From Planctomycetota bacterium (GTDB lineage Bacteria; Planctomycetota; PLA2; JAEUHO01): a stretch of DNA of 64,000 nt. Position numbers and translations under genes: made by a program. A model generated the notes under the pieces. That model was not told the origin of the DNA and did no database searches. It worked only from the letters and a program-made list of their open reading frames with translations. Location: assembly GCA_965222115.1 (NCBI GenBank), contig CBDCTJ010000007.1, forward strand, positions 2,336,001 to 2,400,000, in the 5' to 3' direction. How positions within the stretch are numbered: position 1 is the stretch's first letter; every line of letters begins with the position of its first letter. Positions 1-64,000 of this stretch are shown piece after piece.

Positions 1-1
1 G

Positions 2-1024
2 CGCCGAGGCGTAACGACGGTCCGGCTGCTTGGCCAATGCGGTCGTTAGAATGACGTCCAGATCCCCCCCAACAACCGGCATACGCGGCGGTTGTTCGAT
101 CACACGTCGTGCGGCCTCGTGAATGGGCACGCCTGACACATCATGGGGCAGGCGACCGGCAAGCATTTCGTACAGCACAACGCCTAGTGAATAGACATCC
201 GCCCGTGCATCCACATCCTCGGGTGCGCCCGACAGTTGTTCGGGACTCAGGTAGCCGGGGGTGCCTACAAGTTGACCTGTTCGCGTCAAGTACTCGGTCA
301 TGTCGGCGACCTCGGCACCCAACGACTTTGCGATGCCAAAGTCAATCAGCTTCAGCCGGCCCTTCTTCGAGACGAGTACATTGTCGGGTTTGATGTCGCG
401 GTGGGCAATGCCATGAAGATGACCGTGATGCACGGCATCGCACAGTTGTTGAAAAAGCCGCAACTTGCGCAGCTCGGAATCGGGCGCCGCATATCGTGTG
501 ATGGGTTGCGCATCTTCGATGTACTCCATGACGAAATACGGGAGGCCGTCGCTCGTCGAGCCCGTCTGATAGATCTGCGCAATGGTGGGGTGCGACAACT
601 TGGCCAGCAGTTGACTCTCGTAGAGAAAGCGCGACCTGGCCGAAGCGGTCGGCAGCGATTGCGCCATGACTTTGATCGCCACGCGCCGACCCGGTTTGAG
701 CTGAAAGCCCTCATAGACCACGCCCATGCCGCCGCGCCCAATGCGACGATCCACACGGCATCCGTCAATGACGGTACCCAACAGCGGATCGGCGCCGTCC
801 AGCCACGCCTGGACGTGTTTCGTCGAAGGAGGCGTTAGCTTATCGCCCGTGCGCACATCGGCTTGCAAGAGTGCATTCACTTCCTCGCGCAACTGCGGGT
901 TGTCCTTGCACCGCTCCACAAGATAGGCTTCGCGTTCTTTACCGTGGCGGGCTCGCGCTGCCAGGAACACGTCATCAACTTCGTCGCCATCGGCGGTGGG
1001 GGACAGATCGTGGACGTGGCTCAT
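2..1024 (-). CDS. Serine/threonine protein kinase (3' part runs off the window)
   Basis: Minus-strand frame starts at an ATG overlapping the ECF stop (ATGA, 1021-1024). It has Hanks kinase motifs IGRGGMGVVY, VAIK, HGDIKPDNV, DFGIA and GTPGYLSPEQ. Confidence 0.9.
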   Translation of the reverse strand, partial: MSHVHDLSPTADGDEVDDVFLAARARHGKEREAYLVERCKDNPQLREEVNALLQADVRTGDKLTPPSTKHVQAWLDGADPLLGTVIDGCRVDRRIGRGGMGVVYEGFQLKPGRRVAIKVMAQSLPTASARSRFLYESQLLAKLSHPTIAQIYQTGSTSDGLPYFVMEYIEDAQPITRYAAPDSELRKLRLFQQLCDAVHHGHLHGIAHRDIKPDNVLVSKKGRLKLIDFGIAKSLGAEVADMTEYLTRTGQLVGTPGYLSPEQLSGAPEDVDARADVYSLGVVLYEMLAGRLPHDVSGVPIHEAARRVIEQPPRMPVVGGDLDVILTTALAKQPDRRYASA

Positions 1025-1566
1025 GACTCGTCGAGGATGCGTCCGAGTCGCGCGCGCGCCACCGCCCAGTCGCGATCCGCGGTTGCCTTGGAGATACCAA
1101 GTGCTTCGGCGGCCCCCTTGTTGTCGATGCCAACGAAAAATCGCAACTCGACAAGCCTGCGTTGGCGCTCGGAATGCTCGCCCAAGATGTCAAGCGCGTC
1201 GTGCAGGGCGAGCACGTCGAGGTTTTGTTCTTCAAACCAGGTGAGCGCTTCATCCAGAGGCGAAATGCTGTGTTCGCCACCACGCTTTTTCGAATTGCGC
1301 CGCCGGGCGTAGTCCACCAAGACCGATCGCATGGCACGTGCCGCGTACCCAAGAAAGTGCCCGCGACTCTTCCACGTTATTGATTGATCGGCGATTCGAA
1401 GATAGGCCTCATTCACGAGTGCCGTGGGCGTGAGCGTGCGTCCCGGTCGATTGCCAATCCGGCCTGCAATGCCTCGCAGTTCATCGGCAAGCACGGCAAT
1501 TGCCTGGTCCGCAGCTTCGTGATCGCCGTCTTGGGCTCGATTGATGAGCTCGGTTAGCTCCATCAC
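1021..1566 (-). CDS. ECF-type RNA polymerase sigma factor (planctomycete type, kinase-associated)
   Basis: TLTPTALVNEAYLR, AARAMRSVLVDYARRR and LVELRFF...AAEALGIS..TADRDW motifs; translationally coupled to the kinase. Confidence 0.9.
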   Translation of the reverse strand: MMELTELINRAQDGDHEAADQAIAVLADELRGIAGRIGNRPGRTLTPTALVNEAYLRIADQSITWKSRGHFLGYAARAMRSVLVDYARRRNSKKRGGEHSISPLDEALTWFEEQNLDVLALHDALDILGEHSERQRRLVELRFFVGIDNKGAAEALGISKATADRDWAVARARLGRILDES

Positions 1567-1746
1567 GTAATCGTACCGCGTGGAATGGCGATCCGCGAGG
1601 GGAAGCGAAGAAATCGCTACACGGTCAAGCGCAATCTTCGCCTAGCGGATACGCGGTGCTCACGCGACTCGCCTCATGTTCCCCAATTTCCAGTGTCAAC
1701 GATTCTCAAGTCAGCGATTCCCATGTCAACGAACTACGCCCGTTTG

Positions 1747-3087
1747 CTACTTCCTGCGCAACGTCAAGTTCATCGCATCAAGCTTGCGTCGAAGCTCATT
1801 AAGCGACGTTTGCCCAAAATTCTTGGAGGCCAACAACTCAGTTTCCGAGTGGCGGAGCAGATCGGCAATGGTGCGAATCTCAAGATTGTCCATGCATCGA
1901 CGCGCGCGAATGGATAGGTCGAGGTGTTCGATGGGGAATTCGGTGGGATCCAAACCCGGTGTGCCAGCCTCGGGCGAACCGCCGAAAATGGCATCGACGT
2001 TGGCCGCTGCGGCGCCCTGGCCCGCGTACAACGGCTGATCGTCTTCATTGGACATGCCCAAGCGAAGACCCTTCTGCGCCAGGATGTCTTTGATCTCTTG
2101 GAGCGACGTTTCGCCGAAATTCTTGTAGGCCAGCAACTCAGCCTCGGATTTGCTGACGAGATCACCCAACGTGGTGATGTTCATCTTTGAAAGACAGTTG
2201 CGGGAACGAACGGAGAGTTCGAACTCCGAAATTGGCGTACGCAAGACTTGTGCGCGGCGGTCTTCGCGGCGCTCGTGGTCCTCGTCATAGAACATATTTT
2301 GCGAAGCAAGTACGTCCTTCAATCCGATCTTTGCCCGCACGTGATTGGGGTCTGCTGCCAGGACGCGGCGATACAGCGCTTCGGCTTCGCTGTGGCGTCC
2401 CACGTCTTCATAGATCAACGCCAGATTGATCAATGGGTTGATATGAACCGGACGGAGTGAAGCACATCGACGATAGGTGTTGATGGCCGCTTCGGTCTCA
2501 CCTTCTGTGTCTTGACGAAGCGCCAAGCGAAATAGCGCAAAGCGGTGATGGGGGTCGCGCGCAATCGCCTCTTCGTACTTGGCGCGCGCGTCGCGGTAGT
2601 CGCCTTCCGACTCCAAGGCGATGCCTTCGGCGTAGAGCGCATCGGCACCATCCGGAAGTTTGGCTGCGGCACGGTGAGCCAAGTCGGCGTCTCCCGCAAG
2701 CGCAGAAGCGGTAGCCAAACGCATCAAGAACACTTGATCGTCGACTTCCGTACCCACCAGCGAACCCAGGGATGTGGAGGCCGCCGCCGGATCACATAGT
2801 TCAAGCGCAATGAGCCCGCGAAGCAACGTGGCTTGCGGTGTTTCGGCTGCGCGCTCCAAAGCGGCCTCGGCCAGGCGCGGGCGACTCAACAAGAACTCTG
2901 CGGTAGCACGACACAATGCATCCTTGCCGTCCGTCTGTTCGGACAAGTTGCCAAGGACTTGTTCTACGGCCTTGCGTTGCTCGGGCGCGTCGTGAATTTC
3001 CGCTTTGAGTGCAGCCAAGGCGCCCGTCGTGAAGTTGAGCGCACTGAGAAATGCAGGCACATCCGTGGCAGGGCTTGTGGCGGTCAT
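1747..3087 (-). CDS. TPR protein with two C-terminal RNA polymerase alpha-CTD-like domains
   Basis: TPR-like helical repeats, then two alpha-CTD motifs ([10 protein letters not shown]...[15 protein letters not shown] and [10 protein letters not shown]...[15 protein letters not shown]). No alpha-NTD, so not rpoA. Confidence 0.85.
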
Positions 3088-3308
3088 GGAGTCTCCCGAG
3101 TGGCGACGGCGAACGGAGCAGCGTACAACAAATCGAGCATCCGGAAAGTCCGCCCGGGGGTCCCATCGCGAAGAGCAGAAGGCCGCGGACTCGGTCTCTG
3201 TTGTGCCAAAGTTGGCTATCTAGCTACCCTCCGGCTTCGCGCCCTCCGACCTCAAAGAAGGGCGGCCGTGGCGGGCCTTCTTGATCAGCATGCCGGGCGG
3301 GAGAATTT

Positions 3309-4580
3309 ATGGATCACTTTGTTGTCGAGGGCGGGACGCGACTCAAGGGACGCGCCACCGTCTCGGGAGCAAAGAACGCCGCGTTGCCCCTTTTGGCGGC
3401 AACCCTACTTGCCGAGGGCACCTGTCGGCTGGAACGGGTCCCGCGCTTGCGCGACATCACCAGCATGGTGGACCTACTACGAACGTTGGGTGCCGAGATT
3501 GAGTGGATCGGCGAAAACACACTGGAGATGTGCACGCCGGGCGAAGGACCCTCCGTTGCGCCCTACGAACTGGTCAAGAAGATGCGCGCCTCGATCTGCG
3601 TGCTTGGCCCGCTCCTTGGTCGACGTGCGCAAGCGGGTGTGAGTCTTCCGGGAGGTTGCGTGATTGGGCCGCGACCCGTCGATCTCCATCTCTACGGTCT
3701 TGAGCGCCTTGGCACCACGATTCGAATTGAAGGCGGGACGATTCATGCCGATGGCCGTGCTCTTCGAGGAGCAGGCGACATCTTTCTGGGGGGCCCGTTC
3801 GGACCCACGGTGCTGGGGACGGCCAATGTGCTGTGTGCCGCAGTCAAGAGTCCCGGCGAAACCGTCATTCAAGGCGCCGCCTGTGAACCCGAAATCGCAG
3901 ATCTCGCTCGATTTCTCGTTGCGATGGGGGCGAAGATCACCGGAGTTGGAAGCCCCACCTTGCGGGTGGTGGGCGTGGACCGCCTTGTGGGGGCCACGCA
4001 CCGGGTGATCCCCGATCGCATCGAGGCCGGAACGTTGATTGCTGCCGCCGCGGCCACGCGCGGCGAGGTCACCATCGAGGGACTTGACCCATCTCATTTG
4101 ACGGCGCCGCTACTCTTGCTCGAACGGATGGGCGTGGAACTGGACCGCGTAGGCGAGCAGTCGTTGCGCGTGCGCGGCGATGGATCGTTCGCACCCACCG
4201 ATGTGGTAACCCTGCCGTATCCGGGCTTCCCCACCGATCTCCAGGCGCAGTTCATGGCAATGCTCGCTCTGGCCGAGGGCAATAGCTTTGTGACCGAGAA
4301 GATCTACCCCGAGCGATTTATCCATATTGCCGAGCTTCAGCGCATGGGCGCCCGCATTCGCAAAGAGGGGGCAACGGCCATGGTGCAGGGTGTATCGAGT
4401 CTTCACGGATGTCCGGTCATGGCGTCGGATCTGCGCGCTTCGGCGGCCTTGGTGATTGCCGGGCTCGCGGCCGAGGGCACAACAACGGTGGAACGCGTCT
4501 ATCACATCGACCGCGGCTATGAGCGCATCGAGGAAAAGCTCGCGAGTTTGGGTGCGCGCATCACGCGTCGAAACAGCTAA
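3309..4580 (+). CDS. murA: UDP-N-acetylglucosamine 1-carboxyvinyltransferase
   Basis: SGAKNAALP, LPGGCVIGPRPVDLH (catalytic Cys), PYPGFPTDLQ, DLRASAAL and HIDRGYE motifs. Confidence 0.97.
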   Translation: MDHFVVEGGTRLKGRATVSGAKNAALPLLAATLLAEGTCRLERVPRLRDITSMVDLLRTLGAEIEWIGENTLEMCTPGEGPSVAPYELVKKMRASICVLGPLLGRRAQAGVSLPGGCVIGPRPVDLHLYGLERLGTTIRIEGGTIHADGRALRGAGDIFLGGPFGPTVLGTANVLCAAVKSPGETVIQGAACEPEIADLARFLVAMGAKITGVGSPTLRVVGVDRLVGATHRVIPDRIEAGTLIAAAAATRGEVTIEGLDPSHLTAPLLLLERMGVELDRVGEQSLRVRGDGSFAPTDVVTLPYPGFPTDLQAQFMAMLALAEGNSFVTEKIYPERFIHIAELQRMGARIRKEGATAMVQGVSSLHGCPVMASDLRASAALVIAGLAAEGTTTVERVYHIDRGYERIEEKLASLGARITRRNS

Positions 4581-4780
4581 CGCGGCCAGCTCAAAACCGC
4601 CCCGCGCGAGGCGTTGGGGTCGCTCCAATCCTTTCCGCCCGCTCAGGTGGTGGTTCAATGCTCGGCTACCCCTTGTGGATGCCGATTTCTCCAATTTCGG
4701 GAGATTTTGAGGGCTCATCTGCCCATCTGGCGCCACGGCCGACATGGGTCCCAAAGCCCTATCAAAGGACCGCTCCCGAC

Positions 4781-6184
4781 GTGTTTGACAACCTTGCCAA
4801 GCGCTTTTCCAGCATCTTTTCCGGCCTCGGGTCCGGGAAGCTGACCGAAAAGAACATCGACGAGGGCATCCGCGAGGTTCGTCAGGCCCTTTTAGAAGCC
4901 GACGTAAACCTGCAGGTCGTCAAGTCCTTTATTGACCGCGTTCGTGAGAAGGCGGTCGGCATCAAGACCATCAAGGACGTCCGCCCCGCGGACCAGTTCG
5001 TCAAGATCGTCAAAGACGAAATGGTGCAACTGCTTGGCGGCGACGAGGGCGAGGTACGCACCAAATGGTCGAGCAAGGGGCCCACTGTCATCATGATGGT
5101 CGGGCTTCAAGGAACAGGTAAGACTACTACCACTGCCAAGATTGCGCGCCATCTCAAGCGCAAGGAGATGAAGAAGCCGCTGCTCGTTGCTGCCGATGTG
5201 CAACGCCCGGCTGCCATTGAGCAGCTCAAGATTCTTGGTGAGCAACTTGAGATTCCTGTCCATGCCGAAGCAGGTGGACGACCGCCCAAGATTTGCAAGC
5301 GAGGCGTGAAGCGCGCGGCGGAACTCGGTTGTGATGTCGTGCTCCTCGATACCGCGGGTCGTCTACACATCGACGCCGAGTTGATGGATGAACTCGAAGA
5401 CATTCGCGATGCCGTAAAGCCCGAAGAAATCTGGCTCGTCGTGGATGCGATGCTCGGCCAAGACGCAGTGACAAGCGCCAGCGAGTTCAATCAACGCCTC
5501 GATGTGAGCGGCATCATTCTCACCAAGACCGATGGCGACGCGCGTGGCGGCGCGGCCTTGGCGGTACGCGAAGTTACCGGCAAGACCATTCGCTATGTCG
5601 GCACGGGCGAGAAGCTCGACAAACTGGAACGATTCGTTCCCGAGCGTATGGCTGGCCGCATTCTCGGCATGGGCGATGTCGTCGGCCTTGTCGAGCAGGC
5701 CCAAGAGGTCGTCGATCAAGCTGAAGCCCAGGCGGCCGCCGAACGTCTTGTACGAGACCGCTTCACGCTCGACGACATGATGATGCTCTACGAAAGAATC
5801 GGCAAGATGGGCAATGTCAAAGACCTCATGGCCAAGTTGCCCGGAGGCGCCGCCATGGTGGGCCAAGCGGGCGATGACATGCCCGACAACAAAGACTTCA
5901 CGCGTTACCGCGCCGTCATTCAGTCCATGACGCGCCGGGAACGCTTCGATCCAAAGATTATTCATATGCAGCGCCGGCACAGGATCGCGCGCGGGTGTGG
6001 TCAGCCCGTGGGGGCCGTCAATGAAGTGCTCAAGATGCACAAGGCCATGCGGCAGCAAATGAAGACGCTAAAAAAAAATGGCCTCGTAGGCCGCGTGGCG
6101 GCTGGGGCGATGAAACGTCAGAAGAATAAGCGCATGAAGAAACTGAAGAAAGAAGGGGCGGACTTCCGTGGCTGGTTTAAGTAA
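4781..6184 (+). CDS. ffh: Signal recognition particle protein
   Basis: ALLEADV, GLQGTGKTTT, DTAGR and TKTDGDARGG motifs plus a Met-rich M domain. Start set at GTG 4781 (MFDNL..). Confidence 0.96.
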   Translation: MFDNLAKRFSSIFSGLGSGKLTEKNIDEGIREVRQALLEADVNLQVVKSFIDRVREKAVGIKTIKDVRPADQFVKIVKDEMVQLLGGDEGEVRTKWSSKGPTVIMMVGLQGTGKTTTTAKIARHLKRKEMKKPLLVAADVQRPAAIEQLKILGEQLEIPVHAEAGGRPPKICKRGVKRAAELGCDVVLLDTAGRLHIDAELMDELEDIRDAVKPEEIWLVVDAMLGQDAVTSASEFNQRLDVSGIILTKTDGDARGGAALAVREVTGKTIRYVGTGEKLDKLERFVPERMAGRILGMGDVVGLVEQAQEVVDQAEAQAAAERLVRDRFTLDDMMMLYERIGKMGNVKDLMAKLPGGAAMVGQAGDDMPDNKDFTRYRAVIQSMTRRERFDPKIIHMQRRHRIARGCGQPVGAVNEVLKMHKAMRQQMKTLKKNGLVGRVAAGAMKRQKNKRMKKLKKEGADFRGWFK

Positions 6185-6317
6185 GTCGTATGCCCAATCG
6201 AGTTCATCCCATTCGCACAGCATCCAACCACATCCATTCACTTCGCTGCTACTCAAGAACGGGTGAAGCGAAGTTACACAATCATTTGGTTCATAACGAA
6301 CGAGGAAGATTTTCACC

Positions 6318-6632
6318 ATGGCTACCGTGATTCGCCTGTCCCGTCAGGGACGCCGTAACCGCCCGCATTACCGTGTAGGTGTTTTTGACCGACGCACTCG
6401 CCGCGACGGTCCCCCCATCGAGTATCTCGGACACTACGACCCCATCGCCCACGACAGCACCAAAAACGTCACGCTTGACAAAGAACGTATCGAGTATTGG
6501 TTGGGGCAGGGTGCCGATATCTCAGAGACCGTGCGCAGCTTTTTGAAGCGTTACGAGATCAAGATTCCTAAGCGCGCCCGGCGTCGCTCGGGTCGCAAGC
6601 GTCGCGTCAAAGATAAAAAGTCCACTGCGTAG
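6318..6632 (+). CDS. rpsP: 30S ribosomal protein S16
   Basis: IRLSRQGRRNRPHYRV, RDGPPIEYLGHYDP and YWLGQGA motifs; ffh-rpsP synteny. Confidence 0.96.
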   Translation: MATVIRLSRQGRRNRPHYRVGVFDRRTRRDGPPIEYLGHYDPIAHDSTKNVTLDKERIEYWLGQGADISETVRSFLKRYEIKIPKRARRRSGRKRRVKDKKSTA

Positions 6633-6746
6633 GCACGCCGTGAGGCTCATGGCGACGCGCCACGAGTACGCCCTGACGCGCCCAAGCCTGCACTTGACGA
6701 CGTAACTGCGAAGCGGAATCTCCGACACCGAAAAGGACCCCGGTCT

Positions 6747-8351
6747 ATGGCCCAAACGAAGAAGGCACCCGCAAAGAAGCCCACCATTGACGACGTCATG
6801 GCGGTGCTGGAAGAGCGCTACGGACTACCGCCGAGCGATCTCGGCCGGCCGGAAGACCCGTTAATCGACAAGTTGTTAATGTTGGTGCTTGAGCCCTACA
6901 CGGGCAGCATCGAAAAAGCCAAGGATGCCATTCGCGACGCGTCGCGCCGGGTGATCGACTTCAATGAGTTGCGCGTGAGTGGCCTGCGCGAGTTTGAAGA
7001 CATCATCGCGCCGTATGTGCCCGCGCCGCTGCGTCAACGCGCCGCGTGGGATATGCGCATGGCGCTGCAAGACGTGTGGGATGGTTCCCATGGGCTCGAT
7101 CTTGAACCGCTGCGCAATCGTCCACCGGAGGATCAGCGCAAGTTCTTGGCCGACCTGCCGAATGTTTCGGGTGGGGTTGCCGCGCTCATCTTCCAAATCG
7201 CTTGTGGCGACAAATACGTAGCCTTCGGTCCGCGCGAGGAAAAGTTGTTGGTGCGGTTTGGCTTGCTACCCCGTAGCTCGACGCGCGAACGCATTCGTCT
7301 AGCTATTGAACGACGGGTAAAGCCAGAAGATCGGAGGCGTTTCTCATGGCTGGCGGGCCACGGCGCCAATCTCTTTGAACACGATTTCGATCCAGCAAAT
7401 CCATTTTGCAAGTTGCTTGCGGCGGCCCGGGCCAAGGAACTCCAACTTCGAGCGCAGGAAGCCAAACGCGAAGAAGCCCGACGCAAGGCCGAAGAAAAGG
7501 CGCGTCGAATCGAAGAAGAGAAACAACGTCGCATTGAAGAGCGCGAGCGCAAGCGCATTGAACGCGAAGAAGCCAAGCGCCAGCGCGCCGAAGAGATGAA
7601 GCGTAAGCGCGAAGAAGCCGCTGCCCGACGCAAGGCAGAAGCCCTCGCCCGCAAGGAAGCCGCCGCCAAGCGAAAGGCTGAGATGATTGCTCGCCGTAAG
7701 GCCGAAGCGATTCGCAAGAAGGAAGCTGCCGCCAAGAAGAAAGCGGCCATGATTGCCAAGAAGAAAGCTGCCGCGGCCAAGAAGAAGGCTGCGCTGGCGA
7801 AGAAGAAGGCGGCCGCCAAGAAGAAGGCCGCAATGGCGAAGAAGAAAGCGGCGATGGCCAAGAAGAAGGCTGCGCTTGCAAAGAAGCGCGCTGCGGCAAA
7901 GAAGAAAGCTGCACTCGCCAAAAAGAAGGCCGCTGCCGCCAAGAAGAAAGCTGCTGCTGCGAAGAAGAAAGCAGCGATGGCCAAAAAGCAGGCTGCCGCG
8001 AAGAAGAAGGCTGCGATGGCCAAGAAGCGCGCTGCAGCCGCCAAGAAGAAAGCCGCTCTCGCCAAGAAGCGCGCTGCGGCCAAGAAGAAGGCTGCGAAAA
8101 AGAAGAAGAACGCCAAAAAGTCCGTGAGAAAGAAGACGTCGGCGGCCAAGCGCAAGAAGAAGGCTCCCGCACGAACAAAGAAGAAGGCATCCAAACGCAA
8201 GAAGACGCGTGCCGGCTCAAAGAAGAAGGCTGCGAAGAAGAAGGCAAAGAAGCCCAAGAAGAAGCCAAAGTCGAAACCCAAAAAGAAGGCAGCGCGTCGC
8301 AAGACAAAGAAGAAGGCCAAGCGAAGGGCGACGAAGAAGCGCAGGCGGTAG
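6747..8351 (+). CDS. Endonuclease III/HhH-GPD-like N-terminal domain fused to a long Lys/Ala-rich histone H1-like tail
   Basis: N-terminus (DFNELRVS, LDLEPLR, FLADLPNV) resembles a degenerate HhH-GPD fold. It is followed by an E/R/K coiled coil and ~230 aa of KKKAAA-type repeats. Confidence 0.65.
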   Translation: MAQTKKAPAKKPTIDDVMAVLEERYGLPPSDLGRPEDPLIDKLLMLVLEPYTGSIEKAKDAIRDASRRVIDFNELRVSGLREFEDIIAPYVPAPLRQRAAWDMRMALQDVWDGSHGLDLEPLRNRPPEDQRKFLADLPNVSGGVAALIFQIACGDKYVAFGPREEKLLVRFGLLPRSSTRERIRLAIERRVKPEDRRRFSWLAGHGANLFEHDFDPANPFCKLLAAARAKELQLRAQEAKREEARRKAEEKARRIEEEKQRRIEERERKRIEREEAKRQRAEEMKRKREEAAARRKAEALARKEAAAKRKAEMIARRKAEAIRKKEAAAKKKAAMIAKKKAAAAKKKAALAKKKAAAKKKAAMAKKKAAMAKKKAALAKKRAAAKKKAALAKKKAAAAKKKAAAAKKKAAMAKKQAAAKKKAAMAKKRAAAAKKKAALAKKRAAAKKKAAKKKKNAKKSVRKKTSAAKRKKKAPARTKKKASKRKKTRAGSKKKAAKKKAKKPKKKPKSKPKKKAARRKTKKKAKRRATKKRRR

Positions 8352-8461
8352 GTAGTTGTCGCGTGTGGGGGTGCGCCTTCGTCTCGTCCTAAGCCGGCTT
8401 CACTTTTTGGGACGCCTCTCAAAAGGCTAGATTTTTGACGACACGGTAGGACCATCGATTC

Positions 8462-9040
8462 GTGAAGCCACTCGTCCTCGCCAGTGCCAGTCCCCGTCGC
8501 GCCGAGTTGCTACGCGAAGGCGGCATCGCATTCGAAGTGTCACCCCGTTTGAATGTGGATGAGTCCTATGAGGCCGGATGGGCACCGACTCAAATCGTCG
8601 AATCGCTGGCGAAGCGAAAGGCCGAGGCCGCGATAGCCCAGTTTCCCGACCGATTCATTCTTGGCGCCGACACGATTGTCGTGCACGAAGGGGATGTCCT
8701 GGGGAAGCCGAAGGATCGAGAAGACGCGGTTGCCATGTTGAAGCGCCTTTCGGATCGCTGGCATGACGTGTGGACCGGCGTCGCAATTGTTGCTCCCGGC
8801 AACCCCGAGGCCGCGCATGTAGGGCATGTGCGTACCGCGCTCTGCTTTCGCGCATTGGACGATCAAGAGATTCACGACTATGTCAATAGCGGCGAACCTA
8901 TGGACAAGGCAGGCGCTTACGCAATTCAAGGCGACGCGGCGGAGTGGGTCACGAAGTGTGAAGGTCCGGTGGACAATGTGATTGGCTTGCCCATGTTGCA
9001 TGTCGAGCGGTACCTGGGGGTGGTGGGGTACGGCGAATAA
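8462..9040 (+). CDS. maf: Maf family nucleoside triphosphate pyrophosphatase
   Basis: LVLASASPRRAELL, GADTIV, LGKP, DKAGAYAIQG and NVIGLP motifs. Confidence 0.95.
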   Translation: MKPLVLASASPRRAELLREGGIAFEVSPRLNVDESYEAGWAPTQIVESLAKRKAEAAIAQFPDRFILGADTIVVHEGDVLGKPKDREDAVAMLKRLSDRWHDVWTGVAIVAPGNPEAAHVGHVRTALCFRALDDQEIHDYVNSGEPMDKAGAYAIQGDAAEWVTKCEGPVDNVIGLPMLHVERYLGVVGYGE

Positions 9041-9073
9041 ACGTGTCCCGCTCGGAACGCCGTCATCCGTTTT

Positions 9074-9197
9074 CCCGTACCCCGTACCCCGTACCCCGTC
9101 ACCCCGTCACCCGGGCACAAGAATGAGTGTTCGATGATCGACTCGTCCATCGTTTAGGACGTGGACGTGGACGTGGACGTGGACGTGGACGTGGACG
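9074..9197 (+). repeat. Composite repeat unit 1: (CCCCGTA/CCCGTCA)n, degenerate core, (GGACGT)x~7
   Basis: Heptamer tandem 9074-9114 and hexamer tandem 9157-9197, which ends 1 nt from the four-helix-bundle stop codon. Confidence 0.9.
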
Positions 9198-9198
9198 G

Positions 9199-9573
9199 TC
9201 AAGGCTCGTCGAACCTTCGTTGAAGCACAAACAACATGGCGGCGCATCGCTCCAGAGTGTTCATGACGCTTGAAACTGCGGCCTCGCTGGCGAGTCCGAG
9301 TAGTAGCGCTTGATGTAGAGCGGCAATGGCTTCGGTGCATTCGGCGTGTGCGATATCGTAAGCTTTGCGTTTCTCGGCTGGCCGCCGTTTCGATATGCCT
9401 TCGGCGACGTTTAGCGCCACGCTGGTACTTGCGCGCCTGAGTTGATCGGCGAGTTTTGCGTGGCCACGAGGCCATTCACCGCAGATGGTGACGCACCCGA
9501 CCGCCGCGGCCTGCGATGCACGGTAGACGTCGAAGCGTTTGAGGTATTCGAGCGTGGAAGACGCGCTTGTCAT
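9199..9573 (-). CDS. Four-helix bundle protein (Avd-like / 23S rRNA IVP family), copy A1
   Basis: 124 aa with FDVY...LADQLRRASTSVALNVAEG...IAHAECTE signature; GGAG upstream of the ATG at 9573; about 85% identical to 15104-15478. Confidence 0.9.
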   Translation of the reverse strand: MTSASSTLEYLKRFDVYRASQAAAVGCVTICGEWPRGHAKLADQLRRASTSVALNVAEGISKRRPAEKRKAYDIAHAECTEAIAALHQALLLGLASEAAVSSVMNTLERCAAMLFVLQRRFDEP

Positions 9574-9609
9574 GATGGAGCTCCAGCGTGAAGGGATCGC
9601 AAGCCGTTT

Positions 9610-9663
9610 GCTCGTGTGTGCCCTTCGCAAAAGAGCCGAAGGCGAAGGAGGGCGCACACGAGC
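9610..9663 (-). promoter_or_regulatory. Conserved hairpin in the leader of four-helix bundle gene A1
   Basis: GCTCGTGTGTGCCC...GGGCGCACACGAGC 14-bp stem; homologous stem at 15515-15568. Confidence 0.6.
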
Positions 9664-9783
9664 GGGTCGTACAAACAGAACCCCGCGCAATAGCGTCAAC
9701 TCGTTCTCAAGCTGGAGTTCCATCACAAGCGGAGTTCGCGCGTACCGAACGTGCTGGAGCAACTGGCGGTGTTGTCTAAGGCT

Positions 9784-9870
9784 CCGTCACCCGTTACCCT
9801 TTCCCCGAGTTCAAGGGCGGGCATCCGATGAACGATTCACGACCCCTTAACGTGAACGTGGACGTGGACG
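9784..9870 (+). repeat. Composite repeat unit 2 (short, degenerate)
   Basis: CCGTCACCCGTTACCC, core (GAGTTCAAG..GCATCCGATG..CGATTCACG), then CGTGAACGTGGACGTGGACG. Confidence 0.8.
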
Positions 9871-10017
9871 GTGTGCGCACCGAACTGATTGCTGTGTGAC
9901 GTGAAGGCTCACCGGGCAACACCCGCTTGGGAAGTGCTACGTGCATGCCCCTATTCGCCACAAGGGCGAGGGCACGCACTCGCATTCCCGCGGGTGTTTC
10001 CTCGTGGAGATTCTCGT

Positions 10018-10404
10018 ATGTCACACAGCAATCAGTTCTCGGTTACTTCCACGGCGAGTCGGCTTGAACGGTTCGACGTGTATCGAATTGCACGGCGTGC
10101 CGCGGCGAGCATTCACCATCTCTGTGGATCGCTGCCTCGAGGCAACGCCGAGCTCGCAAGCCAAGCTCGACGAGCCTCTGCGGCCGTCGTCCTCAACGTC
10201 GCGGAGGGCATCGGACGTGCCGGCACGGGCGCCAAGCACCGTTCGTTCTCAATCGCTCGCGGCGAGTGTGTCGAGGCCTCGGCTGCGCTCGACCTCATGC
10301 AGGCAATGGGTATTCTCACAAACGCGTGCGCGATGCCTACACTTCGTGATCTCGACCGCGTCCGCGCGATGTTGAACGCACTTATCCGCCGCTGGAGGGA
10401 ATGA
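10018..10404 (+). CDS. Four-helix bundle protein (Avd-like / IVP family), divergent copy B
   Basis: 128 aa with RFDVY...LASQARRASAAVVLNVAEG...IARGECVE; GGAG upstream of ATG 10018; divergent from A1. Confidence 0.88.
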   Translation: MSHSNQFSVTSTASRLERFDVYRIARRAAASIHHLCGSLPRGNAELASQARRASAAVVLNVAEGIGRAGTGAKHRSFSIARGECVEASAALDLMQAMGILTNACAMPTLRDLDRVRAMLNALIRRWRE

Positions 10405-10422
10405 GGGGAGTTACATGAAAGC

Positions 10423-10465
10423 CGAATCCCGCAAAAAAGTGCCGGGTGTAAATTTGCGGGGTTCG
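10423..10465. terminator. Possible bidirectional terminator hairpin between convergent genes
   Basis: CGAATCCCGCAAA...TTTGCGGGGTTCG inverted repeat; long loop and no clear U-tract. Confidence 0.4.
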
Positions 10466-10476
10466 TCTCACCTTCG

Positions 10477-11784
10477 TCAGCCGTCCTTCTTCTCCAACGC
10501 CTTCCTAAGCAACGCTCCGAGTTGGGTTTCGCCTTCGGCTTCTTGGCCACCGGACAAGACATCGCGAATGGTCGCATCGTCGGCGACGTCGGCAGTGAGC
10601 AAGTCGCCGCGTTCACTTAGTAGCGAGAGTCCGATGCGACGACGATCCGGTTCAATGTTGGCGATGCGCACGCTGAGCGTTTGGCCAATCGACACGACTT
10701 CTTTGGGGGAGCGCACCGAATGGGGCGCAAGTTGGCTTACGTGGGCCAATCCCTCCACACCTTCGGCAACTTCGACGAACGCACCGAAGTGAGCCATGCG
10801 TGTGACTTTGCCCTCGACGACCGATCCTGCAGGATTGCGTTCGATGAATGCGAGCCAAGGATCTTGGTCCAGCGCCTTTTTGCTCAGGCTGATGCGTCGC
10901 CCGTTTTCTTCAATGGACAGAATCTTGACGGTGACTTTGTCGCCTTCAGAAATGTGTTCCTTGGGATCTTCGACGCGTTTCCAAGCGAGTTCGGATACAT
11001 GCAAAAGGCCTTCGACGCCTCCAATATCCACAAATGCGCCAAAAGGCTCAACGCGCGTAACCGAACCACTTACGACGACACCGGGCGCCAAGCTGCTGAC
11101 GGCCTGCGCACGCGATTCTTCGCGTTCTCGTCTTAGGAGTCCGCGGCGGGAGACAATCAATCGTCGTTTTTCCCGATCGATCTCGATCACTTCCACAGAG
11201 AGGGCGCGTCCCACGAAAGTCTCTGGCTCCTCCACTCGCTCAAGCGCGATGTGCGAGACCGGCATGAACGCGGTCAGTACGCCACACTGCACTTCGAACC
11301 CACCCGTATTGGTCGCGCGCACCGTGCCTTGAAGGATCGAACCCACTTCGAGCCCGTCCCACTCCGCCGTTTGAATCGATCGGTGAAGGCTGCACAGGAA
11401 GATGCCCTCTTGTGCATCTTGTTCGCGCACAAAGACTTTGATGGAGCTGCCCACGTCGGGTGGCGTGCCGAAGTGCCCCGCTGGTACAACACCTTGAAGT
11501 CGAGGCCCAAACTCAATGAACACATCTTTGTCGGTGACGCCTGCCACGGTTCCCTGACAGAACGCGCCCTCTTTGGGATCCGTTGAAATGGCGTCTTGCG
11601 TTCTATCCCACGCAGCTAGTGCGTCTTCCATCGACGGTTCGTCGTCCTCGCTGCCCATTAGCGATGTGCCAGCGAGCGCCGCCTCGATTTCCTTTTCCAA
11701 TTCTTCGTCCGTTGGTGCCTTTGAGTCGCCGGTTGGCAAGTCCGGTGTCATGTCGGCGATTGGCTTTTCGTCAGGATCGGACAT
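10477..11784 (-). CDS. S1 RNA-binding domain protein (short ribosomal protein S1-like, 4 S1 domains)
   Basis: Four S1 repeats, e.g. GSVTRVEPFGAFVDIGGVEGLLHVSEL and GKVTRMAHFGAFVEVAEGVEGLAHVSQL. Confidence 0.88.
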   Translation of the reverse strand: MSDPDEKPIADMTPDLPTGDSKAPTDEELEKEIEAALAGTSLMGSEDDEPSMEDALAAWDRTQDAISTDPKEGAFCQGTVAGVTDKDVFIEFGPRLQGVVPAGHFGTPPDVGSSIKVFVREQDAQEGIFLCSLHRSIQTAEWDGLEVGSILQGTVRATNTGGFEVQCGVLTAFMPVSHIALERVEEPETFVGRALSVEVIEIDREKRRLIVSRRGLLRREREESRAQAVSSLAPGVVVSGSVTRVEPFGAFVDIGGVEGLLHVSELAWKRVEDPKEHISEGDKVTVKILSIEENGRRISLSKKALDQDPWLAFIERNPAGSVVEGKVTRMAHFGAFVEVAEGVEGLAHVSQLAPHSVRSPKEVVSIGQTLSVRIANIEPDRRRIGLSLLSERGDLLTADVADDATIRDVLSGGQEAEGETQLGALLRKALEKKDG

Positions 11785-12024
11785 TTGTCAGGCGCTCCGT
11801 GGGGGACCGGATAGTTTCCGTTCGGGCATCGGGCGGTGGCAAGATTGGATTTGGGTGTGAAATGGAAATCGCTGCAAATTGAAGGCGCGTGTGCGACGGG
11901 AGCGGCGTACCTCACGCAGAGGCGCGGACTGGCGAGAGGCGCAGGGAGAACTCAGCTAAAGAAGGCGACAACAACTTAGGGCGCGTGTCGGAGATTCCAA
12001 GGGTCGAAGACCCGATGGAAGCGG

Positions 12025-12080
12025 AGACCCTGAGTAAGCACCAGCGGATCTTTGATCCGCGCAGTGCGCATCGATGGGTC
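12025..12080. repeat. REP-like palindromic repeat (copy 1 of 2)
   Basis: AGACCCTGAGTAAGCACCAGCGGATCTTTGATCCGCGCAGTGCGCATCGATGGGTC; near-identical to 15853-15906. Confidence 0.75.
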
Positions 12081-13236
12081 AGCTGGGAACGCCCCTACTC
12101 GGCCCCTCGTAAAGCAATTCAGAATCCGCGTTGCGCTTCGTCTTTGGCCCGCGTTCTAAACGGAACATGCCAATGGCCAAAAGCACGACACCAACGCCCA
12201 TCGCAACTCCGTGGATGCGCTCATCGATCATCCATCCGGCAACGGTGGCAACCGCGATGGCTAGGCCTGCGAGAACAAAGGTCCATGGCGATGTCGCTTT
12301 GGCCTCTGAAGCATGTCGCGATGCGGGTTGCGCAGGACCTCGAGCGCGTCGTTGTTGATCGTTGAGTACTTCGACCGGCGACCTGAATCCCGAGGCAGCG
12401 CCGGCGAGGTCTTTGGGGGCTCGTGTGAGGCCTTGTCGATTGGCGGCAAGGATCTTCTGCGCGTCTTTGCCGGGTTGTCGGGTGTCGTTTTTGTAAATAT
12501 TGAGAAACGCTTCGCGATCGTCTTCACGCAGCCAACGATTGCCCGTGCGCTCGGCACGAATGGTGGTCATGGTGCGACCCATGTCGTCGTGGCCCGGATG
12601 CACCACGGTTTCGGATGGGCGATTACGGAAGAGGCGTTCCATGGTGTCGAACCATGCATTGCCGTCGCTTCCGGGCGCGTCGCGTACGCCGACGGTTCCA
12701 ATCAACAGTGTGTCGCCCGTGAAGAGTGCGCCGGGCGCCTCAACAACCAGGGCGTCATTGGTAACGCCGGGGGCGTGGTGAATCGTGAGTTGCTGCTCGC
12801 CGAGCGGAAGGATTGCGCCGTCGCTCGGTCGCGCTGTGGCGTTTTGATTTTCGGCGTTGGGATGAACGACATAGTCGCACCCGAGGCGGGCATGAAGGGC
12901 CGCGCCGCCCGATAGGTGATCGCCATGCGAGTGGGTATCCACGACGTAGCGCACGCGCGCCCGCTGGCTCGAGAGCGCTTCCATAGTTTCGCGAATGTTG
13001 TCGAGCACGGGATCGACTACACACGCCTCGCGAGAGCGTGGATCCACCGCGATGTAGGTGCGGCATCCGCGCGCATGGCAGATTTCGGTGACTTCGACGC
13101 GGCGGGGATCTCGGACCATGGCGAAATGATCCCTGGTGGGGGGGACGCCCGACGACCGGGCAGCATGCGGAATGTCGTCCGAAACGAGCCATCCTGCGGT
13201 TCGGGCTCGGTGCTCGCTATCCTGTTTGAATGGCAC
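12079..13236 (-). CDS. MBL-fold metallo-hydrolase (ETHE1/persulfide dioxygenase-like) with C-terminal TM helices
   Basis: DTHSHGDHLSG, FTGDTLLIG and VHPGHD motifs; hydrophobic C-terminus; true start may be downstream. Confidence 0.8.
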   Translation of the reverse strand: MPFKQDSEHRARTAGWLVSDDIPHAARSSGVPPTRDHFAMVRDPRRVEVTEICHARGCRTYIAVDPRSREACVVDPVLDNIRETMEALSSQRARVRYVVDTHSHGDHLSGGAALHARLGCDYVVHPNAENQNATARPSDGAILPLGEQQLTIHHAPGVTNDALVVEAPGALFTGDTLLIGTVGVRDAPGSDGNAWFDTMERLFRNRPSETVVHPGHDDMGRTMTTIRAERTGNRWLREDDREAFLNIYKNDTRQPGKDAQKILAANRQGLTRAPKDLAGAASGFRSPVEVLNDQQRRARGPAQPASRHASEAKATSPWTFVLAGLAIAVATVAGWMIDERIHGVAMGVGVVLLAIGMFRLERGPKTKRNADSELLYEGPSRGVPS

Positions 13237-14954
13237 GGCGCACCCACCGAACTCGAGTTGCTACCCTGAGCGGCAAACGCACGCCTGTCACGTCGCTGCC
13301 GCTTCTCATGGTCGCCGCCTTCTGTTTGCTTGTGAACGATGCATGCGGCGGTACGCCACGGTGGGGCATGGGCCCGTTTCCTGTTGGCGGTAAGAACACA
13401 TCCACCGCGGGTGCGCTTGCCGTGCTCACGGGGTTGAGCCCATCGATTGCGCGCACACGAGCCATTGCGTGGGAAGAACTCGAGCCGCGCATGATGCCCG
13501 GTACGCTCGGTCGCTACGAATGGGGGCGACTCGACGCCGCCGTGCGACTTCTGCAGCTCGGCGGATTCGAACCGCTGGTTGTTTTGTCTTGTCGTTCATC
13601 ATGGGCGTGCCAACCCACCGACACAACGGCTTGGGCGAAGCGTTGTTCGAGCGAACTGTCACGTGGCGAAGCTACGGCGGCCTTGGTGGAGACCAACGGA
13701 TCGGGTCGTCCACCGCGCAAGGAACATTGGAAGCGTTGGGAGGTGTTTGTTCAACACCTTATGGAACGCTACGACGGTGACGGGAAGCACGATATGCCCG
13801 GACTGCGTCGCCCCATTATTGGTGTACAGATTCAGGAATCGCCCGGCGAACTTGACGATTGGATTGGCAGCGTCAGCGACTACCTGCGGTTGTTGCACCA
13901 CACAGATCTTGGCGCCCACGCGGCGAGTGCAAGCGCACTTGTCGTCACCGGTGCCGTCGATGTGATGCAAACGGGGCAGGCGCCTCACCCCGCACCGAAG
14001 CAGTGGAAACGGCGCATTCGGGATGTGTTACCCACCGCGCCTCAGTCGGCGGTCATGGCCGCCGAGCGCGCCTTTGAACTCTTGGATCGTCTGCTCGAAA
14101 TGCCCCGTGTCTACGATGTGATTTGCCAGCGCGCATCGGGCAATCTGCACAACGACTTTGCCAATATCCGCTTTCTGCGAAGAACGCTGGATGGCAAGCG
14201 CGAGTATGACCGACGCGTGTGGCTCGTGAATGCGGGACGCAATCTAGAACGAGCCACCATCCGCGGTAAACCCAAACCATCCGAAGACGAACTCCGTATT
14301 CGGCGACGCTGGGTGCCGCCCGCCACCAACCCTGGCCATTCTGAACATGCGCGTGCCAAGGCTTGGTTGCGCTTGGGTCAAGCCTACGACGTTATTCGCA
14401 CCTTTTGTACGGCACGCCTGGCCGGAGCCGATGCCGTGGTATGTCATGCGCCGTTTGATGAAGTGTTGGATGCTCGCGGTCGTACCGTTCGCGGCGCCCA
14501 GTATTTGGGTCTGGTTGACGCGAAAGACCTTGACGTTGCTGCGACGGCATCGCGTACACCCAGTTGGTACGCGGCAAAGCAACTTGGCGATCTACTGCAC
14601 GACCACCGCAGCGTGGCTGAAGCCAACAAAGGGCTCCCGGGTCGAACCGTGTTGTTTCATTTCAACGCGAATGCAAAGCACTCATTTGTCGCCGTCCTCT
14701 TTCGCGATCCATCGCGTACATGGGCCGGCGAACCGGGTCGCAATGGCCGCCCCCCCAAAGCCAAGCTCCACTTTGCCGCCATGCCACTCCCCAATGGCCA
14801 CTACTACGTTGAGTCCATTCGCACCACCGCGAAGCCGGCACCCAAGAAGCGTGTAAACGTGCGCGATGGTGTTCTCGAATTGAGCTTGGGTCCTGCGCCT
14901 GTGTTTGTGTATCCGGTGCCGTTGAACGAAATCACGGCGGATCGGGGGAAGTAG
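13230..14954 (+). CDS. Putative glycoside hydrolase-like (clan A TIM barrel) exported protein
   Basis: WEELEP..GRYEWGRLDAAV and ERYDGDG..DMPGL..PI motifs; the usual NEP position reads QES; start uncertain. Confidence 0.5.
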   Translation: MARRTHRTRVATLSGKRTPVTSLPLLMVAAFCLLVNDACGGTPRWGMGPFPVGGKNTSTAGALAVLTGLSPSIARTRAIAWEELEPRMMPGTLGRYEWGRLDAAVRLLQLGGFEPLVVLSCRSSWACQPTDTTAWAKRCSSELSRGEATAALVETNGSGRPPRKEHWKRWEVFVQHLMERYDGDGKHDMPGLRRPIIGVQIQESPGELDDWIGSVSDYLRLLHHTDLGAHAASASALVVTGAVDVMQTGQAPHPAPKQWKRRIRDVLPTAPQSAVMAAERAFELLDRLLEMPRVYDVICQRASGNLHNDFANIRFLRRTLDGKREYDRRVWLVNAGRNLERATIRGKPKPSEDELRIRRRWVPPATNPGHSEHARAKAWLRLGQAYDVIRTFCTARLAGADAVVCHAPFDEVLDARGRTVRGAQYLGLVDAKDLDVAATASRTPSWYAAKQLGDLLHDHRSVAEANKGLPGRTVLFHFNANAKHSFVAVLFRDPSRTWAGEPGRNGRPPKAKLHFAAMPLPNGHYYVESIRTTAKPAPKKRVNVRDGVLELSLGPAPVFVYPVPLNEITADRGK

Positions 14955-14983
14955 GGGTTGGGTACAACTAGATGTGATAAAGC

Positions 14984-15102
14984 TCACCCGTCACCCGTCA
15001 CCCGTCACCCGTTACCCGGACTCAAGTCTGAGCGTCCGATGTTCGATTAGCGCCTGTTCGTGGACGTGGACGTGGACGTGGACGTGGACGTGGACGTGGA
15101 CG
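14984..15102 (+). repeat. Composite repeat unit 3: (TCACCCG)x4+TTACCCG, core, (GTGGAC)x7
   Basis: Directly visible. The hexamer array ends 1 nt from the stop of 15104-15478. It contains the unoccupied IS target CCCGGA-CT-CAAGT (CT at 15021-15022). Confidence 0.92.
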
Positions 15103-15103
15103 A

Positions 15104-15478
15104 TCACGGGTCGTCGAATCGACGCTGAAGTACGAACAACATCGCGACACATCGCTCCAAGGAGTTCATCACGCGTGAGGTTATGGCGTCGCTGGCGAGG
15201 CCGAGTAGCAGCGCGTGATGTAGGGCCGCAATGGCTTCAGTGCATTCGGCGTGTGCGATGTCGTACGCTTTGCGTTTCTCGGCTGGACGCCTTTTCGATA
15301 GGCCTTCGGCGACGTTTAGCGCCACGCTGGTACTAGCGCGCCTGAGTTGATCGGCGAGCTTTGCGTGGCCTCGAGGCCATGTGGCACAGAGGGCGTTGCA
15401 TTCAAGTGCCGTGGATTGTGAGGTGCGGTAGACATCGAAGCGTTTGAGGTACTCAAGCGTGGAAGACGCGCTTGTCAT
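15104..15478 (-). CDS. Four-helix bundle protein (Avd-like / IVP family), copy A2
   Basis: 124 aa; same signature as 9199-9573, with 19 substitutions by manual alignment. Confidence 0.9.
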   Translation of the reverse strand: MTSASSTLEYLKRFDVYRTSQSTALECNALCATWPRGHAKLADQLRRASTSVALNVAEGLSKRRPAEKRKAYDIAHAECTEAIAALHHALLLGLASDAITSRVMNSLERCVAMLFVLQRRFDDP

Positions 15479-15514
15479 GATGGAACTCCAGCGTTAAGGG
15501 AATGCAAGCCGTTT

Positions 15515-15568
15515 GCTCGCGTGTGCCCTTCGTGAAGGAGCCGAAGGCGAAGGAGGGCACACGCGAGC
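15515..15568 (-). promoter_or_regulatory. Conserved hairpin in the leader of four-helix bundle gene A2
   Basis: Perfect 14-bp stem GCTCGCGTGTGCCC...GGGCACACGCGAGC. Confidence 0.6.
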
Positions 15569-15688
15569 GGGTCGTACAAAAGAAGCCCCGCGTAATAGCG
15601 ACAACTCGTTCTCAAGCTGGAGTTCCATTGCAAGCGGCGCCCGCGCGTACCGATCCCGCTGGAGCAGCCGGCGGTGTTGCCCAAGGTT

Positions 15689-15825
15689 CCGTCACCCGTT
15701 TCCCGTGCCCCGTTACCCGGACTCAAGTGTGGGCGTCCGATGTTCGATTCACGCCAGCTCGTGGACGTGGACGTGGACGTGGACGTGGACGTGGACGTGG
15801 ACGTGGACGTGGACGTGGACGTGGA
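15689..15825 (+). repeat. Composite repeat unit 4: heptamers, core, (GTGGAC)x10
   Basis: CCGTCACCCGTTTCCCGTGCCCCGTTACCCGGA-CT-CAAGTGTGGGCGTCCGATGTTCGATTCACGCCAGCTC-(GTGGAC)10. Confidence 0.92.
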
Positions 15826-15852
15826 GAGCAAATGGCCTTGCCATTTGCGCGA

Positions 15853-15906
15853 AGACCCTGAGTAAGCTCCAGCGGATCTCTGATCCGCGCAGTGCGCTTC
15901 GAAGGG
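15853..15906. repeat. REP-like palindromic repeat (copy 2 of 2)
   Basis: AGACCCTGAGTAAGCTCCAGCGGATCTCTGATCCGCGCAGTGCGCTTCGAAGGG. Confidence 0.75.
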
Positions 15907-15945
15907 TGGACGCAAAATTGCTCGCGTCAGGTTCCCGGTCAAACG

Positions 15946-16320
15946 CTACTTATACGCCCCATCCTTCTTCATCGCGCATGTCTTGCACGCGGGGCCACCG
16001 TTGGCCTTGTGTTCATAGCAGTCTTTGCACGCGGTTTTGTCGCCTTTGATATAGCCAGCACTGCAGGCTTCGCACCATACGCTTTCGCCGGTCTTGCCCT
16101 TGTAGCAACTTTCGCAGCCCGTCTTATTGCCATCGACGTAGCCCACGCCGCAGGCTTCGCACCAAACGTTCTCGCCTTTCTTGCCCTTTGTGCACGTCGC
16201 GCAGGCCTCGGCCTCTTGGGAATCGCCACAGCCTGTAAGGAGTACGACGGCGGGTGCGGCAACGAACAAGGTGGCGACAATGAACAGCTTGGCGGATAGA
16301 AATCGTGTGAGGGTTTTCAT
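15946..16320 (-). CDS. Small Cys-rich putative lipoprotein with six CxxC motifs
   Basis: GGAG RBS, signal peptide with LTGC lipobox, internal repeat C..C.KGK.GE.VWCEAC..GY..G.KT. Confidence 0.7.
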   Translation of the reverse strand: MKTLTRFLSAKLFIVATLFVAAPAVVLLTGCGDSQEAEACATCTKGKKGENVWCEACGVGYVDGNKTGCESCYKGKTGESVWCEACSAGYIKGDKTACKDCYEHKANGGPACKTCAMKKDGAYK

Positions 16321-16459
16321 GGGGGACTCCGGGCGGAACACTTGCGCGTAAGGATTGAAGCAAGCGCGGTTTGCCTACACACCTGGCAACCGACTACCAT
16401 CCCATGACAACGAGCGTCGTGGGTGGGCGTTGAGAGCCCACGAAGGAGTGTTTGCTGCG

Positions 16460-17035
16460 TTACTTGGACGCTGGCGCTTCCGTCTCGGTGTTCAAGTGTT
16501 CTTCCCAAAGACGCTCAATGGCGATTTTTGCCCACGGCGTAAACATGTCGGGATCTGCCTTGGCAGCCGCCGCGCATTGCGATAGCTCCATCCACGCAAT
16601 GGTGTAGGCATAGTCGGGATTGAGTTTGGCATCTTCGTGGGTGATGGTGCACTCAAAGAGTGTGCAGTGTTCATGTTCACTGCCGAGTTCTTCCGTTGCG
16701 TGATAAACGAACGAGAACTTCTCGTAGAGCGGTGCAGCCAAGCCCCACTCCGCGTGCAAGCATCGCCACGCCGCATCAACGAGTGTTTCGGTTTCGTCTC
16801 CGCGTACGAGCGGGTGTGTAGCACCACCGAGGTCCCAATAGCCGTCCCACAGCTCGGCCCGACGTTTGTGAAGCAGCACGAGACCGCGCGCGTCGCGAAT
16901 CGACAACATGATGGCTTGATGCAGCTGGCCGTTGCCTTCGTGGCACGCGGAGCGCTCCTTGACGCCTGTTGGCGAACCGGATTCGTCACAGAGCACGAGC
17001 ATCTGTTCAGGAAACGGATTCTTCTTTTTCGTCAT
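16460..17035 (-). CDS. idi: Isopentenyl-diphosphate delta-isomerase type 1 (NUDIX)
   Basis: CH..G.LHQA, LLHKR...W.GYWD...THP, EWGL, EHEHC and FTPW motifs. Confidence 0.8.
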   Translation of the reverse strand: MTKKKNPFPEQMLVLCDESGSPTGVKERSACHEGNGQLHQAIMLSIRDARGLVLLHKRRAELWDGYWDLGGATHPLVRGDETETLVDAAWRCLHAEWGLAAPLYEKFSFVYHATEELGSEHEHCTLFECTITHEDAKLNPDYAYTIAWMELSQCAAAAKADPDMFTPWAKIAIERLWEEHLNTETEAPASK

Positions 17036-17078
17036 GATGATTCCTACGCGCCATGCGCAACGCATACGCGGGTCGTCG

Positions 17079-18554
17079 TTACGCGTCCCATGCGGGTGGC
17101 AGCAAACGTCGTTTTCCGTCCTCGGTACGTGGGATGTCGTTCGGCACCGGATCCGCGCCGCGCAAGCCAATCTTGTCCCATAGCTTGCACGTCACTTCTT
17201 TGTGGGCCTGGTCGAGTCCCTCGCAATAGTTCGTATAGGTACAGCGCCGAATCTCGGAACCGCGACCGAGGGCCATTTTCCTGAACCAGTCAGGGTCCGC
17301 CAGTGATTGCCGGGCCGCAGCGATCAAATCGGCATGTCCATCCTTGAGTGCTGCCTCAGCCTGGTCAAATGTGCAGATGCCTCCGGCAGCCACTATTGGC
17401 GTTTCATGGCCATCGGCGCGTACCGCATCCCGGACGGCCCGGGCCAGCGGAATATTGCGCCCAAACGGACCTGGCGGACCGATTCGGGTGGTGGGCATGC
17501 ACTCATGCCCGCTTTCACCTGTGTAGGGATAGATGGCGTGACCAACTCGTGGCCGTTTGGCGTCCTCAAATCGCCCGCCCTTGGACAGCGAGAGGAAGTC
17601 CAGCCCAGCGGCAGCAAAGGCCCGCCCATAGGCAACTGCGTCCTCGATGCGGCTGCCGCCCTCAACGACGTCATCGCCAAGGAAGCGAGCACCTACGCAC
17701 ACCTCATGACCCACGCGCTCGCGAACGGCTTGGATGACCTCAAGTGGCAACGCCATTCTCCGTGCCTGCGTGCCGCCATAGTCATCGCTTCGCACATTGG
17801 TGCGACTCAAGAAGGACGACATGGTGTAGGCGTGTGCAAAATGGAGCTCCACGCCGTCAAAGCCTGCCCGAACCGCGCGATCGCTGGCATCGGCAAAGAG
17901 TGTTGGCAGCGTTACCGGCAACGATCGAATATGGGGGAGATGCGTGTCATTGACCGTTTCTCTGTACCCGAAGTGAAGCGCTTCATGCTCGCGCGCGGAG
18001 AGCAGCCCAAGGTGCTCCGCGGGTGTCGCCGCGGCGACCGCGCTCGCCACATCGTCGTCGGATGCCGTTCGCCATCCAGAATCTCTCCGCAAGTTTGCGA
18101 GCTTCCACCGATGTGCGGCGGTGGGTTTGAAGTATCGCTGAAAGTAGGTCTCGGGTTGTGGCCGTCGATTGACCCGCAGAAAATCGATGATCTGGAGGAG
18201 GAATCGCGTTTGACCCTTGCTGGCCTCTTTGACCCGCTCGGTGAGGCGTTTCATGCCCGGAACGAATCGATCATGACCGATGCGTAAAAGCGGCCCGCTG
18301 GGGATGTCGCGAATGCCTGTGGCCTCGGCCACCAGTACGCCCGGCTGCCCAGCCGCGAAACGCGCATACCAGTCGAGGTTTCGATTCGTGACGAAGCCGT
18401 CATTCGTTGCGCGCCACGGGACCATCGCCGGCACCCACGTGCGCGACCTTGCCGTCAGGGGTCCGACTCGAATGGGGCGAAAGAGCCTCGCGCCCTCGGC
18501 TTGCTCAACGCTTGGCCAGCTCGCATCGGGGAGGGGTACCGGCACCCGCGTCAT
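17079..18554 (-). CDS. NADH:flavin oxidoreductase / old yellow enzyme family
   Basis: LFRPIRVG, AGFDGVELHFAHAY..SSFLSRTN.R.D.YGG, ARQSLADPDW and C-terminal CTYTNYC. Confidence 0.88.
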   Translation of the reverse strand: MTRVPVPLPDASWPSVEQAEGARLFRPIRVGPLTARSRTWVPAMVPWRATNDGFVTNRNLDWYARFAAGQPGVLVAEATGIRDIPSGPLLRIGHDRFVPGMKRLTERVKEASKGQTRFLLQIIDFLRVNRRPQPETYFQRYFKPTAAHRWKLANLRRDSGWRTASDDDVASAVAAATPAEHLGLLSAREHEALHFGYRETVNDTHLPHIRSLPVTLPTLFADASDRAVRAGFDGVELHFAHAYTMSSFLSRTNVRSDDYGGTQARRMALPLEVIQAVRERVGHEVCVGARFLGDDVVEGGSRIEDAVAYGRAFAAAGLDFLSLSKGGRFEDAKRPRVGHAIYPYTGESGHECMPTTRIGPPGPFGRNIPLARAVRDAVRADGHETPIVAAGGICTFDQAEAALKDGHADLIAAARQSLADPDWFRKMALGRGSEIRRCTYTNYCEGLDQAHKEVTCKLWDKIGLRGADPVPNDIPRTEDGKRRLLPPAWDA

Positions 18555-18600
18555 TCGGGAATCCTCCGTCTTTGCTGCGTGTCCGCGTTTAATTGGGCCT

Positions 18601-19113
18601 ATGAGGGTCATTCTACTCCGCCACGGCATTGCCTTACCCCAAGACGGTCGAGAGATTCAGAGCGACGCTGCGCGTCCGCTTAGCCCCGAGGGCATTCGCA
18701 AGACGCGGCGTGCGTGCGCCGGGCTCGCGCGGTTGTTGGACGGTCAATCGGTGGCCGTGCTTTCGAGTCCTCTTGTTCGTGCCCGCGAAACGGCCGAACT
18801 GCTTGGCGAAGAGCTTTCCGCCACCACCGACGTGCGCCTAGTGGACGCGCTTGCCATCGGCGAAGACACCGCGGCGGTGCTTACGGAGCCGGAGTTGCAA
18901 GGCGGTTATGACGCGATCGTGTTGGTTGGACATCAGCCCAGCATGAGTGCCCTTGCAAGTTACCTCGTAGCCGGCGATTGGAGTGTGCGAATGGGGTTCA
19001 AAAAGTCGGCGGCATTTTGCGCTTCTTTCATGGGTCGCGCAGTGCCGGGTCGTGGTGAGATGGAATGGTTCCTTCCGCCCAAAGTACTGCGCGGGTACGG
19101 GAAGGGCCGTTGA
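18601..19113 (+). CDS. sixA: Phosphohistidine phosphatase SixA-like
   Basis: LLRHGIA, RPLSPEG, SSPLVRARETA and LVGHQP motifs. Confidence 0.85.
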   Translation: MRVILLRHGIALPQDGREIQSDAARPLSPEGIRKTRRACAGLARLLDGQSVAVLSSPLVRARETAELLGEELSATTDVRLVDALAIGEDTAAVLTEPELQGGYDAIVLVGHQPSMSALASYLVAGDWSVRMGFKKSAAFCASFMGRAVPGRGEMEWFLPPKVLRGYGKGR

Positions 19114-19300
19114 ACCAAGCCGCTTGAGGTTGTCGATCGAATCGATCGCTTGACAGGGAGCCTACCGACCCATGCCCGTTGCCAGCTCGGTGCACGAAAC
19201 GCGACAACCATGCAAGGATCCATATGTCTGCATGGTTTCAGGGCCTCGAAGGGAGGCGAACGCATCTGCTGGATCTGCGCGCTCCTGGTCTCTTAACCTC

Positions 19301-21451
19301 ATGACTTGGATTGGATTGCTGCTCATGACGTGCATCTTTGCACCCGCTTCAGCCAAGGAACCTGCGAAGGACGAGAGCTTTGCATACCCCGTGACGCCTC
19401 GAACCGACGTACACGATATGTTGCACGGTGAGCGTGTAGATGATCCGTATCGGTGGTTGGAAGACGACGATGCGCCGGAAGTCATCAAGTGGGACAAGGC
19501 GCAAATGAATGTTGTGCGCAGCACGTTGGATGGTGTCGAGGGACGAGATGCGATTGCTGCGCGCATCGAGGAAGAGTTTGCACTCGACGGCATCGCGTCG
19601 CTCCCACGGTTTTCCGATAAGGCACGTTGGTTTCGTCGTCGCCACAAAGGGCAAAATCACGCCGCCCTGTATAGGACCAATCTTGAAGGCACCGAAAAAC
19701 CCCGTGTCGTCTTGGATCCCAACACGTGGAGCAAAGACGGAACCGAAGGACTCGTGTCGTTCGAGGTGTCGCCCGATGGAAAATACGTGGCGTACTTGCG
19801 CGCCCCCAAGGGATCGGAAAACTCTACGCTCTACATTCGCGACGTGGCAACGGGCCGTGACTTGCCCGAACGCATAGGACGCACGAAATTCTCAAACATA
19901 ATTTGGGATCGCGACAGCCGAGGATTCATGTACTCCCGGATGCCCGATCCCGAACTCGTACCCGCGTCCGAAACGCAACACAACCGGCGCATCTATCACC
20001 ACACGCTCGGCGATGTGCCTATTGATGATCCAATCGTTTGGGGTCGCGGGCGCCCGGCATTGGAATCGAGTTGGTGTTATCGAAGCGCCGACCGAAAGCA
20101 CGTGTATGTGTCCCACGGACTCCCGTATCGTGCGATCAATACGGTTGAAATCGAATGGAATGACGGCACGGCTCGTGAAATTCCGATCATGTCCGATGCG
20201 AAGGACCGCACCTACATCGGACGCAGTGGCGACTACTACGTGCTCAACAGTGACCGGCACGATGGGCGCCGAGAGATTTATGTATCGAAGGTCCAAGAAA
20301 ATCGTGAGCCCGGACCGTGGGAGCGCGTTGCGGTTCCCCCCAGTGAGCGCGGTGCCATCGATAACGTGCACATCGTGGCGGGTCGTCACCTGCTTCTGCA
20401 GGCACGAGACAATGTAGTCAGCTCGCTTTGGGTGATCCCGCTAGAGAGCAAAGACGGCACGCGCAAACGTCGCACGATTGCCCTGCCGAGTCCTGGCACC
20501 GTGTCACGCATCGTGACCCGCGAAGGCGACTCCCGCGTGTGGCTTCGTTTTTCTAGTTACAGCACGCCAGATTCCAACTGGGAAGTCGATCTCGACGATG
20601 AACAGCCCACGACGAGACTCGTGGAGCGGCTACCCACCACGATCGACCTCGATCGACTGGTGAGCGAGCGCCGCATCTACAAGAGCAAGGACGGCACCGA
20701 CGTACCGATTTTCCTATTGAGGCTCCAAGACACGCCACTTGACGGAAGTGCGCCGTGTGTGCTCTACGGATACGGCGGCTTTCGCAACAGCATGACGCCC
20801 CGCTTTGGTCGGGCGTCGGCATTGTGGGCCGAGATGGGCGGCATCTGGGCGGTTGCCTGTATTCGAGGGGGGAGCGAGTTTGGCGAGGCGTGGCACGCGG
20901 CCGGTGCTATGGGCAATAAGCAAAATGTTTTTGACGACTTCATTGCTGCCGCCGATTGGCTGGTGAATGAGAACATCTGCACGCGCGATCGACTTGCCAT
21001 TGCGGGGGGGAGCAACGGCGGTTTGCTCACTGCGGTGTGTGTCAATCAGCGTCCCGACCTCTGTCGCGCTGCGATCAGCGCCGTGCCATTGACCGATATG
21101 CTTCGCTATCACAGGTTTCAATTCGCCAAGTCGTGGACGCTTGAATACGGTGATCCCGACAATCCCAAACACGCCCAATGGTTGCGCAAGTACTCGCCCT
21201 ATCACAACGTGAAGGCCGGCACCGCGTATCCCGCCACGCTGCTGACCGCCGGGCTCCATGACGGTCGCGTCAATGCGCTCCACGCGCGTAAGATGGCCGC
21301 CCAGTGGCAGCATGCCACGACCAGTACCCATCGGCCTATCCTCGTACGAATCGATCGTGAGTCGGGGCACGGGGCCGCCTCCATGAAACAGATGCGGGCT
21401 CAACTGTTGGACCGATTGATGTTCCTCAAACGAGAGCTGGGTGTGCGGTGA
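19301..21451 (+). CDS. Prolyl oligopeptidase (S9A), exported
   Basis: DPYRWLE, LYGYGGF, RGGSEFGEAWH, GGSNGGLL, DGRV and SGHG motifs; signal peptide. Confidence 0.93.
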   Translation: MTWIGLLLMTCIFAPASAKEPAKDESFAYPVTPRTDVHDMLHGERVDDPYRWLEDDDAPEVIKWDKAQMNVVRSTLDGVEGRDAIAARIEEEFALDGIASLPRFSDKARWFRRRHKGQNHAALYRTNLEGTEKPRVVLDPNTWSKDGTEGLVSFEVSPDGKYVAYLRAPKGSENSTLYIRDVATGRDLPERIGRTKFSNIIWDRDSRGFMYSRMPDPELVPASETQHNRRIYHHTLGDVPIDDPIVWGRGRPALESSWCYRSADRKHVYVSHGLPYRAINTVEIEWNDGTAREIPIMSDAKDRTYIGRSGDYYVLNSDRHDGRREIYVSKVQENREPGPWERVAVPPSERGAIDNVHIVAGRHLLLQARDNVVSSLWVIPLESKDGTRKRRTIALPSPGTVSRIVTREGDSRVWLRFSSYSTPDSNWEVDLDDEQPTTRLVERLPTTIDLDRLVSERRIYKSKDGTDVPIFLLRLQDTPLDGSAPCVLYGYGGFRNSMTPRFGRASALWAEMGGIWAVACIRGGSEFGEAWHAAGAMGNKQNVFDDFIAAADWLVNENICTRDRLAIAGGSNGGLLTAVCVNQRPDLCRAAISAVPLTDMLRYHRFQFAKSWTLEYGDPDNPKHAQWLRKYSPYHNVKAGTAYPATLLTAGLHDGRVNALHARKMAAQWQHATTSTHRPILVRIDRESGHGAASMKQMRAQLLDRLMFLKRELGVR

Positions 21452-21816
21452 TGTCTGAGTCTGGCGCAATGCCTGAGACCGCAACGACGCCGCGTGCGAT
21501 TCGACTGGACGTTGCGGATGACCTGCTCGAAATCGCCTGGGCCGATGATCACGTGTCCACCTACTGCGGCGCGTACCTGCGGTGGATTTGCCCGTGCGCC
21601 GACTGCCGTGGGCACTACAAGGGGCAAAAGCCCGACCTGGCGTGGCGTGCTGTTTCCCACGTGACCGTGAGCCATGTTGAGGCGGTGGGCACCTACGCGC
21701 TCCGATTTGATCTTAGCGATCGCCATGAATCAGGCATCTACAGCTATACGCTCCTGCGCGAGCGATGTCCGTCCACGCGAAATGACCTGGACGTACGCGG
21801 ACGACCCAAGACGTAG
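21451..21816 (+). CDS. DUF971 / GBBH-like N-terminal domain protein
   Basis: W.DDH...YLRWICPCADC...VGTYALRFDLSDRHESGIYSY..LR. Confidence 0.88.
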   Translation: MSESGAMPETATTPRAIRLDVADDLLEIAWADDHVSTYCGAYLRWICPCADCRGHYKGQKPDLAWRAVSHVTVSHVEAVGTYALRFDLSDRHESGIYSYTLLRERCPSTRNDLDVRGRPKT

Positions 21817-21977
21817 GCCTCGAAGAGCCCAACAGGAAGCAAACCGCGTCAGCCAATTCGGCCCCGCCTAGTGGGCCCAATTCGTGACCGTCTTTCCGCG
21901 CGGCGGGGTTGATGGTCGATAGTATTCCCATTTCTAGGGCCCCAGCCCTGCACCAGTTCGTCCAACGGAGAAGCACT

Positions 21978-23573
21978 GTGGACCTACAGCTCAACGCAAC
22001 CGCGGTCAAGGGTCTCTCGGCGGTTCATATGAACCTCAGTCGTCCCGAGCTCTACGAGGCCATTGTGACGCGTGGCGAGGCGCAGCTGGCCAAGGGCGGC
22101 GCGATTGCCGCCACGACCGGTGAATACACGGGACGATCCCCCAAAGACAAATACATCGTGTCCACGTCAACCACGGAAAACGTCATTTGGTGGGACGGCA
22201 AAGAAGCGCATCGATTTACTCGCGAGCAATTCGATGCACTTCATAGAAAACAACTCGACTACCTCAAGGGCAAAGAACTTTTCGTGCGTGATTGCTACGC
22301 TGGCGCAGGTGAACAGAATCAAATGCGCGTACGTATTGCAACGGAGCGCGCGTGGCACAACTTGTTTGCGCACAACATGTTTCGGCGAGTGAACGACGCA
22401 GACGTCCTCAAGAATTGGGAGCCTGAGTTTTCGGTGCTTCAGACCCCCGGATTTTCCGCCACGCCCGACGCCGACGACACGCGCTCCGAGGTGTTTGTTG
22501 CGCTCGACTTGGAGCGCCGCCTCGTCATGATCGGCGGCACGCGCTATGCGGGCGAAATCAAGAAGTCGATCTTTACGGCGCTCAATTACCTATTGCCCCT
22601 GAAGGGCGTACTGGGTATGCACTGCTCGGCTAACACGGGAGCCAATGGCGATAGTGCCGTGTTCTTTGGGTTATCGGGCACAGGAAAAACAACGCTCTCG
22701 GCCGATGCATCGCGCGAGTTGATTGGTGATGACGAGCACGGGTGGAGCGATCAGGGCATCTTCAATTTCGAAGGCGGTTGCTACGCCAAAGTGATTCGAT
22801 TGTCACAAGAAGCCGAGCCCGAGATCCATCGCACCACGGGCATGTTCGGCACCATCCTCGAGAACGTTCCGTTCTTCCGAGGCACGCGCATTCCCAACCT
22901 TGACGACGATTCGCTCACCGAGAATACGCGCGCGTCCTATCCGCTGGAGAGCATCGACAACATCGTTGAGTCGGGCACGGGCGGGCACCCCAAGCATGTC
23001 ATTATGCTCACCTGCGATGCGTTTGGCGTGTTGCCACCCGTGGCCATGCTCTCGCCGGAACAGGCGATGTATCACTTCATAAGCGGGTACACGGCCAAAG
23101 TCGCGGGTACCGAGCGGGGCGTCACGGAACCCAAAGCCACGTTCTCCGCATGCTTTGGCGCGCCCTTCATGCCGCTACATCCCGGTCGTTATGCCGAACT
23201 CCTAGGTAAGAAGATCGAAGAACACGGTACCCGTTGCTGGCTGCTCAATACCGGCTGGAGTGGGGGCGCCTATGGCGTTGGATCCCGCATGCCCATACGC
23301 TATTCGCGTGCGCTTTTGAATGCCGCCCTCGCGGGCACCCTCAACGATGTCGAGATGCGCGTCGATCCCACCTTCGGGGTGTCGGTGCCGGTGTCGTGCC
23401 CCGGCGTCCCGGATGAAATCCTCGATCCGCGTAGCGTGTGGGACGACACGTCCGCCTACGACGAAAGGGCCGCCAAGTTGGCGCAGATGTTTCACGAGAA
23501 CTTCAAAGCCTTTGAGGACGGCGTCACGCCTGCAATCCGCAAAGCGGGCCCGCGGGTGGGGGCGGCGGTGTAG
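21978..23573 (+). CDS. pckA: Phosphoenolpyruvate carboxykinase (ATP)
   Basis: TGRSPKDK, YAGEIKKS, MHCSAN, GLSGTGKTTLS, LIGDDEHGW and NFEGGCYAK motifs; GGAG RBS before GTG 21978. Confidence 0.97.
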   Translation: MDLQLNATAVKGLSAVHMNLSRPELYEAIVTRGEAQLAKGGAIAATTGEYTGRSPKDKYIVSTSTTENVIWWDGKEAHRFTREQFDALHRKQLDYLKGKELFVRDCYAGAGEQNQMRVRIATERAWHNLFAHNMFRRVNDADVLKNWEPEFSVLQTPGFSATPDADDTRSEVFVALDLERRLVMIGGTRYAGEIKKSIFTALNYLLPLKGVLGMHCSANTGANGDSAVFFGLSGTGKTTLSADASRELIGDDEHGWSDQGIFNFEGGCYAKVIRLSQEAEPEIHRTTGMFGTILENVPFFRGTRIPNLDDDSLTENTRASYPLESIDNIVESGTGGHPKHVIMLTCDAFGVLPPVAMLSPEQAMYHFISGYTAKVAGTERGVTEPKATFSACFGAPFMPLHPGRYAELLGKKIEEHGTRCWLLNTGWSGGAYGVGSRMPIRYSRALLNAALAGTLNDVEMRVDPTFGVSVPVSCPGVPDEILDPRSVWDDTSAYDERAAKLAQMFHENFKAFEDGVTPAIRKAGPRVGAAV

Positions 23574-23627
23574 CTCGGATCCTTCCGCCGCAATCCGACT
23601 ATTGAATCGCCGAGCGCCGAATTAGCG

Positions 23628-23690
23628 CTTCGCGACCTCGACCGCGTTCGCGCGATGTTGAACGCGCTCGTCCGCCGCTGGAGGGCGTGA
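23628..23690 (+). pseudogene. 3'-terminal fragment of a type-B four-helix bundle gene
   Basis: Encodes LRDLDRVRAMLNALVRRWRA*, nearly identical to the end of 10018-10404 (LRDLDRVRAMLNALIRRWRE*). Confidence 0.8.
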
Positions 23691-23765
23691 GGCACTCTCA
23701 TTCATTCAGCGATTCTCGAAATTTGGTGCCAGGCGCAGATTGCGTGTGTCATCCAGTAGCGCACT

Positions 23766-23822
23766 CCCGTTACCCGAAACCCGTTACCCGTTACCCGACA
23801 CCCGCAACCCGTTACCCGGACT
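23766..23822 (+). repeat. Composite repeat unit 5, left half (heptamers up to the CT insertion point)
   Basis: CCCGTTA-type heptamers ending GTTACCCGGA-CT. Confidence 0.88.
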
Positions 23823-24791
23823 TCTATGAAAGGGCCTGGCATGTCAAGTGCGAAGCCGCGTCGGCGAGCGCATTTACCGCGTTGTGCATGTGTAGTTCGG
23901 CCCCTTGAGTGCGCAACTTACCCTTACCGCCCTTGCCTTTTTGGCAGCGGATCGGGGCGAATCAGATTGCCAGTCATCGTCTCTGGCGCCAGAAAACACG
24001 TCCCATTCAGGCTTCTATGCGCACTCGTGTTGGATCGAAGTTGATGCGACCCGGTGCAAGGTGGGGTCCGAGAACGAGTCTGGGTGCTGCATACTCAGTA
24101 GCGACGTCGCTATACGTCGGTCAGGGCACCGCAGTCACCCGGACTTCTATGAAAGGGCCTGGCATGTCAAGTGCGAAGCCGCGTCGGCGAGCGCATTTAC
24201 CGCGTTGTGCATGTGTAGTTCGGCCCCTTGAGTGCGCAACTTACCCTTACCGCCCTTGCCTTTTTGGCAGCGGATCGGGGCGAATCAGATTGCCAGTCAT
24301 CGTCTCTGGCGCCAGAAAACACGTCCCATTCAGGCTTCTATGCGCACTCGTGTTGGATCGAAGTTGATGCGACCCGGTGCAAGGTGGGGTCCGAGAACGA
24401 GTCTGGGTGCTGCATACTCAGTAGCGACGTCGCTATACGTCGGTCAGGGCACCGCAGTCACCCGGACTTCTATGAAAGGGCCTGGCATGTCAAGTGCGAA
24501 GCCGCGTCGGCGAGCGCATTTACCGCGTTGTGCATGTGTAGTTCGGCCCCTTGAGTGCGCAACTTACCCTTACCGCCCTTGCCTTTTTGGCAGCGGATCG
24601 GGGCGAATCAGATTGCCAGTCATCGTCTCTGGCGCCAGAAAACACGTCCCATTCAGGCTTCTATGCGCACTCGTGTTGGATCGAAGTTGATGCGACCCGG
24701 TGCAAGGTGGGGTCCGAGAACGAGTCTGGGTGCTGCATACTCAGTAGCGACGTCGCTATACGTCGGTCAGGGCACCGCAGTCACCCGGACT
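23823..24791. repeat. Three tandem 323-bp direct repeats (23823-24145, 24146-24468, 24469-24791)
   Basis: ACCCGGACT recurs at 23814, 24137, 24460 and 24783; the units appear identical. Confidence 0.95.
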
Positions 24792-24852
24792 CGAATTGGG
24801 GTACGTGGAAACTGACCTTATCTAATGCTTGCCTAAAGCTGTTGCGCGAGGT
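24469..24852 (-). ncRNA. Putative bridge/seek RNA region downstream of the transposase
   Basis: Location typical of IS1111. Contains a target-like segment (ACCCGG-TG-CAAG-GTGGG-GTCCGA), donor-junction-like segments (TCCCAT and CTTCTATG) and stem-forming sequences. Exact ends unknown. Confidence 0.65.
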
Positions 24853-25902
24853 TCAGGCGGCCACTGGGCATCGAACCGGTATGTACTCTTCGCCTGTTCG
24901 CCACAGCGCAAGCATGAGCACGGAGAGCTTGCGTGCCACGGCGATGACTGCCTTGCGTTTCGCAACTGCGCCTCCACGCGCAATGATCCGCTCACCGTGG
25001 GACTTTAGATCGCATGGCGGGCCCAGTCGCCCGAGGATGTGATGCGCGCACTGAACGAGCAACGACCGAACCATACGGTCCCCAGCCTTCGTTATGCGTA
25101 GCTGCTTGTCCATTTGGCCGGATTGATCACGCCGTGGAACCATCCCGAGAAACGCCCCGACATCTCGGCGGTCTTCAAACCGCGCCCAATCTTGAACGGT
25201 TAACATGAATGCGAGTGCCGTGAGATTGCCCACGCCTGGAATCTGAGTGAGCAACTGTGTATCTGGATATCGCTCGTTCGCCAACTCATCGATCTTTGCG
25301 TCGTAGATCTTTACCAACTCAGTGATTCGCTCGATTGCACCGAGAAGGGGACTAAGCACATCGTAGAGCTCCTCCGGAATCTCGGCCCGCGTCTTCGTTC
25401 CGATGCATTTTGATGCCTGCTTACGCAACCGCCCGCCCATGCTCTTAATGACGCCTCGTAGCGAGTTCACCAACTTGGTTCGTGACGACACAAGCGCGGC
25501 TCGTGCACGAATCAGCGCAAGGTCTCGTTGTGCGGACTCCGGTCGATGCCGAATTGGGGCAAGTAGTTGGGGATCGAAGCGACCGATTTCAGCCAACTTC
25601 TTGGCATCCGTTCGATCGGACTTGCGAGTGTTCCTGTAAATAAAGCTTAGCTCTCGCGGATTCGCGACTAGCGACTGAGCACATCGACCTTCGACGACCC
25701 GACTCGCCCAAGGCGAATGCGTTCCCGCCTCCATCACAACTCGAGCGGTTCGGTGCTTCGATAGAAACTCGTGAAACGATTCGCGCGTTGTCGCTATCTC
25801 GCCTTCTTCCTTCTGAACCCCCGTGTCTTGATCTAAGACGCAATACCAAGAGAATCGGTCGCCTAAGTCGATGCCAATCGTTTCGGTGATACGCTTATGC
25901 AT
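24853..25902 (-). CDS. IS110 family transposase/recombinase
   Basis: TIGIDLG, VMEAG and KSDRTDA (DEDD RuvC-like domain); IPGVG...GMVPRRDQSG...ITKAG; AVARKL; AGGAGGAG RBS. Confidence 0.95.
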   Translation of the reverse strand: MHKRITETIGIDLGDRFSWYCVLDQDTGVQKEEGEIATTRESFHEFLSKHRTARVVMEAGTHSPWASRVVEGRCAQSLVANPRELSFIYRNTRKSDRTDAKKLAEIGRFDPQLLAPIRHRPESAQRDLALIRARAALVSSRTKLVNSLRGVIKSMGGRLRKQASKCIGTKTRAEIPEELYDVLSPLLGAIERITELVKIYDAKIDELANERYPDTQLLTQIPGVGNLTALAFMLTVQDWARFEDRRDVGAFLGMVPRRDQSGQMDKQLRITKAGDRMVRSLLVQCAHHILGRLGPPCDLKSHGERIIARGGAVAKRKAVIAVARKLSVLMLALWRTGEEYIPVRCPVAA

Positions 25903-26001
25903 GCTGGTAGCTCCTCCTGGGCCGTAGAGCCCGCTTATTGTTTGCAGCACGGTTTACCGTGACTGCGCGACAGAGGAGCTACCGGCCTTTTCATCCCATC
26001 T

Positions 26002-26100
26002 CAAGTGTGAGCGTCCGATAGTCGATTCACGCCAGCTCGTGGACGTGGACGTGGACGTGGACGTGGACGTGGACGTGGACGTGGACGTGGACGTGGACGT
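26002..26100 (+). repeat. Composite repeat unit 5, right half: core remainder + (GTGGAC)x10
   Basis: CAAGTGTGAGCGTCCGATAGTCGATTCACGCCAGCTC-(GTGGAC)10, matching unit 4. Confidence 0.9.
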
Positions 26101-26247
26101 CGGAGGCCAAGGGTGGAGCCCTTGAGCCGGAGACCGCTCTCAGCTCCCTTCATGTGAGCAATTCAGCGGCGTGCCGCCACGCAACGTGCCCAGCAGCCAC
26201 CGAATCACGCCCCGAAACGTTTGGGCTCTGCGTCGTTGTGTGACGTA

Positions 26248-27735
26248 CTACCCAGTCAAACTCGGCTTGGCACCAAGGCTCACACCCACGCTCGACTTGT
26301 CAAAGCGCACGTACTCCCATGCGAACTCGTTGCCGTTGATGCCCTTGCGGGGCGGGGCGATCCAACTGGCGATCTTACCGACCTCGAAGACGGGTGTCAT
26401 GAGGCTCTTGACATAGGCCTGGTCACTGCTGCCGGGGAGCCATGCGTCGCGGTTTTTGTTGAACTCGTCCTCGGTGACGGGCTCGCCTTTGGGATCGAAA
26501 TGGCCTGCGCTGTAGATGCCCATGTTGCGGTGGAAGCGGCGGTGGGGGAGCTCGAATCGGAAGTCAATCTTCTCCTTCTCAAGGATTCGATTCCAACGGC
26601 CCACGACAAATACGCAGTCGCCAATGTAGCCGTCGCGCAGCACTTCATTCATGGCGTTGCGCAGCGGTACCTGCTCCGTGGTCAGCGACACCTTGGTGCC
26701 GCCATTCTTGGTAGGGACTTGCATCTCGTAGGCGCCTTCCAATGCCTTATGGTCTTCGTACTTTGATTCTTTGTAGCGACCCTTGAGGCCATTGGCGAAG
26801 TACACGGATGCGTTGTTGCTGATCTCGCCGCCAAAGAGATTGACCGAAGAACTAAACCAACGATTGATGTAGCGCTGAATGGTCGGCAAATCGATCACGC
26901 CCTGCTGGCGCAGCTTCTCGGGATCGTCGGTCTTGAGTTCATTCATGGCTTCTGCGGTGCGTTGAATCACACGTCCCACGCCCGTCTCGCCCACAAACAT
27001 GTGGTGGGCCTCCTCGGTGAGCATGAATTGCGTGGTGCGGGCAAGGGGGTCTAGGCCCGATTCGGAGAGCGCAAGCAATTGGAACTTGCCGTCGCGGTCG
27101 GTAAACGTCGTAAACATGAAGAACGAGAGCCAGTCTTCCACCGGCTCATTAAACGTGCCCAGGATGCGCGGCGAATCTTCGTGACCGCTACGGCGCCGCA
27201 AGAGATCGTCGGCCTCTTCACGACCATCACGTCCAAAGTGCGTGTGAAGCAGGTACACCATGGCCCACAAGTGTCGCCCTTCTTCAACATTCACCTGAAA
27301 GAGGTTGCGCAAGTCATACAAACTCGGCGCGGTCTGCCCCAAGAGACGCTGCTGTTCGACGCTGGCCGGTTCCGTATCGGCTTGTGTCACAATGATGCGA
27401 CGGAGCGCATTCCGGTATTCGCCGGGAACCTTCTGCCACGCGGGTTGACCCGCGAAATCACCGCAAGGAATCGTGCGGTCCACCTCCTGGGGCTGTAGGA
27501 AAATGCCCCAGCGATAATCGGGCATTTTGACGTAGCCAAATTGTGCCCATCCATCGCGACCCACGTCGATTGCGGTGCGCAGATAGATGTCATCTGCTTG
27601 GAACCCCTCAGGCCCCATTTCTTTCCACCAATCGACAAAGTGGGGTTGCCACGCCTCAAGGGCGCGCTGCAACCGTCGGTCATCTTTTAGACCAACGTTG
27701 TTGGGAATCTTGGCATTAAGGTCCACATTGCCCAT
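26248..27735 (-). CDS. boxB: Benzoyl-CoA 2,3-epoxidase subunit B
   Basis: KIPNNV, WW..MGP.GFQ, QADTEPASVEQQ, VNVEEGRHLWAM and MLTEEAHHMFVG diiron motifs. Confidence 0.95.
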   Translation of the reverse strand: MGNVDLNAKIPNNVGLKDDRRLQRALEAWQPHFVDWWKEMGPEGFQADDIYLRTAIDVGRDGWAQFGYVKMPDYRWGIFLQPQEVDRTIPCGDFAGQPAWQKVPGEYRNALRRIIVTQADTEPASVEQQRLLGQTAPSLYDLRNLFQVNVEEGRHLWAMVYLLHTHFGRDGREEADDLLRRRSGHEDSPRILGTFNEPVEDWLSFFMFTTFTDRDGKFQLLALSESGLDPLARTTQFMLTEEAHHMFVGETGVGRVIQRTAEAMNELKTDDPEKLRQQGVIDLPTIQRYINRWFSSSVNLFGGEISNNASVYFANGLKGRYKESKYEDHKALEGAYEMQVPTKNGGTKVSLTTEQVPLRNAMNEVLRDGYIGDCVFVVGRWNRILEKEKIDFRFELPHRRFHRNMGIYSAGHFDPKGEPVTEDEFNKNRDAWLPGSSDQAYVKSLMTPVFEVGKIASWIAPPRKGINGNEFAWEYVRFDKSSVGVSLGAKPSLTG

Positions 27736-27806
27736 GGGGTGCTCCGCGTTTCAATCGGTGATTTCGTATTCGAGTAATTTCGCATTCGAACACATGTCGT
27801 TCGCCC

Positions 27807-29513
27807 TTAGGTCCGGTTCCAGTCAAAGACCGGACGTTCCGGCCGGCCATAGAGCGTTAAGGCGCCCTGTTCGCCAACCGCGTTGGGCCGTTGGAAGATC
27901 CAGTTTTGCCACGCCGAGAGCCGACCAAAGATCTTGGTCTCCAACGTTTCCGGGCCGGCAAAACGCAAGTTGGCTTCCATACCAGTCAATGCGTCGGGCG
28001 AAAGGCTGGCGCGCTCTTCAATCGCGATGCGCACCTCATCCTCGTAGTCGATGTCGTCCGGCGAAAGCGTAACAAGCCCTGCTTCCTCAGCCGCGCGAGC
28101 ATCCCACGTGCCGTCATGTGCTAACGCGGCTTTGAGTGCCTCTGCGCCGCCCAGGAAACGGGTTTCCAAGCGCGTCAAGCCATTGGACATGGGCAGGGGG
28201 CCGCGGTTGAGCGCCGAAAGCTGAATGCTGTTGGGGGCATCGGGATCATCCAGCATGTAACTTCGATCACAGGCCAGCGTGAGTTCGAAAAGCGAACCCA
28301 CGAAACACGAGCCGGGCTCGATCAATGCGAATGCACTGCGCGCCGTTAGGTCGAGGCGTTTCCATACGCGCTTGAGCGTCATCAGCGACTCGAACACAAA
28401 CCAGTCTGTCGCCGCATGCTCGTCAAGAAACGCATCATGCGCCAGAACCTGTGCCGCATCGCCCTCTGTCTTGATCACCAACGTACCAATGTCGGGTCGA
28501 TTGAATCTCAGATCCAAGAGGACATCATCGAGTTCACGGGCCATGCGAAGCGGCCAATAGGTGGTGGCCTGCTTGCGTGCGCCCGCTGCGTCGGTAGGCG
28601 GTACGTCGGAAGGACCCCGGATCACAATGGTGCCGACGCGATCATCAATGGTGAGCGACACGAGCGAATGCGTTACGCCGGTAGCGTCGTAGATGCCCTC
28701 CAAGGGTGGCAGGCCAACGCCTTTGCCCGAGCGTCCACGCGGCGCGTCGTCATCCGCATGCGACGCAACGACTTCCTCGATACGTTTGCCAAACCGGCTC
28801 GACGGAACCGATTCATCGACCAAGCCCCATGATGCGGCGCGTTTTCCTTTGACACCCTCGGCGACCGTACTGAATACGTCGGCCAAGTCGCGGCGTACTT
28901 TGCGCTTGTCCACCAGTCGCGTCAGTCCGCCCGTCCCTGGCAATACGGCGAGCAAAGGCACCTCGGGAAGGCTCACTGCCGTGCTTCCGTCGTCTTGCAA
29001 AATGATCTCGTCGCACGCCATGGCGAGTTCGTAGCCGCCACCGGCGCACGTACCCTTGAGAGATGCAACGGTGTGAATGCCGCATTCGTCTGCCATGTCT
29101 TCGAGATACAGGCGCGTTTCGTTGGTGAACTTGCAGAAGTTCACTTTGAAGCCGTGTGTGGACGAGCAAAGCATATTGATGTTGGCGCCTGCACAAAAGA
29201 TGCCGGCAACGGCACTCTCCACCAGCAACAGGCGTACGTCCGGATGTTCAAAGCGAAGGCGGCGAATCACGTCAGCCAGTTCGATATCCACGCTCAAGTC
29301 GTAGGAGTTTAGCTTGAGTTCGTAGCCGGGCCGCAGCCCCTCATTCGGTTGCACATTCATGCCAAGGCGAGCGACATGACCATCGACACTGAACACCCAA
29401 TGCTGGTAGTGTTCAGGCGAGGATTCGAATCGAACCGGCGCGACCGCCGCATTGTAATTCGTTGCGTCGGAGACCGTTGCAGCATCCGACGATACAGAGG
29501 TTGTTGTACTCAT
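27807..29513 (-). CDS. boxC: 2,3-epoxybenzoyl-CoA dihydrolase
   Basis: LKLNSYDL, KVNFCKFTNETR, LPEVPLLAVLPGTGG and RLSAWQNWIFQRPNAVG motifs; tandem crotonase folds. Confidence 0.95.
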   Translation of the reverse strand: MSTTTSVSSDAATVSDATNYNAAVAPVRFESSPEHYQHWVFSVDGHVARLGMNVQPNEGLRPGYELKLNSYDLSVDIELADVIRRLRFEHPDVRLLLVESAVAGIFCAGANINMLCSSTHGFKVNFCKFTNETRLYLEDMADECGIHTVASLKGTCAGGGYELAMACDEIILQDDGSTAVSLPEVPLLAVLPGTGGLTRLVDKRKVRRDLADVFSTVAEGVKGKRAASWGLVDESVPSSRFGKRIEEVVASHADDDAPRGRSGKGVGLPPLEGIYDATGVTHSLVSLTIDDRVGTIVIRGPSDVPPTDAAGARKQATTYWPLRMARELDDVLLDLRFNRPDIGTLVIKTEGDAAQVLAHDAFLDEHAATDWFVFESLMTLKRVWKRLDLTARSAFALIEPGSCFVGSLFELTLACDRSYMLDDPDAPNSIQLSALNRGPLPMSNGLTRLETRFLGGAEALKAALAHDGTWDARAAEEAGLVTLSPDDIDYEDEVRIAIEERASLSPDALTGMEANLRFAGPETLETKIFGRLSAWQNWIFQRPNAVGEQGALTLYGRPERPVFDWNRT

Positions 29514-29562
29514 TGGCAATCATGCTACGGCCCGTCGGAAGGGGAGCGAACTTCGTCACCAT

Positions 29563-29621
29563 GGTGAACACTTGTGCAATGAAATGGTGGTGTTGGCGAA
29601 TGGAGGTGAACACTTGTGCAA
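29563..29621. promoter_or_regulatory. Perfect 17-bp direct repeat upstream of boxC (candidate BoxR/BzdR-type operators)
   Basis: GGTGAACACTTGTGCAA at 29563 and 29605 (42-bp period); contains TGAA-N6-TGCA. Confidence 0.55.
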
Positions 29622-30076
29622 CGCGAGTTGGTTCCATCGATATGGATTCGGGGGGCGGGCTCGATGCGCCCAATCTCGGTTGCTCTTTGCCCTGTCCCAC
29701 ACCGCGGTCAGCGGCGAAGATCGTGCGAACGCGCTCGCAAAGTGTCAATTGCTCCTGCACACAGTGCAAAGAAAACGTACTTCTTGGAGCACGACTCCTA
29801 CGATTCACATGGCTCAAGTCCGATAGAAATTGTAGCGAACCTCACTTGATGGGCTTTGCAGGCGTTGCGTACAACTGCGATCAAGGTACGCGCTACCCGC
29901 GTGATAGGTTATTGTTCGTATATATATCCGGCATATTCGTTGCTTGTTGCCACTTGGACTCCACTGACGGTCGCAAGATCGTCGATAGGAGTTCATCCGG
30001 CGATTTCGGCGACCCGATCCCGTCCGGCTGCCTAGATCGCGCGCTACACGAGTGGCCTGCAACTGGAGTCGCAAGT

Positions 30077-30292
30077 ATGCACGTGCAGTTCAAATGCCTG
30101 CAAGATGGTTTGCGTTACTACCGCGTCATGCGCGATAGCCTCGAGATCTTCGTAGGCACACGCGATGAATGTGATCGGTTCTTGACGATACATTTTGCCA
30201 AGGTTGAACAGGAGCGGTTAGACGGACTCAAGACACCGCGCAGCAAGCCCGTCTTGATTCGTTCGTATCGAGCGATTCGCGCCCAGGCGTAA
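30077..30292 (+). CDS. Hypothetical small protein (71 aa)
   Basis: GGAG RBS upstream of ATG; protein-like composition (MHVQFKCLQDGLRYYRV...). Confidence 0.55.
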   Translation: MHVQFKCLQDGLRYYRVMRDSLEIFVGTRDECDRFLTIHFAKVEQERLDGLKTPRSKPVLIRSYRAIRAQA

Positions 30293-30448
30293 CGCCCACA
30301 CACCAGTCCTTTCGTACGGTCAGTCGCCTCGTACACTCGTACTCCCCTCTTACGATTTGTGCCCCTCTTATAGATTCGGGGAGTGAAGCCCAAGATGCAG
30401 CCGTGACATCGCTGCCGCACCATAGCGGATTCGCATCCGATCGACGAG

Positions 30449-31858
30449 ATGCGGGCGAGGCGTTGCGGCGTGGACCCACACCTATTCTCAACTCGACTAC
30501 GGGACCCGTATCTCGGCAACCCTTATCTGGCCGTTGCTGTCGCTCGCGTCAAAGCGGTTGCCTACCGCGTGATCCTTGCACTCGCAGTTTTGGGGGGAAT
30601 CGGTTTCGCCGCCTCGGATGCGTGTGACGCGCGCGAACTCACGGCACTCGAAGCAGGCCCCCTGGGCAATGCACGCGTCGTTGTGCACGGAGCCCTTGAC
30701 TCGGTTTCGGAAGTGGGGGTGCGGTCTGGACGCCAACTGTTGTCCGTTCGTGTGATTGAGATCTTCAAGCAGTCCTGGCCCAAGGGGTCTACCCGGCGAT
30801 TGAGTACAGGCGACGTTGTTCATGTTGCGGTGCGGGGCCCGCGCGGTGTGCTTGGAACCGGCCAAGCGCGACCGCTACATTTTCAGCCGGACGAGAAGGG
30901 GAAGTGTGTGTTCTTCCTCAATCTCGGTGCCAGTGGTGGCCTGTTGCTGCAATCCGTGATTCGCGAGAACGGAAGCGAAGGGAGCGACAAAGTGGACGCG
31001 GTGCGCACCATTGCGCGCTTCATTGCGCTACCGGATCGCGCCGTTAGGGAACGCAAGCTCATAGATTATCTACTTACGCGCGCGGGGGGGCGGGGGCGAT
31101 GGAGCCGCGTCAATGCCACGCGAGAACTTCATCACATCGCGCGCGTTGCGCCGGACCTCTTTGGCTCGTCAGAACGCAAGCGTATTGACGCACTGATGCG
31201 CCGTGCACTGACTCCCGATCAACAACATTGGCTTCAACAGTTGATGCGCACGCTTGGACCGAGCGATGAATTCGGCGAGCCACCGACCGGAGAAGATCTC
31301 GCACGTGATGACGAGAAGCCGGGTTCGCGAGCCAAGCGGCGCACGGACACGTGGCTACGACTCTTCGATGATGCCACGACGGATGTGCAGCGCGAGTCGC
31401 TCTTCACGCAACTCCTGGCTGCAATGGATCCAAGCGATCCTGATCCGCGATCGGTGGCGGCGCTCCTTTCGGCGTTCGGTCGATCGTCGCTTGGGCTGCA
31501 GCGTTGGGTCTTGGATCGACTCATCTACAACCGCTGCTACGCGATTGTTCCGCGACTGCGTGTTCACTACGCGCGTACCGTAGCCATTGAAACTCGCGAG
31601 ATGCTGATTCGTGCCATCGGACTCCTGGGAGAAGACTTGGACGTCGGCTGGCTCACGCAGCGCATGAAAAATCGTGAGTTGCGACGTGCGGTTCTCCTTG
31701 CTCTCGCTCGCATTCGCTCGTCGGCGGCCTTGCAGGTGCTGAAGGCGGAGCACGCGCGTGCGCTGAGCCAATCCGGTGCAAGCGCCCGCGCCGAGGCCGC
31801 TTGGCTGGCCTATTTGCTTTCTGATGACTTTGCCGTGAGACGAGGCGCGAAACGCTAG
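30449..31858 (+). CDS. Hypothetical exported HEAT/ARM-repeat protein
   Basis: Long ORF with a signal-like hydrophobic stretch and HEAT-like motifs (LIRAIGLLG, VLLALARI); start uncertain. Confidence 0.6.
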   Translation: MRARRCGVDPHLFSTRLRDPYLGNPYLAVAVARVKAVAYRVILALAVLGGIGFAASDACDARELTALEAGPLGNARVVVHGALDSVSEVGVRSGRQLLSVRVIEIFKQSWPKGSTRRLSTGDVVHVAVRGPRGVLGTGQARPLHFQPDEKGKCVFFLNLGASGGLLLQSVIRENGSEGSDKVDAVRTIARFIALPDRAVRERKLIDYLLTRAGGRGRWSRVNATRELHHIARVAPDLFGSSERKRIDALMRRALTPDQQHWLQQLMRTLGPSDEFGEPPTGEDLARDDEKPGSRAKRRTDTWLRLFDDATTDVQRESLFTQLLAAMDPSDPDPRSVAALLSAFGRSSLGLQRWVLDRLIYNRCYAIVPRLRVHYARTVAIETREMLIRAIGLLGEDLDVGWLTQRMKNRELRRAVLLALARIRSSAALQVLKAEHARALSQSGASARAEAAWLAYLLSDDFAVRRGAKR

Positions 31859-31945
31859 CTTCGAGACAAGCGAATCAGCGAGCCGGTGCTAATCACGGCT
31901 TAGGACCGAAGGGCCCACAACCGTAGTAAAGGGGTAGGCCGCGTT

Positions 31946-33808
31946 TTGTTCGCGGGCTGGAGTACCGTCGCCGTGCGCCCTCTCATCTTACGTCTTGCCT
32001 TAGGTAGTTGTCTCGTACCCTTGGGCGTGGCCGGCGTGTCAGTCGTTGGCGTCTCATCGGCAGTTGCCGACGAACAGCAGCTTCCGCGCGACAACCCATT
32101 GCCACCACCCATTATCCGCAAGTCCGGTTCAAACCATGCAAACAGAGACTGGAGCGGCGCCTCCCCGGGTGTTAACTCCACGGGCGTTACATCTACGGGC
32201 GTTACATCTACGGGCGTTACATCTACGGACAATGCCCCCCCGGCCGAGAGGTCGGCTGCAGACGCAGCGTTCAGCAAGCGTGATCGCTCCAACTCAGCGG
32301 GAGACTCCGACTCGGAACGTGATGAGCCCGTCACTCAACTTGTGGGCGACACGGTTACGCGTTCGGTGCCCGACGATGCGCTACACCTTACGCTTGAAGA
32401 AGTGTTGCGTATGGGCGTTCAGAAGAACCTATCCCTGCAGTCATCGGCGTATGGCGTCCCGATAGCCGACCGTCAATGGATCGCCGCGGATGCAGGCTTT
32501 GACATGTTGCTGACGGGAAGTTTCGAAGTCGGTCGCAATGAAACTCCCGCAACATCGGCGTTCTTTGGTACGTCGGTCGTCGAGGAGGACGCCGTTCGTG
32601 CACGTGCAGGCCTTTCACGCCGGCTTCGAAGTGGCGGCAGCGTATCGTTGATGTATCGTGCGGATCGGTTGGAGACAAACAACCAGTTCAACTCCATCAA
32701 CCCCGCGTGGACCAATGGTCTTACATACGAAGTTACCCAACCCTTACTACGGGGTGCGGGCGTTGTTGCACTCAACGATGTACGGCGCGCGCAGAACAAC
32801 ATTCGCGCGGCGAAGGCCATCCATCGTCAACAGTTGGAACGCATCCTGCTGGCGATTGTCGAGACCTATTGGGAATTGGTCTATGCGCAGGAATCCTTGG
32901 AAGCACGCGTGCAATCGGAACAAGTCGCGCGCGAGTTGTTGACCGATGCGCAGGCGCGCTTGGATGCAGAACTCGGCACGCCGCTCGATACGGCGGAGGC
33001 GCGGGCCGGCGTCGAGGCCCGTCGTAGCGAACGACTTGCCGCCGAAAACATTCGTGATGGCCTTGCGGATCGGTTGCGCGCACTCATTATGCCGTTTCAG
33101 GGATCGGCAGAGGATACGGTGGTGATCATTCCGCGTGAGCGCGCGTCCGATCGCGCGCCGCAGCTTCCGGCGTCAACGAGCGCCGATCGATTGGTGCGAC
33201 TCGCGTTTTCTGCACGACCGGAGTTGCGTGAGCAACGAGCGGCACTTGCCAATACCGGGCTCGACATTCAGCGCGCGCGCGATGCCATGCGACCGTCCTT
33301 GAATGTGGTGGGACGCGTTGGCACGCAGGGGTTGGACACCACCGTGGGTCCGTCGCTCTCGGATGCCGCGCGCGGTAAGGCCTTGTCGGCGAGCATCGGT
33401 GTTGAGTACTCGATGTACGTTGGCAATCGGGCCGCGCGCGCGAACTGGCACATCTCAACCTGGCGCCGCAGGCAAGTGGAGCTTGGTATCGACGAACTAC
33501 GCAATCAAGTCGTTGTTGAAGTCCGGGGTGCGCTCCGAGAACTTGCCACGGCGCGGGCTCAGCGAAATGCAGCGCAAGCAGAGGTCACAGCCGCGAAAGA
33601 AGGGCTAACTGGCGAGCGCGCCCGGCTTCGCGAAGGGCGTTCCACACCGTTTCGTGTGCTTCAGAAAGAAGATCAGCTTACGGCAGCCCGCACCCGCCTT
33701 GCTCGCGCGGCGACCACGGCACTAACCGCCGAAGCGCGTGTGTGGAAGGCGACCGGTTCCCTCGCGCAGTCATTACGTATCGCGCCGGACGTATTGCCCG
33801 GTTCGTAG
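31946..33808 (+). CDS. TolC family outer membrane protein
   Basis: LTLEEVLRMGVQKNLSL, QPLLRGAG, VETYWEL and RPEL motifs in a two-repeat OEP pattern; N-terminal STGVT repeats. Confidence 0.85.
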   Translation: MFAGWSTVAVRPLILRLALGSCLVPLGVAGVSVVGVSSAVADEQQLPRDNPLPPPIIRKSGSNHANRDWSGASPGVNSTGVTSTGVTSTGVTSTDNAPPAERSAADAAFSKRDRSNSAGDSDSERDEPVTQLVGDTVTRSVPDDALHLTLEEVLRMGVQKNLSLQSSAYGVPIADRQWIAADAGFDMLLTGSFEVGRNETPATSAFFGTSVVEEDAVRARAGLSRRLRSGGSVSLMYRADRLETNNQFNSINPAWTNGLTYEVTQPLLRGAGVVALNDVRRAQNNIRAAKAIHRQQLERILLAIVETYWELVYAQESLEARVQSEQVARELLTDAQARLDAELGTPLDTAEARAGVEARRSERLAAENIRDGLADRLRALIMPFQGSAEDTVVIIPRERASDRAPQLPASTSADRLVRLAFSARPELREQRAALANTGLDIQRARDAMRPSLNVVGRVGTQGLDTTVGPSLSDAARGKALSASIGVEYSMYVGNRAARANWHISTWRRRQVELGIDELRNQVVVEVRGALRELATARAQRNAAQAEVTAAKEGLTGERARLREGRSTPFRVLQKEDQLTAARTRLARAATTALTAEARVWKATGSLAQSLRIAPDVLPGS

Positions 33809-33971
33809 ACCACCGAAACACCACGACGCACGAACAATCGCGGGAAGCGGGTTCGCTCGCGCCTACGATAGTGCGATGATGAATTCTGGATGCGTCAACG
33901 CACGATCTCCGTCGAGGGGCGATGGCCACCTCCGCGCCAGGCGCTTGTGCGGCGTGGCGATTCGGGGCGCC

Positions 33972-36023
33972 GTGCGGTATCTCATATTGTCCATCGTGCT
34001 GGCACTTGGTGCATGTGGCGACAGCCCATCGGAGCAACCGGCGTTGACCAACCATGACGCTGATCCGCAGCAAGCCCAACCTCCCGTCGCCACGCATGAC
34101 GCGCCACAGGACGCTACGCAACATGGCGTCAAGCGAGCGGTACCCGAACGCAGCGAAACCGAGCTTTCATCCGTCAGCAACGAATCCAAAGTCAGGTACA
34201 ACCTTGAACGAATTTCGCGCGGTCCGGAGAGAACGACGGGGCTGATTATTCCTCATTTGCATAAGCGATCGCTGGCCATGGCACAGACCGACCTGGCCGC
34301 GCTACCTGATGAAACGCTCAAGCAACTCGCGCGTCCCGAGATTCAGGCACGGTTTTTCGGTCCCCATGTTCACGTCTTGGATGGCTGGTTTGCCATGATC
34401 AACGTGATCGCGCAGCTCACGATGGTGCGCCGGGTGCCGCCCGACGTTGTGCGTGCTTGGGCCGAACCCGCATTGACGCCCGCGAGGAAACGCGAGGGGT
34501 CGCTCTTGGTGTTCCGTAGACGAGCGACGGAGTTGATCGTTACGGCGCGAGACCCCTCGTTGGCCGGGCTGTTACTTCGTTTTTTGAAGAATGACCCGGG
34601 GGATCGTCGCATTGGACCGATCGCACTGTCGGCGTTGGTGTCCTATGGATCACCTTGGGCAGAACGCGCCTTGCAGGTTGCATATCGATCGGGTGGTCCG
34701 GTCCTTTGGAAGAACGCCGCCACGTTGATTGCACGAGCGGCGGGTCCAACGCTGGATTACGACACGATGGATCGCCTTGCATGGTGGTCTCATCTCGTCG
34801 AGACGTCGGCACCTCCGTTGACGCGATCCCTACCGCAGTTCAAGGTGTTTTCGTGGGACAACCGTCGTGCGTGGACCGATCCGATGGTGTTGCGTGTGGC
34901 GCAGGAGGGATTCCAAGAACGAAGCGTTCCTACGCATCCTTTGCCACGTTCGAACTCGGGGTGGCAATCACGCCGATTTCATGAGACGGCTTCGGTAGCA
35001 GTGCACGGACTCTTGTTGAGTGGGAAGGAACCTGCCGCACGAACGCGATGCCGATTGGCGCGACACGATCCACCGTTGCCGGTCTACCTCAATTCCGTGG
35101 ATGCCGATCTAACGCTCAAGGGCATCGACGACTTGCTCTACTATCGCGCCTTGCACTGCATGATGGGACAGCCGACTACGGAAAACGGTGAGCGGAGCGA
35201 TCCCGTCGAGCAACTGTTGATGGCCATTGGGCCCGACCGAGAGAAATTCGCCGCCACACCGAAGTTGGTGATTGAGCTTGTTCAGTCCGTACCGAATCCT
35301 TCGACCGATGAGCGCGCCAAGCGCGCACTTTTCAAAGTGATGGAAACATTGCGTCCACTTACCACGTGGGGGCCTTCAGTTCAGGCGGCCTACGATGCCC
35401 TTGAACCCGTCGCGCCGGAGCGCGACGAGCGGCTGAAGCAGATGTTGATTGGGGATGATGCAACCGATCTGTCCAAGCGGTCGGCGCTGCATGCAATTCG
35501 CCGCGACTTGCGCCCCGAGTATGCGTCGATGCTGTTGGCGTTTCACGATCGCCAAGTGCCCGAACAGCAACCGGCGATTCGTCGCATGCTGATTCCACTC
35601 TTTGCCAAGCGCGACGGAATTGAACCCGAGCTATTCGACAGATTTTTGGTTAGGCACATCGGATGGATCAATGCCGCGCCCGCCAAAGAAATGTCACTCA
35701 TGGCGAGCAGTTTGTTGGACTTTGGTGAGTCAGGTATCGCTGCATTCGTCCAGGGACTTCTGGGGCCCCATCGCATGGCATACATCACCGCATGGCCCCA
35801 GCACAAACCGCATCCTGTCGGCCTAAAGCTCGCACGAGCGCTTATGAACCCCATCGATCGCTCTACGCCGCACCAGGAAATCACGTTCGCATTGACATTG
35901 GCGTATCTGACGTTTCCGGCGGAGGCGGCCCCCGTGCTTGTGAGTCTCGGCGAACGACTCGGCGACAAGCACGAGGAGGCTGTCCAGTCCGTCATTCACC
36001 GCATACGTCGCCGCGCGAAGTAG
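33972..36023 (+). CDS. Hypothetical lipoprotein
   Basis: Long ORF; GTG 33972 gives MRYLILSIVLALGAC (lipobox). Confidence 0.6.
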   Translation: MRYLILSIVLALGACGDSPSEQPALTNHDADPQQAQPPVATHDAPQDATQHGVKRAVPERSETELSSVSNESKVRYNLERISRGPERTTGLIIPHLHKRSLAMAQTDLAALPDETLKQLARPEIQARFFGPHVHVLDGWFAMINVIAQLTMVRRVPPDVVRAWAEPALTPARKREGSLLVFRRRATELIVTARDPSLAGLLLRFLKNDPGDRRIGPIALSALVSYGSPWAERALQVAYRSGGPVLWKNAATLIARAAGPTLDYDTMDRLAWWSHLVETSAPPLTRSLPQFKVFSWDNRRAWTDPMVLRVAQEGFQERSVPTHPLPRSNSGWQSRRFHETASVAVHGLLLSGKEPAARTRCRLARHDPPLPVYLNSVDADLTLKGIDDLLYYRALHCMMGQPTTENGERSDPVEQLLMAIGPDREKFAATPKLVIELVQSVPNPSTDERAKRALFKVMETLRPLTTWGPSVQAAYDALEPVAPERDERLKQMLIGDDATDLSKRSALHAIRRDLRPEYASMLLAFHDRQVPEQQPAIRRMLIPLFAKRDGIEPELFDRFLVRHIGWINAAPAKEMSLMASSLLDFGESGIAAFVQGLLGPHRMAYITAWPQHKPHPVGLKLARALMNPIDRSTPHQEITFALTLAYLTFPAEAAPVLVSLGERLGDKHEEAVQSVIHRIRRRAK

Positions 36024-36232
36024 CAACGTTTTCATCCTGAGCATCCAGCGCTACTGACACCTTCCCCGTTTCCTTCCCGCTACTGAATCAATGTCCTGGA
36101 CTTGAACCGGAGCATGGCTGCATAGGTCCGTGCTTCGCAGGAGACAAGGAACGGATCCGGAAAACGTTCCAGTTTCAGGTGACCGCGCAATAGACATGGT
36201 GCCCCACCATTCCGTCGGTATGCTCTCTGCCG

Positions 36233-36715
36233 ATGGAGCGCCCCCAATCGACCACCGAAGCCACTTCTGCGTCGAGCGAATCGCGTTACGGCGCGGTTGA
36301 GCGGCGTCAGCAACCCACCAAAATGCTCTCGCGTTGGTCCTTCAAAGGCCGGCGAATCGGTGGGCGACGCGATGGCGAGCGGGACTACATCTATGTGGAT
36401 CGACCGGGGGGGTGGATGGCGTTGGCGTTCACCGCATTGTTGGCCCTTTCCCTCCTCGACGCATGGTTTACGCTCGATCTGATTCGCAGCGGCGCCACCG
36501 AAGCCAATCCTGTCATGCGCGCCGCCCTCACTCTGGGTAATCACGCATTCGTACTCATTAAGACTGTGATAACAATATTCGCGGTGGGTTTTCTTTGTCT
36601 CCATAAGAACTGGCCATTGGGTCGGCTTTGCATGATGTTGGCGCTATATGGATACAGCGTTTTGATTCTCTATCATCTCTACGCCCAGCAATTGGTTTCG
36701 TCTGCGCCTGCGTAA
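36233..36715 (+). CDS. DUF5658-like membrane protein
   Basis: GRR...RR.....YVDR, then LSLLDAWFTL...GATEANPVM...F.LIK, with three TM segments. Confidence 0.75.
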   Translation: MERPQSTTEATSASSESRYGAVERRQQPTKMLSRWSFKGRRIGGRRDGERDYIYVDRPGGWMALAFTALLALSLLDAWFTLDLIRSGATEANPVMRAALTLGNHAFVLIKTVITIFAVGFLCLHKNWPLGRLCMMLALYGYSVLILYHLYAQQLVSSAPA

Positions 36716-36879
36716 CTTCTTCTGTAACTGAATCCTTTTCCCAACCTGTTCCTGTCTCTTCTACGAGAAGGCATGAACACTGACGGTCAACCACCCAGAA
36801 CAAGTTCAGGCGACAGATTCAGTGAGAGATTCGGACACGGGAAATGAGGAACGCACAGAAGACGTAGACGCAAATCACG

Positions 36880-37689
36880 CTATGCAAACGACTGCGATTC
36901 ATCTTCCGCATGTCTCCGGACGAAGAAGATTGCGAGACCCACGAAGAAGATGGGGATGCTTATGAACTGACTCGTGCTCAGGAAGCCGTCAATCACCATG
37001 CCTCGCGCCACGTCATCGCCGCGCCAGACCTCCACAATGGATCGACCGACGGCGTAGAGCATGAGAAATAGACCGGCGACCCGTCCGGGCTTGAGTCCGC
37101 GGCGCATAAAGAGTGAGAGAATGATGAATAGCAGAAGGCCATGCAGGCTGTGATAGAGCTGCGCCGGGTGAAGCTCAACGCCAATGAGATGATTGGGAAC
37201 TTGGGTGTATTCGTGCGGCGGAAACTTCACGGCCCATGGAAGTCCTTCGGCGGGCTTGCCAAAATTTTCGCCGCCTAGAAAGCTCGCGAAGCGACCCACG
37301 AAGATGGCGAGACACGCACCCAAACTCATGATGTCGAGCAGTGCCCACCCGTTCCATTTGGTTCGTCGTGGCAACGTCCACGCGAGATAGAGCAAGCAGG
37401 CAATCAGGCCACCGTAGTAAACCAGCCCGCCCTTCCACACTTCAAAGAGCTGCATGGGATTCTTGGCATGCTCTTCATAGTTGATCAATACATAGAGTAA
37501 CCGTGCGCCAGCGAGGCCGATAAAGAGCAGGATGAAGCACAGGTTCATCACGCGCTCGCCGTCTAACCCAAGCGTCTTGACCGCTCGACGTTGGACATAA
37601 ATCGAGCTCACCAAAAATGCCAACACGATGAATGCGCCAAAGGCATAGATCTTGATCGACTCGCTGATCTCAAAGAGAACCGGATACAC
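36880..37689 (-). CDS. lgt: Prolipoprotein diacylglyceryl transferase
   Basis: MYPVLF, GARLLYV, WKGGLVYYGG, GRFASFLGG, LPWAV.F, HPAQLY and R..VE..R.D motifs. Confidence 0.93.
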   Translation of the reverse strand: MYPVLFEISESIKIYAFGAFIVLAFLVSSIYVQRRAVKTLGLDGERVMNLCFILLFIGLAGARLLYVLINYEEHAKNPMQLFEVWKGGLVYYGGLIACLLYLAWTLPRRTKWNGWALLDIMSLGACLAIFVGRFASFLGGENFGKPAEGLPWAVKFPPHEYTQVPNHLIGVELHPAQLYHSLHGLLLFIILSLFMRRGLKPGRVAGLFLMLYAVGRSIVEVWRGDDVARGMVIDGFLSTSQFISIPIFFVGLAIFFVRRHAEDESQSFA

Positions 37690-37749
37690 GGTCGATCTCC
37701 TTCATTCGCTCGCGGACATGATTCGAAACGTCGCCAGGAGTTATTGGTG

Positions 37750-38130
37750 TTATTCGAGCCCGGCCTCGTAGGCACCCAAGTCCACAAAGTCGCCAGTGGC
37801 ACCCGGATCGTTGGCCTTGATTTTGAATAACCAACCGCTTTCGAAGCAGTCGTTGGTGAGGGGCGTTTGGTCGTCGGCCAAGCCTTCATTGGTCTCAATG
37901 ACCTCGCCGTCGAAGGGTGCGTAGATTTCACCGACGGCTTTCACGCTCTCGACCTCGCATATGGACTCGCCCGCTTCTACGTCCTGACCCACGTCGGGGA
38001 GATCCACAAAAACCAGTTCGCCAAGGTGTTCCACGGCAAAGTCGGTAAGACCGACAGTGGCCACGTCACCTTCGAGTCGAATCCACTCGTGAGTTTTGGT
38101 GTAGAGGACGTCGTCGGGGCGATCGGCCAT
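37750..38130 (-). CDS. gcvH: Glycine cleavage system H protein
   Basis: YTKTHEW, LGELVFVDLP, VESVKA (lipoyl Lys) and GWLFKI motifs. Confidence 0.95.
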   Translation of the reverse strand: MADRPDDVLYTKTHEWIRLEGDVATVGLTDFAVEHLGELVFVDLPDVGQDVEAGESICEVESVKAVGEIYAPFDGEVIETNEGLADDQTPLTNDCFESGWLFKIKANDPGATGDFVDLGAYEAGLE

Positions 38131-38279
38131 GGCGGCTCCTTTGGTTGATGGCATGCTTTGGGTTTCGCACGGGGGCGAGGGACAGCGACGAGGTCGAAAC
38201 CCCGTCGGATGTGCGGCGCGCATCGTAGCCGCTTCCGAGCCCGCGACCAGTCCCAACTTGCGGGCGATTCGGTGTGGAA

Positions 38280-39374
38280 TTACGCGCGGGGGCGCTTGTA
38301 AAAGGGGGCAGGCACCACCGTCATGGGCTGTCGCTTGCCGCGGTGATCGACATCGAGCGTGGCGCCCACCGGAGCACACCCGGCCTTTACCAAAATGCGC
38401 GCAATGCGTTTGCCCACTGTGGGACTGATGCCGCCGCTCGTGACTTCGCCGATCTCATCATCCCCACGATACACCTTGCACCCATGGCGCGGCACACGAC
38501 CACCCTCTTGTGCCAGAGAGGCCGCTTCTCTCGCGAGACCCTCGGCCTTGCGAGCCTTCAATGCAGGAATGCCGATGGTGTCTTCCAACGATAGGTCCAC
38601 ACCAAAGGCGAGGTCGGCTTCAAGCGGATCGATGGATTCGTTTATCTCCTGCCCATAGAGCGGCATGCCCGCTTCCAGGCGCAGTACGTCTCGCGCGCCC
38701 AACCCAATGGGCTGAAGTCCTTTGTCGCTTCCCGACGAAAGAAGTGCGTCCCAGACGCTGCGCGCATGCTGCTTGTCGAAGAACAATTCAAATCCGTCTT
38801 CGCCCGTATAACCCGTGCGCGCGATGAGCGTGGGTTGATCACAGATGATGGCGTTGGCGAAGCGGTAGTATTTGAGGCGAGATAGATTCACGTTGCAGTG
38901 CGGTTGAAGTACGGCTTCAGAAATCTTGCCTTGCAGGGCAATCATGGCCTGCACATCCGAGACGTTGAGTACATCGGCGTCGGCATTCATGCCCGTGGCC
39001 GCATCACGCACCCAGGCAAAATCCTTGTCGCGCCCGGTTGCGTTGACCACAATATGTACGACATCCGTATCGCGATAAACGAGTACGTCATCAATTGGAT
39101 AGCCGTCTTCATTCAGCAGAAAGCCGTACTTGGCTCGGCCCACGCGCAATCGTTCCAGATTGCCACTAAACACACGCTCAACAACGTCTTCGCGTGCAGG
39201 ACCGCGAACTTCCAGGCGCCCCATATGACACAAGTCAAAGATGCCGCCGGTTTCGCGTGTGCAGGTGGTCTCTTCCAAGATGCCGGTGTACTGGACGGGC
39301 ATGTCCCAGCCGAAGAAGTCGACGAATCGGGCACCCGCGGCTTGGTGGGCGTCAAAGAGGGGTGTGCGGTTCAT
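38280..39374 (-). CDS. gcvT: Glycine cleavage system T protein (aminomethyltransferase)
   Basis: RTPL..H, F.GWDMPVQY, FDLCHMG, RTGYTGEDGFE and GLGARDVLRLEAGMPLYG motifs. Confidence 0.96.
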   Translation of the reverse strand: MNRTPLFDAHQAAGARFVDFFGWDMPVQYTGILEETTCTRETGGIFDLCHMGRLEVRGPAREDVVERVFSGNLERLRVGRAKYGFLLNEDGYPIDDVLVYRDTDVVHIVVNATGRDKDFAWVRDAATGMNADADVLNVSDVQAMIALQGKISEAVLQPHCNVNLSRLKYYRFANAIICDQPTLIARTGYTGEDGFELFFDKQHARSVWDALLSSGSDKGLQPIGLGARDVLRLEAGMPLYGQEINESIDPLEADLAFGVDLSLEDTIGIPALKARKAEGLAREAASLAQEGGRVPRHGCKVYRGDDEIGEVTSGGISPTVGKRIARILVKAGCAPVGATLDVDHRGKRQPMTVVPAPFYKRPRA

Positions 39375-39462
39375 GCCAATCGGGCTCCATCGATCTCTGA
39401 AGTGGAAGCGTGGCACGCGCCGCGCCGAAAGGGAAGCCATCGCGGGGGCGCGTATGAGGTTG

Positions 39463-41223
39463 CTACTTTTCCGACTCCGAACTAGAGCGGGATCGGCCTC
39501 CGGTGGCTTTGGCAAGCGCCGTCATGAACTTCTTGTCGGCTCCCTTTTCTCCGATCAGAACGGTATTGATATGCACCTGCCTGAAACGGTTGAGCGCTGG
39601 GAACTCTTGAAGGATGCGAAAATCGCGGTCGAGGCGCCCGCGACTGGGTCGGCCATCCGAAAGCAGAATGACGGTGTCGACCTCTTCGTGGATCGCAGCC
39701 TCCAGCGGCTCCACAAAGGCACCCCAGCCCACCGCCTCCTGTTTGCGAAGCCAGCCGAGGGCCTTCTTCTTGTTGGCGCCGGAGGCCGGGCGAATCTTGC
39801 CCAGCGCGCGCGTGAGCTTGGCCTTTGGCGGATGGTCACTTGGGTAGCGGTACACAAACACATCGAACGCCACATCCTTGTCGAATGCCTCAAGCGTCTT
39901 GGCAAACTCCTCACGGAGTACATCGAGTTTCGTGCGTGCGTCTCGCTTGCTCGCGGCATCGCGCATGGAGCCGCTCAAGTCAAAGACGAATACGAGTTGC
40001 TTGCTGCGTAACGGCACGTCGAAAAACGACACGCTGCCGCCCATTTTGTTGGATTTGCCACGCTCCCTTGGATCACGAAATGCAATACGACCGTGGCGAT
40101 CGATCTCGGGACGCGCGTCCAACTCGAGTCTGTCCTTCTGCGCGTTCCACCACGCCTGCCACAGGTCGGGATCGTCGCCCAGGGCTTTGCCCGAGATGGT
40201 TTCCAACGCGCGCTGTGCGTCGTCGCTCAATCGTCCGGTTTCTGCGCCCAGTCGCGCAATGAGCAACGGAACGACGTCTGGCTGCCAAACACGCAATGCG
40301 GCAAGTATTGCCGCGGAACGCACGCGCCACGACGTGTCGGAAAGCAACGAAACAAGCACGGGCATGCCTGCGCCCGGCCATGTCAAGCACTCAAGACGGC
40401 AGGGAAACACATCCGCCAAAGCAATGCGCACTTCCTCATGCGGCGACGCCAACGCCTTTGCTACGTCGTTTTTTGAGAGGCCATCACAAAGCTCCAACCC
40501 GCGTACCGCTCCGGCCTGTGCCAAGGGGTGAACGGCGGACTGCAAATGACCTCGCAGGATGGCGGTTACCGTTTCGGGCTCTTCAACTTTGCCCGCCGCA
40601 CGCGCGAGCCAAAAATTGGCGACGCCAGCCTTCTTACCGATTCGATCGGAAAAGCGAGGTGCCTTCGCATCCCACGAACCACTCAGGCGTAGCGCCATAC
40701 GCGCCCACGTTGTGAGTACCGCAGGGTGTTTCTCTTTAGGAAAACGAGCACGCATGGCGTCGAAGAAGTCTCTGCGCCCCGCCAACCCCAGCGCAGTGAC
40801 AAGGCCACACCGCACATGAGGTTCTTTGTGGGCGAGCCCCTTCTTCCACATCCACGTGCGCACATCGCGCGCCCGTGCGGCCTCCCCTTTGCGTTTGCCA
40901 CCTGCCATTCGAATCCATGCGCTCACAACGTGATCATGGATGTGCTCATACGGATCGTCCATGAGTTCCAACAATGCTTTGGCGGCTTCCGGCGTGCCCA
41001 ACTTGGCAATCGCGCGCATGGACTTCAAGCGTTCACGTTGCTTGAAGGGTTCTCGCGCATGGGTCGCGATGTCTTTTAGCAACCGGTCGATTTCATTCGT
41101 ACGTGCGTCCGCGACACGTGGCACGGCCGAAAGGCCATAGACACCGATTGCAAGTAAGAACAGGCACGTACCTAGGCGAAAGCCTCTCGGCGACGTGCTC
41201 GTGCGAATCGTTCGTCGGTCCAT
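39463..41223 (-). CDS. HEAT-repeat protein with C-terminal vWA domain
   Basis: HEAT motifs (LLSDTSWRVRSAA), FVFDLSGSM MIDAS, ILLSDGRP and LAKATGG; signal peptide. Confidence 0.85.
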   Translation of the reverse strand: MDRRTIRTSTSPRGFRLGTCLFLLAIGVYGLSAVPRVADARTNEIDRLLKDIATHAREPFKQRERLKSMRAIAKLGTPEAAKALLELMDDPYEHIHDHVVSAWIRMAGGKRKGEAARARDVRTWMWKKGLAHKEPHVRCGLVTALGLAGRRDFFDAMRARFPKEKHPAVLTTWARMALRLSGSWDAKAPRFSDRIGKKAGVANFWLARAAGKVEEPETVTAILRGHLQSAVHPLAQAGAVRGLELCDGLSKNDVAKALASPHEEVRIALADVFPCRLECLTWPGAGMPVLVSLLSDTSWRVRSAAILAALRVWQPDVVPLLIARLGAETGRLSDDAQRALETISGKALGDDPDLWQAWWNAQKDRLELDARPEIDRHGRIAFRDPRERGKSNKMGGSVSFFDVPLRSKQLVFVFDLSGSMRDAASKRDARTKLDVLREEFAKTLEAFDKDVAFDVFVYRYPSDHPPKAKLTRALGKIRPASGANKKKALGWLRKQEAVGWGAFVEPLEAAIHEEVDTVILLSDGRPSRGRLDRDFRILQEFPALNRFRQVHINTVLIGEKGADKKFMTALAKATGGRSRSSSESEK

Positions 41224-41315
41224 GGCCGAATCATACCGGGATGGCTATCGAGTCGGGGTCGTTGGCGCATGGGGATGCATATGGATTGCGTGAGTGGCCT
41301 TGGGGATTGCGAGCG

Positions 41316-43628
41316 CTACTTCGGGGCGATGACGAGGCGAAACACGAGCGCTTTGTCCTTCGTATTGGCGTCCACCGCCGTACGGCCGTCGAGTGATGCG
41401 CGCGTGAGCAGTCCTCGAGGATGGTGCTTGAGCACGTAGGCGCCTGCTGCGTCGGTAACGAGCTCCCCGTCGGCACGGGTGACCAACTGAGCGATCCCCA
41501 TGGGGGAGCGCGCTCCGAGCCTCGCGGGTCGCGCCGTGCCGTCGCGGCGCGCGCCGTTGCGCCCAAAGAACACATCACTTCCGGGTTGGTCTAGGTAGTC
41601 CTCGCCCGCCATACGTCGCCATTCGGCTTCCGTGGGAAGTCGATAGGGGAGTTCCTCAATCGATGCGCGCCATGCGGCATAGGCCGCCGCATCGTGCGGT
41701 CGAATGCCCCGTACCGGGCGAGATCGCGCATCGGCTGTGGCCAGCCACATTTTCGTACCGCTTCGATCGCGCTCGAATCCACTTGGGGGCACGCGGCTTC
41801 GGCGCTCCGCATCGTCCTCGATCTCCGCAAGCCACGCTTCGTAGTCGGAGTTGGTAATGAGATCGACGCTTGCAACGAAGGGTTGTGGCGCGTTCGGTTT
41901 CCCCGGATGGTTGTTCGCAGGATTGTTGGTCGCAGGTATCCACACCATGCCCTCGGGATGCGGAACGATGGAGGCGCCAAAATGCAATGCCGGAGGCACC
42001 GACGTTTCGCGCCCTGGAGCACAGAGCACCATGAGATCGATGCGCGCGCCCGAAATCCGAAAGATCCCTGGCGGAAGTGTCAATACATCGAGGCTGCGCA
42101 CGGCGTACTGCTCCTTCGGAAACTGCACACTCGCGTCAACGGCCTTCACTTTCCCCGTAACGGTTCCGTTTGAATTGGCTATTGGCTCCGGTTTCCACAT
42201 GGCTTGAAGCGATTCGACACGGCTCACCAACTCATCACGGTGTGCGCCTGCAGGGAGCCCCTCGATTTTTTTTGCCGCGACTTCCGTTTCGTTACGCACA
42301 GCTTGGATGGCGTGCATCCATGCACGCGCGCTTCCGTTCTTAAGTGTGTCGATGTTTCGTAGGGCGGTCCAACGTTCATCGAGGTCCGTCAGTTGTGTGC
42401 TGGCGTCATCCGTTCGCAAGTCGTCGGAGTGGGGCTCGCGAGCCAGGAACACCATGCCGAGCACAAGGCCCGTCGCTACGCCAGCCAACGTGCCAAGGAT
42501 GCGGGAACGATTGCGCCGCAGCCAACGAAACGCGCGATCCAGCGTGGCCGATCCCGCGCCACCTTCTACCACAGCGCGCGCGGTTTGACCGCGCAACCAC
42601 CGTTGGAGATCTTCCTTGAGCGCGCCGGCCGTTGCGTAGCGTTCATCGGGCTGTACGGCCATGGCCTTATTGACGATGGCGCTCAGTGAGGATCCCATCA
42701 CTTCCGGCAGCGGTGGATACACACCCTTGCGCGCATCGCTCAACATATCGTCTTGGGTGCGAAAGTCGGGCGCTTCGAGTTGTTCGCGACGTTTGGTGTA
42801 GCCGCGTGCCTTGGCGAGTTCGCCGGCAGCTTCGGCTTTGGCCTCGGCCTTCTTGAGTGCTTCGACGCGTTCGGCAACGTCTTTCTTGCTAAACGGCGAT
42901 GCACGACCGATGGGCGGCTCAGCAGAATAGACATAGCGAATCAAATTGCCAAGACCCCACACGTCGGTGCGTGGATCGACATTCGCGGCGGCTTGCTCGG
43001 GTGAAAGAAAGCGTGGCGTTCCCACGATCTTTCGAGCTGCGGGGACTTCATCCATGGCGCGGCAAATGCCGAAGTCGATGACATACGCACGGCGCGTGCG
43101 CACGTCGATCAATATGTTTTCCGGTTTGATGTCGCGGTGTTGAATCTTGTACGTCTGATTGGCCGCGTGAATCCCGTCGATGACCGGCAAGATCACATCG
43201 GCGATCAACTGCTTGGGATCGGCCCATCGCCGGAGGCGGGGATACGTACTTGCGAGTTTTCCGTTTTGGGCCAGCTCAACGACCACGTCGAGCGTGACGG
43301 GTTCGTAAACCAACTCCATGACGAAGTAGGGGCGTTCGGGATTGAGCCAGCCCCGATCATAGACCGGCATGACATGCTCATGGCGAATCGCAGCTTCGGC
43401 TTCGCACTCAGCCAAGAAGCGCTCCCGCAGTGATTCAGGAATGCCATCCGCCAACAATTTGAGCGCAACGAAGCGATTGGTCTGCTCGTCAAAGGCGCGA
43501 TACACGGTACCCATACCGCCGCGGCCAACGGGCTCTTCGATGCGATAGCGTCCGAGCGTAGAACCGGCAGGCAAGTCGTCCTTTTGCCGCTTGAGTCCGC
43601 CGGTGGATGCATCGATGGTCGTGCTCAT
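41316..43628 (-). CDS. Membrane Ser/Thr kinase with C-terminal FGE-sulfatase-like domain
   Basis: GRGGMGTVY, HRDIKPENI, DFGI and GTPRFLSPEQ motifs, a TM helix, and RLPTEAEW. Confidence 0.88.
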   Translation of the reverse strand: MSTTIDASTGGLKRQKDDLPAGSTLGRYRIEEPVGRGGMGTVYRAFDEQTNRFVALKLLADGIPESLRERFLAECEAEAAIRHEHVMPVYDRGWLNPERPYFVMELVYEPVTLDVVVELAQNGKLASTYPRLRRWADPKQLIADVILPVIDGIHAANQTYKIQHRDIKPENILIDVRTRRAYVIDFGICRAMDEVPAARKIVGTPRFLSPEQAAANVDPRTDVWGLGNLIRYVYSAEPPIGRASPFSKKDVAERVEALKKAEAKAEAAGELAKARGYTKRREQLEAPDFRTQDDMLSDARKGVYPPLPEVMGSSLSAIVNKAMAVQPDERYATAGALKEDLQRWLRGQTARAVVEGGAGSATLDRAFRWLRRNRSRILGTLAGVATGLVLGMVFLAREPHSDDLRTDDASTQLTDLDERWTALRNIDTLKNGSARAWMHAIQAVRNETEVAAKKIEGLPAGAHRDELVSRVESLQAMWKPEPIANSNGTVTGKVKAVDASVQFPKEQYAVRSLDVLTLPPGIFRISGARIDLMVLCAPGRETSVPPALHFGASIVPHPEGMVWIPATNNPANNHPGKPNAPQPFVASVDLITNSDYEAWLAEIEDDAERRSRVPPSGFERDRSGTKMWLATADARSRPVRGIRPHDAAAYAAWRASIEELPYRLPTEAEWRRMAGEDYLDQPGSDVFFGRNGARRDGTARPARLGARSPMGIAQLVTRADGELVTDAAGAYVLKHHPRGLLTRASLDGRTAVDANTKDKALVFRLVIAPK

Positions 43629-43665
43629 TGCCGTAAAGCCTATCGCAAGTTGCGATGACGATCAT

Positions 43666-43890
43666 CTAACGCTCCAGCGTGGTCACCCTGCCGGGCTTGA
43701 CCTCGACTTCGTGGCGTGTTGTGCGCCCATGTTCCTGGCACTTGATCTCTACGACGTACGTGCCCGCCGAAAGTCGCTCACACGCCCACACCGGCTCCGC
43801 CGTGTTTGGTTGCAGCACGTCTGGTTGCAGCACGTCTCGTTGCAGCACAATGAACTCATCGAGTCCTGCGCGCGTTGCACGAACGTTCAC
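43666..43890 (-). pseudogene. Short gene fragment next to the tRNA 3' end
   Basis: LSAGTYVVEI...EVEVKPGRVTT resembles the end of a carboxypeptidase-regulatory/PEGA-like beta domain. The frame is open back to the tRNA end; no clear RBS. Confidence 0.35.
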
Positions 43891-43930
43891 GAATGAAGTG
43901 TCAACGGCCTTTACGACGTAGAAGGGATCG

Positions 43931-44017
43931 TGGTGCGAGAGGGGGGACTCGAACCCCCAATCCCTTTCGGGAACCAGATCCTAAATCTGGCGCGTCTGCC
44001 AATTCCGCCACTCTCGC
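43931..44017 (-). tRNA. tRNA-Leu (anticodon TAG)
   Basis: GCGAGAG acceptor stem, GGCGGAATTGGCAGACGC D-arm, CCAGA-TTTAGGA-TCTGG anticodon arm, long variable arm, GGTTCGAGTCC and encoded CCA. Confidence 0.97.
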
Positions 44018-44039
44018 GTGGGTGGGGCATTCTATCCCA

Positions 44040-44186
44040 TGCGCCAAATTTACCTGGTATTTGTGACGCATCCATGGCGCGGCGGGCCGGAAACGGCGAG
44101 TGGTTCGCGGTGCGCCAAGAATACCTGGTTTCTTTGGCGCATAGAGAAGGCGCCGTGCGCCAGGAATACCAGGTATTTGTGGCGCG
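44040..44186. repeat. Three 31-bp imperfect palindromes between folE and tRNA-Leu
   Basis: TGCGCCA..AATACC[T/A]GGT.T...TG[G/A]CGC at 44040, 44111 and 44156. Confidence 0.8.
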
Positions 44187-44762
44187 CTAGCGGCGGATGA
44201 TCTCGAGGAACTCTTGACGCGTTTTGGGGTCACTGCGAAACGTCCCGAGCATACAGGATGTGACCGTCGAGCTGTTTTGCTTGTTGACGCCGCGCATCAT
44301 CATGCAGAGATGTTGGGCTTCGATAATGACGCCAGCGCCGCGGGGATTGAGAGCCTCGGCAATCGCTTCAGCGACTTGCGTAGTGAGGCGTTCTTGGACC
44401 TGGAGGCGACGGGCAAAGACATCGACGACGCGGGCGAGTTTGCTCAAGCCCACGATCTTCTTGCGCGGTAGGTACGCAACGTGAGCACGGCCGAAAAAGG
44501 GGAGCATGTGATGCTCGCAGAGGCTGTAGAGTTCAATGTCCTTTACGACCACCATTTCATCGGTATCGCTTTCGAACACTGCCGCGTTCAAGACGTCGTG
44601 GGCATTGCTCTCATAGCCGTGCGTCAAGAACTTGAGGCTCTTTGCAACGCGCAACGGCGTCCGACGCAATCCTTCTCGTTCTGGATCTTCACCGATGCCA
44701 TTGAGCAGGCGGGTCACCGCCGAAAGCATGGCTTCGGGCGGTGTAGAAGCGTTTTCATCCAT
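44187..44762 (-). CDS. folE: GTP cyclohydrolase I
   Basis: [39 protein letters not shown] and HLCMMMRG motifs. Confidence 0.97.
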
Positions 44763-44911
44763 GGTCGATTGATCCTCATGAACGCGTGAGTGGCACGTTG
44801 TATCGCGCGCAGGGCGGATTCGCTTGCGGGATTGCTGCCGATCGGTCGATTTACGCCGCGATCGGCGAGTAGCTTCTTGCTGCCAAGCCCGCTCGCACGC
44901 ACCATGCGCCC

Positions 44912-45790
44912 ATGGCCGCATCCGTCTCCGTTCGCGCCGAACTTCTCTTTAGCGCGCGTTGTGGTCGACCGCCCCAGGGAAGTGTGTTCGCTCCGGGGCG
45001 CGCTGTACTCATGCGTCGGGCAGATGCCGAAGCGGGCGATGAACTTCTCGTCGCGCCCACGGCCCAAGGGATTTCAGCCGTTTGGGGGATACGCCCCGAT
45101 CGCCGTGTTGCCGTGTGGGCCATGGATCAGCGTGCCAAAGATCACTTTTCGCATGGCGAAACAACACGTTCGGGCCGTCTTTGGGCCGATCTTGCTCGCG
45201 GTGCGGCCGCGCGACTGGATAACCAAGGTTGGCGGCCGCCCGGCATCGACATGGTTGTGATTGGTGACTTGCCTCAGAAAATGGGCCTCGCTTCATCTAC
45301 CGCGTACACCGCTGCCATTCTTCGGAGCTTTTACGCAGCGATCGAAGAGTCGCGTTCGGCGAACGATCTCGCGCGCGATATTGGATGGGTCGAGCGGCAC
45401 TGGGGAGGTCCTTCGGTGTACGACATCGACGCGCACATGCTTGCACGTGAACCCAACTCGTTTGTACACGTGCGTCCCGGCATGTCGTTTGATGATCTCA
45501 AATCGTGGCCCTTGACCCACCGTGTTCGCGGCCATCTGACGAAAACGGTTCGTCCCGACTTTGATGACGATGCAGAGGGGCTGAACCGCGCAATGCAAGC
45601 GCTCGCACAAAACGACATGGACGCTCTATTCGACGTGATCAAGCAGACGACATCTACAGTGCTGGGTTCCGATGCATCGTTATCGGCCATGCGCGAGGCG
45701 TTACGGGAAGAACCTCACGTTCAAGCGGTTCGCGTCCATCCCGTGGGGCAACAGTCAGGACTCATCGAAATCTCGCTTCCCGCTTCGTAG
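44912..45790 (+). CDS. GHMP kinase (galactokinase-like), divergent
   Basis: [17 protein letters not shown]-binding loop; C-terminal domain short and atypical. Confidence 0.55.
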
Positions 45791-45875
45791 CGAATCTCGC
45801 CGCTATTTCCGCGCCAGACGCTTGCTTGTCCATCGTTTAGGCTAGACGCACTCGCGCTAGGTATGGAGGCAAACG

Positions 45876-48800
45876 ATGCGCATCGCGGCTTTCACACTCA
45901 TTGCCTTGGTGGCCTGCGGATTACTCGCCTGGGTGCTCTTGGGTGACCCGATTGCGGAAGAGTCTCACGACCATGCCGTTGCGACGAAAGAGCTGGGCAC
46001 CGATGCATCGCAGCCTGTACTTCACGGGCAAAATCCACACGAGACTCCGAATGAACGCTCGAAGACCGATCACGCGAACTGCAAGATCCACGTTACGGTT
46101 CGTGACTCAGATGGCGCGCCTGCTGCTGGTGTGGCGGTGGAGGTACGTAGCTTCATCAAGCCGTCTCACGATGCGAGTCAGAAGGACGCGCGCGTCCAGC
46201 AAAGGGATTCCATCGAATCTCTGGTTCGCGACGCCCTATCCGGCGCTAGCAAAGCGACGTACGTAGTCGCGGCCGGAGTTTCCGATGGCGACGGCCGTAT
46301 CACGTTCGATGTTTGCAGGGGAAGGCGGGTCTGGATTCAAGCCAAACCCACACCGCCACTCGTTAGCCCACGCCGATGGATTCTTTGGCCACGTGAGCAA
46401 ACGTCTTCAAAGAACGTAACGTTGGTGCTTGCCCGGGGCGCAGCGATTGAGGGTCAAATAGTTTCTCGGAATGGGAGCTACGCAGGCACGCGCTTCTCTG
46501 TGTCTGGCAAGAGTGGTTGGACGCATCAAGGAACGTGCGATCCAGAGACCGGCACCTTTCAAATCGCTCATGCGCCTTCCGATTCGCTCACCTTTCATGT
46601 AACGACCGGGGAAGGGCGCAACTACGGCGGATTCGATTTTTCTCCTCCGTTCAAAGGGCCCTTGAGAATTCAACTTCCCAGTGGCACCGCGAGCCTGCGG
46701 ATCGTGGCAACCAATGAAGCGGGATCACCCGTTGCTAATGCCGCAGTCCACGCACGAGTTTCTTCGGGCGATGCAGCAAATCCGTTTCACACTAGACTGG
46801 CCGGTTTGACGGATGACATGGGCGTCGCGCTGTGGAAGAACGCGTCCGCGGGAAGACTGTCACTAGTTATGGCCGCCTGCGAGTCGTACGTGCCTTATGT
46901 GTCCCATATGCGAACGGGACAAGGCGCCACCAAACTCACCGAAGGACAGATCACGTCCGTACCCGTCACACTCTCTCAAGGCGGTTCCATCGAGGGCGTT
47001 GTGACGCGCGTTTCGGACAGTGCTGTGCTCTCGAACGCAACGATTCTGCTACGCTCCATCGAACGAAAACATGAGTCGCCGATCTCAACACGGTCCGATG
47101 AACAAGGCCGTTTTCGTTTCGAGATGGTGGGACTCGGCTCCTACATCCTCTTTGGCCAGCACAAGCACTACTTCGATCCGAGCGTTGAGGGGCTCCCGGT
47201 GGTCCCTTTTTCTTCGCAACGGACACCTGCGGTTCCAAGCCACTTAGTTGTTTCGCTCACCGCCAATGATCGAACGGTTACGAAGAACATCGCGCTCAAG
47301 GCCGGTGCCACGTTGGCTGGGCGTGTCCTCGATGAGCACGATCATCCAGTTGAGGGGGCTCGAATCACGATTGAAGACGTGGGCATTCCCAAGGACGTGT
47401 TGCGTTCGTGGGGTGGCTTTATGACCTTCTCGCCTCAAGGTCAGACGACATCGGACGCCGAAGGTCGCTTCGCATTGGTGGGGCTGGCGCCGCGCAGTAA
47501 CTGGCAGCTCTACGCCGTTGCCGATGGCTATGCGGGTACGGCGAGCGATCCTGTGTCTCTCCAAGACGGTCCACGTGATGACGTGATTTTGCGAGTCGTC
47601 CGCGGTGCAGAGATACACGGGCACGTCGTAGATGGACATGGCAAGCCCCTGGTGGGCGTTCGAGTCCTGCTAAGCGGAAATGTCAAATTAGTCAGTGGAG
47701 AGAGGTTTGCCGTAAGTGGAGCGCATGGGGAATTCTCCTTTAGGGGGCTGGCACCCGAAGCCTATGCACTCAAGGTATTTGTGAATAGACGACTGAAAAC
47801 ATGGCCGGTCGATACCCTATCGCTCGGCGAGCACCGCAGCGGTGTAAAGGTCATCATCAAGAAGGCGAAGGCGCTCACGGGAACACTGCAAACGACAAGC
47901 GGAGATCCCTTGGCAAATACTGAAGTCGCGTTGTTGTTCATTGGCACCACCAACACGTCGCCATTCGTCAAGGGCCTAACCGATGAGCACGGTCGGTTTC
48001 GGCTTGAGAGCGACCATAAGGGGAACGCAACGCTTTACGTATTGATTGGTGGGGACATGAAACCCGTTGGCCCTCCTGTTCCTGTCCCATTCCAAGACGA
48101 GGTTTTCACGTTTGATCCGCCGAAAACGACGCGGCTTTCGGGGCAGGTGAAGCGTTCCGATGAAGGGGGGATAGGATCTTTCACGTTGAACGTGCGCGAA
48201 AAGGGCGGCGGTCATCCTCGAACCTATTCGATCGATGGCACGGAGTTTTCGGTTGAATACACAGGAGAGGCGCCGATTCTAATCGATGTACTTCATGTGA
48301 AAGACGAACGAGGTTTGCTTACTGCATTCCTTAGTCTCGATGAGCTGGTTGAAGATCCCACGAAACCGATTCAGATCGCGCTCCGACAGGGCGCCACCGT
48401 CTCCGGGAAGGCGCTCGACGAGCAGGGCAGCGGTGTTGCCGGCGTGCTGGTGCGCCACGGTCAACTATCGGCTGTGAGTGCACAGGATGGGTCGTGGACA
48501 CTCACCGGCATGCCCGTTCGCTCCGGTCACACGCGCGTGTCCCTTGAAGTAGTCGTTCCACCTGGCTTTGTCCCTGTGCCGAGGTTCTCCGCAAAGGTGG
48601 AAGACAACGACGTGGAGATCCGTCTCAAGCAGGGGCTGATGATTCGTGGGCGTGTCGTGCTTCCCAAGGGCATTGCCACTCATGCCATCAACCTAACGGC
48701 TTCGTTTGCGGATGGCAACACGGGCATTGAGAAGAAGGTCAGTTCCAAGGCAAGTCCCACCGGCGTATTTGAAATCGGCGGTTTCCCGGCGGGTGAGCAT

Positions 48801-49661
48801 GTGAAGCTTCAAGTAGAGCCTGTTCAATCTGACGTTTCAGGTGATGTGCTGCTTGATGCGACATTGACCAATATAGTGCCCGGGACTGAGGATCTCGTCG
48901 TGCGCTTGCAGCTCGGCGTGACGATTGCGGGGACGATTGTGGACCATGCTGGGAGTCCGCTCACCAATGTTGCGGTTCGTCTTGCGGGCAAGTCGCGCGT
49001 ATGGACAACGAGCAATCGCGCTGGCAAATTCCGGTTGCTCGGCGTTCCGCCGGGGGCGTCTGCATTGTCCGTAGTCAAAGGGGCGGGCAATCGGTTGATA
49101 CCAGACGTTTCGGTGCGTGCGCCGTCAAGCGATGTACGAATTGTTGTTCCGAATCGAGCGCGCATTTCGGGGAGCCTTATGGGCGCAGACGACGGCGGCA
49201 CGTGGTCGCTTCGCGCCTACAACGCAACTGCACATGAAGAGGGCACAATCGGACACACGCCCATCAACGAAGACGGATCATGGACGACCCCGTTGCTCGG
49301 GATGAACACCAAGTGGCTCATTGTTGCGACATCATCGAAGCGTCGGAACGATCGCTATGCCGTTGCGGGTCCAGTTGATGCAGGGGCAACGGGCGTCGTC
49401 CTCACGGTGAAACAGGGCAAGGCCATTCAAGGTCGAGTGGAGATTGCAGGGAAGGGATCGCGTGCGTTCGTTGAGGCCGAAGGGCGCGGGTGGCGTTCAC
49501 ATACATATGCCCGTGCCAACGGAGAATTCACATTATTGGGATTGCCCCCGGGAACCTATGTCGTCAAGGCGCGCGACATGGTTGGCAATTTTCGAGGGCA
49601 GTCGAATGATATCGCCGCGGGCGCTACCGATGTGCTTGTGACTCTACACTCATCAAGGTGA
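45876..49661 (+). CDS. Large membrane-anchored protein with repeated carboxypeptidase-regulatory-like domains
   Basis: N-terminal TM; many G.V.D..G.PV.GA.V...T..DG.F...GL repeats. Confidence 0.85.
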   Translation: MRIAAFTLIALVACGLLAWVLLGDPIAEESHDHAVATKELGTDASQPVLHGQNPHETPNERSKTDHANCKIHVTVRDSDGAPAAGVAVEVRSFIKPSHDASQKDARVQQRDSIESLVRDALSGASKATYVVAAGVSDGDGRITFDVCRGRRVWIQAKPTPPLVSPRRWILWPREQTSSKNVTLVLARGAAIEGQIVSRNGSYAGTRFSVSGKSGWTHQGTCDPETGTFQIAHAPSDSLTFHVTTGEGRNYGGFDFSPPFKGPLRIQLPSGTASLRIVATNEAGSPVANAAVHARVSSGDAANPFHTRLAGLTDDMGVALWKNASAGRLSLVMAACESYVPYVSHMRTGQGATKLTEGQITSVPVTLSQGGSIEGVVTRVSDSAVLSNATILLRSIERKHESPISTRSDEQGRFRFEMVGLGSYILFGQHKHYFDPSVEGLPVVPFSSQRTPAVPSHLVVSLTANDRTVTKNIALKAGATLAGRVLDEHDHPVEGARITIEDVGIPKDVLRSWGGFMTFSPQGQTTSDAEGRFALVGLAPRSNWQLYAVADGYAGTASDPVSLQDGPRDDVILRVVRGAEIHGHVVDGHGKPLVGVRVLLSGNVKLVSGERFAVSGAHGEFSFRGLAPEAYALKVFVNRRLKTWPVDTLSLGEHRSGVKVIIKKAKALTGTLQTTSGDPLANTEVALLFIGTTNTSPFVKGLTDEHGRFRLESDHKGNATLYVLIGGDMKPVGPPVPVPFQDEVFTFDPPKTTRLSGQVKRSDEGGIGSFTLNVREKGGGHPRTYSIDGTEFSVEYTGEAPILIDVLHVKDERGLLTAFLSLDELVEDPTKPIQIALRQGATVSGKALDEQGSGVAGVLVRHGQLSAVSAQDGSWTLTGMPVRSGHTRVSLEVVVPPGFVPVPRFSAKVEDNDVEIRLKQGLMIRGRVVLPKGIATHAINLTASFADGNTGIEKKVSSKASPTGVFEIGGFPAGEHVKLQVEPVQSDVSGDVLLDATLTNIVPGTEDLVVRLQLGVTIAGTIVDHAGSPLTNVAVRLAGKSRVWTTSNRAGKFRLLGVPPGASALSVVKGAGNRLIPDVSVRAPSSDVRIVVPNRARISGSLMGADDGGTWSLRAYNATAHEEGTIGHTPINEDGSWTTPLLGMNTKWLIVATSSKRRNDRYAVAGPVDAGATGVVLTVKQGKAIQGRVEIAGKGSRAFVEAEGRGWRSHTYARANGEFTLLGLPPGTYVVKARDMVGNFRGQSNDIAAGATDVLVTLHSSR

Positions 49662-49674
49662 GCGAATGTATTCG

Positions 49675-51099
49675 TTAGGCGTGCTCTGTGGCCACAGGCT
49701 CCACCACCGACGGTTGATTGGTGAAGGTGAGATAGGCCAGTTTCTCACACTTCTTCATGAGTAGCACGTAGCCTACGACGAGGCTGATGAATGCAGCGGC
49801 GGCATAGCCCAAGCCATATGCCGACGGGCCCGCGTAGATGCCTGCGATCGCGAAACCTGTATTGGCCACAAGGAATGTGACCGTCGTCGCGAGTGCAGTT
49901 CCACGCAAGTCGAGGTAGAGCTGAATCAGAATGGTGATCAGCAAAAGAACATGGAAAAAGGCGCCCACGCAGCAACAGCGAAACGTGGTGACCATGGCGT
50001 CGGGAAGTTTGAGCCACGCGATGATGTTGGGCGCGAAGACTAACGCGAGCAGTGTGATTGCACCCTGAATGCGGAGAATGCGCACGGTGCCATTGCGCAA
50101 GTCGGCCAGCATGGATTCGCGGCGCTCGCGGATAGCGTTGAGCGGGAAGTCTCGCAGGATACTTCCATAAAACGAGCGGTAGTGTTCGTAGAACGACGTT
50201 TCAACCAGGACAAGATTGACTGCCAATGCAGGAATAACTGTCAGGTACGCAAAGAACCGACATGTATCGTAGGTGGGGTGAAAGTGGATCAACGTGTGAA
50301 TCATTTGACCGTCGGAAAACCACACAATGATCTCGTCAATCCAAATGGCAATGTTGTATGTGAGGCCGACCAACGCGAGACGCGGGTATGTCTTGAGGCT
50401 CTTCAGAATGCTCATGTCGGGGCGCCCACCCACTGAGGTTTGGTGAACCACCGCACGGACGAGCAGTACTAGCGTGAGTCCGGCACCCATTGTGTAGCCA
50501 ACCAATAGGCCTGTAGCGCTATCGATGCGGATACTCGTGAGTTTGAAGACATTGAAGCCAAGTACCGCCACGCCAGCGAGCGAAACCACGCACCCCCATG
50601 CAAAGGCCGCCACGATGGCGTTGAAGTCTTTTGTCGCGCTGAGCCAGATGAGGGCCTGCCAGGTGAGACTTGTAATCACATAGAGAAGAATCGTGGCAAT
50701 GGCGAGGTGAACAGGAAGCGCGGCGACGATGCAAAACACCACTCCAATGAGTAGTTGAATGCCCGCAATGGCAATCGCGCCGGTGGAGAAAGCCGGAAGT
50801 AGCCGGTCGTACTCGCGCGCATAGAGCAAATCGGCGGTGCGGCGCGTAAACGACATCTGTGCGAGGCCTACGACGATCAAGCTGAATGCGAAGCAATACG
50901 TCACGAGCGTTCGAAACAACTGAAAGTCGTGTCGGTCAGCGAATAGAGGTGCGAATGCGGTTAGTGCGCTCAATGTGATGATTGTCATTACCCAGGGCCC
51001 GGCGGCAATTAGGCCCGCCGACCCGTATCCACGCACGCGTGACACGAGATCGCCTTCGCTCGTCATCAAGCGGCGCAGTTCAAAGCCAATACCCGCCAT
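49675..51099 (-). CDS. pelG: Pel polysaccharide transporter PelG
   Basis: MAGIGFELRRL, AAGPW, WIDEIIVWF, YD...F.AYL..IP and ET.F...Y..FY motifs; multiple TM segments. Confidence 0.92.
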   Translation of the reverse strand: MAGIGFELRRLMTSEGDLVSRVRGYGSAGLIAAGPWVMTIITLSALTAFAPLFADRHDFQLFRTLVTYCFAFSLIVVGLAQMSFTRRTADLLYAREYDRLLPAFSTGAIAIAGIQLLIGVVFCIVAALPVHLAIATILLYVITSLTWQALIWLSATKDFNAIVAAFAWGCVVSLAGVAVLGFNVFKLTSIRIDSATGLLVGYTMGAGLTLVLLVRAVVHQTSVGGRPDMSILKSLKTYPRLALVGLTYNIAIWIDEIIVWFSDGQMIHTLIHFHPTYDTCRFFAYLTVIPALAVNLVLVETSFYEHYRSFYGSILRDFPLNAIRERRESMLADLRNGTVRILRIQGAITLLALVFAPNIIAWLKLPDAMVTTFRCCCVGAFFHVLLLITILIQLYLDLRGTALATTVTFLVANTGFAIAGIYAGPSAYGLGYAAAAFISLVVGYVLLMKKCEKLAYLTFTNQPSVVEPVATEHA

Positions 51100-51100
51100 G

Positions 51101-52618
51101 CTAGGAGGCCTCCGCAGCGGCAAAGACGTGTCGCTTGTAGATCGATTCGTAGCGCGCGACCATGTCACGCTCGTCGTAACGTTCGCGGACGCGGGCGCTC
51201 ATGCATGCACCCATACGCGCAAGACGCGGCCGGTCTTCCACGAGCGTTTCAATGGCGCCCGCCAAAGCATCGGGCGACGCAATCGGAACAACGAGCCCAC
51301 CCTCGCCGCGCGCCTTTTCTTCCGGCGTGTCTCCCATGAGCAACTCGGAACACGAGCCCACATCGGTTGCCACCGTGGGAATGCCAAATGCCCCAGCTTC
51401 TAGAATCACGAGCGGTTGCGCTTCAGAAATGCTGCTCAGCACGCACAAATCAATCTTTGGATATTCCTCCAATACATTGACGCGCCCCTCGAACACGACG
51501 TGATCGTCAAGTCGCAACATGGTTCGCAGTGACTCGCAATCGGCCACGTATTCGGGATCCTCGTCATAGGGGCCCATGACGCGAAAGGTCACGTTGGGAT
51601 ATCGATCGAGTACGAGGCGCGCCGTGCGAAGCAACGTGCGAATGTCTTTGATGGGGCACACACGGCCCACGAAGCCCACCACGAAGGGATCCGTTGGCTT
51701 CGTCTTGGTGTTCTTTGGCGTTGGTGCAGCACCAAAGCGGCTCAGATCAATCCCGTTTGGCACCACATGGATCTTTTCGGCGGGCGCGCCATCGCGCATC
51801 TGAAGCTCGGCGTTGCCTTGATAGAGTGTATAGATATCGTCCGCCGCGCGGTAGCACTCGCGGCTCATCATCGCGAACTGACGCATCCAGAATCGCTTGA
51901 AGTAGGGGGCCTCTCGAGATGTCACATTCACGCTGGCCGGCCCGTCCGGAATCCACGTTGCGCGCTGAATATCGATGCGACGTTCCTTGGCATAGATACC
52001 GTGCTCGGTGAGCACCATGGGACGACCCGTAGCGGCCACCGCACCCGCGGCAAGCACGCCAGCATAGCCGGTACACACCGTGTGAAACATGCGCGCATCA
52101 GGAAGCGGCGCCGTCAAGACGTTGAGGAAGGGCAGCAGTGCAAATCGCCACGTCCAAAAGAACTGCAAGAGACCCTCGCGCGACGCTTCTTCGCGATAGG
52201 TTTCGAGCATGACGTCCCACCCTTCAGGGGAGTTGAGGAGGGCGAGCTTGAGTTGCTCAATATTCGCTTCTTCATTGACCGCGCGAAAGAAGTTGTCAAA
52301 GGCACCTACGTCGTCGTCGCGCAACTGCGTCATGAGACGCTGAAACGTCTCAATCGTTTCACGCCACTTTCCAGCCGGCACGGAGTACATGTCCGATTCT
52401 GTGGCTGCGTGCTGCAAATAGACTTCACGAACGCCCACTACGTTGTCGGGCAATGTGTAGCGGTGGCCTTTGGGGTAGTAGTCGGGCTTCGGGCTCAAAT
52501 GCACAATCGTAAACGTGAGATCGTTGAGCTTGGTTACGAGGCGATGAACCCATGAGGACACGCCTCCGGTGACAAACGGATAGGTTCCTTCCAAAATCAG
52601 GCAGACGTCGGCACTCAT
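51101..52618 (-). CDS. pelF: GT4 glycosyltransferase PelF
   Basis: DVCLILEGTYPFVTGGVSSWVH, TGYAG, LTEHGIY, GRVCPIKDI and SISEAQPLVILEA motifs. Confidence 0.94.
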   Translation of the reverse strand: MSADVCLILEGTYPFVTGGVSSWVHRLVTKLNDLTFTIVHLSPKPDYYPKGHRYTLPDNVVGVREVYLQHAATESDMYSVPAGKWRETIETFQRLMTQLRDDDVGAFDNFFRAVNEEANIEQLKLALLNSPEGWDVMLETYREEASREGLLQFFWTWRFALLPFLNVLTAPLPDARMFHTVCTGYAGVLAAGAVAATGRPMVLTEHGIYAKERRIDIQRATWIPDGPASVNVTSREAPYFKRFWMRQFAMMSRECYRAADDIYTLYQGNAELQMRDGAPAEKIHVVPNGIDLSRFGAAPTPKNTKTKPTDPFVVGFVGRVCPIKDIRTLLRTARLVLDRYPNVTFRVMGPYDEDPEYVADCESLRTMLRLDDHVVFEGRVNVLEEYPKIDLCVLSSISEAQPLVILEAGAFGIPTVATDVGSCSELLMGDTPEEKARGEGGLVVPIASPDALAGAIETLVEDRPRLARMGACMSARVRERYDERDMVARYESIYKRHVFAAAEAS

Positions 52619-53562
52619 GCAACGCGCTCCCGTTCTGCGGTCGCTGCGAAGGAGAGCCACACGGGAACGTGTGCACCCGCCTCGTTCAGCGAGCGATGAA
52701 TGGCGCGCACACGATCAAAGTCTCGCCTTTCAATGGCTTCCGCGGCATCGCGAATCGATTCGCGAACTTCGTCGGACTCGTGCCCCTTGTTTACGGGGGC
52801 CATGGGCGTTGATGACAAGCCTGCCTGTTGACGCAATGACTCTTCCATGTGCCAGCGCGCGCTACGCGAATCGAGTACGCCCGACGTGGCCAACGAGCGA
52901 TGGGCATCGCTGAGTTCGGCCTGGACTTGTAGGTCGCCGGGCCGTTCGCCCAACGACTGCGTACAGGCGTGGATGCGCGCCAGGTACTGATCTTCGGCTT
53001 GCGTGATCTGTGCGTGGGCGAACAGCGCGACTTCGGCGTCGGGCAACGTCAGACAACGGCGTAGCAACGCCATGTGTTTGGGTTGACCCAGCTTTGCCAG
53101 CTTCCGGAGCGCATTGCGTTTGTGGTCCGGCGTGCCGTGCTCAAGGATGGCCGCGAAACTCTCTGCGTCACACATGGCCGCTAGGTCGCGGTCGGGTTGC
53201 CCCGTGAACAAGCTCCGTCGCGGACGCATGTCGTGGCTCTCAAGGACTTCATCGTGGAACTGTCGAAGCGTGTGTCCCGCTTCGGCGAAGCGCGTGCCGA
53301 GCGAGCGGCGACCCACGAGCGCGAGGAGGGCACCTATGAGCGGGACACTAAACGTCATAAGGCCGTCGATATGCAACTCGACGCTGTGTTGGCGTGCCAC
53401 ACGTAACGAGGGTGGCACCCACAACATGAGTAGTGTCGCTACGCAATGCACCAACAAGGCGGCTATCTGTAGCCACCCACTGCTCGATGTGACCAACGCG
53501 AGCGCGACCAGTTCGAGCACAATGGCAACAAAGCAGTTGCCTACGATCATGGCGCGTGCCAT
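52615..53562 (-). CDS. PelE-like membrane protein (TM + HEAT/TPR)
   Basis: N-terminal TMs and LLRRCL..PD.EV.LFA motif; located between the pelD-like gene and pelF. Confidence 0.65.
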   Translation of the reverse strand: MARAMIVGNCFVAIVLELVALALVTSSSGWLQIAALLVHCVATLLMLWVPPSLRVARQHSVELHIDGLMTFSVPLIGALLALVGRRSLGTRFAEAGHTLRQFHDEVLESHDMRPRRSLFTGQPDRDLAAMCDAESFAAILEHGTPDHKRNALRKLAKLGQPKHMALLRRCLTLPDAEVALFAHAQITQAEDQYLARIHACTQSLGERPGDLQVQAELSDAHRSLATSGVLDSRSARWHMEESLRQQAGLSSTPMAPVNKGHESDEVRESIRDAAEAIERRDFDRVRAIHRSLNEAGAHVPVWLSFAATAERERVA

Positions 53563-55310
53563 CAGCTGAGAATTCCAAGCAGCTTTAAGTGATGATCCGC
53601 GTGAGTGCCTGTCGTGCCCAGTGTGTGGCGCTTGACGTGGAAATCGCCCGGTCTGGCGTCGACCATGGCATCGGTTAGGAATTCAATGCAGCGTGCAACC
53701 GCGGTGTCGGTGCCGTTTGCATCGGTCGCCGGAAGTAGCAATACAAGTGTGTTGGATTCCAGCATGAAGACACCATCCGATGGACGTAAGGAAGCCGCGA
53801 GCGCAGGGAGCGTTTCCGATTGTGTGTCTTCGCTAGCAACGTGCCGTGATTCGATGAGTACGAGTTGGCAAGGGTCGCCTGTAGTCGAGGCCACGCTCGT
53901 TTCCATCGGAATGCGCCGCAGCAGTCCATCCAGATCGCCGACGCGACCGTGGTGCGGAATCGAAACCGGGCATGCGGGATCGAGATTCATCGTCGAGCGC
54001 AAGCGGAATTCGCGATCGAGCTCGTCGAGCATGGCATACGCATCAGGCGTGGTGGGCTCGAGGCGCGTGGCACGTACGGAACACTCAAGTCGCGCATCGG
54101 ACTTCTCAGTCCACGTGCGATTTACCGAGCGCAGCGCCTCATCGCCCTCCGTGAGGACAATCACATAACAGCCCGGATGACCGAATCGATAGAGCGTCTT
54201 GCCATGAAAGTCGGAGGCAAGCAAGTGACGAAGTTCGCGGTCGAGTGCGGTCTGAGCACCCGCGGACCCATGGCGCCACCCGTCGGCATGAATCGCCACA
54301 ACGGCCAGCGAAGTTCCGTACCGTTCCGCTCGGTGCGTTTCAACATGCAAGCGCTCACCAAACTCGTCTTGGGACGCAATCACCAACGGAGGATGGGCAT
54401 CGGTTGCGCTTGACGGGTGGCGAGTCTGGTTGGCGTCCAGTGAAGTTTCGGCCCACTCCGCAATGCCGAAGAATACGGAAGCGGATTCGGGACTGAGTTG
54501 TTGCGTAGGTACTTCATCGACGCAGAGCAAAGCGCCTATGCGTCCTTCGCGCGTGCGCAAGGGCGCAACAAACAAGGGATCGGTGGCGCCAAGAACGCCG
54601 TGCACTTCAAATGCCTTGAGCGGTCGCTCGCGTTTGAGTGCCTGGGCGAGCACCCGGCTTTCGGAGAGCTTCGGGGCGCGCATCTTCAGGTCTTCGTGGG
54701 TCCAGCCATCGTGCTTGGCAACGGTCAAGGTGCCATCGGTTGCTACGTCGATCACCGACGACTTGGTGGCGCCGCAGTGCTTGCGCACAAGACGAAGTAC
54801 GAGCGCAAAGGGATCCTCGACGCCCTCGCGTTCTAATTGGGTCGTGGAATCGAATGCACTGGCGACGTGGACAGGCAGTTCTTCAATGCGCTCCTTGAGT
54901 CGCGCATTGGCCTCTAGCAGTACATCGCGTTCGTAGCCAAGCCGCGCTGCAGTGCGCGAGGCGGTTTGCAGCTTCGTTTCAACGCGCCGAAAGGTGGATG
55001 CGTGGGCATCGTGAATCTCGCCTACCAAGAATGCACCACCAAAGAAGCAGAGCAACGGAAGCGGATCGGACAAGAGTGTCGTGAACGCGAGTGGTGCACT
55101 CATGCCGTCGGCCATCAGGCCCAGGCTTTGGATTGTCAGTCCAATGACGGCGGTCAACATACCCACCACAGTGCCATGGGCGGCGGCCATGCCGAGGATG
55201 ATCAGCCAGTACGGGTGGGGATACACCCCGTAGAGACCCAGCGGCGAGCTTCCAACGGCAAGCTCAATGAGAATTGATACGGTGTAGAGAAACCCAATGT
55301 CGCGCAACAC
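53562..55310 (-). CDS. PelD-like protein (TM + GAF + degenerate GGDEF-like domains)
   Basis: PHPYWLIIL TM region, coiled coil, GAF-like segment and two degenerate GGDEF-type segments. Start moved to GTG 55310 to avoid overlap with the pelB-like gene. Confidence 0.65.
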   Translation of the reverse strand: MLRDIGFLYTVSILIELAVGSSPLGLYGVYPHPYWLIILGMAAAHGTVVGMLTAVIGLTIQSLGLMADGMSAPLAFTTLLSDPLPLLCFFGGAFLVGEIHDAHASTFRRVETKLQTASRTAARLGYERDVLLEANARLKERIEELPVHVASAFDSTTQLEREGVEDPFALVLRLVRKHCGATKSSVIDVATDGTLTVAKHDGWTHEDLKMRAPKLSESRVLAQALKRERPLKAFEVHGVLGATDPLFVAPLRTREGRIGALLCVDEVPTQQLSPESASVFFGIAEWAETSLDANQTRHPSSATDAHPPLVIASQDEFGERLHVETHRAERYGTSLAVVAIHADGWRHGSAGAQTALDRELRHLLASDFHGKTLYRFGHPGCYVIVLTEGDEALRSVNRTWTEKSDARLECSVRATRLEPTTPDAYAMLDELDREFRLRSTMNLDPACPVSIPHHGRVGDLDGLLRRIPMETSVASTTGDPCQLVLIESRHVASEDTQSETLPALAASLRPSDGVFMLESNTLVLLLPATDANGTDTAVARCIEFLTDAMVDARPGDFHVKRHTLGTTGTHADHHLKLLGILS

Positions 55311-55350
55311 AGACAGGGAACTCTGAGATCGGCCGTGCGTGCTGGCGGGG

Positions 55351-58300
55351 TTACCAGAACCAGTCGAAGAAGATTGAGACGTGTCCGAAGTCGCCGTCTT
55401 GGAACTCGCTATTGGAGCCGTAGCCGAACGTCGCCCGGACGCGGGCACACCGGTGGAGTTGCCATTCAAGTCCGCCTTCAAGACCCCAGAGGAGTCCTGC
55501 GGCATGCGGGTCAAACCCTGCGTAGAATTCGGCTGTCGCATCCACCACCTGCGCCAAGCGACGCTTCGCCCGAAGCCCCGCCGTTAGGAAGTCCGTCCGC
55601 TTGCCCAACGGAAGAACTTCGGCTAAGCGCCTATCGTCAAGGTGGCGCGTGGCGCTGTAGTTCAGGCGTACTGAAAGCTCGCAGGGCAGCTCAAATAGCC
55701 GACGACCGGCCTCAACCGACCAACTCGCCCAGCCATCCCACGCCAAACCGTGCCCGGGCACATGTGCACCAAAGCGATCAAACGACGCGGTGGCATGCAG
55801 CCAATAACAAGTGTCAAACTCGCGGTGTACGGTCGCACGAACGCCACGCTTACGTCCGCCCAATGCTGGCGCGGCACCCGTTTCGTCCATGATCGTGTCG
55901 TAGTGGCCCTCAAGTGACAGTGACCAGTACGGTAACGAACCCGTCGTCGTAATCGATGCGCGGACACCGGCATCGGGACCACGGACGCGGTCGTCATAGA
56001 CATCCGCGCCAATCATTGCCCACGTTGTTCCATGGATGCGGTAGTGCAGGTCGGTTTGTAGTTGCCAAAAATCGTCACCGATCTTGTTGCCCGGTGTTCC
56101 GGTTGCGATGCCCTCCGTGCTGGCTTGCGTGCCACTCACAACGGCCCGCAGTCGGTCTATAAGCAACGGCACTGTCGCACTGATCCCCGTATACGAAGTG
56201 CGATCATCCGCGGCGAATCGATGCCGTGAAAATGCGGTTGCTGTTCGCTCCGTATCGAAGAGGTTGGATCGTAGTTGACGCCGCGTTTCATTGCTATCGG
56301 GCGCCAGTGCAAGCTGTCGCGCATACATGCGCGATGCCGCCTGCACCCGTCCGCTGTATTGAAGGGCGGTGGCATATTCGCCCCAGAAATTTGGCGCAGG
56401 CGGGGGCCCCGTTCGAATGACCCGTTTCAGTACCTCTGCGGCGTCGGCCGGACGGTGCTCATGGAGTTTCAAGTTGGCATCTTGCCGAAGGAGTCGGCGG
56501 TTCTCCGGTTCCAACTGCGACGCTTCACGCCAAACGCGGCGCGCCGCGGAAAAGCGTTCATTGCCTATTAGGCCGTCTACGAGATCCAGTGGAATCGCTA
56601 TCTCGTCTGGATGTTTGGCTCGCAACTCGCGAAAGCGACGACACCCTTCGGCTTCGGGACCAAGGCGCATTAGGCAACGGGCAAGAGTCGTCTCTTCGCC
56701 AATCGATCGATCCGAAAGCGCGCGCTGCGCTGCGAGCGCAACGCGAAAGTGCCGCTTCGCCAATGTGCGATGCCTCAGCGACCAGTAGTTTTCGCCAAGC
56801 AGGTAGCGGACTTGACCGCGTGCACGCCTTTCGTCCTCCTTCAATTCATGAGGCGCAATGGCAAGGCGAAGCTTGAGGTAGGGAATCGCCATTCGTGGAC
56901 GCCCCACGACACCGTAGGCTTCTCCCAGTCGGCGTAGTACGAGTCCATCTCTTGGCTGGGTGACGAGCAAGGCCTTGTATATAGGCACAGCTTGGGCAAC
57001 GCGGTCGGCTGTGACGAGGACTTCGGCGTATCGAATGTGGTCCGTTCGTGTGGCATCCGGTTCTTCATAGAGAGTGCGCCATACTCGAACCGCGTCGTCC
57101 ACTCGCTTTGCATCGACCAACGCACCGGCGTACTCACGTCGGTCATCGCGTGTGGCGTCCCGATGGCGAACGAGGCGCTCGTAGACCGCTACCATCTCCT
57201 CGTTTCGTTTTGCAGCAAGCAAGGCCGCCAGCAACCGGCGAAAATCACTGCGCGTGGCATCGGGTCGGCGCGCGCGAGCCTGAAGCAACGCGATCGCTTC
57301 GGGCAAACGCTTCAGTTCTTCAAGCGCGGTGATGTAGCGCGCAATATCCTCTTCGTTGGCATCGGCACGGTGGGCACGAGTTTGCAAGTAGGGTAACGCC
57401 TCGGCGTAGGCTTTGGTGCCTTCCAGCGCGTAGAGGTAACGGTCCAGCGCGTCCTTTTGACTCGGATTGGCACGAAATTGTTTCCGCACCAGCGGCAGCG
57501 CCTCGTGAAAGGACTCGTTGTCGAGGAGCGCTTGGACATAACGTTCTGCGTCTTCGGATGTGTCGCCTGACGCATCAGCTAAGGCGCGCAGCAGCGGAAG
57601 TGCCTCGTCGCCGCGGTCATCTGCGCCATACAGTGACGCCAAGGCTCGCATATTGCTGACATCCTGAGGCGCCACCCGAAATAAGGCCTCGCGTGCTTCA
57701 ATCTTCAGGGCGCTGTCATCCGTCCACGTGGCGCGCTTGACCCAATCGCGAATGGCGTCCTCATCGCCGTTCTCAGCCAAAGCACGCGCGCGCTCCAGCG
57801 CAGCCGCTCGTTTCGGATCCTTGGCGTCAAGGTGAAACAAGCGCTCCTTACGGACCTGTTCACTGTCGGGAAATCGTTTGGCGAGGGCGTCAAACAGGGA
57901 CTCAAGATCGTCGTCTTCCACTATGTCGCGGTGTACGTAGAGCAGATCAATACCTTGTTCCGGCGTGGTCGCTTCATGGGCGAGCAATCGCTCAACGTTT
58001 TGCATAGCCTGTTCGGACGATAGTTTGGCCGCAGACAAGTAATCCGCGAGTCGTAGATAGTCGTCGGCACGCTCGATCGCAGCGTAGGTGTCTCGGTAGA
58101 TTGCGCTTGCCTTCTCTACATCCTGTGATGCAAGGTGAAGATTGGCCAATCGCACTCGCAGGCGTTGCTTCGACGCCCCGTCTTCTACAACTGCCAACTC
58201 CTTGGTGAGCAGCACGCGCAATTTGTCTCGATCGTCGGTCTTTAGGTAGAGGTCCAGCAACTCATCGGCGTAGCGAACGGAATCGCTTCCAGCGAAGGTT

Positions 58301-59676
58301 CCCCTCGGATACGCGTCATATAGCGATTTGAGAATGTCGCCCGCGCGATCAAGGCGCAGGTCCTGCAACGCGATACGATAGGCGTCCTCTTTCCAGGGAC
58401 GCGGATTGTTATCTTGCGACCACGCGACTCGATAGAAGTCGAGTGCAGCGTCGATATTGCCCGCTGACAACGCCACATGAATCGCTAACTTGATGTGTTC
58501 CTCACTCGGCTGTGCGGCGACCAATCGTCGTGCATGGGCGAGAGCAACAGAAAACTTCACTTGCGCCATGAGGGCGACGACGAGACGCTTGCGCTGCGCG
58601 ATGGTCAGCGCCTCGTCCGGTAAGCGCCGCAGGGCGTCTGCCTCTTCATGGGTTCGTGACAACCAGCCGGCCACGGTTGCGCGCCGCTCCAACAATTTGC
58701 GATCGAGCCTTGCGATACTGACGCCGAGTAACAGAAACGCGCTGTGCTGTTCTTCGTTTTCAATATGTGCCGCGCTCAGACGATCAATGACGCGCCGTGA
58801 CGGACGGGATGCGTAGGCGCGGTGCAGCCAACGAAGCCTCGCGCGCATACGGTTTGCGGCACGAAACTTCGCTGCCATGGCGAGCGAGGCTGCTTCGCGT
58901 TCACTCGCGTCAAGCGTGTCCCATGCGCGCAGAATGGTGGCCGCTGCCCGATCTGCCGGTTCCGGGAGGTTTGTGAGGTCGGGCGACTTCACGGGTGTGT
59001 CGCTTGGCAGGGCAAAGAACTGTTCCGTCCACGTACGCTGAACGGTATCGGCGCTTGCTGCAATCAGTTGCGTAGCGAGCACGTCGGTGGTGAGCGTCCC
59101 GGGTTGTGGGGGCGAAGACACCATGGCTACAAGTTGATCAAGTTGCTTTGACGCGGCGTCACGTTCTTGATTCCACGCATCGGCGGCGGGGTGTTCTGAC
59201 GATACGGTGTCGCGAGGGCGAGTGAGCGCGGACGAGAGCCACGCTCGAATGGTCGCAATAGTCTCCTGTTGGCTCAAAGTCTCGTCAACGCCATCAAGCG
59301 TCTGCAGCGCTTTGCGTACATCACCGGTGGCTTTGGTTTCGGCGATCACTTCCCCGACTCGCTTGCTGAGTATTTCTTCGGGCGATGGCGTGACGGGGTC
59401 TGGCGAGTTCGCGTCGGGATCCTCGGGGAGTGGATCCAATTTTGATGAATTGGAGTCCGTTGAAGTATCGGTCTCGGTGTCTTTGGGATCTACTGTCGTC
59501 GGATCGGAGCCTGCGTCGTCGCTCGTTGGCGGATCGATCGATTCACCGGTATGCGTAACGGGCGCTGGTTCGGGCTCGGTTGGCGGCGTCGTACTGCGCG
59601 TGCTTAAGTAGAGCAGCAAGAGTACGCCCACGCCCAACGTCAAGAAGATCATGGCTTCTTGCCAGGTGAGCCTCAC
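55351..59676 (-). CDS. PelB-like TPR protein with C-terminal beta-barrel
   Basis: 1441 aa; extensive TPR-like helices; C-terminal alternating beta strands ending in W; pel context. Confidence 0.7.
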   Translation of the reverse strand: MRLTWQEAMIFLTLGVGVLLLLYLSTRSTTPPTEPEPAPVTHTGESIDPPTSDDAGSDPTTVDPKDTETDTSTDSNSSKLDPLPEDPDANSPDPVTPSPEEILSKRVGEVIAETKATGDVRKALQTLDGVDETLSQQETIATIRAWLSSALTRPRDTVSSEHPAADAWNQERDAASKQLDQLVAMVSSPPQPGTLTTDVLATQLIAASADTVQRTWTEQFFALPSDTPVKSPDLTNLPEPADRAAATILRAWDTLDASEREAASLAMAAKFRAANRMRARLRWLHRAYASRPSRRVIDRLSAAHIENEEQHSAFLLLGVSIARLDRKLLERRATVAGWLSRTHEEADALRRLPDEALTIAQRKRLVVALMAQVKFSVALAHARRLVAAQPSEEHIKLAIHVALSAGNIDAALDFYRVAWSQDNNPRPWKEDAYRIALQDLRLDRAGDILKSLYDAYPRGTFAGSDSVRYADELLDLYLKTDDRDKLRVLLTKELAVVEDGASKQRLRVRLANLHLASQDVEKASAIYRDTYAAIERADDYLRLADYLSAAKLSSEQAMQNVERLLAHEATTPEQGIDLLYVHRDIVEDDDLESLFDALAKRFPDSEQVRKERLFHLDAKDPKRAAALERARALAENGDEDAIRDWVKRATWTDDSALKIEAREALFRVAPQDVSNMRALASLYGADDRGDEALPLLRALADASGDTSEDAERYVQALLDNESFHEALPLVRKQFRANPSQKDALDRYLYALEGTKAYAEALPYLQTRAHRADANEEDIARYITALEELKRLPEAIALLQARARRPDATRSDFRRLLAALLAAKRNEEMVAVYERLVRHRDATRDDRREYAGALVDAKRVDDAVRVWRTLYEEPDATRTDHIRYAEVLVTADRVAQAVPIYKALLVTQPRDGLVLRRLGEAYGVVGRPRMAIPYLKLRLAIAPHELKEDERRARGQVRYLLGENYWSLRHRTLAKRHFRVALAAQRALSDRSIGEETTLARCLMRLGPEAEGCRRFRELRAKHPDEIAIPLDLVDGLIGNERFSAARRVWREASQLEPENRRLLRQDANLKLHEHRPADAAEVLKRVIRTGPPPAPNFWGEYATALQYSGRVQAASRMYARQLALAPDSNETRRQLRSNLFDTERTATAFSRHRFAADDRTSYTGISATVPLLIDRLRAVVSGTQASTEGIATGTPGNKIGDDFWQLQTDLHYRIHGTTWAMIGADVYDDRVRGPDAGVRASITTTGSLPYWSLSLEGHYDTIMDETGAAPALGGRKRGVRATVHREFDTCYWLHATASFDRFGAHVPGHGLAWDGWASWSVEAGRRLFELPCELSVRLNYSATRHLDDRRLAEVLPLGKRTDFLTAGLRAKRRLAQVVDATAEFYAGFDPHAAGLLWGLEGGLEWQLHRCARVRATFGYGSNSEFQDGDFGHVSIFFDWFW

Positions 59677-61847
59677 GTTGTTCGGACCTCTATCTGCTCA
59701 ACAGGACCCTTGGGGCGGTGTATCGAGACGCGTCCGTCCTCGTCGACGGTCTCCTGCCCATGTTCGATGCCACCAATCAAGACGCTGACCGTTGCACCCG
59801 GAACGAGTCCCGCCACCACAATCAGGCGCGCGAAGGTAGCCTCACTCGTGAACGCGGCCCCATTTGGGAGCAGGCGTACGTCTCGCAACAGATGATTGGA
59901 TTGTTCGATGTAAGGCCTCGATGGCGGCGAATCCCTTAACACAATGCGACCCTTGGATGCACCAAGGCTCACGAAGAGGCGCCCGCGCATTACCCGTTGG
60001 CCGATTACGCCCTCGCTCGCTCCGATGTCTACGTGCTGATCGGCGTGTTCGAAACGAAGGGTGCGGCAGTGGTCAAATCCCTTGAACGTCCAGCCCGTGG
60101 ATGTTCGGGCCAGCGCCGCGTTGCGTGCAGCGATCACGGCTTTCGCGTAGTCCGACGCGCGCACAACGATGGTCTCTTCCACGAAAGCAAAGCGCCGAAT
60201 GAGGCGCTTGAGTGCGTCCATACGCGCCTTGCGTTCAACGCTGTAGAAGTGCGCATAAATGTTGGCGGGCTTGAGAATCCGGTCGCGTGCGGTCGCGGTG
60301 AGGGTCTTGGCGATATGGAAAAATGCCCCTGGATTGGTTGAGAAAAATCCAGGAAAATGGTTCTCGTTTGCGGCACCTACATAGACCTGCACGGCCTTGC
60401 CTCGCACACGCGCCCACGGTGACACGTAGCCCAGCGAGTTGTAGGCCGGGTCCACGCGAAAGCCACCCCCGTTGAGATTCCACCGCCCCAGTCGATCGGC
60501 GGCAAGGATGGCCGCTTCGGGTGGCTCACAGTCTCCGGACCACAGCAAGCCCTCGCAACGTTTGCCTGGTGCAAGCAAGTACTTTTCGATAAACGCGATC
60601 GATTCCGTGACCTCACTTACGTACGTGCGATCGAAACCTTTGGGCGGATCGAATCCGTATTCCGTGTTCGCTTTGCCGTGGTGTTCGCCATGCGGCGTGG
60701 TTCCGCGTGCATCGTGTTGCGCATCGGGTTTATGCCACACGAATGGGTGTGTCACGGTGTGGGATGCGGCCTCGACTTCGGGTCTCGTCAATAGGCGCTT
60801 GGCAATGCGCATGGTCTTGGTGCTGGTGGGGGGCGTCATCGTGTCTGTGAGACTGGCCACAATGACACTTAGCGTTTGAGGGATCTGAAACGTGTCGCAG
60901 ATCTCTTGTTCCCACACGAGACCGCAGCACTCGTCGGGCTTTCCTCGCGCTGTTGATATCGACTCAAAGCCGTCGCCGTCCACGTGGAGGAAAAACTTGC
61001 GCCTTCCTAATCGAACACTTGGATCGGGGGCAGGCACATCGTCGAGGGCGAGCGCCTCTTGAAAAAACGTGAAGAGGTTGAGAAAGAGCCGACGATCGTT
61101 TCGATCTCCACCAATTTTGCAAATCCACGGCGCGAGGGCGATGCCGCCCCACGGTCCAGTCACCACCGGCATGCGCACATCTTCCGGTCGTTTCCGATCC
61201 TGCGTTCGTAGCCATACGCGATTGTCCGCTCCGACGCTTGTGGGCCCCTGCAATGTCACCAAGTGACTCGGATTGCCTTCAACGGTGTGTAGACCTCGTT
61301 CCGTAAATGCAACCGATACCCGTGCCAGCCCCGCAGCGTAGCCTGAACGATGCTTGAGTCCCATGTGTTTGAGATGCGCGTTTAGCGCTGCCCATTCGGC
61401 GGCGTCCGGAGGTACGTCCAACAGCGGTTCAAGTTGTTGGAGGTGAAGGATCTTCAGTTGGCGTTTGCGCACTTGAGCGAGCCATGGCCAGAGTGATTTG
61501 GGCACAGGCTTATCGCCGTCAAACCATGTAACAACGCCGCGAACCTCGTCGAGCCAGGATTCCGGTGGGAGTCCCTTGTCAATATTCCAAAGTCGAATGG
61601 TGATACCGAGATAGTTGAGCGGCATCTCAATGATCTGAGCCGCGTTGCAATAGATCTCGTTGTGCCGCACCGTGGGATTGAAACGCGTGAGTACGATCAC
61701 TTCGCGCTTGAGTGGCGTAGCCTTAGCTCCTGCGTCATCAGGCTCTGAAGGGATTGCCGATGCCTTGGTGGCGACCCCACCGAGCGCCACTGCAAAGACA
61801 AGTGCCGATGCACCGATCACCTGATAGGTCATGCGCCGCGACTTCAA
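59673..61847 (-). CDS. PelA-like protein (deacetylase region)
   Basis: EMPLNYLG, PAPD....GRR.FFLHVDGDGF, EAASHTVTHPF.W, LWSGDC and P.NIYAHFYS motifs. Confidence 0.8.
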   Translation of the reverse strand: MKSRRMTYQVIGASALVFAVALGGVATKASAIPSEPDDAGAKATPLKREVIVLTRFNPTVRHNEIYCNAAQIIEMPLNYLGITIRLWNIDKGLPPESWLDEVRGVVTWFDGDKPVPKSLWPWLAQVRKRQLKILHLQQLEPLLDVPPDAAEWAALNAHLKHMGLKHRSGYAAGLARVSVAFTERGLHTVEGNPSHLVTLQGPTSVGADNRVWLRTQDRKRPEDVRMPVVTGPWGGIALAPWICKIGGDRNDRRLFLNLFTFFQEALALDDVPAPDPSVRLGRRKFFLHVDGDGFESISTARGKPDECCGLVWEQEICDTFQIPQTLSVIVASLTDTMTPPTSTKTMRIAKRLLTRPEVEAASHTVTHPFVWHKPDAQHDARGTTPHGEHHGKANTEYGFDPPKGFDRTYVSEVTESIAFIEKYLLAPGKRCEGLLWSGDCEPPEAAILAADRLGRWNLNGGGFRVDPAYNSLGYVSPWARVRGKAVQVYVGAANENHFPGFFSTNPGAFFHIAKTLTATARDRILKPANIYAHFYSVERKARMDALKRLIRRFAFVEETIVVRASDYAKAVIAARNAALARTSTGWTFKGFDHCRTLRFEHADQHVDIGASEGVIGQRVMRGRLFVSLGASKGRIVLRDSPPSRPYIEQSNHLLRDVRLLPNGAAFTSEATFARLIVVAGLVPGATVSVLIGGIEHGQETVDEDGRVSIHRPKGPVEQIEVRTT

Positions 61848-61989
61848 CGCCCGTCGCCCTCCGTCTGTGCCCGTCCCGCCGGCAGTCGGATTTCGCCTGC
61901 ACGCGGCGTTCTACGCAACCCCCGTAGAACGAAGGCGAATGGTAGTGCCTTCCAGATATGGGCAGGGATGACAAATGGGGTGTGGCGAG

Positions 61990-62382
61990 CTACGCCGAAG
62001 CGTTTTGGATGAGTTTCGCCATTGCGGAAAGGTCTTCATGCTTCGACGGTGTGCCTGCGGGTGGGGGAAAGTCCTCGATGCCATCCGTGGGAATGAGGTG
62101 AATGTGTACGTGGGGCACTTCGTAGCCCACCACCATCACAACGACGCGGGCCGCATTTGTAGCGCGTTTGACTAGTCCTTGCACGCGTCGCGCAGCCTCC
62201 CAGAGCCGGGCATAGGCGGTCGGCTCCATGTCGAAGAGGTATTCCGTCTCTTGCTTTGGAATCACCAGTGTGTGGCCCGGCCGAATAGGTCGAATATCGA
62301 GGAACGCTAAGTGATCATCGTCTTCGTAGACGCGATGACAAGGGATCTCACCGCGCACGATCTTTGTAAACAGACTCGCCAT
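61990..62382 (-). CDS. HIT family hydrolase
   Basis: FTKIVRGEIP, AFLDIRP..PGHTLVIPK and VPHVHIHLIP motifs. Confidence 0.95.
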   Translation of the reverse strand: MASLFTKIVRGEIPCHRVYEDDDHLAFLDIRPIRPGHTLVIPKQETEYLFDMEPTAYARLWEAARRVQGLVKRATNAARVVVMVVGYEVPHVHIHLIPTDGIEDFPPPAGTPSKHEDLSAMAKLIQNASA

Positions 62383-62432
62383 CGCCGGACCGTACCAGCA
62401 TGCGCGGTCGTTGCCATTGCGGGGCGAAGTCC

Positions 62433-62891
62433 CTACGTACTCAGCGGCGCGTTGCCATCGGGCGATGTGGGGGCGTGCAAACTGGGGTGCGAGATGGGGG
62501 TGCGGTCGCTAAAGCCCTTGTCGGCGGGATGCCACCAGCACACACGGTCTTCGCCGAGCCGCCATGAGAGGTAGGCCGGTTCCCCATCGATCAATGTGGG
62601 GAAGTCAACGAGGCCCAATTCCAAGTCTCGCACTTCAAGTCCGAGTTCTGCCAACTCGTGAAGGTAGCCTTCGATGCGATCGGAATACATGGTGACTTCT
62701 TCGCGAAGCTCTTCAATGCGATCGCTCGAATCCTCCGTGGCATCGAGTGCCATTTCCAAGGCGCGGCGCTCGCGTCCCGCGGCGCGCAAATGGCGAAAGT
62801 CATCCACGATGTCGCAAACAATGGAGCGAACCAGTGGCAAAACTTGGTGCGATTCGTCGATCGTGAAAAGTGTGCGTACGGCCGTAGGCAT
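62433..62891 (-). CDS. DUF2203 family protein
   Basis: FT..E....LPLV and G..VRDLELGLVDFP......YLSWRLGE..V.WWH....GF..R.PI motifs. Confidence 0.88.
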   Translation of the reverse strand: MPTAVRTLFTIDESHQVLPLVRSIVCDIVDDFRHLRAAGRERRALEMALDATEDSSDRIEELREEVTMYSDRIEGYLHELAELGLEVRDLELGLVDFPTLIDGEPAYLSWRLGEDRVCWWHPADKGFSDRTPISHPSLHAPTSPDGNAPLST

Positions 62892-63110
62892 CCGTCCCTC
62901 CCTCATGCCTCCGCCCAAGCAGGCGCCGGCCCAAGCGGCACCAGCCCGTCCCTCCACGAGCTGGCGCCGCCGTCTACGCAAGGGAATCGGCTCCCGTGCC
63001 CGTCTTCTTGGTCCAGCGCCCGGTTATTTCGGCTTCACCGATCGTCGCGACGGTTCCGCGCGGTCATCGTCGCGTCACGGTTTGGTCTGAACGATGCAAG
63101 AAGCGGCGTG

Positions 63111-63968
63111 TTAGCCCGTCGAAAGGGTCACTTCGATGTCATCGGAGACCAAGTCGCGCAGCATGCCACGCACAATTGCGCGGATGCCGATGGGAGATGC
63201 ATCGGGGCGACTCACGAGGGGGCGCGTTGCAATCTCGACGACTCGATCGCGATGCGCCACAAAGCGAACCTCTTGTCCAAGTGCCCGGGCGTGTGGGACG
63301 GCAATGGCCTTCACGATGCGCGCAATGCCATCACGTTCATCGGTTCGACCGATGCGCATGGGTCGGCGCGACTGCGGCGACCACGTTTCGTGAATAAGCT
63401 GCAAGAGTTCGGGGCGGCAGCTTCGACATCCTCGATAGGCACCCGCTTTGTCGGCGATCGCTTCGGGCGTACGTGCTCCCGCATGTACCGCGGCGCGAAT
63501 GGTCTTATCGCCAATGCCAATGCATCGACACACCAACAGGCCACGGCCATCTGCGTCGCCGGGTCCGTCCTCATCGCTGGCGCCTACCGCCCGACGAATC
63601 GCCTCCACAACCATCGTTGCACCGCGAACGACGGCAGCGGGGAATACGTGATCGTGTTCTGTGCCGCGCAATAATGACAGTAGGTCCTGTGCGCGGATGC
63701 GCACGGCGGCAGAGCTTGGAGCGTGGCGCAAGGAGAACAGCGCGATACTGAGTGGTGCGCGGGCACCTACGCCGCCAACGACGACACCGCCAACTTGCTC
63801 AATGACGCCATCGGGCTCAATGCCGCCTTCAAAATTGAAGGACACGCGTACACCCATGCCACCAATCATGCTGCCGGCTTGTCCAATGGCGTTTGCGTCG
63901 TCGAGATCGCCGAATCCAACGGGATCCACAAGGTGTGAGATATACGGTGCGGGGAGCGAAGCGGCCAC
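63111..63968 (-). CDS. NifU-like multidomain protein with a BFD-like [2Fe-2S] domain
   Basis: IscU-like N-terminus (HL.DP..FG.L.DA...G..GS), VCRC..I....I..A...GA.T...I...GA..GCRSC, and an NfuA-like C-terminus. Confidence 0.65.
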   Translation of the reverse strand: MAASLPAPYISHLVDPVGFGDLDDANAIGQAGSMIGGMGVRVSFNFEGGIEPDGVIEQVGGVVVGGVGARAPLSIALFSLRHAPSSAAVRIRAQDLLSLLRGTEHDHVFPAAVVRGATMVVEAIRRAVGASDEDGPGDADGRGLLVCRCIGIGDKTIRAAVHAGARTPEAIADKAGAYRGCRSCRPELLQLIHETWSPQSRRPMRIGRTDERDGIARIVKAIAVPHARALGQEVRFVAHRDRVVEIATRPLVSRPDASPIGIRAIVRGMLRDLVSDDIEVTLSTG

Positions 63969-64000
63969 CTGAACTAGTTTGCATCCACGGATGACGAGAT

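Follow-up and report, generated by a model that had tools for sequence, protein, structure and literature searches.

Four-helix-bundle genes of family PF05635 and a composite repeat unit belong together in this genome, as a lineage-specific family of single-gene cassettes. A profile search of the 4.55 Mb genome gave 18 PF05635 matches above the curated cut-off, all at C7:2.27-2.85 Mb; a unit adjoins every one of them (18/18), and 17/18 have units on both sides (C7 and C3 are contigs; all other positions count within the window, the whole 64,000-nt stretch of DNA analysed). The preliminary description of this DNA had proposed that gene, leader and flanking units make up a discrete cassette and had named a genome-wide lack of association between units and genes as its refutation; the arrangement instead recurs at the PF05635 genes. 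We favour, with a little less than even confidence, the reading that the cassettes are an old family, selfish or domesticated, which sits within a mosaic repeat and is moved or exchanged when the repeats recombine. Proteins of PF05635 (S23p, 'four helix bundle protein') abound and have a known function only in the role of Avd in retroelements; heptamer repeat arrays have likewise long been known and still lack an explanation. The cassettes offer a clearly delimited setting in which to study the role of this widespread family and of its repeats.

Each unit combines C-rich CCCGNNN heptamers (also written CCCGNNA) with a 45-nt core that is conserved and with GTGGAC hexamers, in some cases followed by a tail, and the units flanking a gene are in direct orientation. 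There are two types of gene, of which T1 reads antisense to the unit and T2 in the sense direction, each with a long leader hairpin of its own over the start codon, and the window contains five composite units, two antisense T1 genes and one sense-strand T2 gene. Unit A1 (9074..9197, +) consists of a heptamer array (9074-9112), a diverged core and 6.8 copies of GTGGAC (9157-9197, Tandem Repeats Finder). It is followed by T1 gene A (9199..9573, −; 124 aa, PF05635 E 4.7e-17, intact ORF), T1 leader A (9574..9779, −), a long hairpin over the ribosome-binding region with a fold z of −4.2, and unit A2 (9780..9870, +), which has a short heptamer array, a core of subtype 'GGGCGGGC' and 3.7 hexamers including one variant copy (9849-9870, Tandem Repeats Finder). 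Unit A2 lies between divergent T1 and T2 genes: the T2 leader (9879..10040, +) is a near-perfect hairpin of ~160 nt, the outer stem of which pairs with the start codon and first six codons of the T2 gene (10018..10404, +; 128 aa, PF05635 E 1e-17, intact ORF), located 3' of unit A2 with no unit downstream. The two minus-strand T1 genes had been recognised previously, but this third PF05635 gene had been missed. The second module comprises unit B1 (14984..15102, +; heptamers 14984-15018, GTGGAC array 15059-15102 with 7.3 copies), T1 gene B (15104..15478, −; 124 aa, PF05635 E 6.2e-17), T1 leader B (15479..15688, −) and unit B2 (15689..15825, +; heptamers 15689-15719, (GTGGAC)x11.0 at 15760-15825). 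Both modules are located as originally reported and share 83% identity over 798 nt. The hexamer copy number does vary in the manner described (about 7, 3, 7, 10 and 10), with 11.0 rather than 10 copies in the last module array, and the T1 stop codon does adjoin the GTGGAC array, at 2 nt past the last full hexamer.

Directly after unit B2 there is a tail repeat of ~90 nt with two small hairpins (15822..15911, +), which has a solitary copy at 12021-12079 and is elsewhere often found 3' of units. Unit C is interrupted: its left half (23766..23822, +; 8 heptamers and the first core bases) and right half (26000..26100, +; the remaining core and (GTGGAC)x10.5) enclose an IS110-family insertion sequence (23821..26002, −) that sits in the core, with its transposase at 24853-25950 and its first 323 bp in three tandem copies. 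The earlier statement that the window contains no reverse transcriptase (RT) or recombinase had passed over this transposase, which does however belong to its own insertion sequence. Targeting of the unit core by IS110 was considered, and is weakened by two further copies of the element whose target is a different one, with no more in common with that in unit C than the CT core and, for one of the copies, left-side CCCGTACT. Chance can be excluded for the arrays, as there were 27 window matches to three tandem GTGGAC copies (≤1 mismatch) versus 0 in 100 shuffles, and 9 to four CCCGNNN copies in register versus 0 in shuffles. A σ70 consensus scan of 8900-10600 gave 0 promoter-like sites. Rfam scans of window positions 8500-27000 (by E-value; 0 matches) and of five cassette loci (at gathering thresholds; tmRNA and tRNA only) were empty for the cassettes, which thus match neither Gut-1 nor another described RNA.

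Genome-wide, 27 arrays contain at least three perfect GTGGAC copies (3-33 copies each), with 25 at C7:2.275-2.939 Mb and 2 on C3. The core had been described as a hairpin, which the predictions contradict: one unit folded as ssDNA reached −23.4 kcal/mol versus −30.1 ± 2.8 for its shuffles (z +2.4), and RNAalifold found no consensus base pair in 34 cores. A stem formed between the two array types was likewise rejected since these are not complementary, the hexamer-by-heptamer duplex (−32.5 kcal/mol) being comparable with shuffles (−34.1 ± 4.4) and far from a perfect complement (−110.3). Without a hairpin fold and without complementary arrays, the units do not form a stem of the type seen in rRNA intervening sequences.

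All 31 unit loci are located either within C7:2.27-2.94 Mb, ~0.7 Mb round the replication terminus, or on C3. Genes are present at 14 of these loci, as divergent T1/T2 pairs (4), T1 only (6) or T2 only (4), and the other 17 are gene-less, including at least two with leader stubs (C3:354k and C7:2443k), which indicates that genes were lost by deletion and that these solo units derive from cassettes. The 18 PF05635 genes all sit in gaps bordered by genes for proteins, tRNA or tmRNA; homology between loci stops at the units, beyond which unrelated housekeeping genes follow, maf, rpsA and pckA among them. Two loci are close to the 3' end of an RNA gene, one at 6 nt from that of tRNA-Leu and one at 42 nt from that of tmRNA.

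T1 and T2 copies are old and their proteins are under strong purifying selection, with dN/dS of 0.11 for T1 (45 pairs, dS 0.68; nucleotide identity 0.76-0.96) and 0.08 for T2 (28 pairs, dS 0.58), and reading frames intact in 18/18 genes. In T1 we find the R-x3-S-x3-N-x2-E portion of the motif that PMC3936711 gives for the family. The leaders, like the proteins, are kept by purifying selection: mean identity is 93.7% for T2 leaders versus 86.4% for the genes (8 copies), and 88.6% versus 83.8% for T1 (10 copies), and the noncoding leaders and cores are more alike than synonymous sites. The T2 leader hairpin has a predicted fold of −97.3 kcal/mol (z −10.2). Support from compensatory changes is thin for both hairpins, as most pairs are invariant and both sides changed in only 2/63 pairs for T2 (covariation term +1.02) and 4/69 pairs for T1 (+0.16); judging from the folds, the leader hairpins are plausible candidate RNase III substrates. 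Codon-usage scores per codon are 0.047 for T1 and 0.017 for T2 versus 0.148 ± 0.068 for 396 small genes, and this atypical usage gives the genes a selfish or foreign flavour, while long-term purifying selection over 18 copies is as compatible with a host function as with a selfish one. The genome offers 18 intact, selected copies in which the cis parts are well delimited: two array types, a conserved core and a hairpin with higher conservation than the gene.

With regard to exchange, the closest T1 pair contains a gene-conversion patch, with ~100% identity over ~250 nt of the gene and ≤70% in the flanking units. No two cassettes are near-identical overall, so present mobility, as originally proposed, left no sign; together with the lack of filled-versus-empty polymorphism this means that mobility is something we infer and do not see. 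Cores on either side of one gene are 0.763 identical versus 0.718 for all pairs, a mean reached in 1.3% of 5000 random draws (16 pairs), and the flanking partner is the best match in only 1/16; duplication at insertion as in LTR elements was rejected, with flanking units hardly more alike than random unit pairs. Public runs listed as containing the stretch were four from one study and none of RNA; their short-read contigs break at the arrays (9150-9206, 15049-15111 and 15751-15832), and the contig joints listed link paralogous units, making them uninformative on excision or array length.

In the cassette model that we prefer, recombination between repeated units would have spread the cassettes long ago and would still exchange and remove them. 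Exchange would include gene conversion, unit-by-unit recombination would drop genes and leave solo units behind, and there may be re-insertion at solo units, while the pure hexamer arrays would lengthen and shorten by replication slippage. The leader hairpin may hold translation low or make it processing-dependent, as in other selfish genes, and the T1 or T2 protein might have as its target the nucleic acid of its own cassette, in the hairpin or in the arrays, by analogy with the RNA binding of Avd in diversity-generating retroelements. To our knowledge, RNA binding by Avd is the sole biochemical activity known for such proteins.

The strongest competitor, although in our view unlikely, is that repeat and gene are two independent elements, i.e. 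a REP/BIME- or STRR-like repeat serving as 3' end, terminator or stabiliser, and a separate selfish gene that lands or is tolerated in its arrays. The 17/31 gene-less loci would fit this, as would gene-less units in tandem (e.g. C7:2687.3-2687.7k) and the REP-like preference for convergent gene gaps, which hold 17/31 loci compared to 375/2105 of all gaps on C7 (flanking genes called by a home-made codon-usage caller). Similarly, heptamer direct repeats are described in other bacteria in the available part of PMC4679880 without any noted link to a gene, and that part of the paper does not mention the four-helix-bundle or 23S intervening sequence family. Independent elements do not, however, readily account for the lack of any PF05635 gene away from a unit, for the leader stubs kept by at least two solo units, or for the gene-plus-array layout that recurs in several phyla and, built from different repeat words, in a genome of another family (see below).

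The units are also polar on the scale of the chromosome. Cumulative GC skew reaches its maximum at 2.775 Mb, and unit orientation equals the sign of the skew at 26/31 loci (24/29 on C7, 2/2 on C3), whereas just 52% of the genes of the same region are on the + strand; unit orientation thus follows the direction of replication. An orientation tied to the upstream gene was considered as well: this gene reads into the unit at 23/31 loci, but 17/23 are convergent sites, where this is automatic, and tandem sites give 6/10, which makes such a link inseparable from the convergent-site preference. Terminus clustering and replication-aligned orientation at this scale are unreadable from the short loci of other genomes. 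They could indicate a host function, in which polar units bound by T1 and T2 mark or organise the terminus in the manner of a fork trap or Ter domain and the genes are needed by the host, an explanation that we consider improbable. The confinement of all loci to the terminus region or C3 and the selection on all 18 copies agree with it, as does the finding that heptamer arrays make up 28 of the 200 canonical G-quadruplex motifs of the genome, in every case on the strand complementary to the unit. It is opposed by the atypical codon usage, by copy numbers between 0 and 21 among relatives, which would be odd for a core chromosomal role, and by the presence of the same family with flanking arrays in unrelated contexts of other phyla, such as rRNA (PMC4990558). 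In addition, the loci are not independent, and the orientation pattern could perhaps be a passive trace of local spread combined with terminus-symmetric inversions, from which just such a distribution would result.

By sequence, the solved structure closest to these proteins is Xcc0516 of Xanthomonas campestris (PDB 2GSC; E 0.0015, residues 13-117), a pentamer of four-helix bundles that is only a distant relative. It is conceivable, but again improbable, that such pentamers bind their own arrays and/or hairpin and form replication-polar nucleoprotein sites round the terminus, as a self-encoded element of a new type with the four-helix bundle as its sole protein, which would either spread via ssDNA at the fork or have been co-opted as a fork-trap or Ter-domain marker. 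If true, this would be the first PF05635 function outside retroelements, and would explain the short-period arrays accompanying PF05635 in many phyla.

The age and the clustering of the copies would both suit plain paralogy, in which an ancestral gene and its flanks were copied by local segmental duplications and then inherited vertically, without any mechanism of mobility or exchange and with the microsatellites as neutral slippage products: the copies are old (dS 0.58-0.68), lie in one chromosomal region and have no linked mobility gene. We nevertheless give this explanation little credence, since homology between loci does not extend past the units into the housekeeping genes at their flanks, which are unrelated, the loci extend over 0.67 Mb and another contig, the closest T1 pair has a conversion patch, leaders and cores are more alike than synonymous sites, and the design is common to a different family using other repeat words.

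The preliminary description had suggested a search for co-occurring RT, HUH or integrase genes, and genome-wide no recombinase, RT or HUH gene was found tied to the cassettes. Six of the seven RT matches belong to two three-copy families: one of 515 aa, all three copies of which have a group II maturase domain, and one of 445 aa, which is a multi-copy element of its own, with one copy ~1.2 kb from the first unit of a cassette and the other two without a cassette nearby. None of the seven tyrosine recombinase (PF00589) matches is at a cassette locus, the nearest two (C7:2,413,024 and 2,445,157) each adjoining a tRNA gene, and no units are near either of the two Y1_Tnp matches, of which the RAYT-like one at C7:1066506 is flanked by a different motif. 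A non-autonomous retro-cassette, with an Avd-like protein, an RT in trans, the core as priming site and microsatellites made by iterative templated synthesis as first suggested, is therefore highly improbable despite the likeness of PF05635 to Avd, the RT genes in the genome and the perfectly pure hexamer arrays of up to 33 copies, as six of the seven RTs belong to the elements just described, neither flanking unit is a fresh copy of the other, a template/variable repeat pair is absent from 8900-16100 (where the repeat families are units, cassettes and tail only), and the heptamer copies are heterogeneous, as expected of old slippage and mutation and not of a fixed template.

Among known systems, the cassettes recall ORF-bearing 23S rRNA intervening sequences (Leptospira, Coxiella burnetii; S23p ORF), which are regarded as selfish and of unknown mobility (PMC4990558). 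Both are small single-gene inserts with their own cis elements and a PF05635 protein, but the cassettes lie outside rRNA genes, have direct composite units at their flanks instead of terminal inverted repeats closing a stem round the ORF, and have a hairpin that is upstream and overlaps the first codons only. PF05635 is described as a family resembling Avd in the available part of PMC10053308, and the available part of 10.1101/2023.10.23.563531 reports that Avd binds RNA; the fold and family are related to those of Avd from diversity-generating retroelements (PDB 4DWL), although T1 and T2 have no adjoining RT and no target gene. As with integron cassettes and attC, there are short single-gene cassettes, a repeated site in direct orientation, two-cassette arrays and gene-less sites, whereas IntI is missing, the units do not fold into attC-like hairpins, and the cassettes occur in two orientations at 14 scattered loci. 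Mosaic structure, tandem 7-nt repeats and an intergenic, mostly convergent location are shared with REP/BIME mosaic repeats and STRR/TAACTGA heptamer direct repeats; the units differ from REP/BIME in lacking a palindromic REP core and in bracketing a specific gene family, from STRR/TAACTGA in their repeat word (CCCGNNA) and in having the arrays as part of a larger unit, and from REP/REPIN-RAYT in that no palindromic repeat also flanks a single-copy Y1 transposase gene. Unlike in LTR-like elements, the two flanking repeats are not each other's closest relatives. The likeness to replication fork trap or Ter-domain sites, i.e. polar, terminus-confined and with an orientation switch at the terminus, is one of distribution only.

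Finally, we also searched for the family in other genomes, among which the genus is represented by this one genome. PF05635 copy numbers in 30 relatives were 21, 7, 5, 2 and 2, with 0-1 in the rest, and a metagenome scan with T1 gave one distant relative at 38% identity. Presence of the genes at the same loci without repeats in relatives, raised beforehand as an argument against the cassette, was not observed: in the five relatives with both S1 and PF05635 matches the PF05635 genes are on contigs other than that of the S1 gene, and within 1.5 kb on either side of the S1 gene neither Maf nor unit-like arrays were present in nine relatives, where gene order is very different. A four-helix-bundle gene between short-period arrays was not found described in the literature outside rRNA intervening sequences. 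Arrays of period 5-9 occur at ≤600 nt from the gene at 27/37 PF05635-family loci from several phyla. In a genome of another family, one locus (L026 in G020) combines C-run arrays and ACGTNN hexamers with a frameshifted antisense gene and a sense gene, has a GC-rich hairpin ahead of the start codon, and its sense-strand gene aligns with T2 over a common IARGEC...ALDL stretch.

Inspection and repeat finding in the window recovered the two repeat-flanked four-helix-bundle modules of the preliminary description, and showed that each repeat unit is built from tandem CCCGNNN heptamers, a core of ~45 nt beginning ACCCGGACTCAAG, and tandem GTGGAC hexamers, in that order. Both arrays are far beyond chance expectation, with 27 (hexamer) and 9 (heptamer) pattern matches in the window versus 0 in 100 shuffles each. 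The hexamer arrays are pure and range from 2 to 33 copies genome-wide, and the heptamer varies at positions 5–7. The suggestion that the unit forms a hairpin was not borne out by the unit fold or by the consensus structure of the cores, and a duplex test found no complementarity between hexamer and heptamer arrays. The cassettes, i.e. gene plus leader between units, thus lack a closing stem of the kind found in ORF-bearing 23S rRNA intervening sequences (PMC4990558).

Three further features had been overlooked. The first is the interruption of the fifth unit (unit C, 23766..26100) at a CT dinucleotide within its core by an IS110-family element (23814-26002, transposase 24853-25950), the first 323 bp of which are present in three perfect tandem copies. 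In all three genomic copies of this element, the unit's heptamer/core junction is matched exactly by a 10-nt word 322 nt from the left end, which would explain the triplication via slippage or the recombinase; the remaining two genomic copies sit in another target. The second is a tail repeat of ~90 nt (15822-15911 and 12021-12079) with two small hairpins, which follows some units, is also present without a unit, and has no match in Rfam. One tail hairpin pattern matches ten times on contig C7, of which the window covers 2,336,001-2,400,000, and once on contig C3, the other 13 and three times, respectively, with every C7 match falling at 2.27-2.90 Mb.

The third is a second gene. The T1 gene (124 aa, minus strand, PF05635 E about 5e-17) lies between two direct-orientation units, with its stop codon 2 nt away from the hexamers and a leader of ~210 nt on its other side, and is divergently transcribed across unit A2 from a sense-strand T2 gene (10018-10404, plus strand, 128 aa, E 1e-17). 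A search of the whole assembly (4.55 Mb, seven contigs) gave 18 PF05635 matches (ten T1, eight T2), all at C7:2.27-2.85 Mb, free of internal stops and atypical in codon usage. The proposed association of gene and repeat holds genome-wide, as all 18 genes adjoin a unit, and 17 have units on both sides, the T2 gene in the window being the exception. Unit loci were curated by hand, with about 45 cores scoring as genuine; 14 loci carry genes (four divergent T1/T2 pairs, six T1 only, four T2 only) and 17 do not. Leader stubs of T1 or T2 are retained at two of the latter, indicating that some solo units are remnants after gene deletion. The reading that fits best, which we favour tentatively, is an old cassette family, selfish or domesticated, residing in a mosaic repeat by way of which it is shuffled; how the cassettes move and what the protein does are inferred.

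Two unrelated elements that co-locate would be a distinctly less probable account of the association. PF05635 matches were found in 13 of 31 genomes (the present one and 30 relatives, all of other genera), with a patchy distribution among the relatives (21, 7, 5, 2, 2, and 0-1 in the rest). The loci found in named genomes numbered 51, with a best identity of 44%. TRF was run on 37 of them (the other 14 being a duplicate and matches that were short or partial, in many cases at contig ends) and identified arrays of period 5-9 within 600 nt of the gene in 27/37 loci, some direct and some inverted; for comparison, the window outside the units has one period-7 array. In another family, locus L026 of genome G020 has the same building blocks with other words (C-run arrays and ACGTNN hexamers), together with an antisense and a sense gene and a hairpin ahead of the start codon. 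The antisense gene there is frameshifted and its leader hairpin tandemly duplicated (417-1000). The literature searches turned up no paper in which members of this family are tied to short-period arrays at their flanks in any setting other than rRNA.

The distribution of the loci counts in favour of a terminus function for the host, a reading that is unlikely. Along C7 the cumulative GC skew bottoms out near 0.58 Mb and peaks at 2.775 Mb, and the C7 unit loci span 2.27-2.94 Mb around this peak, with '+' orientation at 18/22 loci to its left and '-' at 6/7 to its right; both C3 loci are '-', on a contig with negative skew throughout. Orientation therefore agrees with skew at 26/31 loci, and convergent-gene gaps (genes called by our own codon-usage caller) hold 17/31 loci versus 375/2105 of all C7 gaps, counts which overstate the significance since the loci are not independent events. 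Unit polarity is no by-product of gene orientation, as the + strand share of genes in 2.27-2.82 Mb is only 52% (194/372). In the window the loci are flanked by housekeeping genes including ffh, rpsP, maf, rpsA and pckA. The end of one locus is 6 nt away from the 3' terminus of tRNA-Leu(taa), and that of another is 42 nt away from the 3' terminus of the tmRNA gene. The tmRNA gene at cassette locus L038 (900-1257) scored 147.8 bits with Rfam, and ARAGORN gave no tmRNA on the same locus.

Plain paralogy is slightly less probable still. Nucleotide identity among copies is 76-96% (mean 84%) for T1 and 84-90% for T2, and dS (0.68 and 0.58) and dN/dS (0.11 and 0.08) indicate that the copies are old and the proteins maintained by selection. 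They show no recent burst, in contrast to the identical IS110 and RT copies of this genome. Homology between loci always stops at the units, and the two units flanking one gene are scarcely more similar than random unit pairs, so they did not originate as identical copies at a recent insertion. The two most similar T1 copies (C7:2,633,936 and 2,730,842) share about 100% identity across about 250 nt of the gene, at most 70% in the units and unrelated sequence beyond, a pattern that resembles a gene-conversion patch bounded by the repeats.

Leaders are more conserved than genes (mean identity 93.7% for the T2 hairpin, 88.6% for the proximal T1 leader). The T2 leader is a predicted hairpin of ~160 nt (-97.3 kcal/mol, z -10.2), its outer stem pairing with the start codon and first six codons; the T1 leader (z -4.2) has a predicted stem covering the ribosome-binding region. 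The two have a GC-rich apex in common, and a similar hairpin precedes the genes in a genome of another family. Compensatory support is thin, with changes on both sides in 2/63 (T2) and 4/69 (T1) pairs and most pairs invariant.

The retro-cassette first proposed, with the core as priming site and the microsatellites products of templated synthesis, is very improbable. The genome search for RT, tyrosine recombinase and Y1 transposase genes revealed none tied to the cassettes. A three-copy RT gene (445 aa, without a detected maturase domain) has one copy (C7:2631845-2632531) about 1.2 kb away from a T1 cassette locus, an adjacency taken as chance since cassettes are absent from the vicinity of the remaining two. 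Copies of a short motif with the form GTGCCGGGNGCAAAT are spread across the genome, often just outside units (window 10439 and 23726; C7:1066195-1066357), and four of them adjoin the Y1 (HUH) transposase-like gene at C7:1066506; this is probably a separate REP/RAYT system. Elsewhere in the window, a 534-aa protein without a Pfam match (6747-8351, between rpsP and maf) has Lys/Ala-rich tandem repeats of periods 15-81 in its last third (7716-8291), and a 446-aa protein (1750-3087) combines TPR repeats with two RNA polymerase alpha C-terminal domains, its gene adjoining that of an ECF sigma factor (1024-1566).

What the first reader, a model, noticed from the sequence alone, without database searches (positions are those of the whole stretch)
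23814..26100. IS1111-type element inserted precisely at the CT core of the composite repeat
Seen: removing 23823-26001 restores GTTACCCGGA-CT-CAAGTGTGAGCGTCCGA, matching the empty units at 15012-15039 and 15713-15740. CT is at both ends. Sub-terminal IRs sit 3 nt (ATGAAAGGGCC) and 5 nt (GGCCTTTTCAT) inside the cores. The target is an imperfect hairpin (CGGACTCA...TGAGCGTCCG). Established: IS110/IS1111 elements recombine at a short core, are RNA-guided and include members targeting REPs or attC sites. Inference: this IS parasitises the repeat family, which implies the core is abundant and conserved. Donor, target and empty sites can all be read from this window.
Basis: partly seen in the sequence, partly recalled or inferred. 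Interest (0 to 1): 0.8.

Follow-up and report, generated by a model that had tools for sequence, protein, structure and literature searches.

The report
RNA-guided insertion sequence with triplicated end
A mobile element of the RNA-guided IS110/IS1111 kind sits exactly inside one copy of a host repeat, but that repeat is not its usual landing site, and this copy has tripled the 323-base end that encodes its guide RNA.

Summary
Deleting 23823-26001 restores an intact composite-repeat unit, CT lies at both ends, and the sub-terminal inverted repeats are where stated.

- The 2179 bp are not a plain IS. The canonical element is 1533 bp. This copy carries a perfect three-fold tandem of its 323-bp end (23823-24791).
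- The two other full copies in the genome lie in a different repeat family, ATACGG heptamers followed by ...GGGCAAAATCCACAC.

Comparison with relatives from several phyla defines a conserved two-loop bridge/seek RNA downstream of the transposase. Its target guides covary with the flanks. For this IS they predict TACTG-AG-TCAGGGC, which is the ATACGG family.

The composite repeat matches only the right-hand guide (7 of 8, against 2 of 5 on the left). This is therefore a near-cognate "half-match" insertion, not specialisation on that repeat.

The tandem unit runs from the IS end to an internal AG-TCCGGGT. That sequence encodes a stem of the RNA and happens to equal the flank. The amplification arose by unequal exchange there, by host recombination or by the transposase.

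This is a new member of a known kind, with instructive anatomy.

The parts
23766..23822 (+). Left half of the interrupted composite-repeat unit: CCCGTTA-type heptamers, then TTACCCGGA and the CT core (23821-22). In transposase orientation this is the right target half, AG-TCCGGGTAAC.
23823..24145 (-). Unit U1 of the 323-bp tandem array. It carries the true IS terminus with its sub-terminal IR (23826-23836), an outward-facing TTGACA (23842-23847), the donor-guide site with CT at 24012-13, and a bridge-RNA copy (model hit 23990-24158).
24146..24468 (-). Unit U2, 100% identical to U1 and U3. Bridge-RNA model hit at 24313-24481 (137.7 bits).
24469..24791 (-). Unit U3, the 3' non-coding end that every canonical copy has. 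It ends at the internal CT (24790-91) of GTCACCCGGACT, here called 'site 2'.
24636..24804 (-). Full bridge/seek RNA (model R1, 154 bits). It holds stem P1, whose 5' strand GAGUCCGGGUGACUGC covers site 2; the target loop, with the right-target guide at about 24766-24773 and the left-target guide plus core at 24740-24746; and the donor loop, with the donor guide AUAGAAG at 24658-24664 ('site 3').
24853..25902 (-). Transposase gene, 349 aa from the ATG. Pfam PF01548 and PF02371; NCBIfam NF033542, 220.6 bits. Motif GMVPRRDQSG at residue 253.
25903..26001 (-). 5' non-coding end (99 nt including the core), with the sub-terminal IR at 25984-25994, the terminal CCCAT and the CT core at 26000-01.
26002..26100 (+). 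Right half of the interrupted composite-repeat unit: CAAGTGTGAGCGTCCGAT..., then the (CGTGGA)n hexamer array at 26038-26100.
15012..15039 (+). Empty composite-repeat core, used as a reference target.
15713..15740 (+). Empty composite-repeat core, used as a reference target.

Best explanation
This is a copy of an unnamed IS1111-group (IS110-family) insertion sequence of an uncultured planctomycete. The canonical element is 1533 bp. It has a 99-nt 5' end, a 349-aa DEDD transposase gene and a 384-nt 3' non-coding end.

The 3' end encodes a bridge/seek RNA of about 150 nt with two stem-internal-loop modules.
- In the target loop, the 5' side is antisense to the second core base (G of AG) plus the right flank. 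The 3' side has the sense of the left flank plus the core.
- In the donor loop, one guide has the sense of the IS 3' end plus the core.
- Read this way, the element's cognate site is about TACTG-AG-TCAGGGC. That is the ATACGG-heptamer/...AAAATCCACAC repeat, where the other copies sit.

The window copy went into a composite-repeat core (ACTTG-AG-TCCGGGT) instead. That site pairs well only with the right-target guide. I read this as a near-cognate, right-half-match insertion at the AG/CT core (inferred).

After insertion, the flank AG-TCCGGGTAAC stood 323 bp from the internal AG-TCCGGGTGAC, which is the DNA for the 5' strand of RNA stem P1. Unequal exchange within this 9-nt identity duplicated the RNA-coding end, and a further exchange triplicated it.
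- The first step was either host microhomology recombination (about 50%) or transposase-mediated half-site recombination at the core (about 40%).
- The step from two to three units needs only ordinary homologous recombination between the 323-bp repeats.

Shown: anatomy, copies, flanks, RNA structure, and guide-flank covariation. Inferred: the half-match mechanism, the way the array arose, and RNA expression.
For: Family and copies:
- Pfam and NCBIfam place the protein in the IS110 family.
- There are three intact copies, 98-99% identical, and only the window copy has the tandem.

RNA:
- The RNA model built from 7 planctomycete relatives finds the same RNA downstream of tnp in 22 of 28 loci searched. 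These include MAGs labelled Myxococcaceae, Verrucomicrobia, Acidobacteriaceae, Gemmatimonadetes, Anaerolineaceae and Nitrospirota.
- On 29 distinct sequences, 93.5% of cells pair, against 76.8% when shuffled. 20 of 34 pairs show changes on both sides. Slid controls pair at 27-44%.

Guides:
- Right-target guide against its own flank: mean 6.5 of 8, against 4.4 for 496 non-cognate pairings. A score of 7 or more occurs in 12 of 23 cognate pairings against 3.2% of non-cognate ones.
- Left-target guide: mean 3.9 of 5 against 1.6. A score of 4 or more occurs in 12 of 17 against 6% of 264.
- The donor guide tracks the IS 3' end (AGA, GGA, ACA or GGC) and even the core (AG or AC).

This IS:
- The best genomic match to the predicted site (11 of 12) is an empty ATACCG-AG-TCAGGGCGAAATCCACA unit.
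- The window target scores 2 of 5 on the left and 7 of 8 on the right.
- The guides are identical in all three copies, so there was no retargeting.
- Site 2 is present in all copies and lies in stem P1.
- A 51-nt public contig spans the unit-unit junction.

Literature: a single matched half-site plus the core suffices for IS621 insertion in vitro (preprint 10.64898/2026.08.31.748434, sections 7 and 8 read).
Against: - The 12-position guide score does not single out real sites. 484 AG sites in the genome score 9, like the window site, and the C7:506882 copy scores only 4 of 8 on the right. Other determinants must exist.
- The guide register is inferred from covariation, not measured.
- No RNA data and no circle junction were obtained.
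- The number of units (three) rests on the assembly. Contigs support only the junction, with 30 and 21 nt on its two sides.
- Half-match recombination has been shown for IS621, not for an IS1111-group element.
- The window copy's transposase differs from both others at six clustered residues (169-209). A change of specificity on the protein side is therefore not excluded.
Confidence: 0.75

Rival explanations
1. One reading: the IS is specialised on the composite repeat and parasitises it. The CT core of that repeat is its cognate, RNA-specified target.
For: - The insertion is exact at the core.
- The right half of the repeat pairs 7 of 8 with the proposed right-target guide.
- About 28 further units offer the same site.
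Against: - Only 1 of 3 full copies is there.
- None of the 4 left flanks of fragments and solo modules, and neither of the 2 further flank types in contigs, are of this kind.
- The left-target guide matches 2 of 5.
- The best predicted site is of the ATACGG family.
- The guides are identical in all copies.
Confidence: 0.08
2. The composite repeat is a true second target of a variant element. Either the six clustered substitutions in the window copy's transposase (residues 169-209) relax or shift target choice, or the 3' strand of stem P1 (ACCCAGACUC) serves as a second guide. That strand is complementary to GAGTCCGGGT with one mismatch.
For: - The clustered substitutions are unique to this copy.
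- There is a 10-nt identity between the P1 coding strand and the target, in register with the core.
Against: - P1 is a conserved, covarying stem in all relatives, whatever their targets.
- Once a site must fit the right-target guide (TC.GGG.), a further match to P1 needs only two more positions, so chance suffices.
- There is one insertion only.
Confidence: 0.12
3. The array was made by the transposase, not by host recombination. Site 2 carries the same right half-site as the flank. Three routes are possible. A second circle inserts into site 2 and one transposase module is then lost by homologous recombination. Or the right junction recombines with site 2 of the sister chromatid. Or a 323-bp minicircle is excised and re-inserted, as with ISPpu9's ssr9 module.
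For: - The unit borders lie exactly at core dinucleotides.
- Two solo end modules of about 191 bp elsewhere in the genome are bounded at the core of the donor-guide site, with only 3 nt of identity to the left junction. That points to recombinase action at an internal half-site.
- Alternative circles are documented for ISPpu9 (PMC12288879, section 15 read).
- Half-site recombination is documented for IS621 (preprint above).
Against: - A 9-nt exact direct repeat (11 of 12) is enough for rare RecA-independent duplication, and it gives the same junction.
- The two copies without a matching flank have no array, as both models predict.
- No test here separates the two.
Confidence: 0.4
4. The triplication is an assembly artefact and the real locus has one unit.
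For: - The units are 100% identical.
- No read-level data were available. Contigs cannot count repeats.
Against: - A contig in run X3 (24439-24489) carries the unit-unit junction. That junction cannot come from a one-unit copy.
- Depth is non-zero over that bin in X1, X3 and X4.
- These runs may be the assembly's own source, so this is not independent support.
Confidence: 0.1

Closest known systems
IS1111-family elements with a seekRNA (ISEc11, ISPa11, ISKpn4; Siddiquee et al. 2024, PMC11187229; sections 6, 9 and 13 read)
   Same: - Sub-terminal IRs.
- The long non-coding region lies downstream of tnp.
- The transposase is in the 330-350 aa range, with the G..P....SG motif.
- Two short RNA segments match the two strands of the target and overlap at the core.
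- The segment complementary to the top strand lies 5' of the other.
   Different: - The transposase is at most 34% identical to plasmid-borne IS110-family proteins. No named relative was found.
- The RNA family is not in Rfam.
- This copy sits in a site matching one guide only, and it carries three RNA genes.
IS621 and its bridge RNA (Durrant et al. 2024, PMC11208160, passages read; half-match preprint 10.64898/2026.08.31.748434, sections 7 and 8 read)
   Same: - A two-loop RNA with target and donor guides around a 2-nt core.
- Insertion at sites that match only one arm plus the core is described for IS621 and fits the window insertion.
   Different: - IS621 belongs to the IS110 group, with its RNA upstream of tnp and a CT core on the transposase strand.
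- Only the C-terminal domain aligns (8wt6, E 1.8e-5).
- Half-match activity is untested for IS1111-group elements.
ISPpu9 with its ssr9 module (Pares-Guillen et al. 2025, PMC12288879; abstract and section 15 read)
   Same: - AG at all module borders.
- Several alternative recombination sites inside one element.
- A small RNA-coding end module that also occurs alone in the genome.
   Different: - Here the internal sites are not duplicated end boxes. They are the DNA encoding a guide (site 3) and a stem (site 2) of the element's own RNA.
- The left border of the 323-bp unit does not resemble the IS left end.
- No circles were observed here.
IS1111 members that target REP or attC hairpin repeats (cited in PMC11208160 and PMC11187229; not read themselves)
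   Same: The cognate site of this IS is also a short, multi-copy intergenic host repeat.
   Different: The repeat it specialises on is the ATACGG/...AAAATCCACAC family, not the composite repeat of the finding. The hairpin of the composite core is not significant.

Membership tests
IS110 family (DEDD RNA-guided transposases) | Transposase with DEDD_Tnp_IS110 and Transposase_20 domains, above curated cut-offs | tested here: met
   PF01548 at 66.7 bits (cut-off 29). PF02371 at 78.7 bits (cut-off 21.3). NF033542 at 220.6 bits (cut-off 140).
IS110 family (DEDD RNA-guided transposases) | No target-site duplication; one short core present in the target and at both junctions | tested here: met
   CT lies at both junctions of all 3 copies. 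Removal restores a single CT.
IS110 family (DEDD RNA-guided transposases) | Catalytic DEDD residues and the serine of the SG motif | tested here: inconclusive
   The SG motif is present (GMVPRRDQSG at 253) and aligns with ISCro4 and IS621. The DEDD residues were not mapped one by one.
IS1111 group | Sub-terminal inverted repeats of 7-17 bp | tested here: met
   11 bp: 10 of 11 in the window copy and 11 of 11 in the others. ATGAGAAGGC-type IRs are conserved in relatives.
IS1111 group | The longer non-coding region lies downstream of tnp | tested here: met
   384 nt downstream against 99 nt upstream.
IS1111 group | Transposase of 330-350 aa with GL-P----S(t)G | tested here: met
   349 aa; GMVPRRDQSG. 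The criterion is taken from PMC11187229, section 6.
IS1111 group | Phylogenetic placement among IS1111-group transposases of ISfinder | not testable with these tools
   No ISfinder set was available. The best plasmid hits are unnamed 'IS110 family transposase' entries at 34% identity or less.
Bridge/seek RNA | Conserved structured RNA in the non-coding end, with covariation | tested here: met
   20 of 34 pairs show changes on both sides; 93.5% of cells pair against 76.8% when shuffled.
Bridge/seek RNA | Loop segments that covary with the target flanks and the IS ends | tested here: met
   (cognate against non-cognate pairings). Donor guide against the 3' end and the core.
Bridge/seek RNA | The RNA is made and is needed for transposition | not testable with these tools
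   No RNA run was listed. An experiment is needed.
   1 of 3 full copies. About 28 other units are empty.
ISPpu9-type modular element | An end module bounded by copies of both end boxes (A' and B') | tested here: not met
   Site 3 mimics the right end (CATAGA-AG). The left border of the 323-bp unit (AG-TCCGGGTGAC) does not resemble the left end (AG-ATGGGATGA).

The most novel reading that the evidence does not exclude
DNA that encodes parts of a bridge RNA is itself a substrate for the element's recombinase. Two such parts are involved here: a donor guide, which must mimic the IS end, and a stem, which by chance mimics the chosen flank.

On this reading the element remodels itself by half-site recombination. 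It sheds solo end modules of about 191 bp at the guide-coding site, and it builds tandem arrays of guide-RNA genes at the stem-coding site.

The window would then be a natural record of half-match insertion and half-match self-recombination in an IS1111-group element.
Probability: 0.35. Interest if true: 0.6.

Novelty: new member of a known kind. Interest (0 to 1): 0.45.

Why it matters
- It corrects the reading of the locus. The composite repeat is a bystander hit, not the element's niche.
- It gives a decoded, phylum-spanning bridge/seek RNA family for a clade of IS1111-group elements that has no Rfam model. The guide positions can be tested directly.
- It offers a natural case for a question now open in the bridge-recombinase field: how much of the guide must match. 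One insertion is supported by one guide arm only. Internal sites look like guide-templated pseudo-ends.
- For genome annotation, 2-kb 'IS' calls of this family may hide tandem RNA modules.

Tried and rejected
- Rfam: no family. There were only two chance-level hits (E 2.3 and 9.4).
- Idea that the internal GAGTCCGGGT is the target guide of a retargeted copy: rejected. It is present in all three copies, conserved in relatives with other targets, and forms the 5' strand of a covarying stem.
- Idea that the terminal 192 bp is a foreign add-on module, because BLAST to relatives stopped at query position 186: qualified. Relatives have a homologous but shorter terminal region of about 85 nt.
- Sequencing runs: no RNA holder is listed. 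All four runs are contigs from one study.
  - No circle junction was seen.
  - The joint that 'skips 2179' (X4, side 27) and the 23790-to-26000 joints fit paralogous composite units at C7:2744054 and C7:2846635. The loose ends match those units. I do not count them as an empty allele.
  - One X4 contig joins C7:592725 to site 2 without a clean core. This is left unexplained and may be a chimera.
- Target hairpin: not better than shuffles.
- The search for related loci gave only relatives at 50% identity or less. Close copies exist only in the window's own genome (9 of 29 genomes of the family have any DNA match; the others match at about 65-85%).
- (fuzzy search for reconstructed empty sites) timed out. 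It was replaced by exact-motif counts.
- (regex census of the ATACGG family) used a faulty filter and is not used.
- The search of earlier findings: nothing on this element.
Full report
**The observation.**
- The region 23823-26001 is bounded by CT on both sides (23821-22 and 26000-01).
- Joining the flanks gives a normal composite-repeat unit, one mismatch away from the empty units at 15012-15039 and 15713-15740.
They are 10 of 11 complementary here and 11 of 11 in the other copies.
- A transposase gene lies on the minus strand. It has the two Pfam domains of the IS110 family and reaches 220.6 bits on NCBIfam NF033542, 'IS110 family RNA-guided transposase'.
- From the ATG behind a GGAGGAG motif it is 349 aa long (24853-25902) and carries GMVPRRDQSG.
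- The target 'hairpin' is no better than shuffled sequence.

- Tandem Repeats Finder reports a 323-bp unit, 3.0 copies, 100% identical, from 23814 to 24791.
- The genome (7 contigs, 4.55 Mb) has two more full copies, at C7:506882-508414 and C3:484747-486278. They are 1533 and 1532 bp long, 98-99% identical, and each has one unit.
- The canonical element therefore corresponds to window 24469-26001. The window copy has two extra copies of its 3' end.
- All three transposase genes are intact. The window copy differs from both others at six residues clustered between 169 and 209.

**Where the other copies sit.** The motifs below are given in transposase orientation, so the core reads AG.
- The window copy lies in ...CACACTTG-AG-TCCGGGTAAC.
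- The other two lie in GATACCG-AG-GGCAAAATCCACAC and ATACGG-AG-TACGGGAAAAATCCACAC.
- Two 5'-end fragments on contig C1 are flanked by GATACCG-AG. Two solo end modules of about 191 bp on C1 are flanked by GATACCA-AG.
- Public contigs show two more flank types of the same kind next to the IS 5' end.
- This is a second repeat family: ATACGG heptamers, a variable dinucleotide, then TACGGGCAAAATCCACAC. The 11-mer AAAATCCACAC occurs 22 times against about 2 expected. By my reading of that list, 18 are family members: 11 with TG, 3 with CG and 4 with AG at the core position. Two of the four AG sites are occupied. One more empty AG member turned up.
- The composite repeat has 28 other units within 5 mismatches of the 28-mer, all empty.

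**The RNA.**
- Rfam has nothing here.
- Related elements at about 65% DNA identity occur in 8 of 28 other genomes of the family. Transposases at 35-50% identity occur in MAGs of several phyla.
- An alignment of seven planctomycete 3' ends folds into two stem-loop modules.
- A covariance model built from it finds the same RNA downstream of tnp in 22 of 28 loci searched, and in 12 of 40 genomes of the class, G000 included.
- On 29 distinct sequences, 93.5% of cells pair, against 76.8% after shuffling and 27-44% after sliding. 20 of 34 pairs show changes on both sides.
- The alignment was fitted to the model, which favours the structure. Even so, the slid controls and the compensatory changes are clear.

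**The guides.** I extracted the IS ends from the conserved sub-terminal repeats and compared the loops with the flanks.
- The 5' side of the first internal loop is antisense to the G of the core plus the right flank. Examples are 9 of 9 in G004, 8 of 8 in an Acidobacteriaceae MAG and 7 of 7 in an Anaerolineaceae MAG. Cognate pairings average 6.5 of 8, against 4.4 for 496 non-cognate ones. A score of 7 or more occurs in 12 of 23 against 3.2%.
- The 3' side has the sense of the left flank plus AG. The means are 3.9 against 1.6 of 5. A score of 4 or more occurs in 12 of 17 against 6% of 264.
- Rows left out of these counts: the G015-type loci, whose loop could not be aligned; loci cut by contig ends; L022 on the left side, where the register slipped by one; and the window's own three copies, which were scored separately.
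- In the second module, a segment with the sense of the IS 3' end plus the core follows that end through AGA, GGA, ACA and GGC, and through an AG-to-AC change of core.
- The order, top-strand match 5' of bottom-strand match, is the one reported for IS1111-family seekRNAs (PMC11187229, section 9).

**Reading this element.**
- Its loops are GGUGCCCUGACC and GCUACUGAGUAU, identical in all three copies. They predict TACTG-AG-TCAGGGC.
- The best site in the genome (11 of 12) is an empty GATACCG-AG-TCAGGGCGAAATCCACA unit. The ATACGG family is therefore the cognate target.
- The window site scores 2 of 5 on the left and 7 of 8 on the right, counting one G:U pair. The C3 copy scores 4 of 5 and 5 of 8. 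The C7 copy scores 4 of 5 and 4 of 8.
- The score alone is not sufficient. 484 AG sites score 9, so other determinants must act.
- A recent preprint shows that for IS621 one matched arm plus the core is enough for insertion, and that such 'half-match' events make up about half of non-target insertions (10.64898/2026.08.31.748434, sections 7 and 8).
- I read the window insertion as a right-arm half-match event. This step is inference.

**The tandem array.**
- Each unit runs from the IS 3' terminus (...CATAGA-AG) back to an internal AG-TCCGGGTGAC, 'site 2'.
- Site 2 is in every copy. It encodes the 5' strand of stem P1, which is conserved or covarying in all relatives. It is therefore a structural element, not a guide.
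- It shares AGTCCGGGT, and 11 of 12 bases, with the flank of this one insertion. The chance of this is not small once the flank must fit the right guide (TC.GGG.), because only two further positions are then free.
- Exchange between the flank and site 2 of a sister copy gives exactly the observed junction. The two copies without such a flank have no array.
- Each extra unit carries a nearly complete RNA gene (137.7 against 154 bits) and a full right end.
- A 51-nt contig of run X3 (24439-24489) carries the unit-unit junction. The number of units cannot be checked with contigs.

**Host recombination or the transposase?** Both give the same product.
- For the host: nine identical bases can seed a rare duplication, and expansion from two to three units is ordinary homologous recombination.
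- For the transposase, first point: the borders lie at core dinucleotides, and site 2 has the same right half-site that the element did use.
- For the transposase, second point: the two solo end modules on C1 end exactly at the core of the donor-guide site (GCGCATAGA-AG-CC). They share only 3 nt of identity with a left junction. This looks like recombinase action at a guide-templated pseudo-end.
- ISPpu9 forms several alternative circles in a comparable way (PMC12288879, section 15).
- I put the host route at about 50%, the transposase route at about 40% and an assembly artefact at about 10%.

**Other features.**
- An outward TTGACA lies 17 nt from GAAGAT across the predicted circle junction. 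The TTGACA is conserved in relatives. This fits the junction promoters known for this family, which I recall rather than tested.
- Earlier notes of this scan call the organism a planctomycete. I did not check this.

**Verdict.**
- The element is an IS1111-group, RNA-guided IS, new as a member but not as a kind.
- The interest lies in three things: the decoded RNA, the one-armed target match, and the internal sites that reshape the element.

Noticed in passing
window 15012-15740: Two empty composite-repeat units, about 700 bp apart, bracket a 124-aa gene (15104-15478, minus strand) of the 23S_rRNA_IVP / four-helix-bundle family (PF05635, E 6e-17). Elsewhere in the genome the composite units also come in pairs or trios 660-950 bp apart. 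This suggests that the repeat travels with such small genes.
   Followed up: partly
genome-wide, e.g. G000:C7:69893, C7:1573620, C7:645786; a partial member at about window 46030: A second repeat family: ATACGG heptamers, a variable dinucleotide (TG, CG or AG), then TACGGGCAAAATCCACAC(T)TTTCG. There are about 20 copies, often in pairs. It is the cognate target of the IS. Its own function is unknown.
   Followed up: partly
window 25276-25398 (transposase residues 169-209): The window copy's transposase differs from both other copies at six clustered residues: T169S, Y180C, S184N, L186I, G188S and N209K. The cluster lies between the catalytic and C-terminal domains and looks like a short recombination tract.
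   Followed up: no
G000:C1:602197-602388 and C1:603931-604122: Two solo copies (92-93% identical to the IS) of the terminal 191 bp or so. They are bounded at the core of the donor-guide site and flanked by GATACCA-AG on the left. IS 5'-end fragments lie nearby, at C1:600989-601147 and C1:617015-617095.
   Followed up: partly
window 24789 (run X4 contig): One public contig joins sequence of G000:C7:592725 to the IS at site 2, without a clean core at the partner. It may be a chimera or a rearrangement in another strain.
   Followed up: partly
L014 and L015 (one Verrucomicrobiae MAG): Two copies share the same RNA. One lies in a flank matching both guides (5 of 5 and 7 of 8). The other lies in an unmatched site (1 of 5 and 5 of 8). 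This looks like another natural off-target insertion.
   Followed up: no
L061, L066, L068, L072, L063 (G015, G014): A sub-group of relatives uses AC instead of AG as its core, with the donor guide changed to match (AUAGA-AC). It also has a large insertion in place of the target-loop hairpin.
   Followed up: no
L010, L011, L012, L017, L024 (one Myxococcaceae MAG): Five copies of a related IS lie in the same long palindromic host repeat, with inverted repeats of at least 16 bp around the insertion point. Both guides match it.
   Followed up: no
genome-wide, e.g. G000:C3:48775, C3:233380, C7:2334652, C7:2784044: A third, palindromic repeat, TAACCCGGACT...AGTCCGGGTTA, shares the ACCCGGACT 9-mer with the composite repeat and with site 2. 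The 9-mer occurs 45 times in the genome.
   Followed up: no
L031 (G004:C54): Two copies of the related IS lie head to tail, about 100 bp apart, on a short contig.
   Followed up: no

What the first reader, a model, noticed from the sequence alone, without database searches (positions are those of the whole stretch)
24001..24092. Putative guide segments readable in the IS non-coding region
Seen in each 323-bp unit (first-copy coordinates): 24049-24071 ACCCGG-TG-CAAG-GTGGG-GTCCGA closely mimics the target ACCCGG-ACT-CAAG-TGTGGG-CGTCCGA. Positions 24001-24006 TCCCAT and 24012-24019 CTTCTATG match the two halves of the predicted circle junction TCCCAT-CT-TCTATG. CGAGTCTGGGTGCTGC (24075-24090) can pair with GCAGTCACCCGGACT at the unit end. 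Inference: these are the target- and donor-binding parts of a bridge/seek RNA. The collinear ~23-nt target mimic looks longer than the short split guides described for IS621.
Basis: partly seen in the sequence, partly recalled or inferred. Interest (0 to 1): 0.7.

Follow-up and report, generated by a model that had tools for sequence, protein, structure and literature searches.

The report
Bridge RNA gene of an IS1111-type element
The flagged stretch lies inside the gene for the guide ("bridge" or "seek") RNA of an ordinary IS1111-type insertion sequence; one proposed guide is real, but the proposed long "target mimic" is the part that recognises the element's own end, not its target.

Summary
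Window 23823-25999 is an IS1111-group insertion sequence. Its transposase is on the minus strand, it has subterminal inverted repeats, and a CT core flanks both ends. A 323-bp end unit is triplicated.

Each unit carries a ~155-nt structured RNA gene on the minus strand. I built a covariance model from relatives and found the RNA in 15 of 151 sampled genomes of the phylum. 93% of pair cells are paired and 26 of 37 pairs show compensatory changes.

Comparing the loops with each element's own ends and flanks assigns the guides (copy 1 coordinates):
It matches the IS end perfectly in 18 of 21 elements.
- 24059-24068 is the second donor guide.
- The target loop is at 24091-24101 and 24120-24129, almost wholly outside the flagged interval.

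It is about 77% conserved in relatives that sit in unrelated targets. It is identical in two sister copies inserted elsewhere.

TCCCAT is not supported as a guide.

This is a new member of a known kind. The tandem array fits a pattern already reported in a 2026 preprint.

The parts
23823..25999 (-). Whole insertion sequence (copy A), carrying a triplicated 323-bp end unit. Sister copies with one unit are 1536 bp.
   Evidence: Ends fixed by two sister copies with different flanks and an unoccupied paralogue of the site.
23821..23822 (.). Core dinucleotide CT at the left junction. The second copy is at 26000-26001.
   Evidence: CT flanks all three copies. 14 of 16 unoccupied paralogues have CT at this place.
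24853..25902 (-). Transposase/recombinase gene, 349 aa from the ATG.
   Evidence: Pfam PF01548 (E 2.6e-18) and PF02371 (E 4.4e-22). The G-x-x-P-x4-SG motif is visible in the translation.
23826..23836 (.). Subterminal inverted repeat, left arm. The right arm is 25984-25994.
   Evidence: The 11-nt arms are complementary at 10 of 11 positions in copy A and 11 of 11 in copies B and C. Relatives have the same arrangement.
23823..24791 (.). Three tandem 323-bp units: 23823-24145, 24146-24468 and 24469-24791. Each holds the RNA gene plus the IS end.
   Evidence: TRF gives period 323, 3.0 copies, 100% identity. Contigs of runs X1 and X2 span the unit-unit junction at 24116-24166 with 0 differences.
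23992..24146 (-). Bridge/seek RNA gene, copy 1. Copies 2 and 3 are at 24315-24469 and 24638-24792.
   Evidence: Covariance model R1 scores 133.5, 133.5 and 139.1 bits. The strand is fixed by G-U pairs kept in 25 of 26 sequences.
24012..24019 (-). Left-donor guide. It has the same sense as the IS 3' end plus core.
   Evidence: 7 of 7 identical to the element's own end plus core in 18 of 21 elements and 6 of 7 in the other 3. The variable dinucleotide agrees in 21 of 21. 0 of 20000 permutations reach this.
24001..24006 (-). TCCCAT. It copies the first six bases of the other IS end but is not supported as a guide.
   Evidence: Relatives have no such copy at this position, and it does not follow variants of the end.
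24020..24058 (-). Stem P4 (24020-24026 with 24053-24058) enclosing hairpin P5 (24032-24052).
   Evidence: P4 is 99.4% paired. P5 is 96.0% paired and all 6 of its pairs show compensatory changes. Coordinates.
24059..24068 (-). Right-donor guide, complementary to the core plus the first bases of the transposase-proximal IS end.
   Evidence: 71 of 98 Watson-Crick pairs with the element's own end in a fixed register across 14 elements. 10 of 20000 permutations reach this. Three end variants are each matched by changes in the loop.
24076..24090 (-). 3' strand of outer stem P1. It pairs with 24130-24146, the 5' strand that contains the internal ACCCGGACT.
   Evidence: Helices 1-3 have 14 pairs, 10 of them with compensatory changes, and are 88.9-98.0% paired.
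24091..24101 (-). Left-target guide side of the target-binding loop.
   Evidence: In 13 relatives this loop side shares on average 7.15 contiguous letters with the element's own left flank plus core, against 3.97 for foreign flanks. 0 of 10000 permutations reach this.
24102..24119 (-). Inner hairpin P2.
   Evidence: 98.0% paired, and all 4 pairs show compensatory changes.
24120..24129 (-). Right-target guide side of the target-binding loop.
   Evidence: In 18 relatives it shares on average 6.72 contiguous letters with the complement of the element's own right flank, against 3.44 for foreign flanks. 0 of 10000 permutations reach this. It pairs with copy A's flank at 7 Watson-Crick plus 1 G-U of 9 positions.

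Best explanation
The flagged interval is the 3' two-thirds of copy 1 of a bridge/seek RNA gene. The gene belongs to an IS1111-group insertion sequence and is read on the minus strand, downstream of the transposase.

The RNA has two domains:
- Domain 1 is stem P1 enclosing an internal loop and hairpin P2. [quoted passage not shown] The 3' side has the same sense as the left half plus core, so it pairs with the bottom strand.
- Domain 2 is a loop around stems P4 and P5. Its 5' side pairs with the transposase-proximal IS end.

By inference from IS621 and ISEc11, the recombinase uses these four short pairings to bring the circle junction and the target together and to exchange strands at the CT core.

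Its likeness to the local target is incidental.

None of this element's three insertion sites is a full match to its target loop. Copy A matches the right guide only.

The threefold unit ends at the true IS end and begins at an internal site that is 11 of 12 identical to copy A's flank. It most likely arose by unequal exchange at that short repeat. I cannot tell whether the recombinase made the exchange (a half-site reaction) or ordinary slippage followed by homologous recombination did.
For: **Shown**
- The transposase domains are present.
- Ends, core and inverted repeats are fixed from three copies and an empty paralogue.
- The RNA region is conserved in relatives.
- The consensus structure has 37 pairs. 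On 26 distinct sequences 93.0% of cells are paired, against 31.2-47.0% when partners are slid. 26 of 37 pairs show compensatory changes, and 0 of 500 shuffles reach the observed values.
- The target-loop sides match each element's own flanks far better than foreign flanks: 0 of 10000 permutations for each side, with n = 18 and n = 13.
- The donor-loop sides match each element's own ends: 144 of 147 letters with 0 of 20000 permutations, and 71 of 98 pairs with 10 of 20000 permutations.
- The order of the guides, with the top-strand-complementary one 5', is what the seekRNA paper describes for IS1111-type elements (section read).
- The three copies are identical across 24638-24792 but have different flanks.

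**Inferred**
- Expression of the RNA, its binding to the protein, and the chemistry of strand exchange.
Against: - No RNA data: no RNA run is on record for this organism. No promoter-like site was found by the simple scan. No Rfam family matches.
- Alignment A2 was fitted to the model, which favours the structure. The sequences are related, so the permutation figures overstate independence.
- Stem P3 is weak: 4 pairs, 2 of them G-U, with little variation.
- For the window's own element, guide-to-site matches are poor. Site A scores 7+1 of 9 on the right guide and 3 of 6 on the left. Site B scores 1 of 9 in the family register (a 6-nt match in a shifted register) and 4 of 6. Site C scores 6 of 9 and 4 of 6.
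- The segment's likeness to the A target is nominally unusual (28 of 3000). It exceeds that of relatives' equivalent segments, which score 8-13 against 17.
Confidence: 0.85

Rival explanations
1. 24049-24071 is a long, collinear target-binding guide, and this element therefore uses a guide layout unlike the short split guides of IS621.
For: 20 of 23 letters align to the rebuilt target with three gaps. Only 28 of 3000 random genomic 39-mers score as high. The window's version scores higher (17) than relatives' equivalent segments against the same target (8-13).
Against: - The segment is 61-87% identical in relatives that sit in unrelated targets.
- It is unchanged in sister copies B and C, whose flanks differ.
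- Its variable core follows the IS end, not the flank.
- The rest of it is stem strands with compensatory partners.
- All blocks have one sense, whereas known systems pair with both DNA strands.
- The match was chosen after the fact, and the whole-region test is weak.
Confidence: 0.04
2. No functional RNA. The conserved sequence is a set of DNA sites, such as protein-binding or promoter elements of the IS end, and the stems are accidental.
For: There is no expression data and no Rfam match. A conserved TTGACA-like motif near the IS end in relatives (seen by eye) shows that part of the end does act as DNA.
Against: - 26 of 37 pairs keep pairing through changes on both sides.
- G-U pairs kept in 25 of 26 sequences are valid on one strand only.
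- The loop sides track flanks and ends on both DNA strands.
- The layout equals that of RNAs shown experimentally for this IS group.
Confidence: 0.04
3. On the origin of the array only. The 3-unit array is a product of the element's own recombinase acting on an internal pseudo-site, not of host slippage or homologous recombination. The DNA coding the 5' strand of P1 looks like the right half of a target.
For: - The internal site pairs with the right-target guide at 6 Watson-Crick plus 2 G-U of 9 positions and carries the core. It is 11 of 12 identical to copy A's flank.
- The likeness runs across the crossover point into the other half of the uninterrupted target: 13 of 13 with one mismatch.
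- The unit boundary is the authentic IS end. A preprint reports this as typical of tandem non-coding units next to IS110 transposases (section 8 read).
- Half-site recombination is reported for IS621 (abstract only).
- On contig C1 two solo end pieces are cut at the CT inside the donor-guide DNA.
Against: - A 9-12 bp direct repeat 323 bp apart is enough for slippage, and later copies can arise by RecA-dependent unequal exchange. The product would be identical.
- Four unoccupied paralogues score as well as site A.
- This is one locus only.
- The left half of the internal site matches the left guide at 1 of 6 positions.
Confidence: 0.4

Closest known systems
seekRNAs of IS1111-family elements (ISEc11, ISPa11, ISKpn4; Siddiquee et al. 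2024, PMC11187229; abstract and sections 6, 9, 10, 13 read)
   Same: - The non-coding region lies downstream of the transposase, and subterminal inverted repeats are present.
- The RNA has a segment complementary to the target's top strand 5' of one complementary to the bottom strand, and the two overlap at the crossover.
- The short form (about 82 nt) and long form (about 154 nt) fit domain 1 alone (71 nt) and both domains (about 150 nt).
   Different: - The sequence family is different, and no Rfam match was found.
- The transposase has 349 aa, at the top of the range that paper gives.
- The RNA gene is present three times in one copy.
- The natural sites of this element match its guides only in part.
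IS621 bridge RNA (Durrant et al. 2024, PMC11208160, passages read; Hiraizumi et al. 2024, PMC11208158, passages on handshake guides read)
   Same: - Two internal loops, the first for the target and the second for the donor.
- Each loop has one side pairing with the bottom strand and one with the top strand, and both sides include the core.
- The core is CT, reading the strand opposite to the transposase here.
   Different: - The RNA lies at the other end of the element.
- Within each loop the order of the two guides is reversed.
- The inverted repeats are long.
- The right-target guide of most close relatives pairs with only one core base.
Tandem non-coding repeat units beside IS110 transposases (bioRxiv 10.64898/2026.08.14.744561; section 8 and passages containing 'tandem' read)
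   Same: An array of non-coding units lies next to the transposase gene. The unit boundary keeps a left-donor (IS end) match only.
   Different: Here the other boundary can be named. It is the DNA coding a stem strand of the RNA, which resembles the right half of the occupied target.
ISPpu9 with its ssr9 module (Pares-Guillen et al. 2025, PMC12288879; abstract and section 15 read)
   Same: An IS110-family element has a separable small-RNA module downstream of the transposase, with AG/CT crossovers at module borders and solo module copies elsewhere in the genome.
   Different: - The unit here has no second copy of the left-end box.
- The paper reports ssr9 as not required for transposition, whereas this RNA has the guide layout.

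Membership tests
IS110 family, IS1111 group | DEDD (RuvC-like) N-terminal domain plus the IS116/IS110/IS902 C-terminal domain | tested here: met
   PF01548 E 2.6e-18 and PF02371 E 4.4e-22, both above their curated cut-offs.
IS110 family, IS1111 group | G-L/x-x-P-x4-S/T-G motif in the C-terminal domain (as given in PMC11187229 section 6) | tested here: met
   G-M-V-P-R-R-D-Q-S-G read by eye in the translation. No alignment to reference proteins was made.
IS110 family, IS1111 group | Subterminal inverted repeats of about 7-17 bp | tested here: met
   11-nt arms at 23826-23836 and 25984-25994, set 3 and 5 nt in from the ends. Relatives have the same.
IS110 family, IS1111 group | The longer non-coding region lies downstream of the transposase gene | tested here: met
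   About 384 nt downstream in the single-unit form, against 97 nt upstream.
IS110 family, IS1111 group | Insertion at a core dinucleotide present on both sides, without other target duplication | tested here: met
   CT flanks all 3 copies. An unoccupied paralogue reads straight through.
IS110 family, IS1111 group | Circular intermediate with abutted ends | not testable with these tools
   The contigs laid covered only the unit-unit junction, and a tandem array explains that equally well.
Bridge / seek RNA | Conserved structured RNA with two internal loops | tested here: met
   37 pairs, 93.0% paired, 26 with compensatory changes, on 26 distinct sequences. The alignment was fitted to the model.
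Bridge / seek RNA | One loop pairs with both strands of the target, overlapping at the core | tested here: met
   Met at family level: 0 of 10000 permutations for each loop side. For the window's own element the matches are only partial.
Bridge / seek RNA | The other loop pairs with both IS ends (the donor junction) | tested here: met
   144 of 147 letters and 71 of 98 pairs, with 0 and 10 of 20000 permutations reaching these.
Bridge / seek RNA | The RNA is made and bound by the recombinase, and is required for transposition | not testable with these tools
   No RNA run is listed.
Any Rfam 15 family | Match to a curated covariance model | tested here: not met
   0 matches at E up to 1 over 23500-26300.

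The most novel reading that the evidence does not exclude
The DNA of the bridge RNA gene is itself a substrate for its recombinase. There are two cases:
- The part coding the donor guide necessarily copies the IS end. It served as a false end, giving the truncated solo end pieces on contig C1.
- The part coding a stem strand happens to resemble a target half-site. It served as a false target half, giving the threefold amplification of the RNA gene in this window.

Self-mimicry of guide genes would then be a built-in source of IS110-family rearrangements and of changes in RNA gene dosage.
Probability: 0.3. Interest if true: 0.55.

Novelty: new member of a known kind. Interest (0 to 1): 0.3.

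Why it matters
The result gives a correctly annotated natural IS1111-type guide RNA from a little-studied bacterial lineage. All four guides are placed by comparison across 20-odd relatives, and a covariance model finds the family where Rfam has none.

It also shows how reading guides from a single sequence can mislead. Conserved stems and donor guides can resemble a local target by accident.

The three natural insertions all match the target loop only in part, and the RNA gene is amplified at a half-site-like repeat. These are small natural data points for the current discussion of half-match recombination and off-target insertion by bridge recombinases.

Tried and rejected
- **Rfam.** A scan of 23500-26300 at E up to 1 gave nothing.
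- **Single-sequence folds.** Folding either strand gave z-scores of -0.6 to -2.2, which is not decisive.
- **The search for related loci.** Searching genome contigs with the single transposase gave 595 pattern hits, none confirmed. I used the genome search instead.
- **Relic idea.** I tested whether the repeat family holding site A is a decayed relic of the RNA gene. The best local alignment scores 23 against shuffles at mean 19.75, sd 2.3, max 33, so this is not supported.
- **Perfect cognate target.** I searched this genome for one. None was found within 1 mismatch in the family register, and one at 2 mismatches. In the shifted register there is none exact and one at 1 mismatch. The assembly is about 90% complete.
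- **Promoter scan.** 0 sites were found, against 0.8 expected.
- **Sequencing runs.** No RNA holder is listed. The DNA contigs come from one study and may be the assembly's own data.
- **Earlier notes of this scan.** Nothing was returned for this place.
- **TCCCAT as a guide.** Rejected.
- **Longest-common-substring scoring for the window's own three sites.** It gives 3, 6, 3 for the right guide and 4, 4, 3 for the left, within or near the foreign range of 2-5. Only the fixed-register count separates site A.
- **Rows dropped before the tests.** I dropped L030 and L043 as near-duplicates of L033 and L053, and the window's own three sites. Elements whose end or flank could not be located were left out, giving 18 of 25 non-window rows with a right flank and 13 with a left flank.

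Full report
**What is in the window**

- Bases 23814-24791 are a 323-bp unit repeated 3.0 times at 100% identity.
- To its right, on the minus strand, lies an ORF (24853-25902 from the ATG). Its product carries the two Pfam domains of IS110-family transposases: PF01548 at E 2.6e-18 and PF02371 at E 4.4e-22.
- The translation shows the G-x-x-P-x4-SG motif that the seekRNA paper gives for these enzymes (paper section 6 read).

**Ends of the element**

- The same genome holds two more complete copies, both 98.4% identical. They are on contig C7 at 506880-508415 and on contig C3 at 484746-486286. Each has a single unit, so the element is 1536 bp in its simple form.
- Comparing the three copies and their different flanks places the ends at window 23823 and 25999, with CT on each side.
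- The site of the window's copy (A) is one of 17 members of a repeat family on contig C7. The 16 unoccupied members read straight through, and 14 of them have CT at the crossover.
- Eleven-nt subterminal inverted repeats lie 3 and 5 nt inside the ends.
- With the long non-coding region downstream of the transposase, these are the marks of the IS1111 group.
The strings it quotes are at the stated coordinates, apart from one wrong letter in the quoted target.

**A conserved RNA**

- A DNA search of the 40 genomes of the order found a conserved block of about 140 nt in 7 of 40 genomes, own genome included. It corresponds to window 24654-24793 on the minus strand.
- Eight sequences aligned well. 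RNAalifold gave a two-domain structure of 37 pairs.
- A covariance model built from it found the RNA in 15 of 151 sampled genomes of the phylum. It scores the three window copies at 133.5-139.1 bits.
- On the resulting alignment of 26 distinct sequences, 93.0% of pair cells are paired, against 31.2-47.0% when partners are slid by 1-3 columns. 26 of 37 pairs change on both sides, and 0 of 500 shuffles reach the observed values.
- Two cautions apply. The alignment was fitted to the model, and the sequences are related.
- G-U pairs kept in 25 of 26 sequences fix the strand as that of the transposase.
- Rfam has no match.

**Which parts are guides**

For each relative I located the inverted repeats and read off the ends and flanks from the stored loci.

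- **Left-donor guide.** The two positions that vary among elements (four types) agree in 21 of 21. 0 of 20000 permutations reach this.
- **Right-donor guide.** The 5' side of the same loop (24059-24068) pairs in a fixed register with the first bases of the other end at 71 of 98 positions in 14 elements. 10 of 20000 permutations reach this. The three elements whose end differs each carry matching changes in the loop.
- **Right-target guide.** The first loop, between stem P1 and hairpin P2, tracks the flanks. Its 5' side shares on average 6.72 contiguous letters with the complement of the element's own right flank, against 3.44 for foreign flanks (18 elements, 0 of 10000 permutations).
- **Left-target guide.** The 3' side of the first loop shares 7.15 letters with the element's own left flank plus core, against 3.97 for foreign flanks (13 elements, 0 of 10000 permutations).
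- **Window coordinates.** In copy 1 these loop sides are 24120-24129 and 24091-24101.
- **Agreement with print.** The order, with the top-strand-complementary segment first, is what the seekRNA paper reports for IS1111-type elements. The logic of two loops, each pairing with both strands and including the core, is that of IS621.

1. **CTTCTATG as a donor guide: supported.**
2. **TCCCAT: not supported as a guide.** In the window it does copy the first six bases of the other end, 5 nt from the donor guide. Relatives have no such copy at that position, and the neighbouring conserved UGG(G) does not follow changes of the end.
3. **The 23-nt 'target mimic' (24049-24071): not supported.**
   - It maps onto four bases of hairpin P5, the 5' strand of P4, the right-donor guide and three of the four bases of the P3 strand.
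   - It is 61-87% identical (mean 77%, 25 rows) in relatives inserted at unrelated sites.
   - It is unchanged in sister copies B and C, which sit in different sequences. There are no differences among the three copies anywhere in 24638-24792.
   - Its resemblance to the A target is nominally unusual: score 17, reached by 28 of 3000 random 39-mers, while relatives' segments score 8-13.
   - However, it was picked after the fact. In the whole-region test the best hit is elsewhere and is reached by 25 of 1000 controls.
   - The window-specific letters that raise the score also improve pairing of the donor guide with the core.
4. **The pairing of 24075-24090 with the unit end: real.** It is stem P1, with 14 pairs, 10 of them compensatory. 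It closes the target loop and is not a guide.

**The element's own sites**

I scored each site in the family register against all 297,305 AG sites of contig C7.

| Site | Right guide (of 9) | Share of AG sites as good | Left guide (of 6) | Share of AG sites as good |
|---|---|---|---|---|
| A | 7 Watson-Crick + 1 G-U | 0.36% reach 7 | 3 | 15% |
| C | 6 | 2.6% (from the same counts) | 4 | 2.7% |
| B | 1 | not unusual | 4 | 2.7% |

- Site B also has a 6-nt exact match in a register shifted by several bases.
- No full match to both guides exists in this assembly.
- Four unoccupied paralogues of site A score as well as A.
- All three insertions thus look like partial matches. A preprint reports half-match insertion for IS621 (abstract only).

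**The tandem array**

- Each unit runs from the true IS end back to an internal site in the DNA coding the 5' strand of P1.
- That site carries the core, is identical to A's flank at 11 of 12 positions, and pairs with the right-target guide at 6 Watson-Crick plus 2 G-U of 9 positions.
- The likeness to the uninterrupted target spans the crossover: 13 nt with one mismatch, reached by 7 of 1000 controls.
- Contigs of two public runs contain the unit-unit junction (24116-24166, no differences). They come from one study and may be the data behind the assembly. A free circle of the unit would give the same junction.
- A 2026 preprint describes tandem non-coding units beside IS110 transposases whose boundaries keep only a left-donor match. 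This array fits that pattern.
- Whether the exchange was made by the recombinase at a half-site or by slippage at the 9-12 bp repeat followed by homologous exchange cannot be told from sequence.

**Verdict**

This is an ordinary, well-formed IS1111-type element with its guide RNA, a new member of a known kind. The finding is right that guides can be read here and right about one of them. It is wrong about the target guide and about an unusual guide length.

Noticed in passing
window 23823-24791: The RNA gene plus IS end is present three times in tandem in this copy, but once in the two sister copies. The unit starts at an internal site nearly identical to the flank of this copy.
   Followed up: partly
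genome contig C1 602198-602388 and 603932-604122 (loci L006, L007); also C1 600989-601148: Two solo pieces of about 192 bp come from a 92% relative of the IS end. Both stop at the CT inside the DNA that codes the donor guide and are followed by a target-like flank. Both sit in the same kind of short palindromic repeat. A separate fragment of the other IS end lies nearby. Possible origins are excision that used the guide-coding DNA as a false end, or a mobile mini-element.
   Followed up: partly
window 23766-23818 and 26002-26100; 16 further places on contig C7: This is a repeat family of unknown role. It has a run of 7-nt repeats (CCCGTYA), about 40 conserved bases, then 6-nt repeats (CGTGGA, 10.5 copies here). 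The IS sits between the heptad run and the conserved block.
   Followed up: partly
locus L042, last ~100 bases: In a relative from another genome, the last ~26 bases of the IS plus 19 bases of flank occur twice in tandem. This is another small duplication at the same IS end.
   Followed up: no
locus L010 (whole, 1769 bases): A second copy of the related IS begins about 100 bases after the end of the first. Its left flank matches the left-target guide better than the first copy's does.
   Followed up: no
window 24469-24640 (and the same part of each unit): The window's element has about 130 extra bases between the RNA and the IS end that relatives lack. A TTGACA-like motif just inside the end is conserved across relatives. 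It may be the outward -35 of a junction promoter, as known for other IS110-family elements (recalled, not tested).
   Followed up: no

Follow-up and report, generated by a model that had tools for sequence, protein, structure and literature searches.

What could place the non-coding end of an insertion sequence three times in tandem behind a single transposase gene: the recombinase encoded by the element itself, or a duplication at a short repeat in which that enzyme took no part? The question is raised by a locus in the window (i.e. the whole 64,000-nucleotide stretch of DNA analysed here), which is part of contig C7 of a Planctomycetota genome of 4.55 Mb in 7 contigs.

A tripled end in an IS1111-group element

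In its canonical form the element spans 1533 bp, counting one CT core (24469..26001, minus strand), and is made up of left end, transposase gene, bridge-RNA module, spacer and right end. The gene, an open reading frame at 24853..25950 on the minus strand, encodes a DEDD transposase/recombinase of 365 aa with the domains DEDD_Tnp_IS110 (PF01548, 2.6e-18, residues 25-170) and Transposase_20 (PF02371, 4.4e-22, residues 232-309); the closest relatives found are 45-50% identical at the protein level. The single-unit form carries 49 nt of non-coding sequence upstream of the gene (25951-25999) and 384 nt downstream (24469-24852). The left subterminal inverted repeat ATGAAAAGGCC (25984..25994, minus strand) is complementary at 10 of 11 positions to its partner GGCCCTTTCAT, which lies at 24472-24482 and again at 24149-24159 and 23826-23836; the two are located 5 and 3 nt from the element ends, and the same subterminal repeat position was found in 16 of the 18 homologous loci tested. 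The genome contains three full copies: copy A at the array locus, copy B (C7:506882-508415) and copy C (C3:484746-486278), the transposases of the latter two being 97.5-97.8% identical to that of copy A. A core dinucleotide, CT on the plus strand and AG in gene orientation, is present at both ends of all three. At copy A the far core (26000..26001, plus strand) marks the end common to the three copies, host sequence resuming at 26002 (CAAGTGTGAGCG...), and at the other side the element abuts the host flank GTTACCCGGACT (23811..23822, plus strand), which includes the core CT at 23821-23822 and is part of a host repeat that we call REP-A. The element belongs to the IS1111 group of the IS110 family, which is characterized by an extended non-coding stretch behind the gene (PMC11208160; PMC11187229) and by subterminal inverted repeats of 7-17 bp (PMC11208160): besides the DEDD domains, it shows the long downstream and short upstream non-coding parts and subterminal repeats within that size range, lacks a classical target duplication, has an identical core dinucleotide at either end and inserts site-specifically, copies B and C residing in one repeat family.

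Tandem Repeats Finder (TRF) detected one array at 23814-24791, with a period of 323, 3.0 copies, 100% matches, no indels and a score of 1956. Direct string comparison agreed, 23823-24145, 24146-24468 and 24469-24791 being the same base for base, so that the three identical 323-bp units reported by the initial annotation stand with their coordinates. Each unit has TCTATGAAAGGGCC at its start and GTCACCCGGACT at its end. Unit 1 (23823..24145, minus strand) is the outermost, abuts the host flank and contains a full bridge-RNA module, the spacer and the right subterminal inverted repeat; unit 2 (24146..24468, minus strand) is identical to the others; and unit 3 (24469..24791, minus strand) is the sole unit of the canonical element, copies B and C aligning from 24469 on with a single unit each. 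At every junction the right end of the element is followed by the core dinucleotide and TCCGGGTGAC, which reads CATAGA-AG-TCCGGGTGAC between units in gene orientation, the order of the locus being left end, transposase, AATTCG-AG-unit-AG-unit-AG-unit-AG-TCCGGGTAAC. The earlier description of the inner junctions as IS end, core and a look-alike of the flank holds for all of them, as does the match at 12 of 13 positions between the inner GTCACCCGGACTC (24780-24792) and the local target (GTTACCCGGACT at 23811-23822, then C at 26002). On the other hand, nothing in the array resembles the collection of different guides that had been envisaged, since the three units differ at no base.

The array is a real feature which arose in place at copy A. 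We regard it as highly improbable that one unit, or some other number of units, is present at the true locus and that the assembly is at fault. The units are identical, and their number rests on the assembly; the public runs containing the stretch (4 runs with short assembled contigs, none of them listed as RNA) come from one study, may be the source of the assembly and include no contig that spans the array. Nonetheless, a genome in 7 contigs, one of them of 3.07 Mb, suggests long-read sequencing, and such reads would cover the 969 bp of the array; the junctions lie at a mechanistically meaningful position that an artefact would not select. Assemblers, moreover, collapse exact tandem repeats more often than they expand them. 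One of these runs (X1) contains a 51-nt contig matching 24439-24489 with 0 mismatches, which leaves 30 and 21 letters on either side of the unit/unit junction and is too short for the 31+31 bridging rule; contig depths in this run (11 for the unit, 6.63 for the transposase part and 3.1 for the host flank) are unusable as copy numbers. The last 30 bases of a 1266-nt contig in another run (X4) equal 24789-24818, and the DNA before them is unrelated, the switch falling within one base of the inner AG/CT core. This contig may stem from a different strain of the sample, in which either the transposase part lacks the unit or a relative carries a different RNA module; no junction of this type is present in the assembly.

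The bridge RNA and its guide code

Twenty loci from public MAGs of several phyla, encoding relatives that are 35-50% identical over the best tblastn segment, were compared. Behind the gene their sequences can be aligned for some 160 nt, and RNAalifold predicted two helices in this alignment. Over 15 pairs and 14 sequences, 98.1% of the cells are paired, as against 22-46% when the partners are slid, and the covariation score of 0.449 (at most 0.107 in the controls) was reached in 0 of 500 shuffles. A covariance model derived from 13 homologous sequences, leaving out the element under study, gave five full-length matches in the DNA searched, one in copy B, one in copy C and three in the array (23993-24153 and 24316-24476 with 76.7 bits each, and 24639-24799 with 79.2 bits), the next best match having 10.5 bits. 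Each unit is therefore a complete RNA module, and the bridge-RNA-bearing end of an IS110-family element had been rightly recognized in the initial annotation. In units 1 and 2 the junction sequence, as we read it, costs the two outermost pairs of the extended stem, their scores staying at 76.7 bits, and a single-sequence fold predicted the same long basal stem. A search of 20000-30000 against Rfam at E values up to 1 retrieved no bridge-RNA family, the sole match being a chance one to the HIV-1 splice donor (E 0.97). Scanning 23600-26200 for promoters and terminators revealed no promoter-like site and two terminator-like sites, both on the plus strand and none on the minus strand.

The inner breakpoint site coincides with one of the predicted helices. 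Its RNA-sense sequence CG-AG-TCCGGGTGACTGCG (24776..24793, minus strand), with the core AG (CT on the plus strand) at 24790-24791, provides the 5' strand of P1, the basal stem of the target-binding stem-loop, and GCAGCACCCAGACTCG (24721..24736, minus strand) provides the 3' strand. Of the 10 modelled P1 pairs, 5 show compensatory changes in five to seven sequences each. The look-alike CG-AG-UCCGGGUGACUGCG is thus a paired stem strand with compensatory changes across 14 sequences and not the guide segment for which it had been taken; this pairing rules out its acting as the target guide and, on inspection, the same stretch in homologues mismatches their own flanks. Furthermore, TCCGGGTGAC is the consensus of the P1 stem across homologues and was hence not copied from the host.

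The guides reside in the loops between the helices. We located the ends of homologous elements by their subterminal repeats and compared their flanks with the inter-helix loops, column by column of the alignment, in 8 homologues with own or swapped flanks. The 3' side of the first loop carries five left-target bases and AG, three bases before the stem (own flanks 4.12/5, swapped 1.70/5), the AG being at a fixed register in 13 of the 14 aligned sequences, and the 5' side carries the complement of the first seven right-target bases (6.0/7 against 3.46/7). In the second loop, the 5' side complements the left end with weak concordance (5.0/7 against 3.93/7) and the 3' side repeats the right end plus AG, an arrangement that co-varies in the homologue L012 (AUGGCAG with CATGGCAG). 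In the element under study, the 5' side of the target loop, GCCCUGA(CC) (24765..24773, minus strand), would complement the core and a right target TCAGGGC, with 7/7 at C7:69874 and 5/7 at both the local flank and the inner site; its 3' side, CUACUG-AG-U (24739..24747, minus strand), has the same sense as the left target and core. The 5' side of the donor loop, ACCCCACCU (24705..24713, minus strand), is partly complementary (5/7) to the core and the left end ATGGGAT, and its 3' side, CAUAGAAG (24658..24665, minus strand), equals the right end plus core at 8/8 positions, being, as DNA, an inner copy of the right-end half-site. Reading the right-target guide as UGCC-CU, an alternative that would suit copy B, was dropped because the family register (guide, two core-position letters, inner hairpin) yields a 7/7 genomic match in the context of the repeat family described below. 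Reprogrammed guides in copies B and C were likewise rejected, given that they show zero differences between 24629 and 24819.

The modelled architecture is that of a bridge/seek RNA whose guides come in the opposite order to those of IS621, a feature reported for IS1111-type elements (PMC11187229). The element shares with the seekRNA elements ISEc11, ISPa11 and ISKpn4 (PMC11187229) and with the bridge-RNA element IS621 (PMC11208160) a DEDD transposase and short RNA segments that match both target strands and overlap at the core; with the former it further shares the long downstream non-coding region, the subterminal repeats and the guide order. For our element no Rfam family was matched, and its RNA model, built on 14 sequences, is new. 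Two homologues from different contigs of one Verrucomicrobiae MAG (L018 and L019) have identical bridge-RNA modules; the site of the first matches both target guides (5/5 and 7/7) and the flanks of the second match, on inspection, neither of them, which makes it a natural off-target insertion in a homologue.

Cognate and half-matched sites in host repeats

The loops of the element predict the target TACTG-AG-TCAGGGC, which occurs in the genome at 4 sites with at most one mismatch and at 16 with two. Several of these sites continue into ...AAATCCACAC..., a sequence outside the query that equals the flank of copies B and C, and a wider genome scan revealed that they belong to a family with many copies, GATACGG-(T/A)G-TACGGGCAAAATCCACACTTTTC, here called REP-T. 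Judged by its sequence, REP-T is the cognate target of the element. The best REP-T site scores 4/5 in the left arm and 7/7 in the right arm; copy C scores 4/5 and 4/7, and copy B scores 4/5 in the left arm, its right arm lacking four bases relative to the family. REP-T copies, often clustered and REP-like, lie at C7:69874, C7:641845-653135, C7:2273503-2284303, C3:482367-488562 and elsewhere. In most of them the core position is occupied by TG and not by AG, a difference that may shield them from insertion. Measured against the REP-T consensus, the right-target flank of copy B (C7:506860-506881) is short of the four bases TCAG/TACG; it looks as though its two junctions arose at separate AG dinucleotides with a spacing of 4 bp, or as though a small deletion came later.

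Copy A resides in a different repeat. The sequence of REP-A, ...CGCTCACACTTG-AG-TCCGGGT(G/A)ACGGG followed by heptad repeats, is found with TTGAGTCCGGGT in 14 unoccupied copies, and the 13-mer GAGTCCGGGTGAC, which is present inside the element, occurs in 8 unoccupied REP-A copies as against 0.14 expected by chance. Scored against the guides, the REP-A flank of copy A reaches 2/5 in the left arm and 5/7 in the right arm, and the inner site 1/5 and 5/7, both right-arm matches being in the register of the perfect REP-T match. Since core plus one arm are matched at either place, the two qualify as half-sites in the sense of Xie et al. (10.64898/2026.08.31.748434); what flank and inner site have in common is only the core and this 5/7 right-arm match to the guide. 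The sequence called the real target at the array locus is accordingly not the cognate one: the guides specify REP-T, which flanks copies B and C, and the locus is a REP-A half-site. REP-A itself is a complex host repeat, extending over 23611-23822 and 26002-26105 of the window and recurring at least 14 more times on C7, within the interval from 2.27 to 2.95 Mb; its conserved block is bordered by a run of GGGTNAC heptads and, at the opposite edge, by a (CGTGGA)n hexamer array (26038-26100, 10.5 copies). A paralogous empty site is found at C7:2846574-2846835.

Possible origins of the array

We lean, by a small measure, towards a half-match recombination between the right-end junction and the inner half-site, carried out by the element's own recombinase, as the origin of the array. 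Such an exchange would involve two sites in direct orientation, the right-end junction RE-AG-TCCGGGTAAC (in transposase orientation) and the inner partner AATTCG-AG-TCCGGGTGAC, located 323 bp upstream within the DNA for stem P1. Both have the core dinucleotide and the same right arm (5/7 to the target guide), and the right-end junction further contains the donor half-site CATAGA-AG, read 8/8 by the donor loop; the recombinase-RNA complex would catalyse the half-match exchange. The unit could have been duplicated in place by exchange between sister chromosomes or, by a second route, a 323-bp partial circle could have been excised and reinserted alongside its source; a third unit could then have been gained through the same reaction or through ordinary homologous recombination between the 323-bp repeats. 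The outcome is that three complete bridge-RNA genes stand in tandem downstream of a single transposase gene, possibly with an effect on RNA dosage.

Several observations favour this half-match exchange. The unit junctions lie exactly at the core beside the authentic right end, which a host microhomology event would have no reason to abut. The coincidence of flank and inner site is unlikely by chance, because, in 20,000 trials, a random word of the form 'AG + 7-mer' was present somewhere on this strand of the element in only 0.62% of cases. The REP-A insertion, in turn, shows that the complex accepts the half-site AG-TCCGGGT. All junctions keep the left-donor match without a right-donor match, CATAGA-AG (8/8 to the donor guide) being followed by TCCGGGT, which fits the left-end guide at 4/7 positions versus 5/7 for the true left end; this is the configuration reported for IS110 tandem units in a 2026 preprint by Hu et al. 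(10.64898/2026.08.14.744561). A second inner half-site was also used in the lineage: two fragments on contig C1, 92-93% identical, begin exactly after the AG of the donor-guide DNA CATAGA-AG and run to the right end, with a left flank of REP-T, i.e. cognate, type (GATACCA-AG); lying in a local duplication, the two probably record one event. Further support comes from ISPpu9, an AG-core relative that makes transposase-dependent circles of sub-modules (PMC12288879).

On the other hand, a route in which the recombinase takes no part is conceivable, if on the unlikely side: slippage or another microhomology-based duplication on the 9-bp direct repeat ACCCGGACT, followed by RecA-dependent unequal exchange from two units to three. 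This repeat brackets the unit (12/13 with one mismatch) and is perfect only at copy A, the flanks of copies B and C sharing with the inner site the core only or 8/9 bases, which directly explains why copy A alone was expanded; from a homology-driven event one would expect single units in B and C, as is the case. Replication slippage on the shared AGTCCGGGT would yield the same junction, and a scan of very many windows would presumably favour rare insertions whose flank equals an inner word. Nevertheless, the microhomology would have to abut the element end in the core register by chance, for which the above frequency applies (AG plus 7 bases), and simple arithmetic anticipates several other chance 9-bp repeats within a few kb. 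Established bacterial genetics also regards duplication on 9 bp as rare. At IS110 loci, moreover, left-donor-only tandem units are reported to be enriched over shuffled controls (10.64898/2026.08.14.744561). Self-targeting by the recombinase and slippage on ACCCGGACT had both been proposed for this locus from the outset and both are live mechanisms; the former is preferred here as a half-match reaction, its self-target being a half-site in stem P1 instead of a cognate one.

A full circular copy might alternatively have inserted into the inner half-site of a resident copy, generating the order transposase-transposase-unit-unit, after which the 1.2-kb transposase parts would have recombined with loss of one of them and a further round would have led to three units. 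This scheme has the merit that, for IS621 insertion in vitro, a native donor junction and a single half-site on the partner DNA suffice (10.64898/2026.08.31.748434). We consider it very unlikely, however, for it demands more steps, leaves unexplained why the array is at the sole copy whose flank equals the inner site when all three copies contain that site, and finds no copy with two transposase parts in the assembly.

The half-match exchange by the element's own recombinase has also to be weighed against observations that speak against it. Enzyme-made and slippage junctions would be the same product, and sequence alone does not name the enzyme; inner site and flank match the guides in part, with 1-2/5 in the left arm. 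Tandem non-coding ends are absent from all 20 homologous loci retrieved, and copies B and C, in which the initial annotation had suggested looking for tandem ends and diverging guides, show a single unit without change over 24629-24819 and were not expanded although both carry the same inner site. Neither the reciprocal product (a transposase part without the unit) nor a solo unit was found in the assembly. The reports on half-match recombination and tandem units are, besides, preprints dealing with the IS110 group.

Comparison with these reports places the array among known phenomena. Hu et al. described tandem non-coding repeat units beside IS110 transposases (n = 468) with left-donor-only boundaries and interpreted them as half-match reactions resolved in place (10.64898/2026.08.14.744561). 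They required at least two adjacent same-strand copies of units of at least 50 bp and at least 95% identity, confirmed by TRF and with ULTRA as a second caller (10.64898/2026.08.14.744561); by TRF alone, our array has 3.0 copies of 323 bp with 100% identity. Like those units, ours lie on the same strand, are identical, adjoin the transposase gene and show only the left-donor (right-end) half-site at their boundaries. They differ in that the unit is the whole bridge-RNA gene of an IS1111-type element, with the RNA downstream of the gene, and in that the second boundary can be assigned, as core plus right-target half-site in stem P1, equal to the host flank; the word IS1111 is absent from the main text of that preprint (10.64898/2026.08.14.744561). 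According to Xie et al. (bioRxiv, September 2026), IS621 recombines substrates that match the core and one arm only, a property that explains both its insertion at off-target sites and an excision in which no target is recognized (10.64898/2026.08.31.748434). Such behaviour fits both the off-family insertion at the array locus and the use of the inner site, with the difference that the demonstration concerned an IS110-group element, in vitro and in E. coli, whereas our case is one of sequence with an arm match of 5/7, not a perfect one.

ISPpu9 and MITEPpu9 of Pseudomonas putida KT2440 offer a further comparison, having an AG core, REP-type targets and transposase-dependent sub-module circles, with some ssr9 modules in tandem in other strains and ssr9 being dispensable for transposition (PMC12288879). 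The AG core and the REP-type targets are common to our element. MITEPpu9 has, however, a copy of an end box at either side (A' and B'), whereas the array unit has the right end and the right subterminal repeat only: the exact left subterminal repeat occurs once, at 25984-25994, and the other edge of the unit is the target-type half-site TCCGGGTGAC instead of a left-end copy. In addition, ssr9 is not needed for transposition and the array unit is a guide-RNA gene. A non-exhaustive literature search retrieved no published case of a tripled bridge-RNA gene in an IS1111-type element.

The array is hence a well-resolved natural case of the local expansion described in 2026 for the IS110 family and not a new kind of system. 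What it adds is that both breakpoints are assigned to the base, that the RNA model and guide code were derived independently for a little-studied IS1111-type lineage, and that one right-arm half-site would explain both why the element inserted outside its target family and how its guide-RNA gene was afterwards amplified. Should the enzyme be responsible, the locus would lend natural support to half-match recombination outside the IS110 group and would warn users of bridge recombinases that a cassette for guide-RNA expression can hold usable half-sites; should slippage be responsible, it would be an ordinary unstable duplication. It is tempting to go further and to speculate, doubtful as we hold the idea to be, that bridge-RNA DNA carries half-sites for its own recombinase-RNA complex, guide-RNA genes thus being intrinsically self-amplifying and arrays the first step to divergent multi-bridge-RNA elements. 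Guides of the same sense would be literal copies of end or target halves (such as CATAGA-AG, the edge of the C1 fragments), and stems would mimic near-cognate target arms (AG-TCCGGGTGAC). If true, self-amplifying guide genes would open a natural route to multi-guide arrays and to divergence towards new targets.

Tandem repeats of 77-82 bp are present a few hundred bases past the right end of three Myxococcaceae copies of a homologous element (L022 4688-4883, L024 4198-4357 and L029 4199-4466). These repeats, as well as a 45-bp repeat in L025, fall outside the elements and were discarded as tandem non-coding ends; the Myxococcaceae arrays are probably host repeat arrays serving as landing sites. 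The C1 region (L008, G000 C1:598500-606500) contains, at approximately 3128-3586 and 4588-5070, two copies of a small transposase gene bracketed by 31-nt inverted repeats, whose product we take to be of the Y1 type (REP-associated, IS200-like), and adjacent to these genes are the two right-end fragments together with two decayed IS110-type left-end remnants (C1:600989-601147 and 617015-617095). In four related genomes (G008, G013, G018 and G025) DNA similarity to the element begins at query base 186 and covers the bridge-RNA module and the gene, omitting the last 185 bp by the right end, which is the part that occurs alone on C1.
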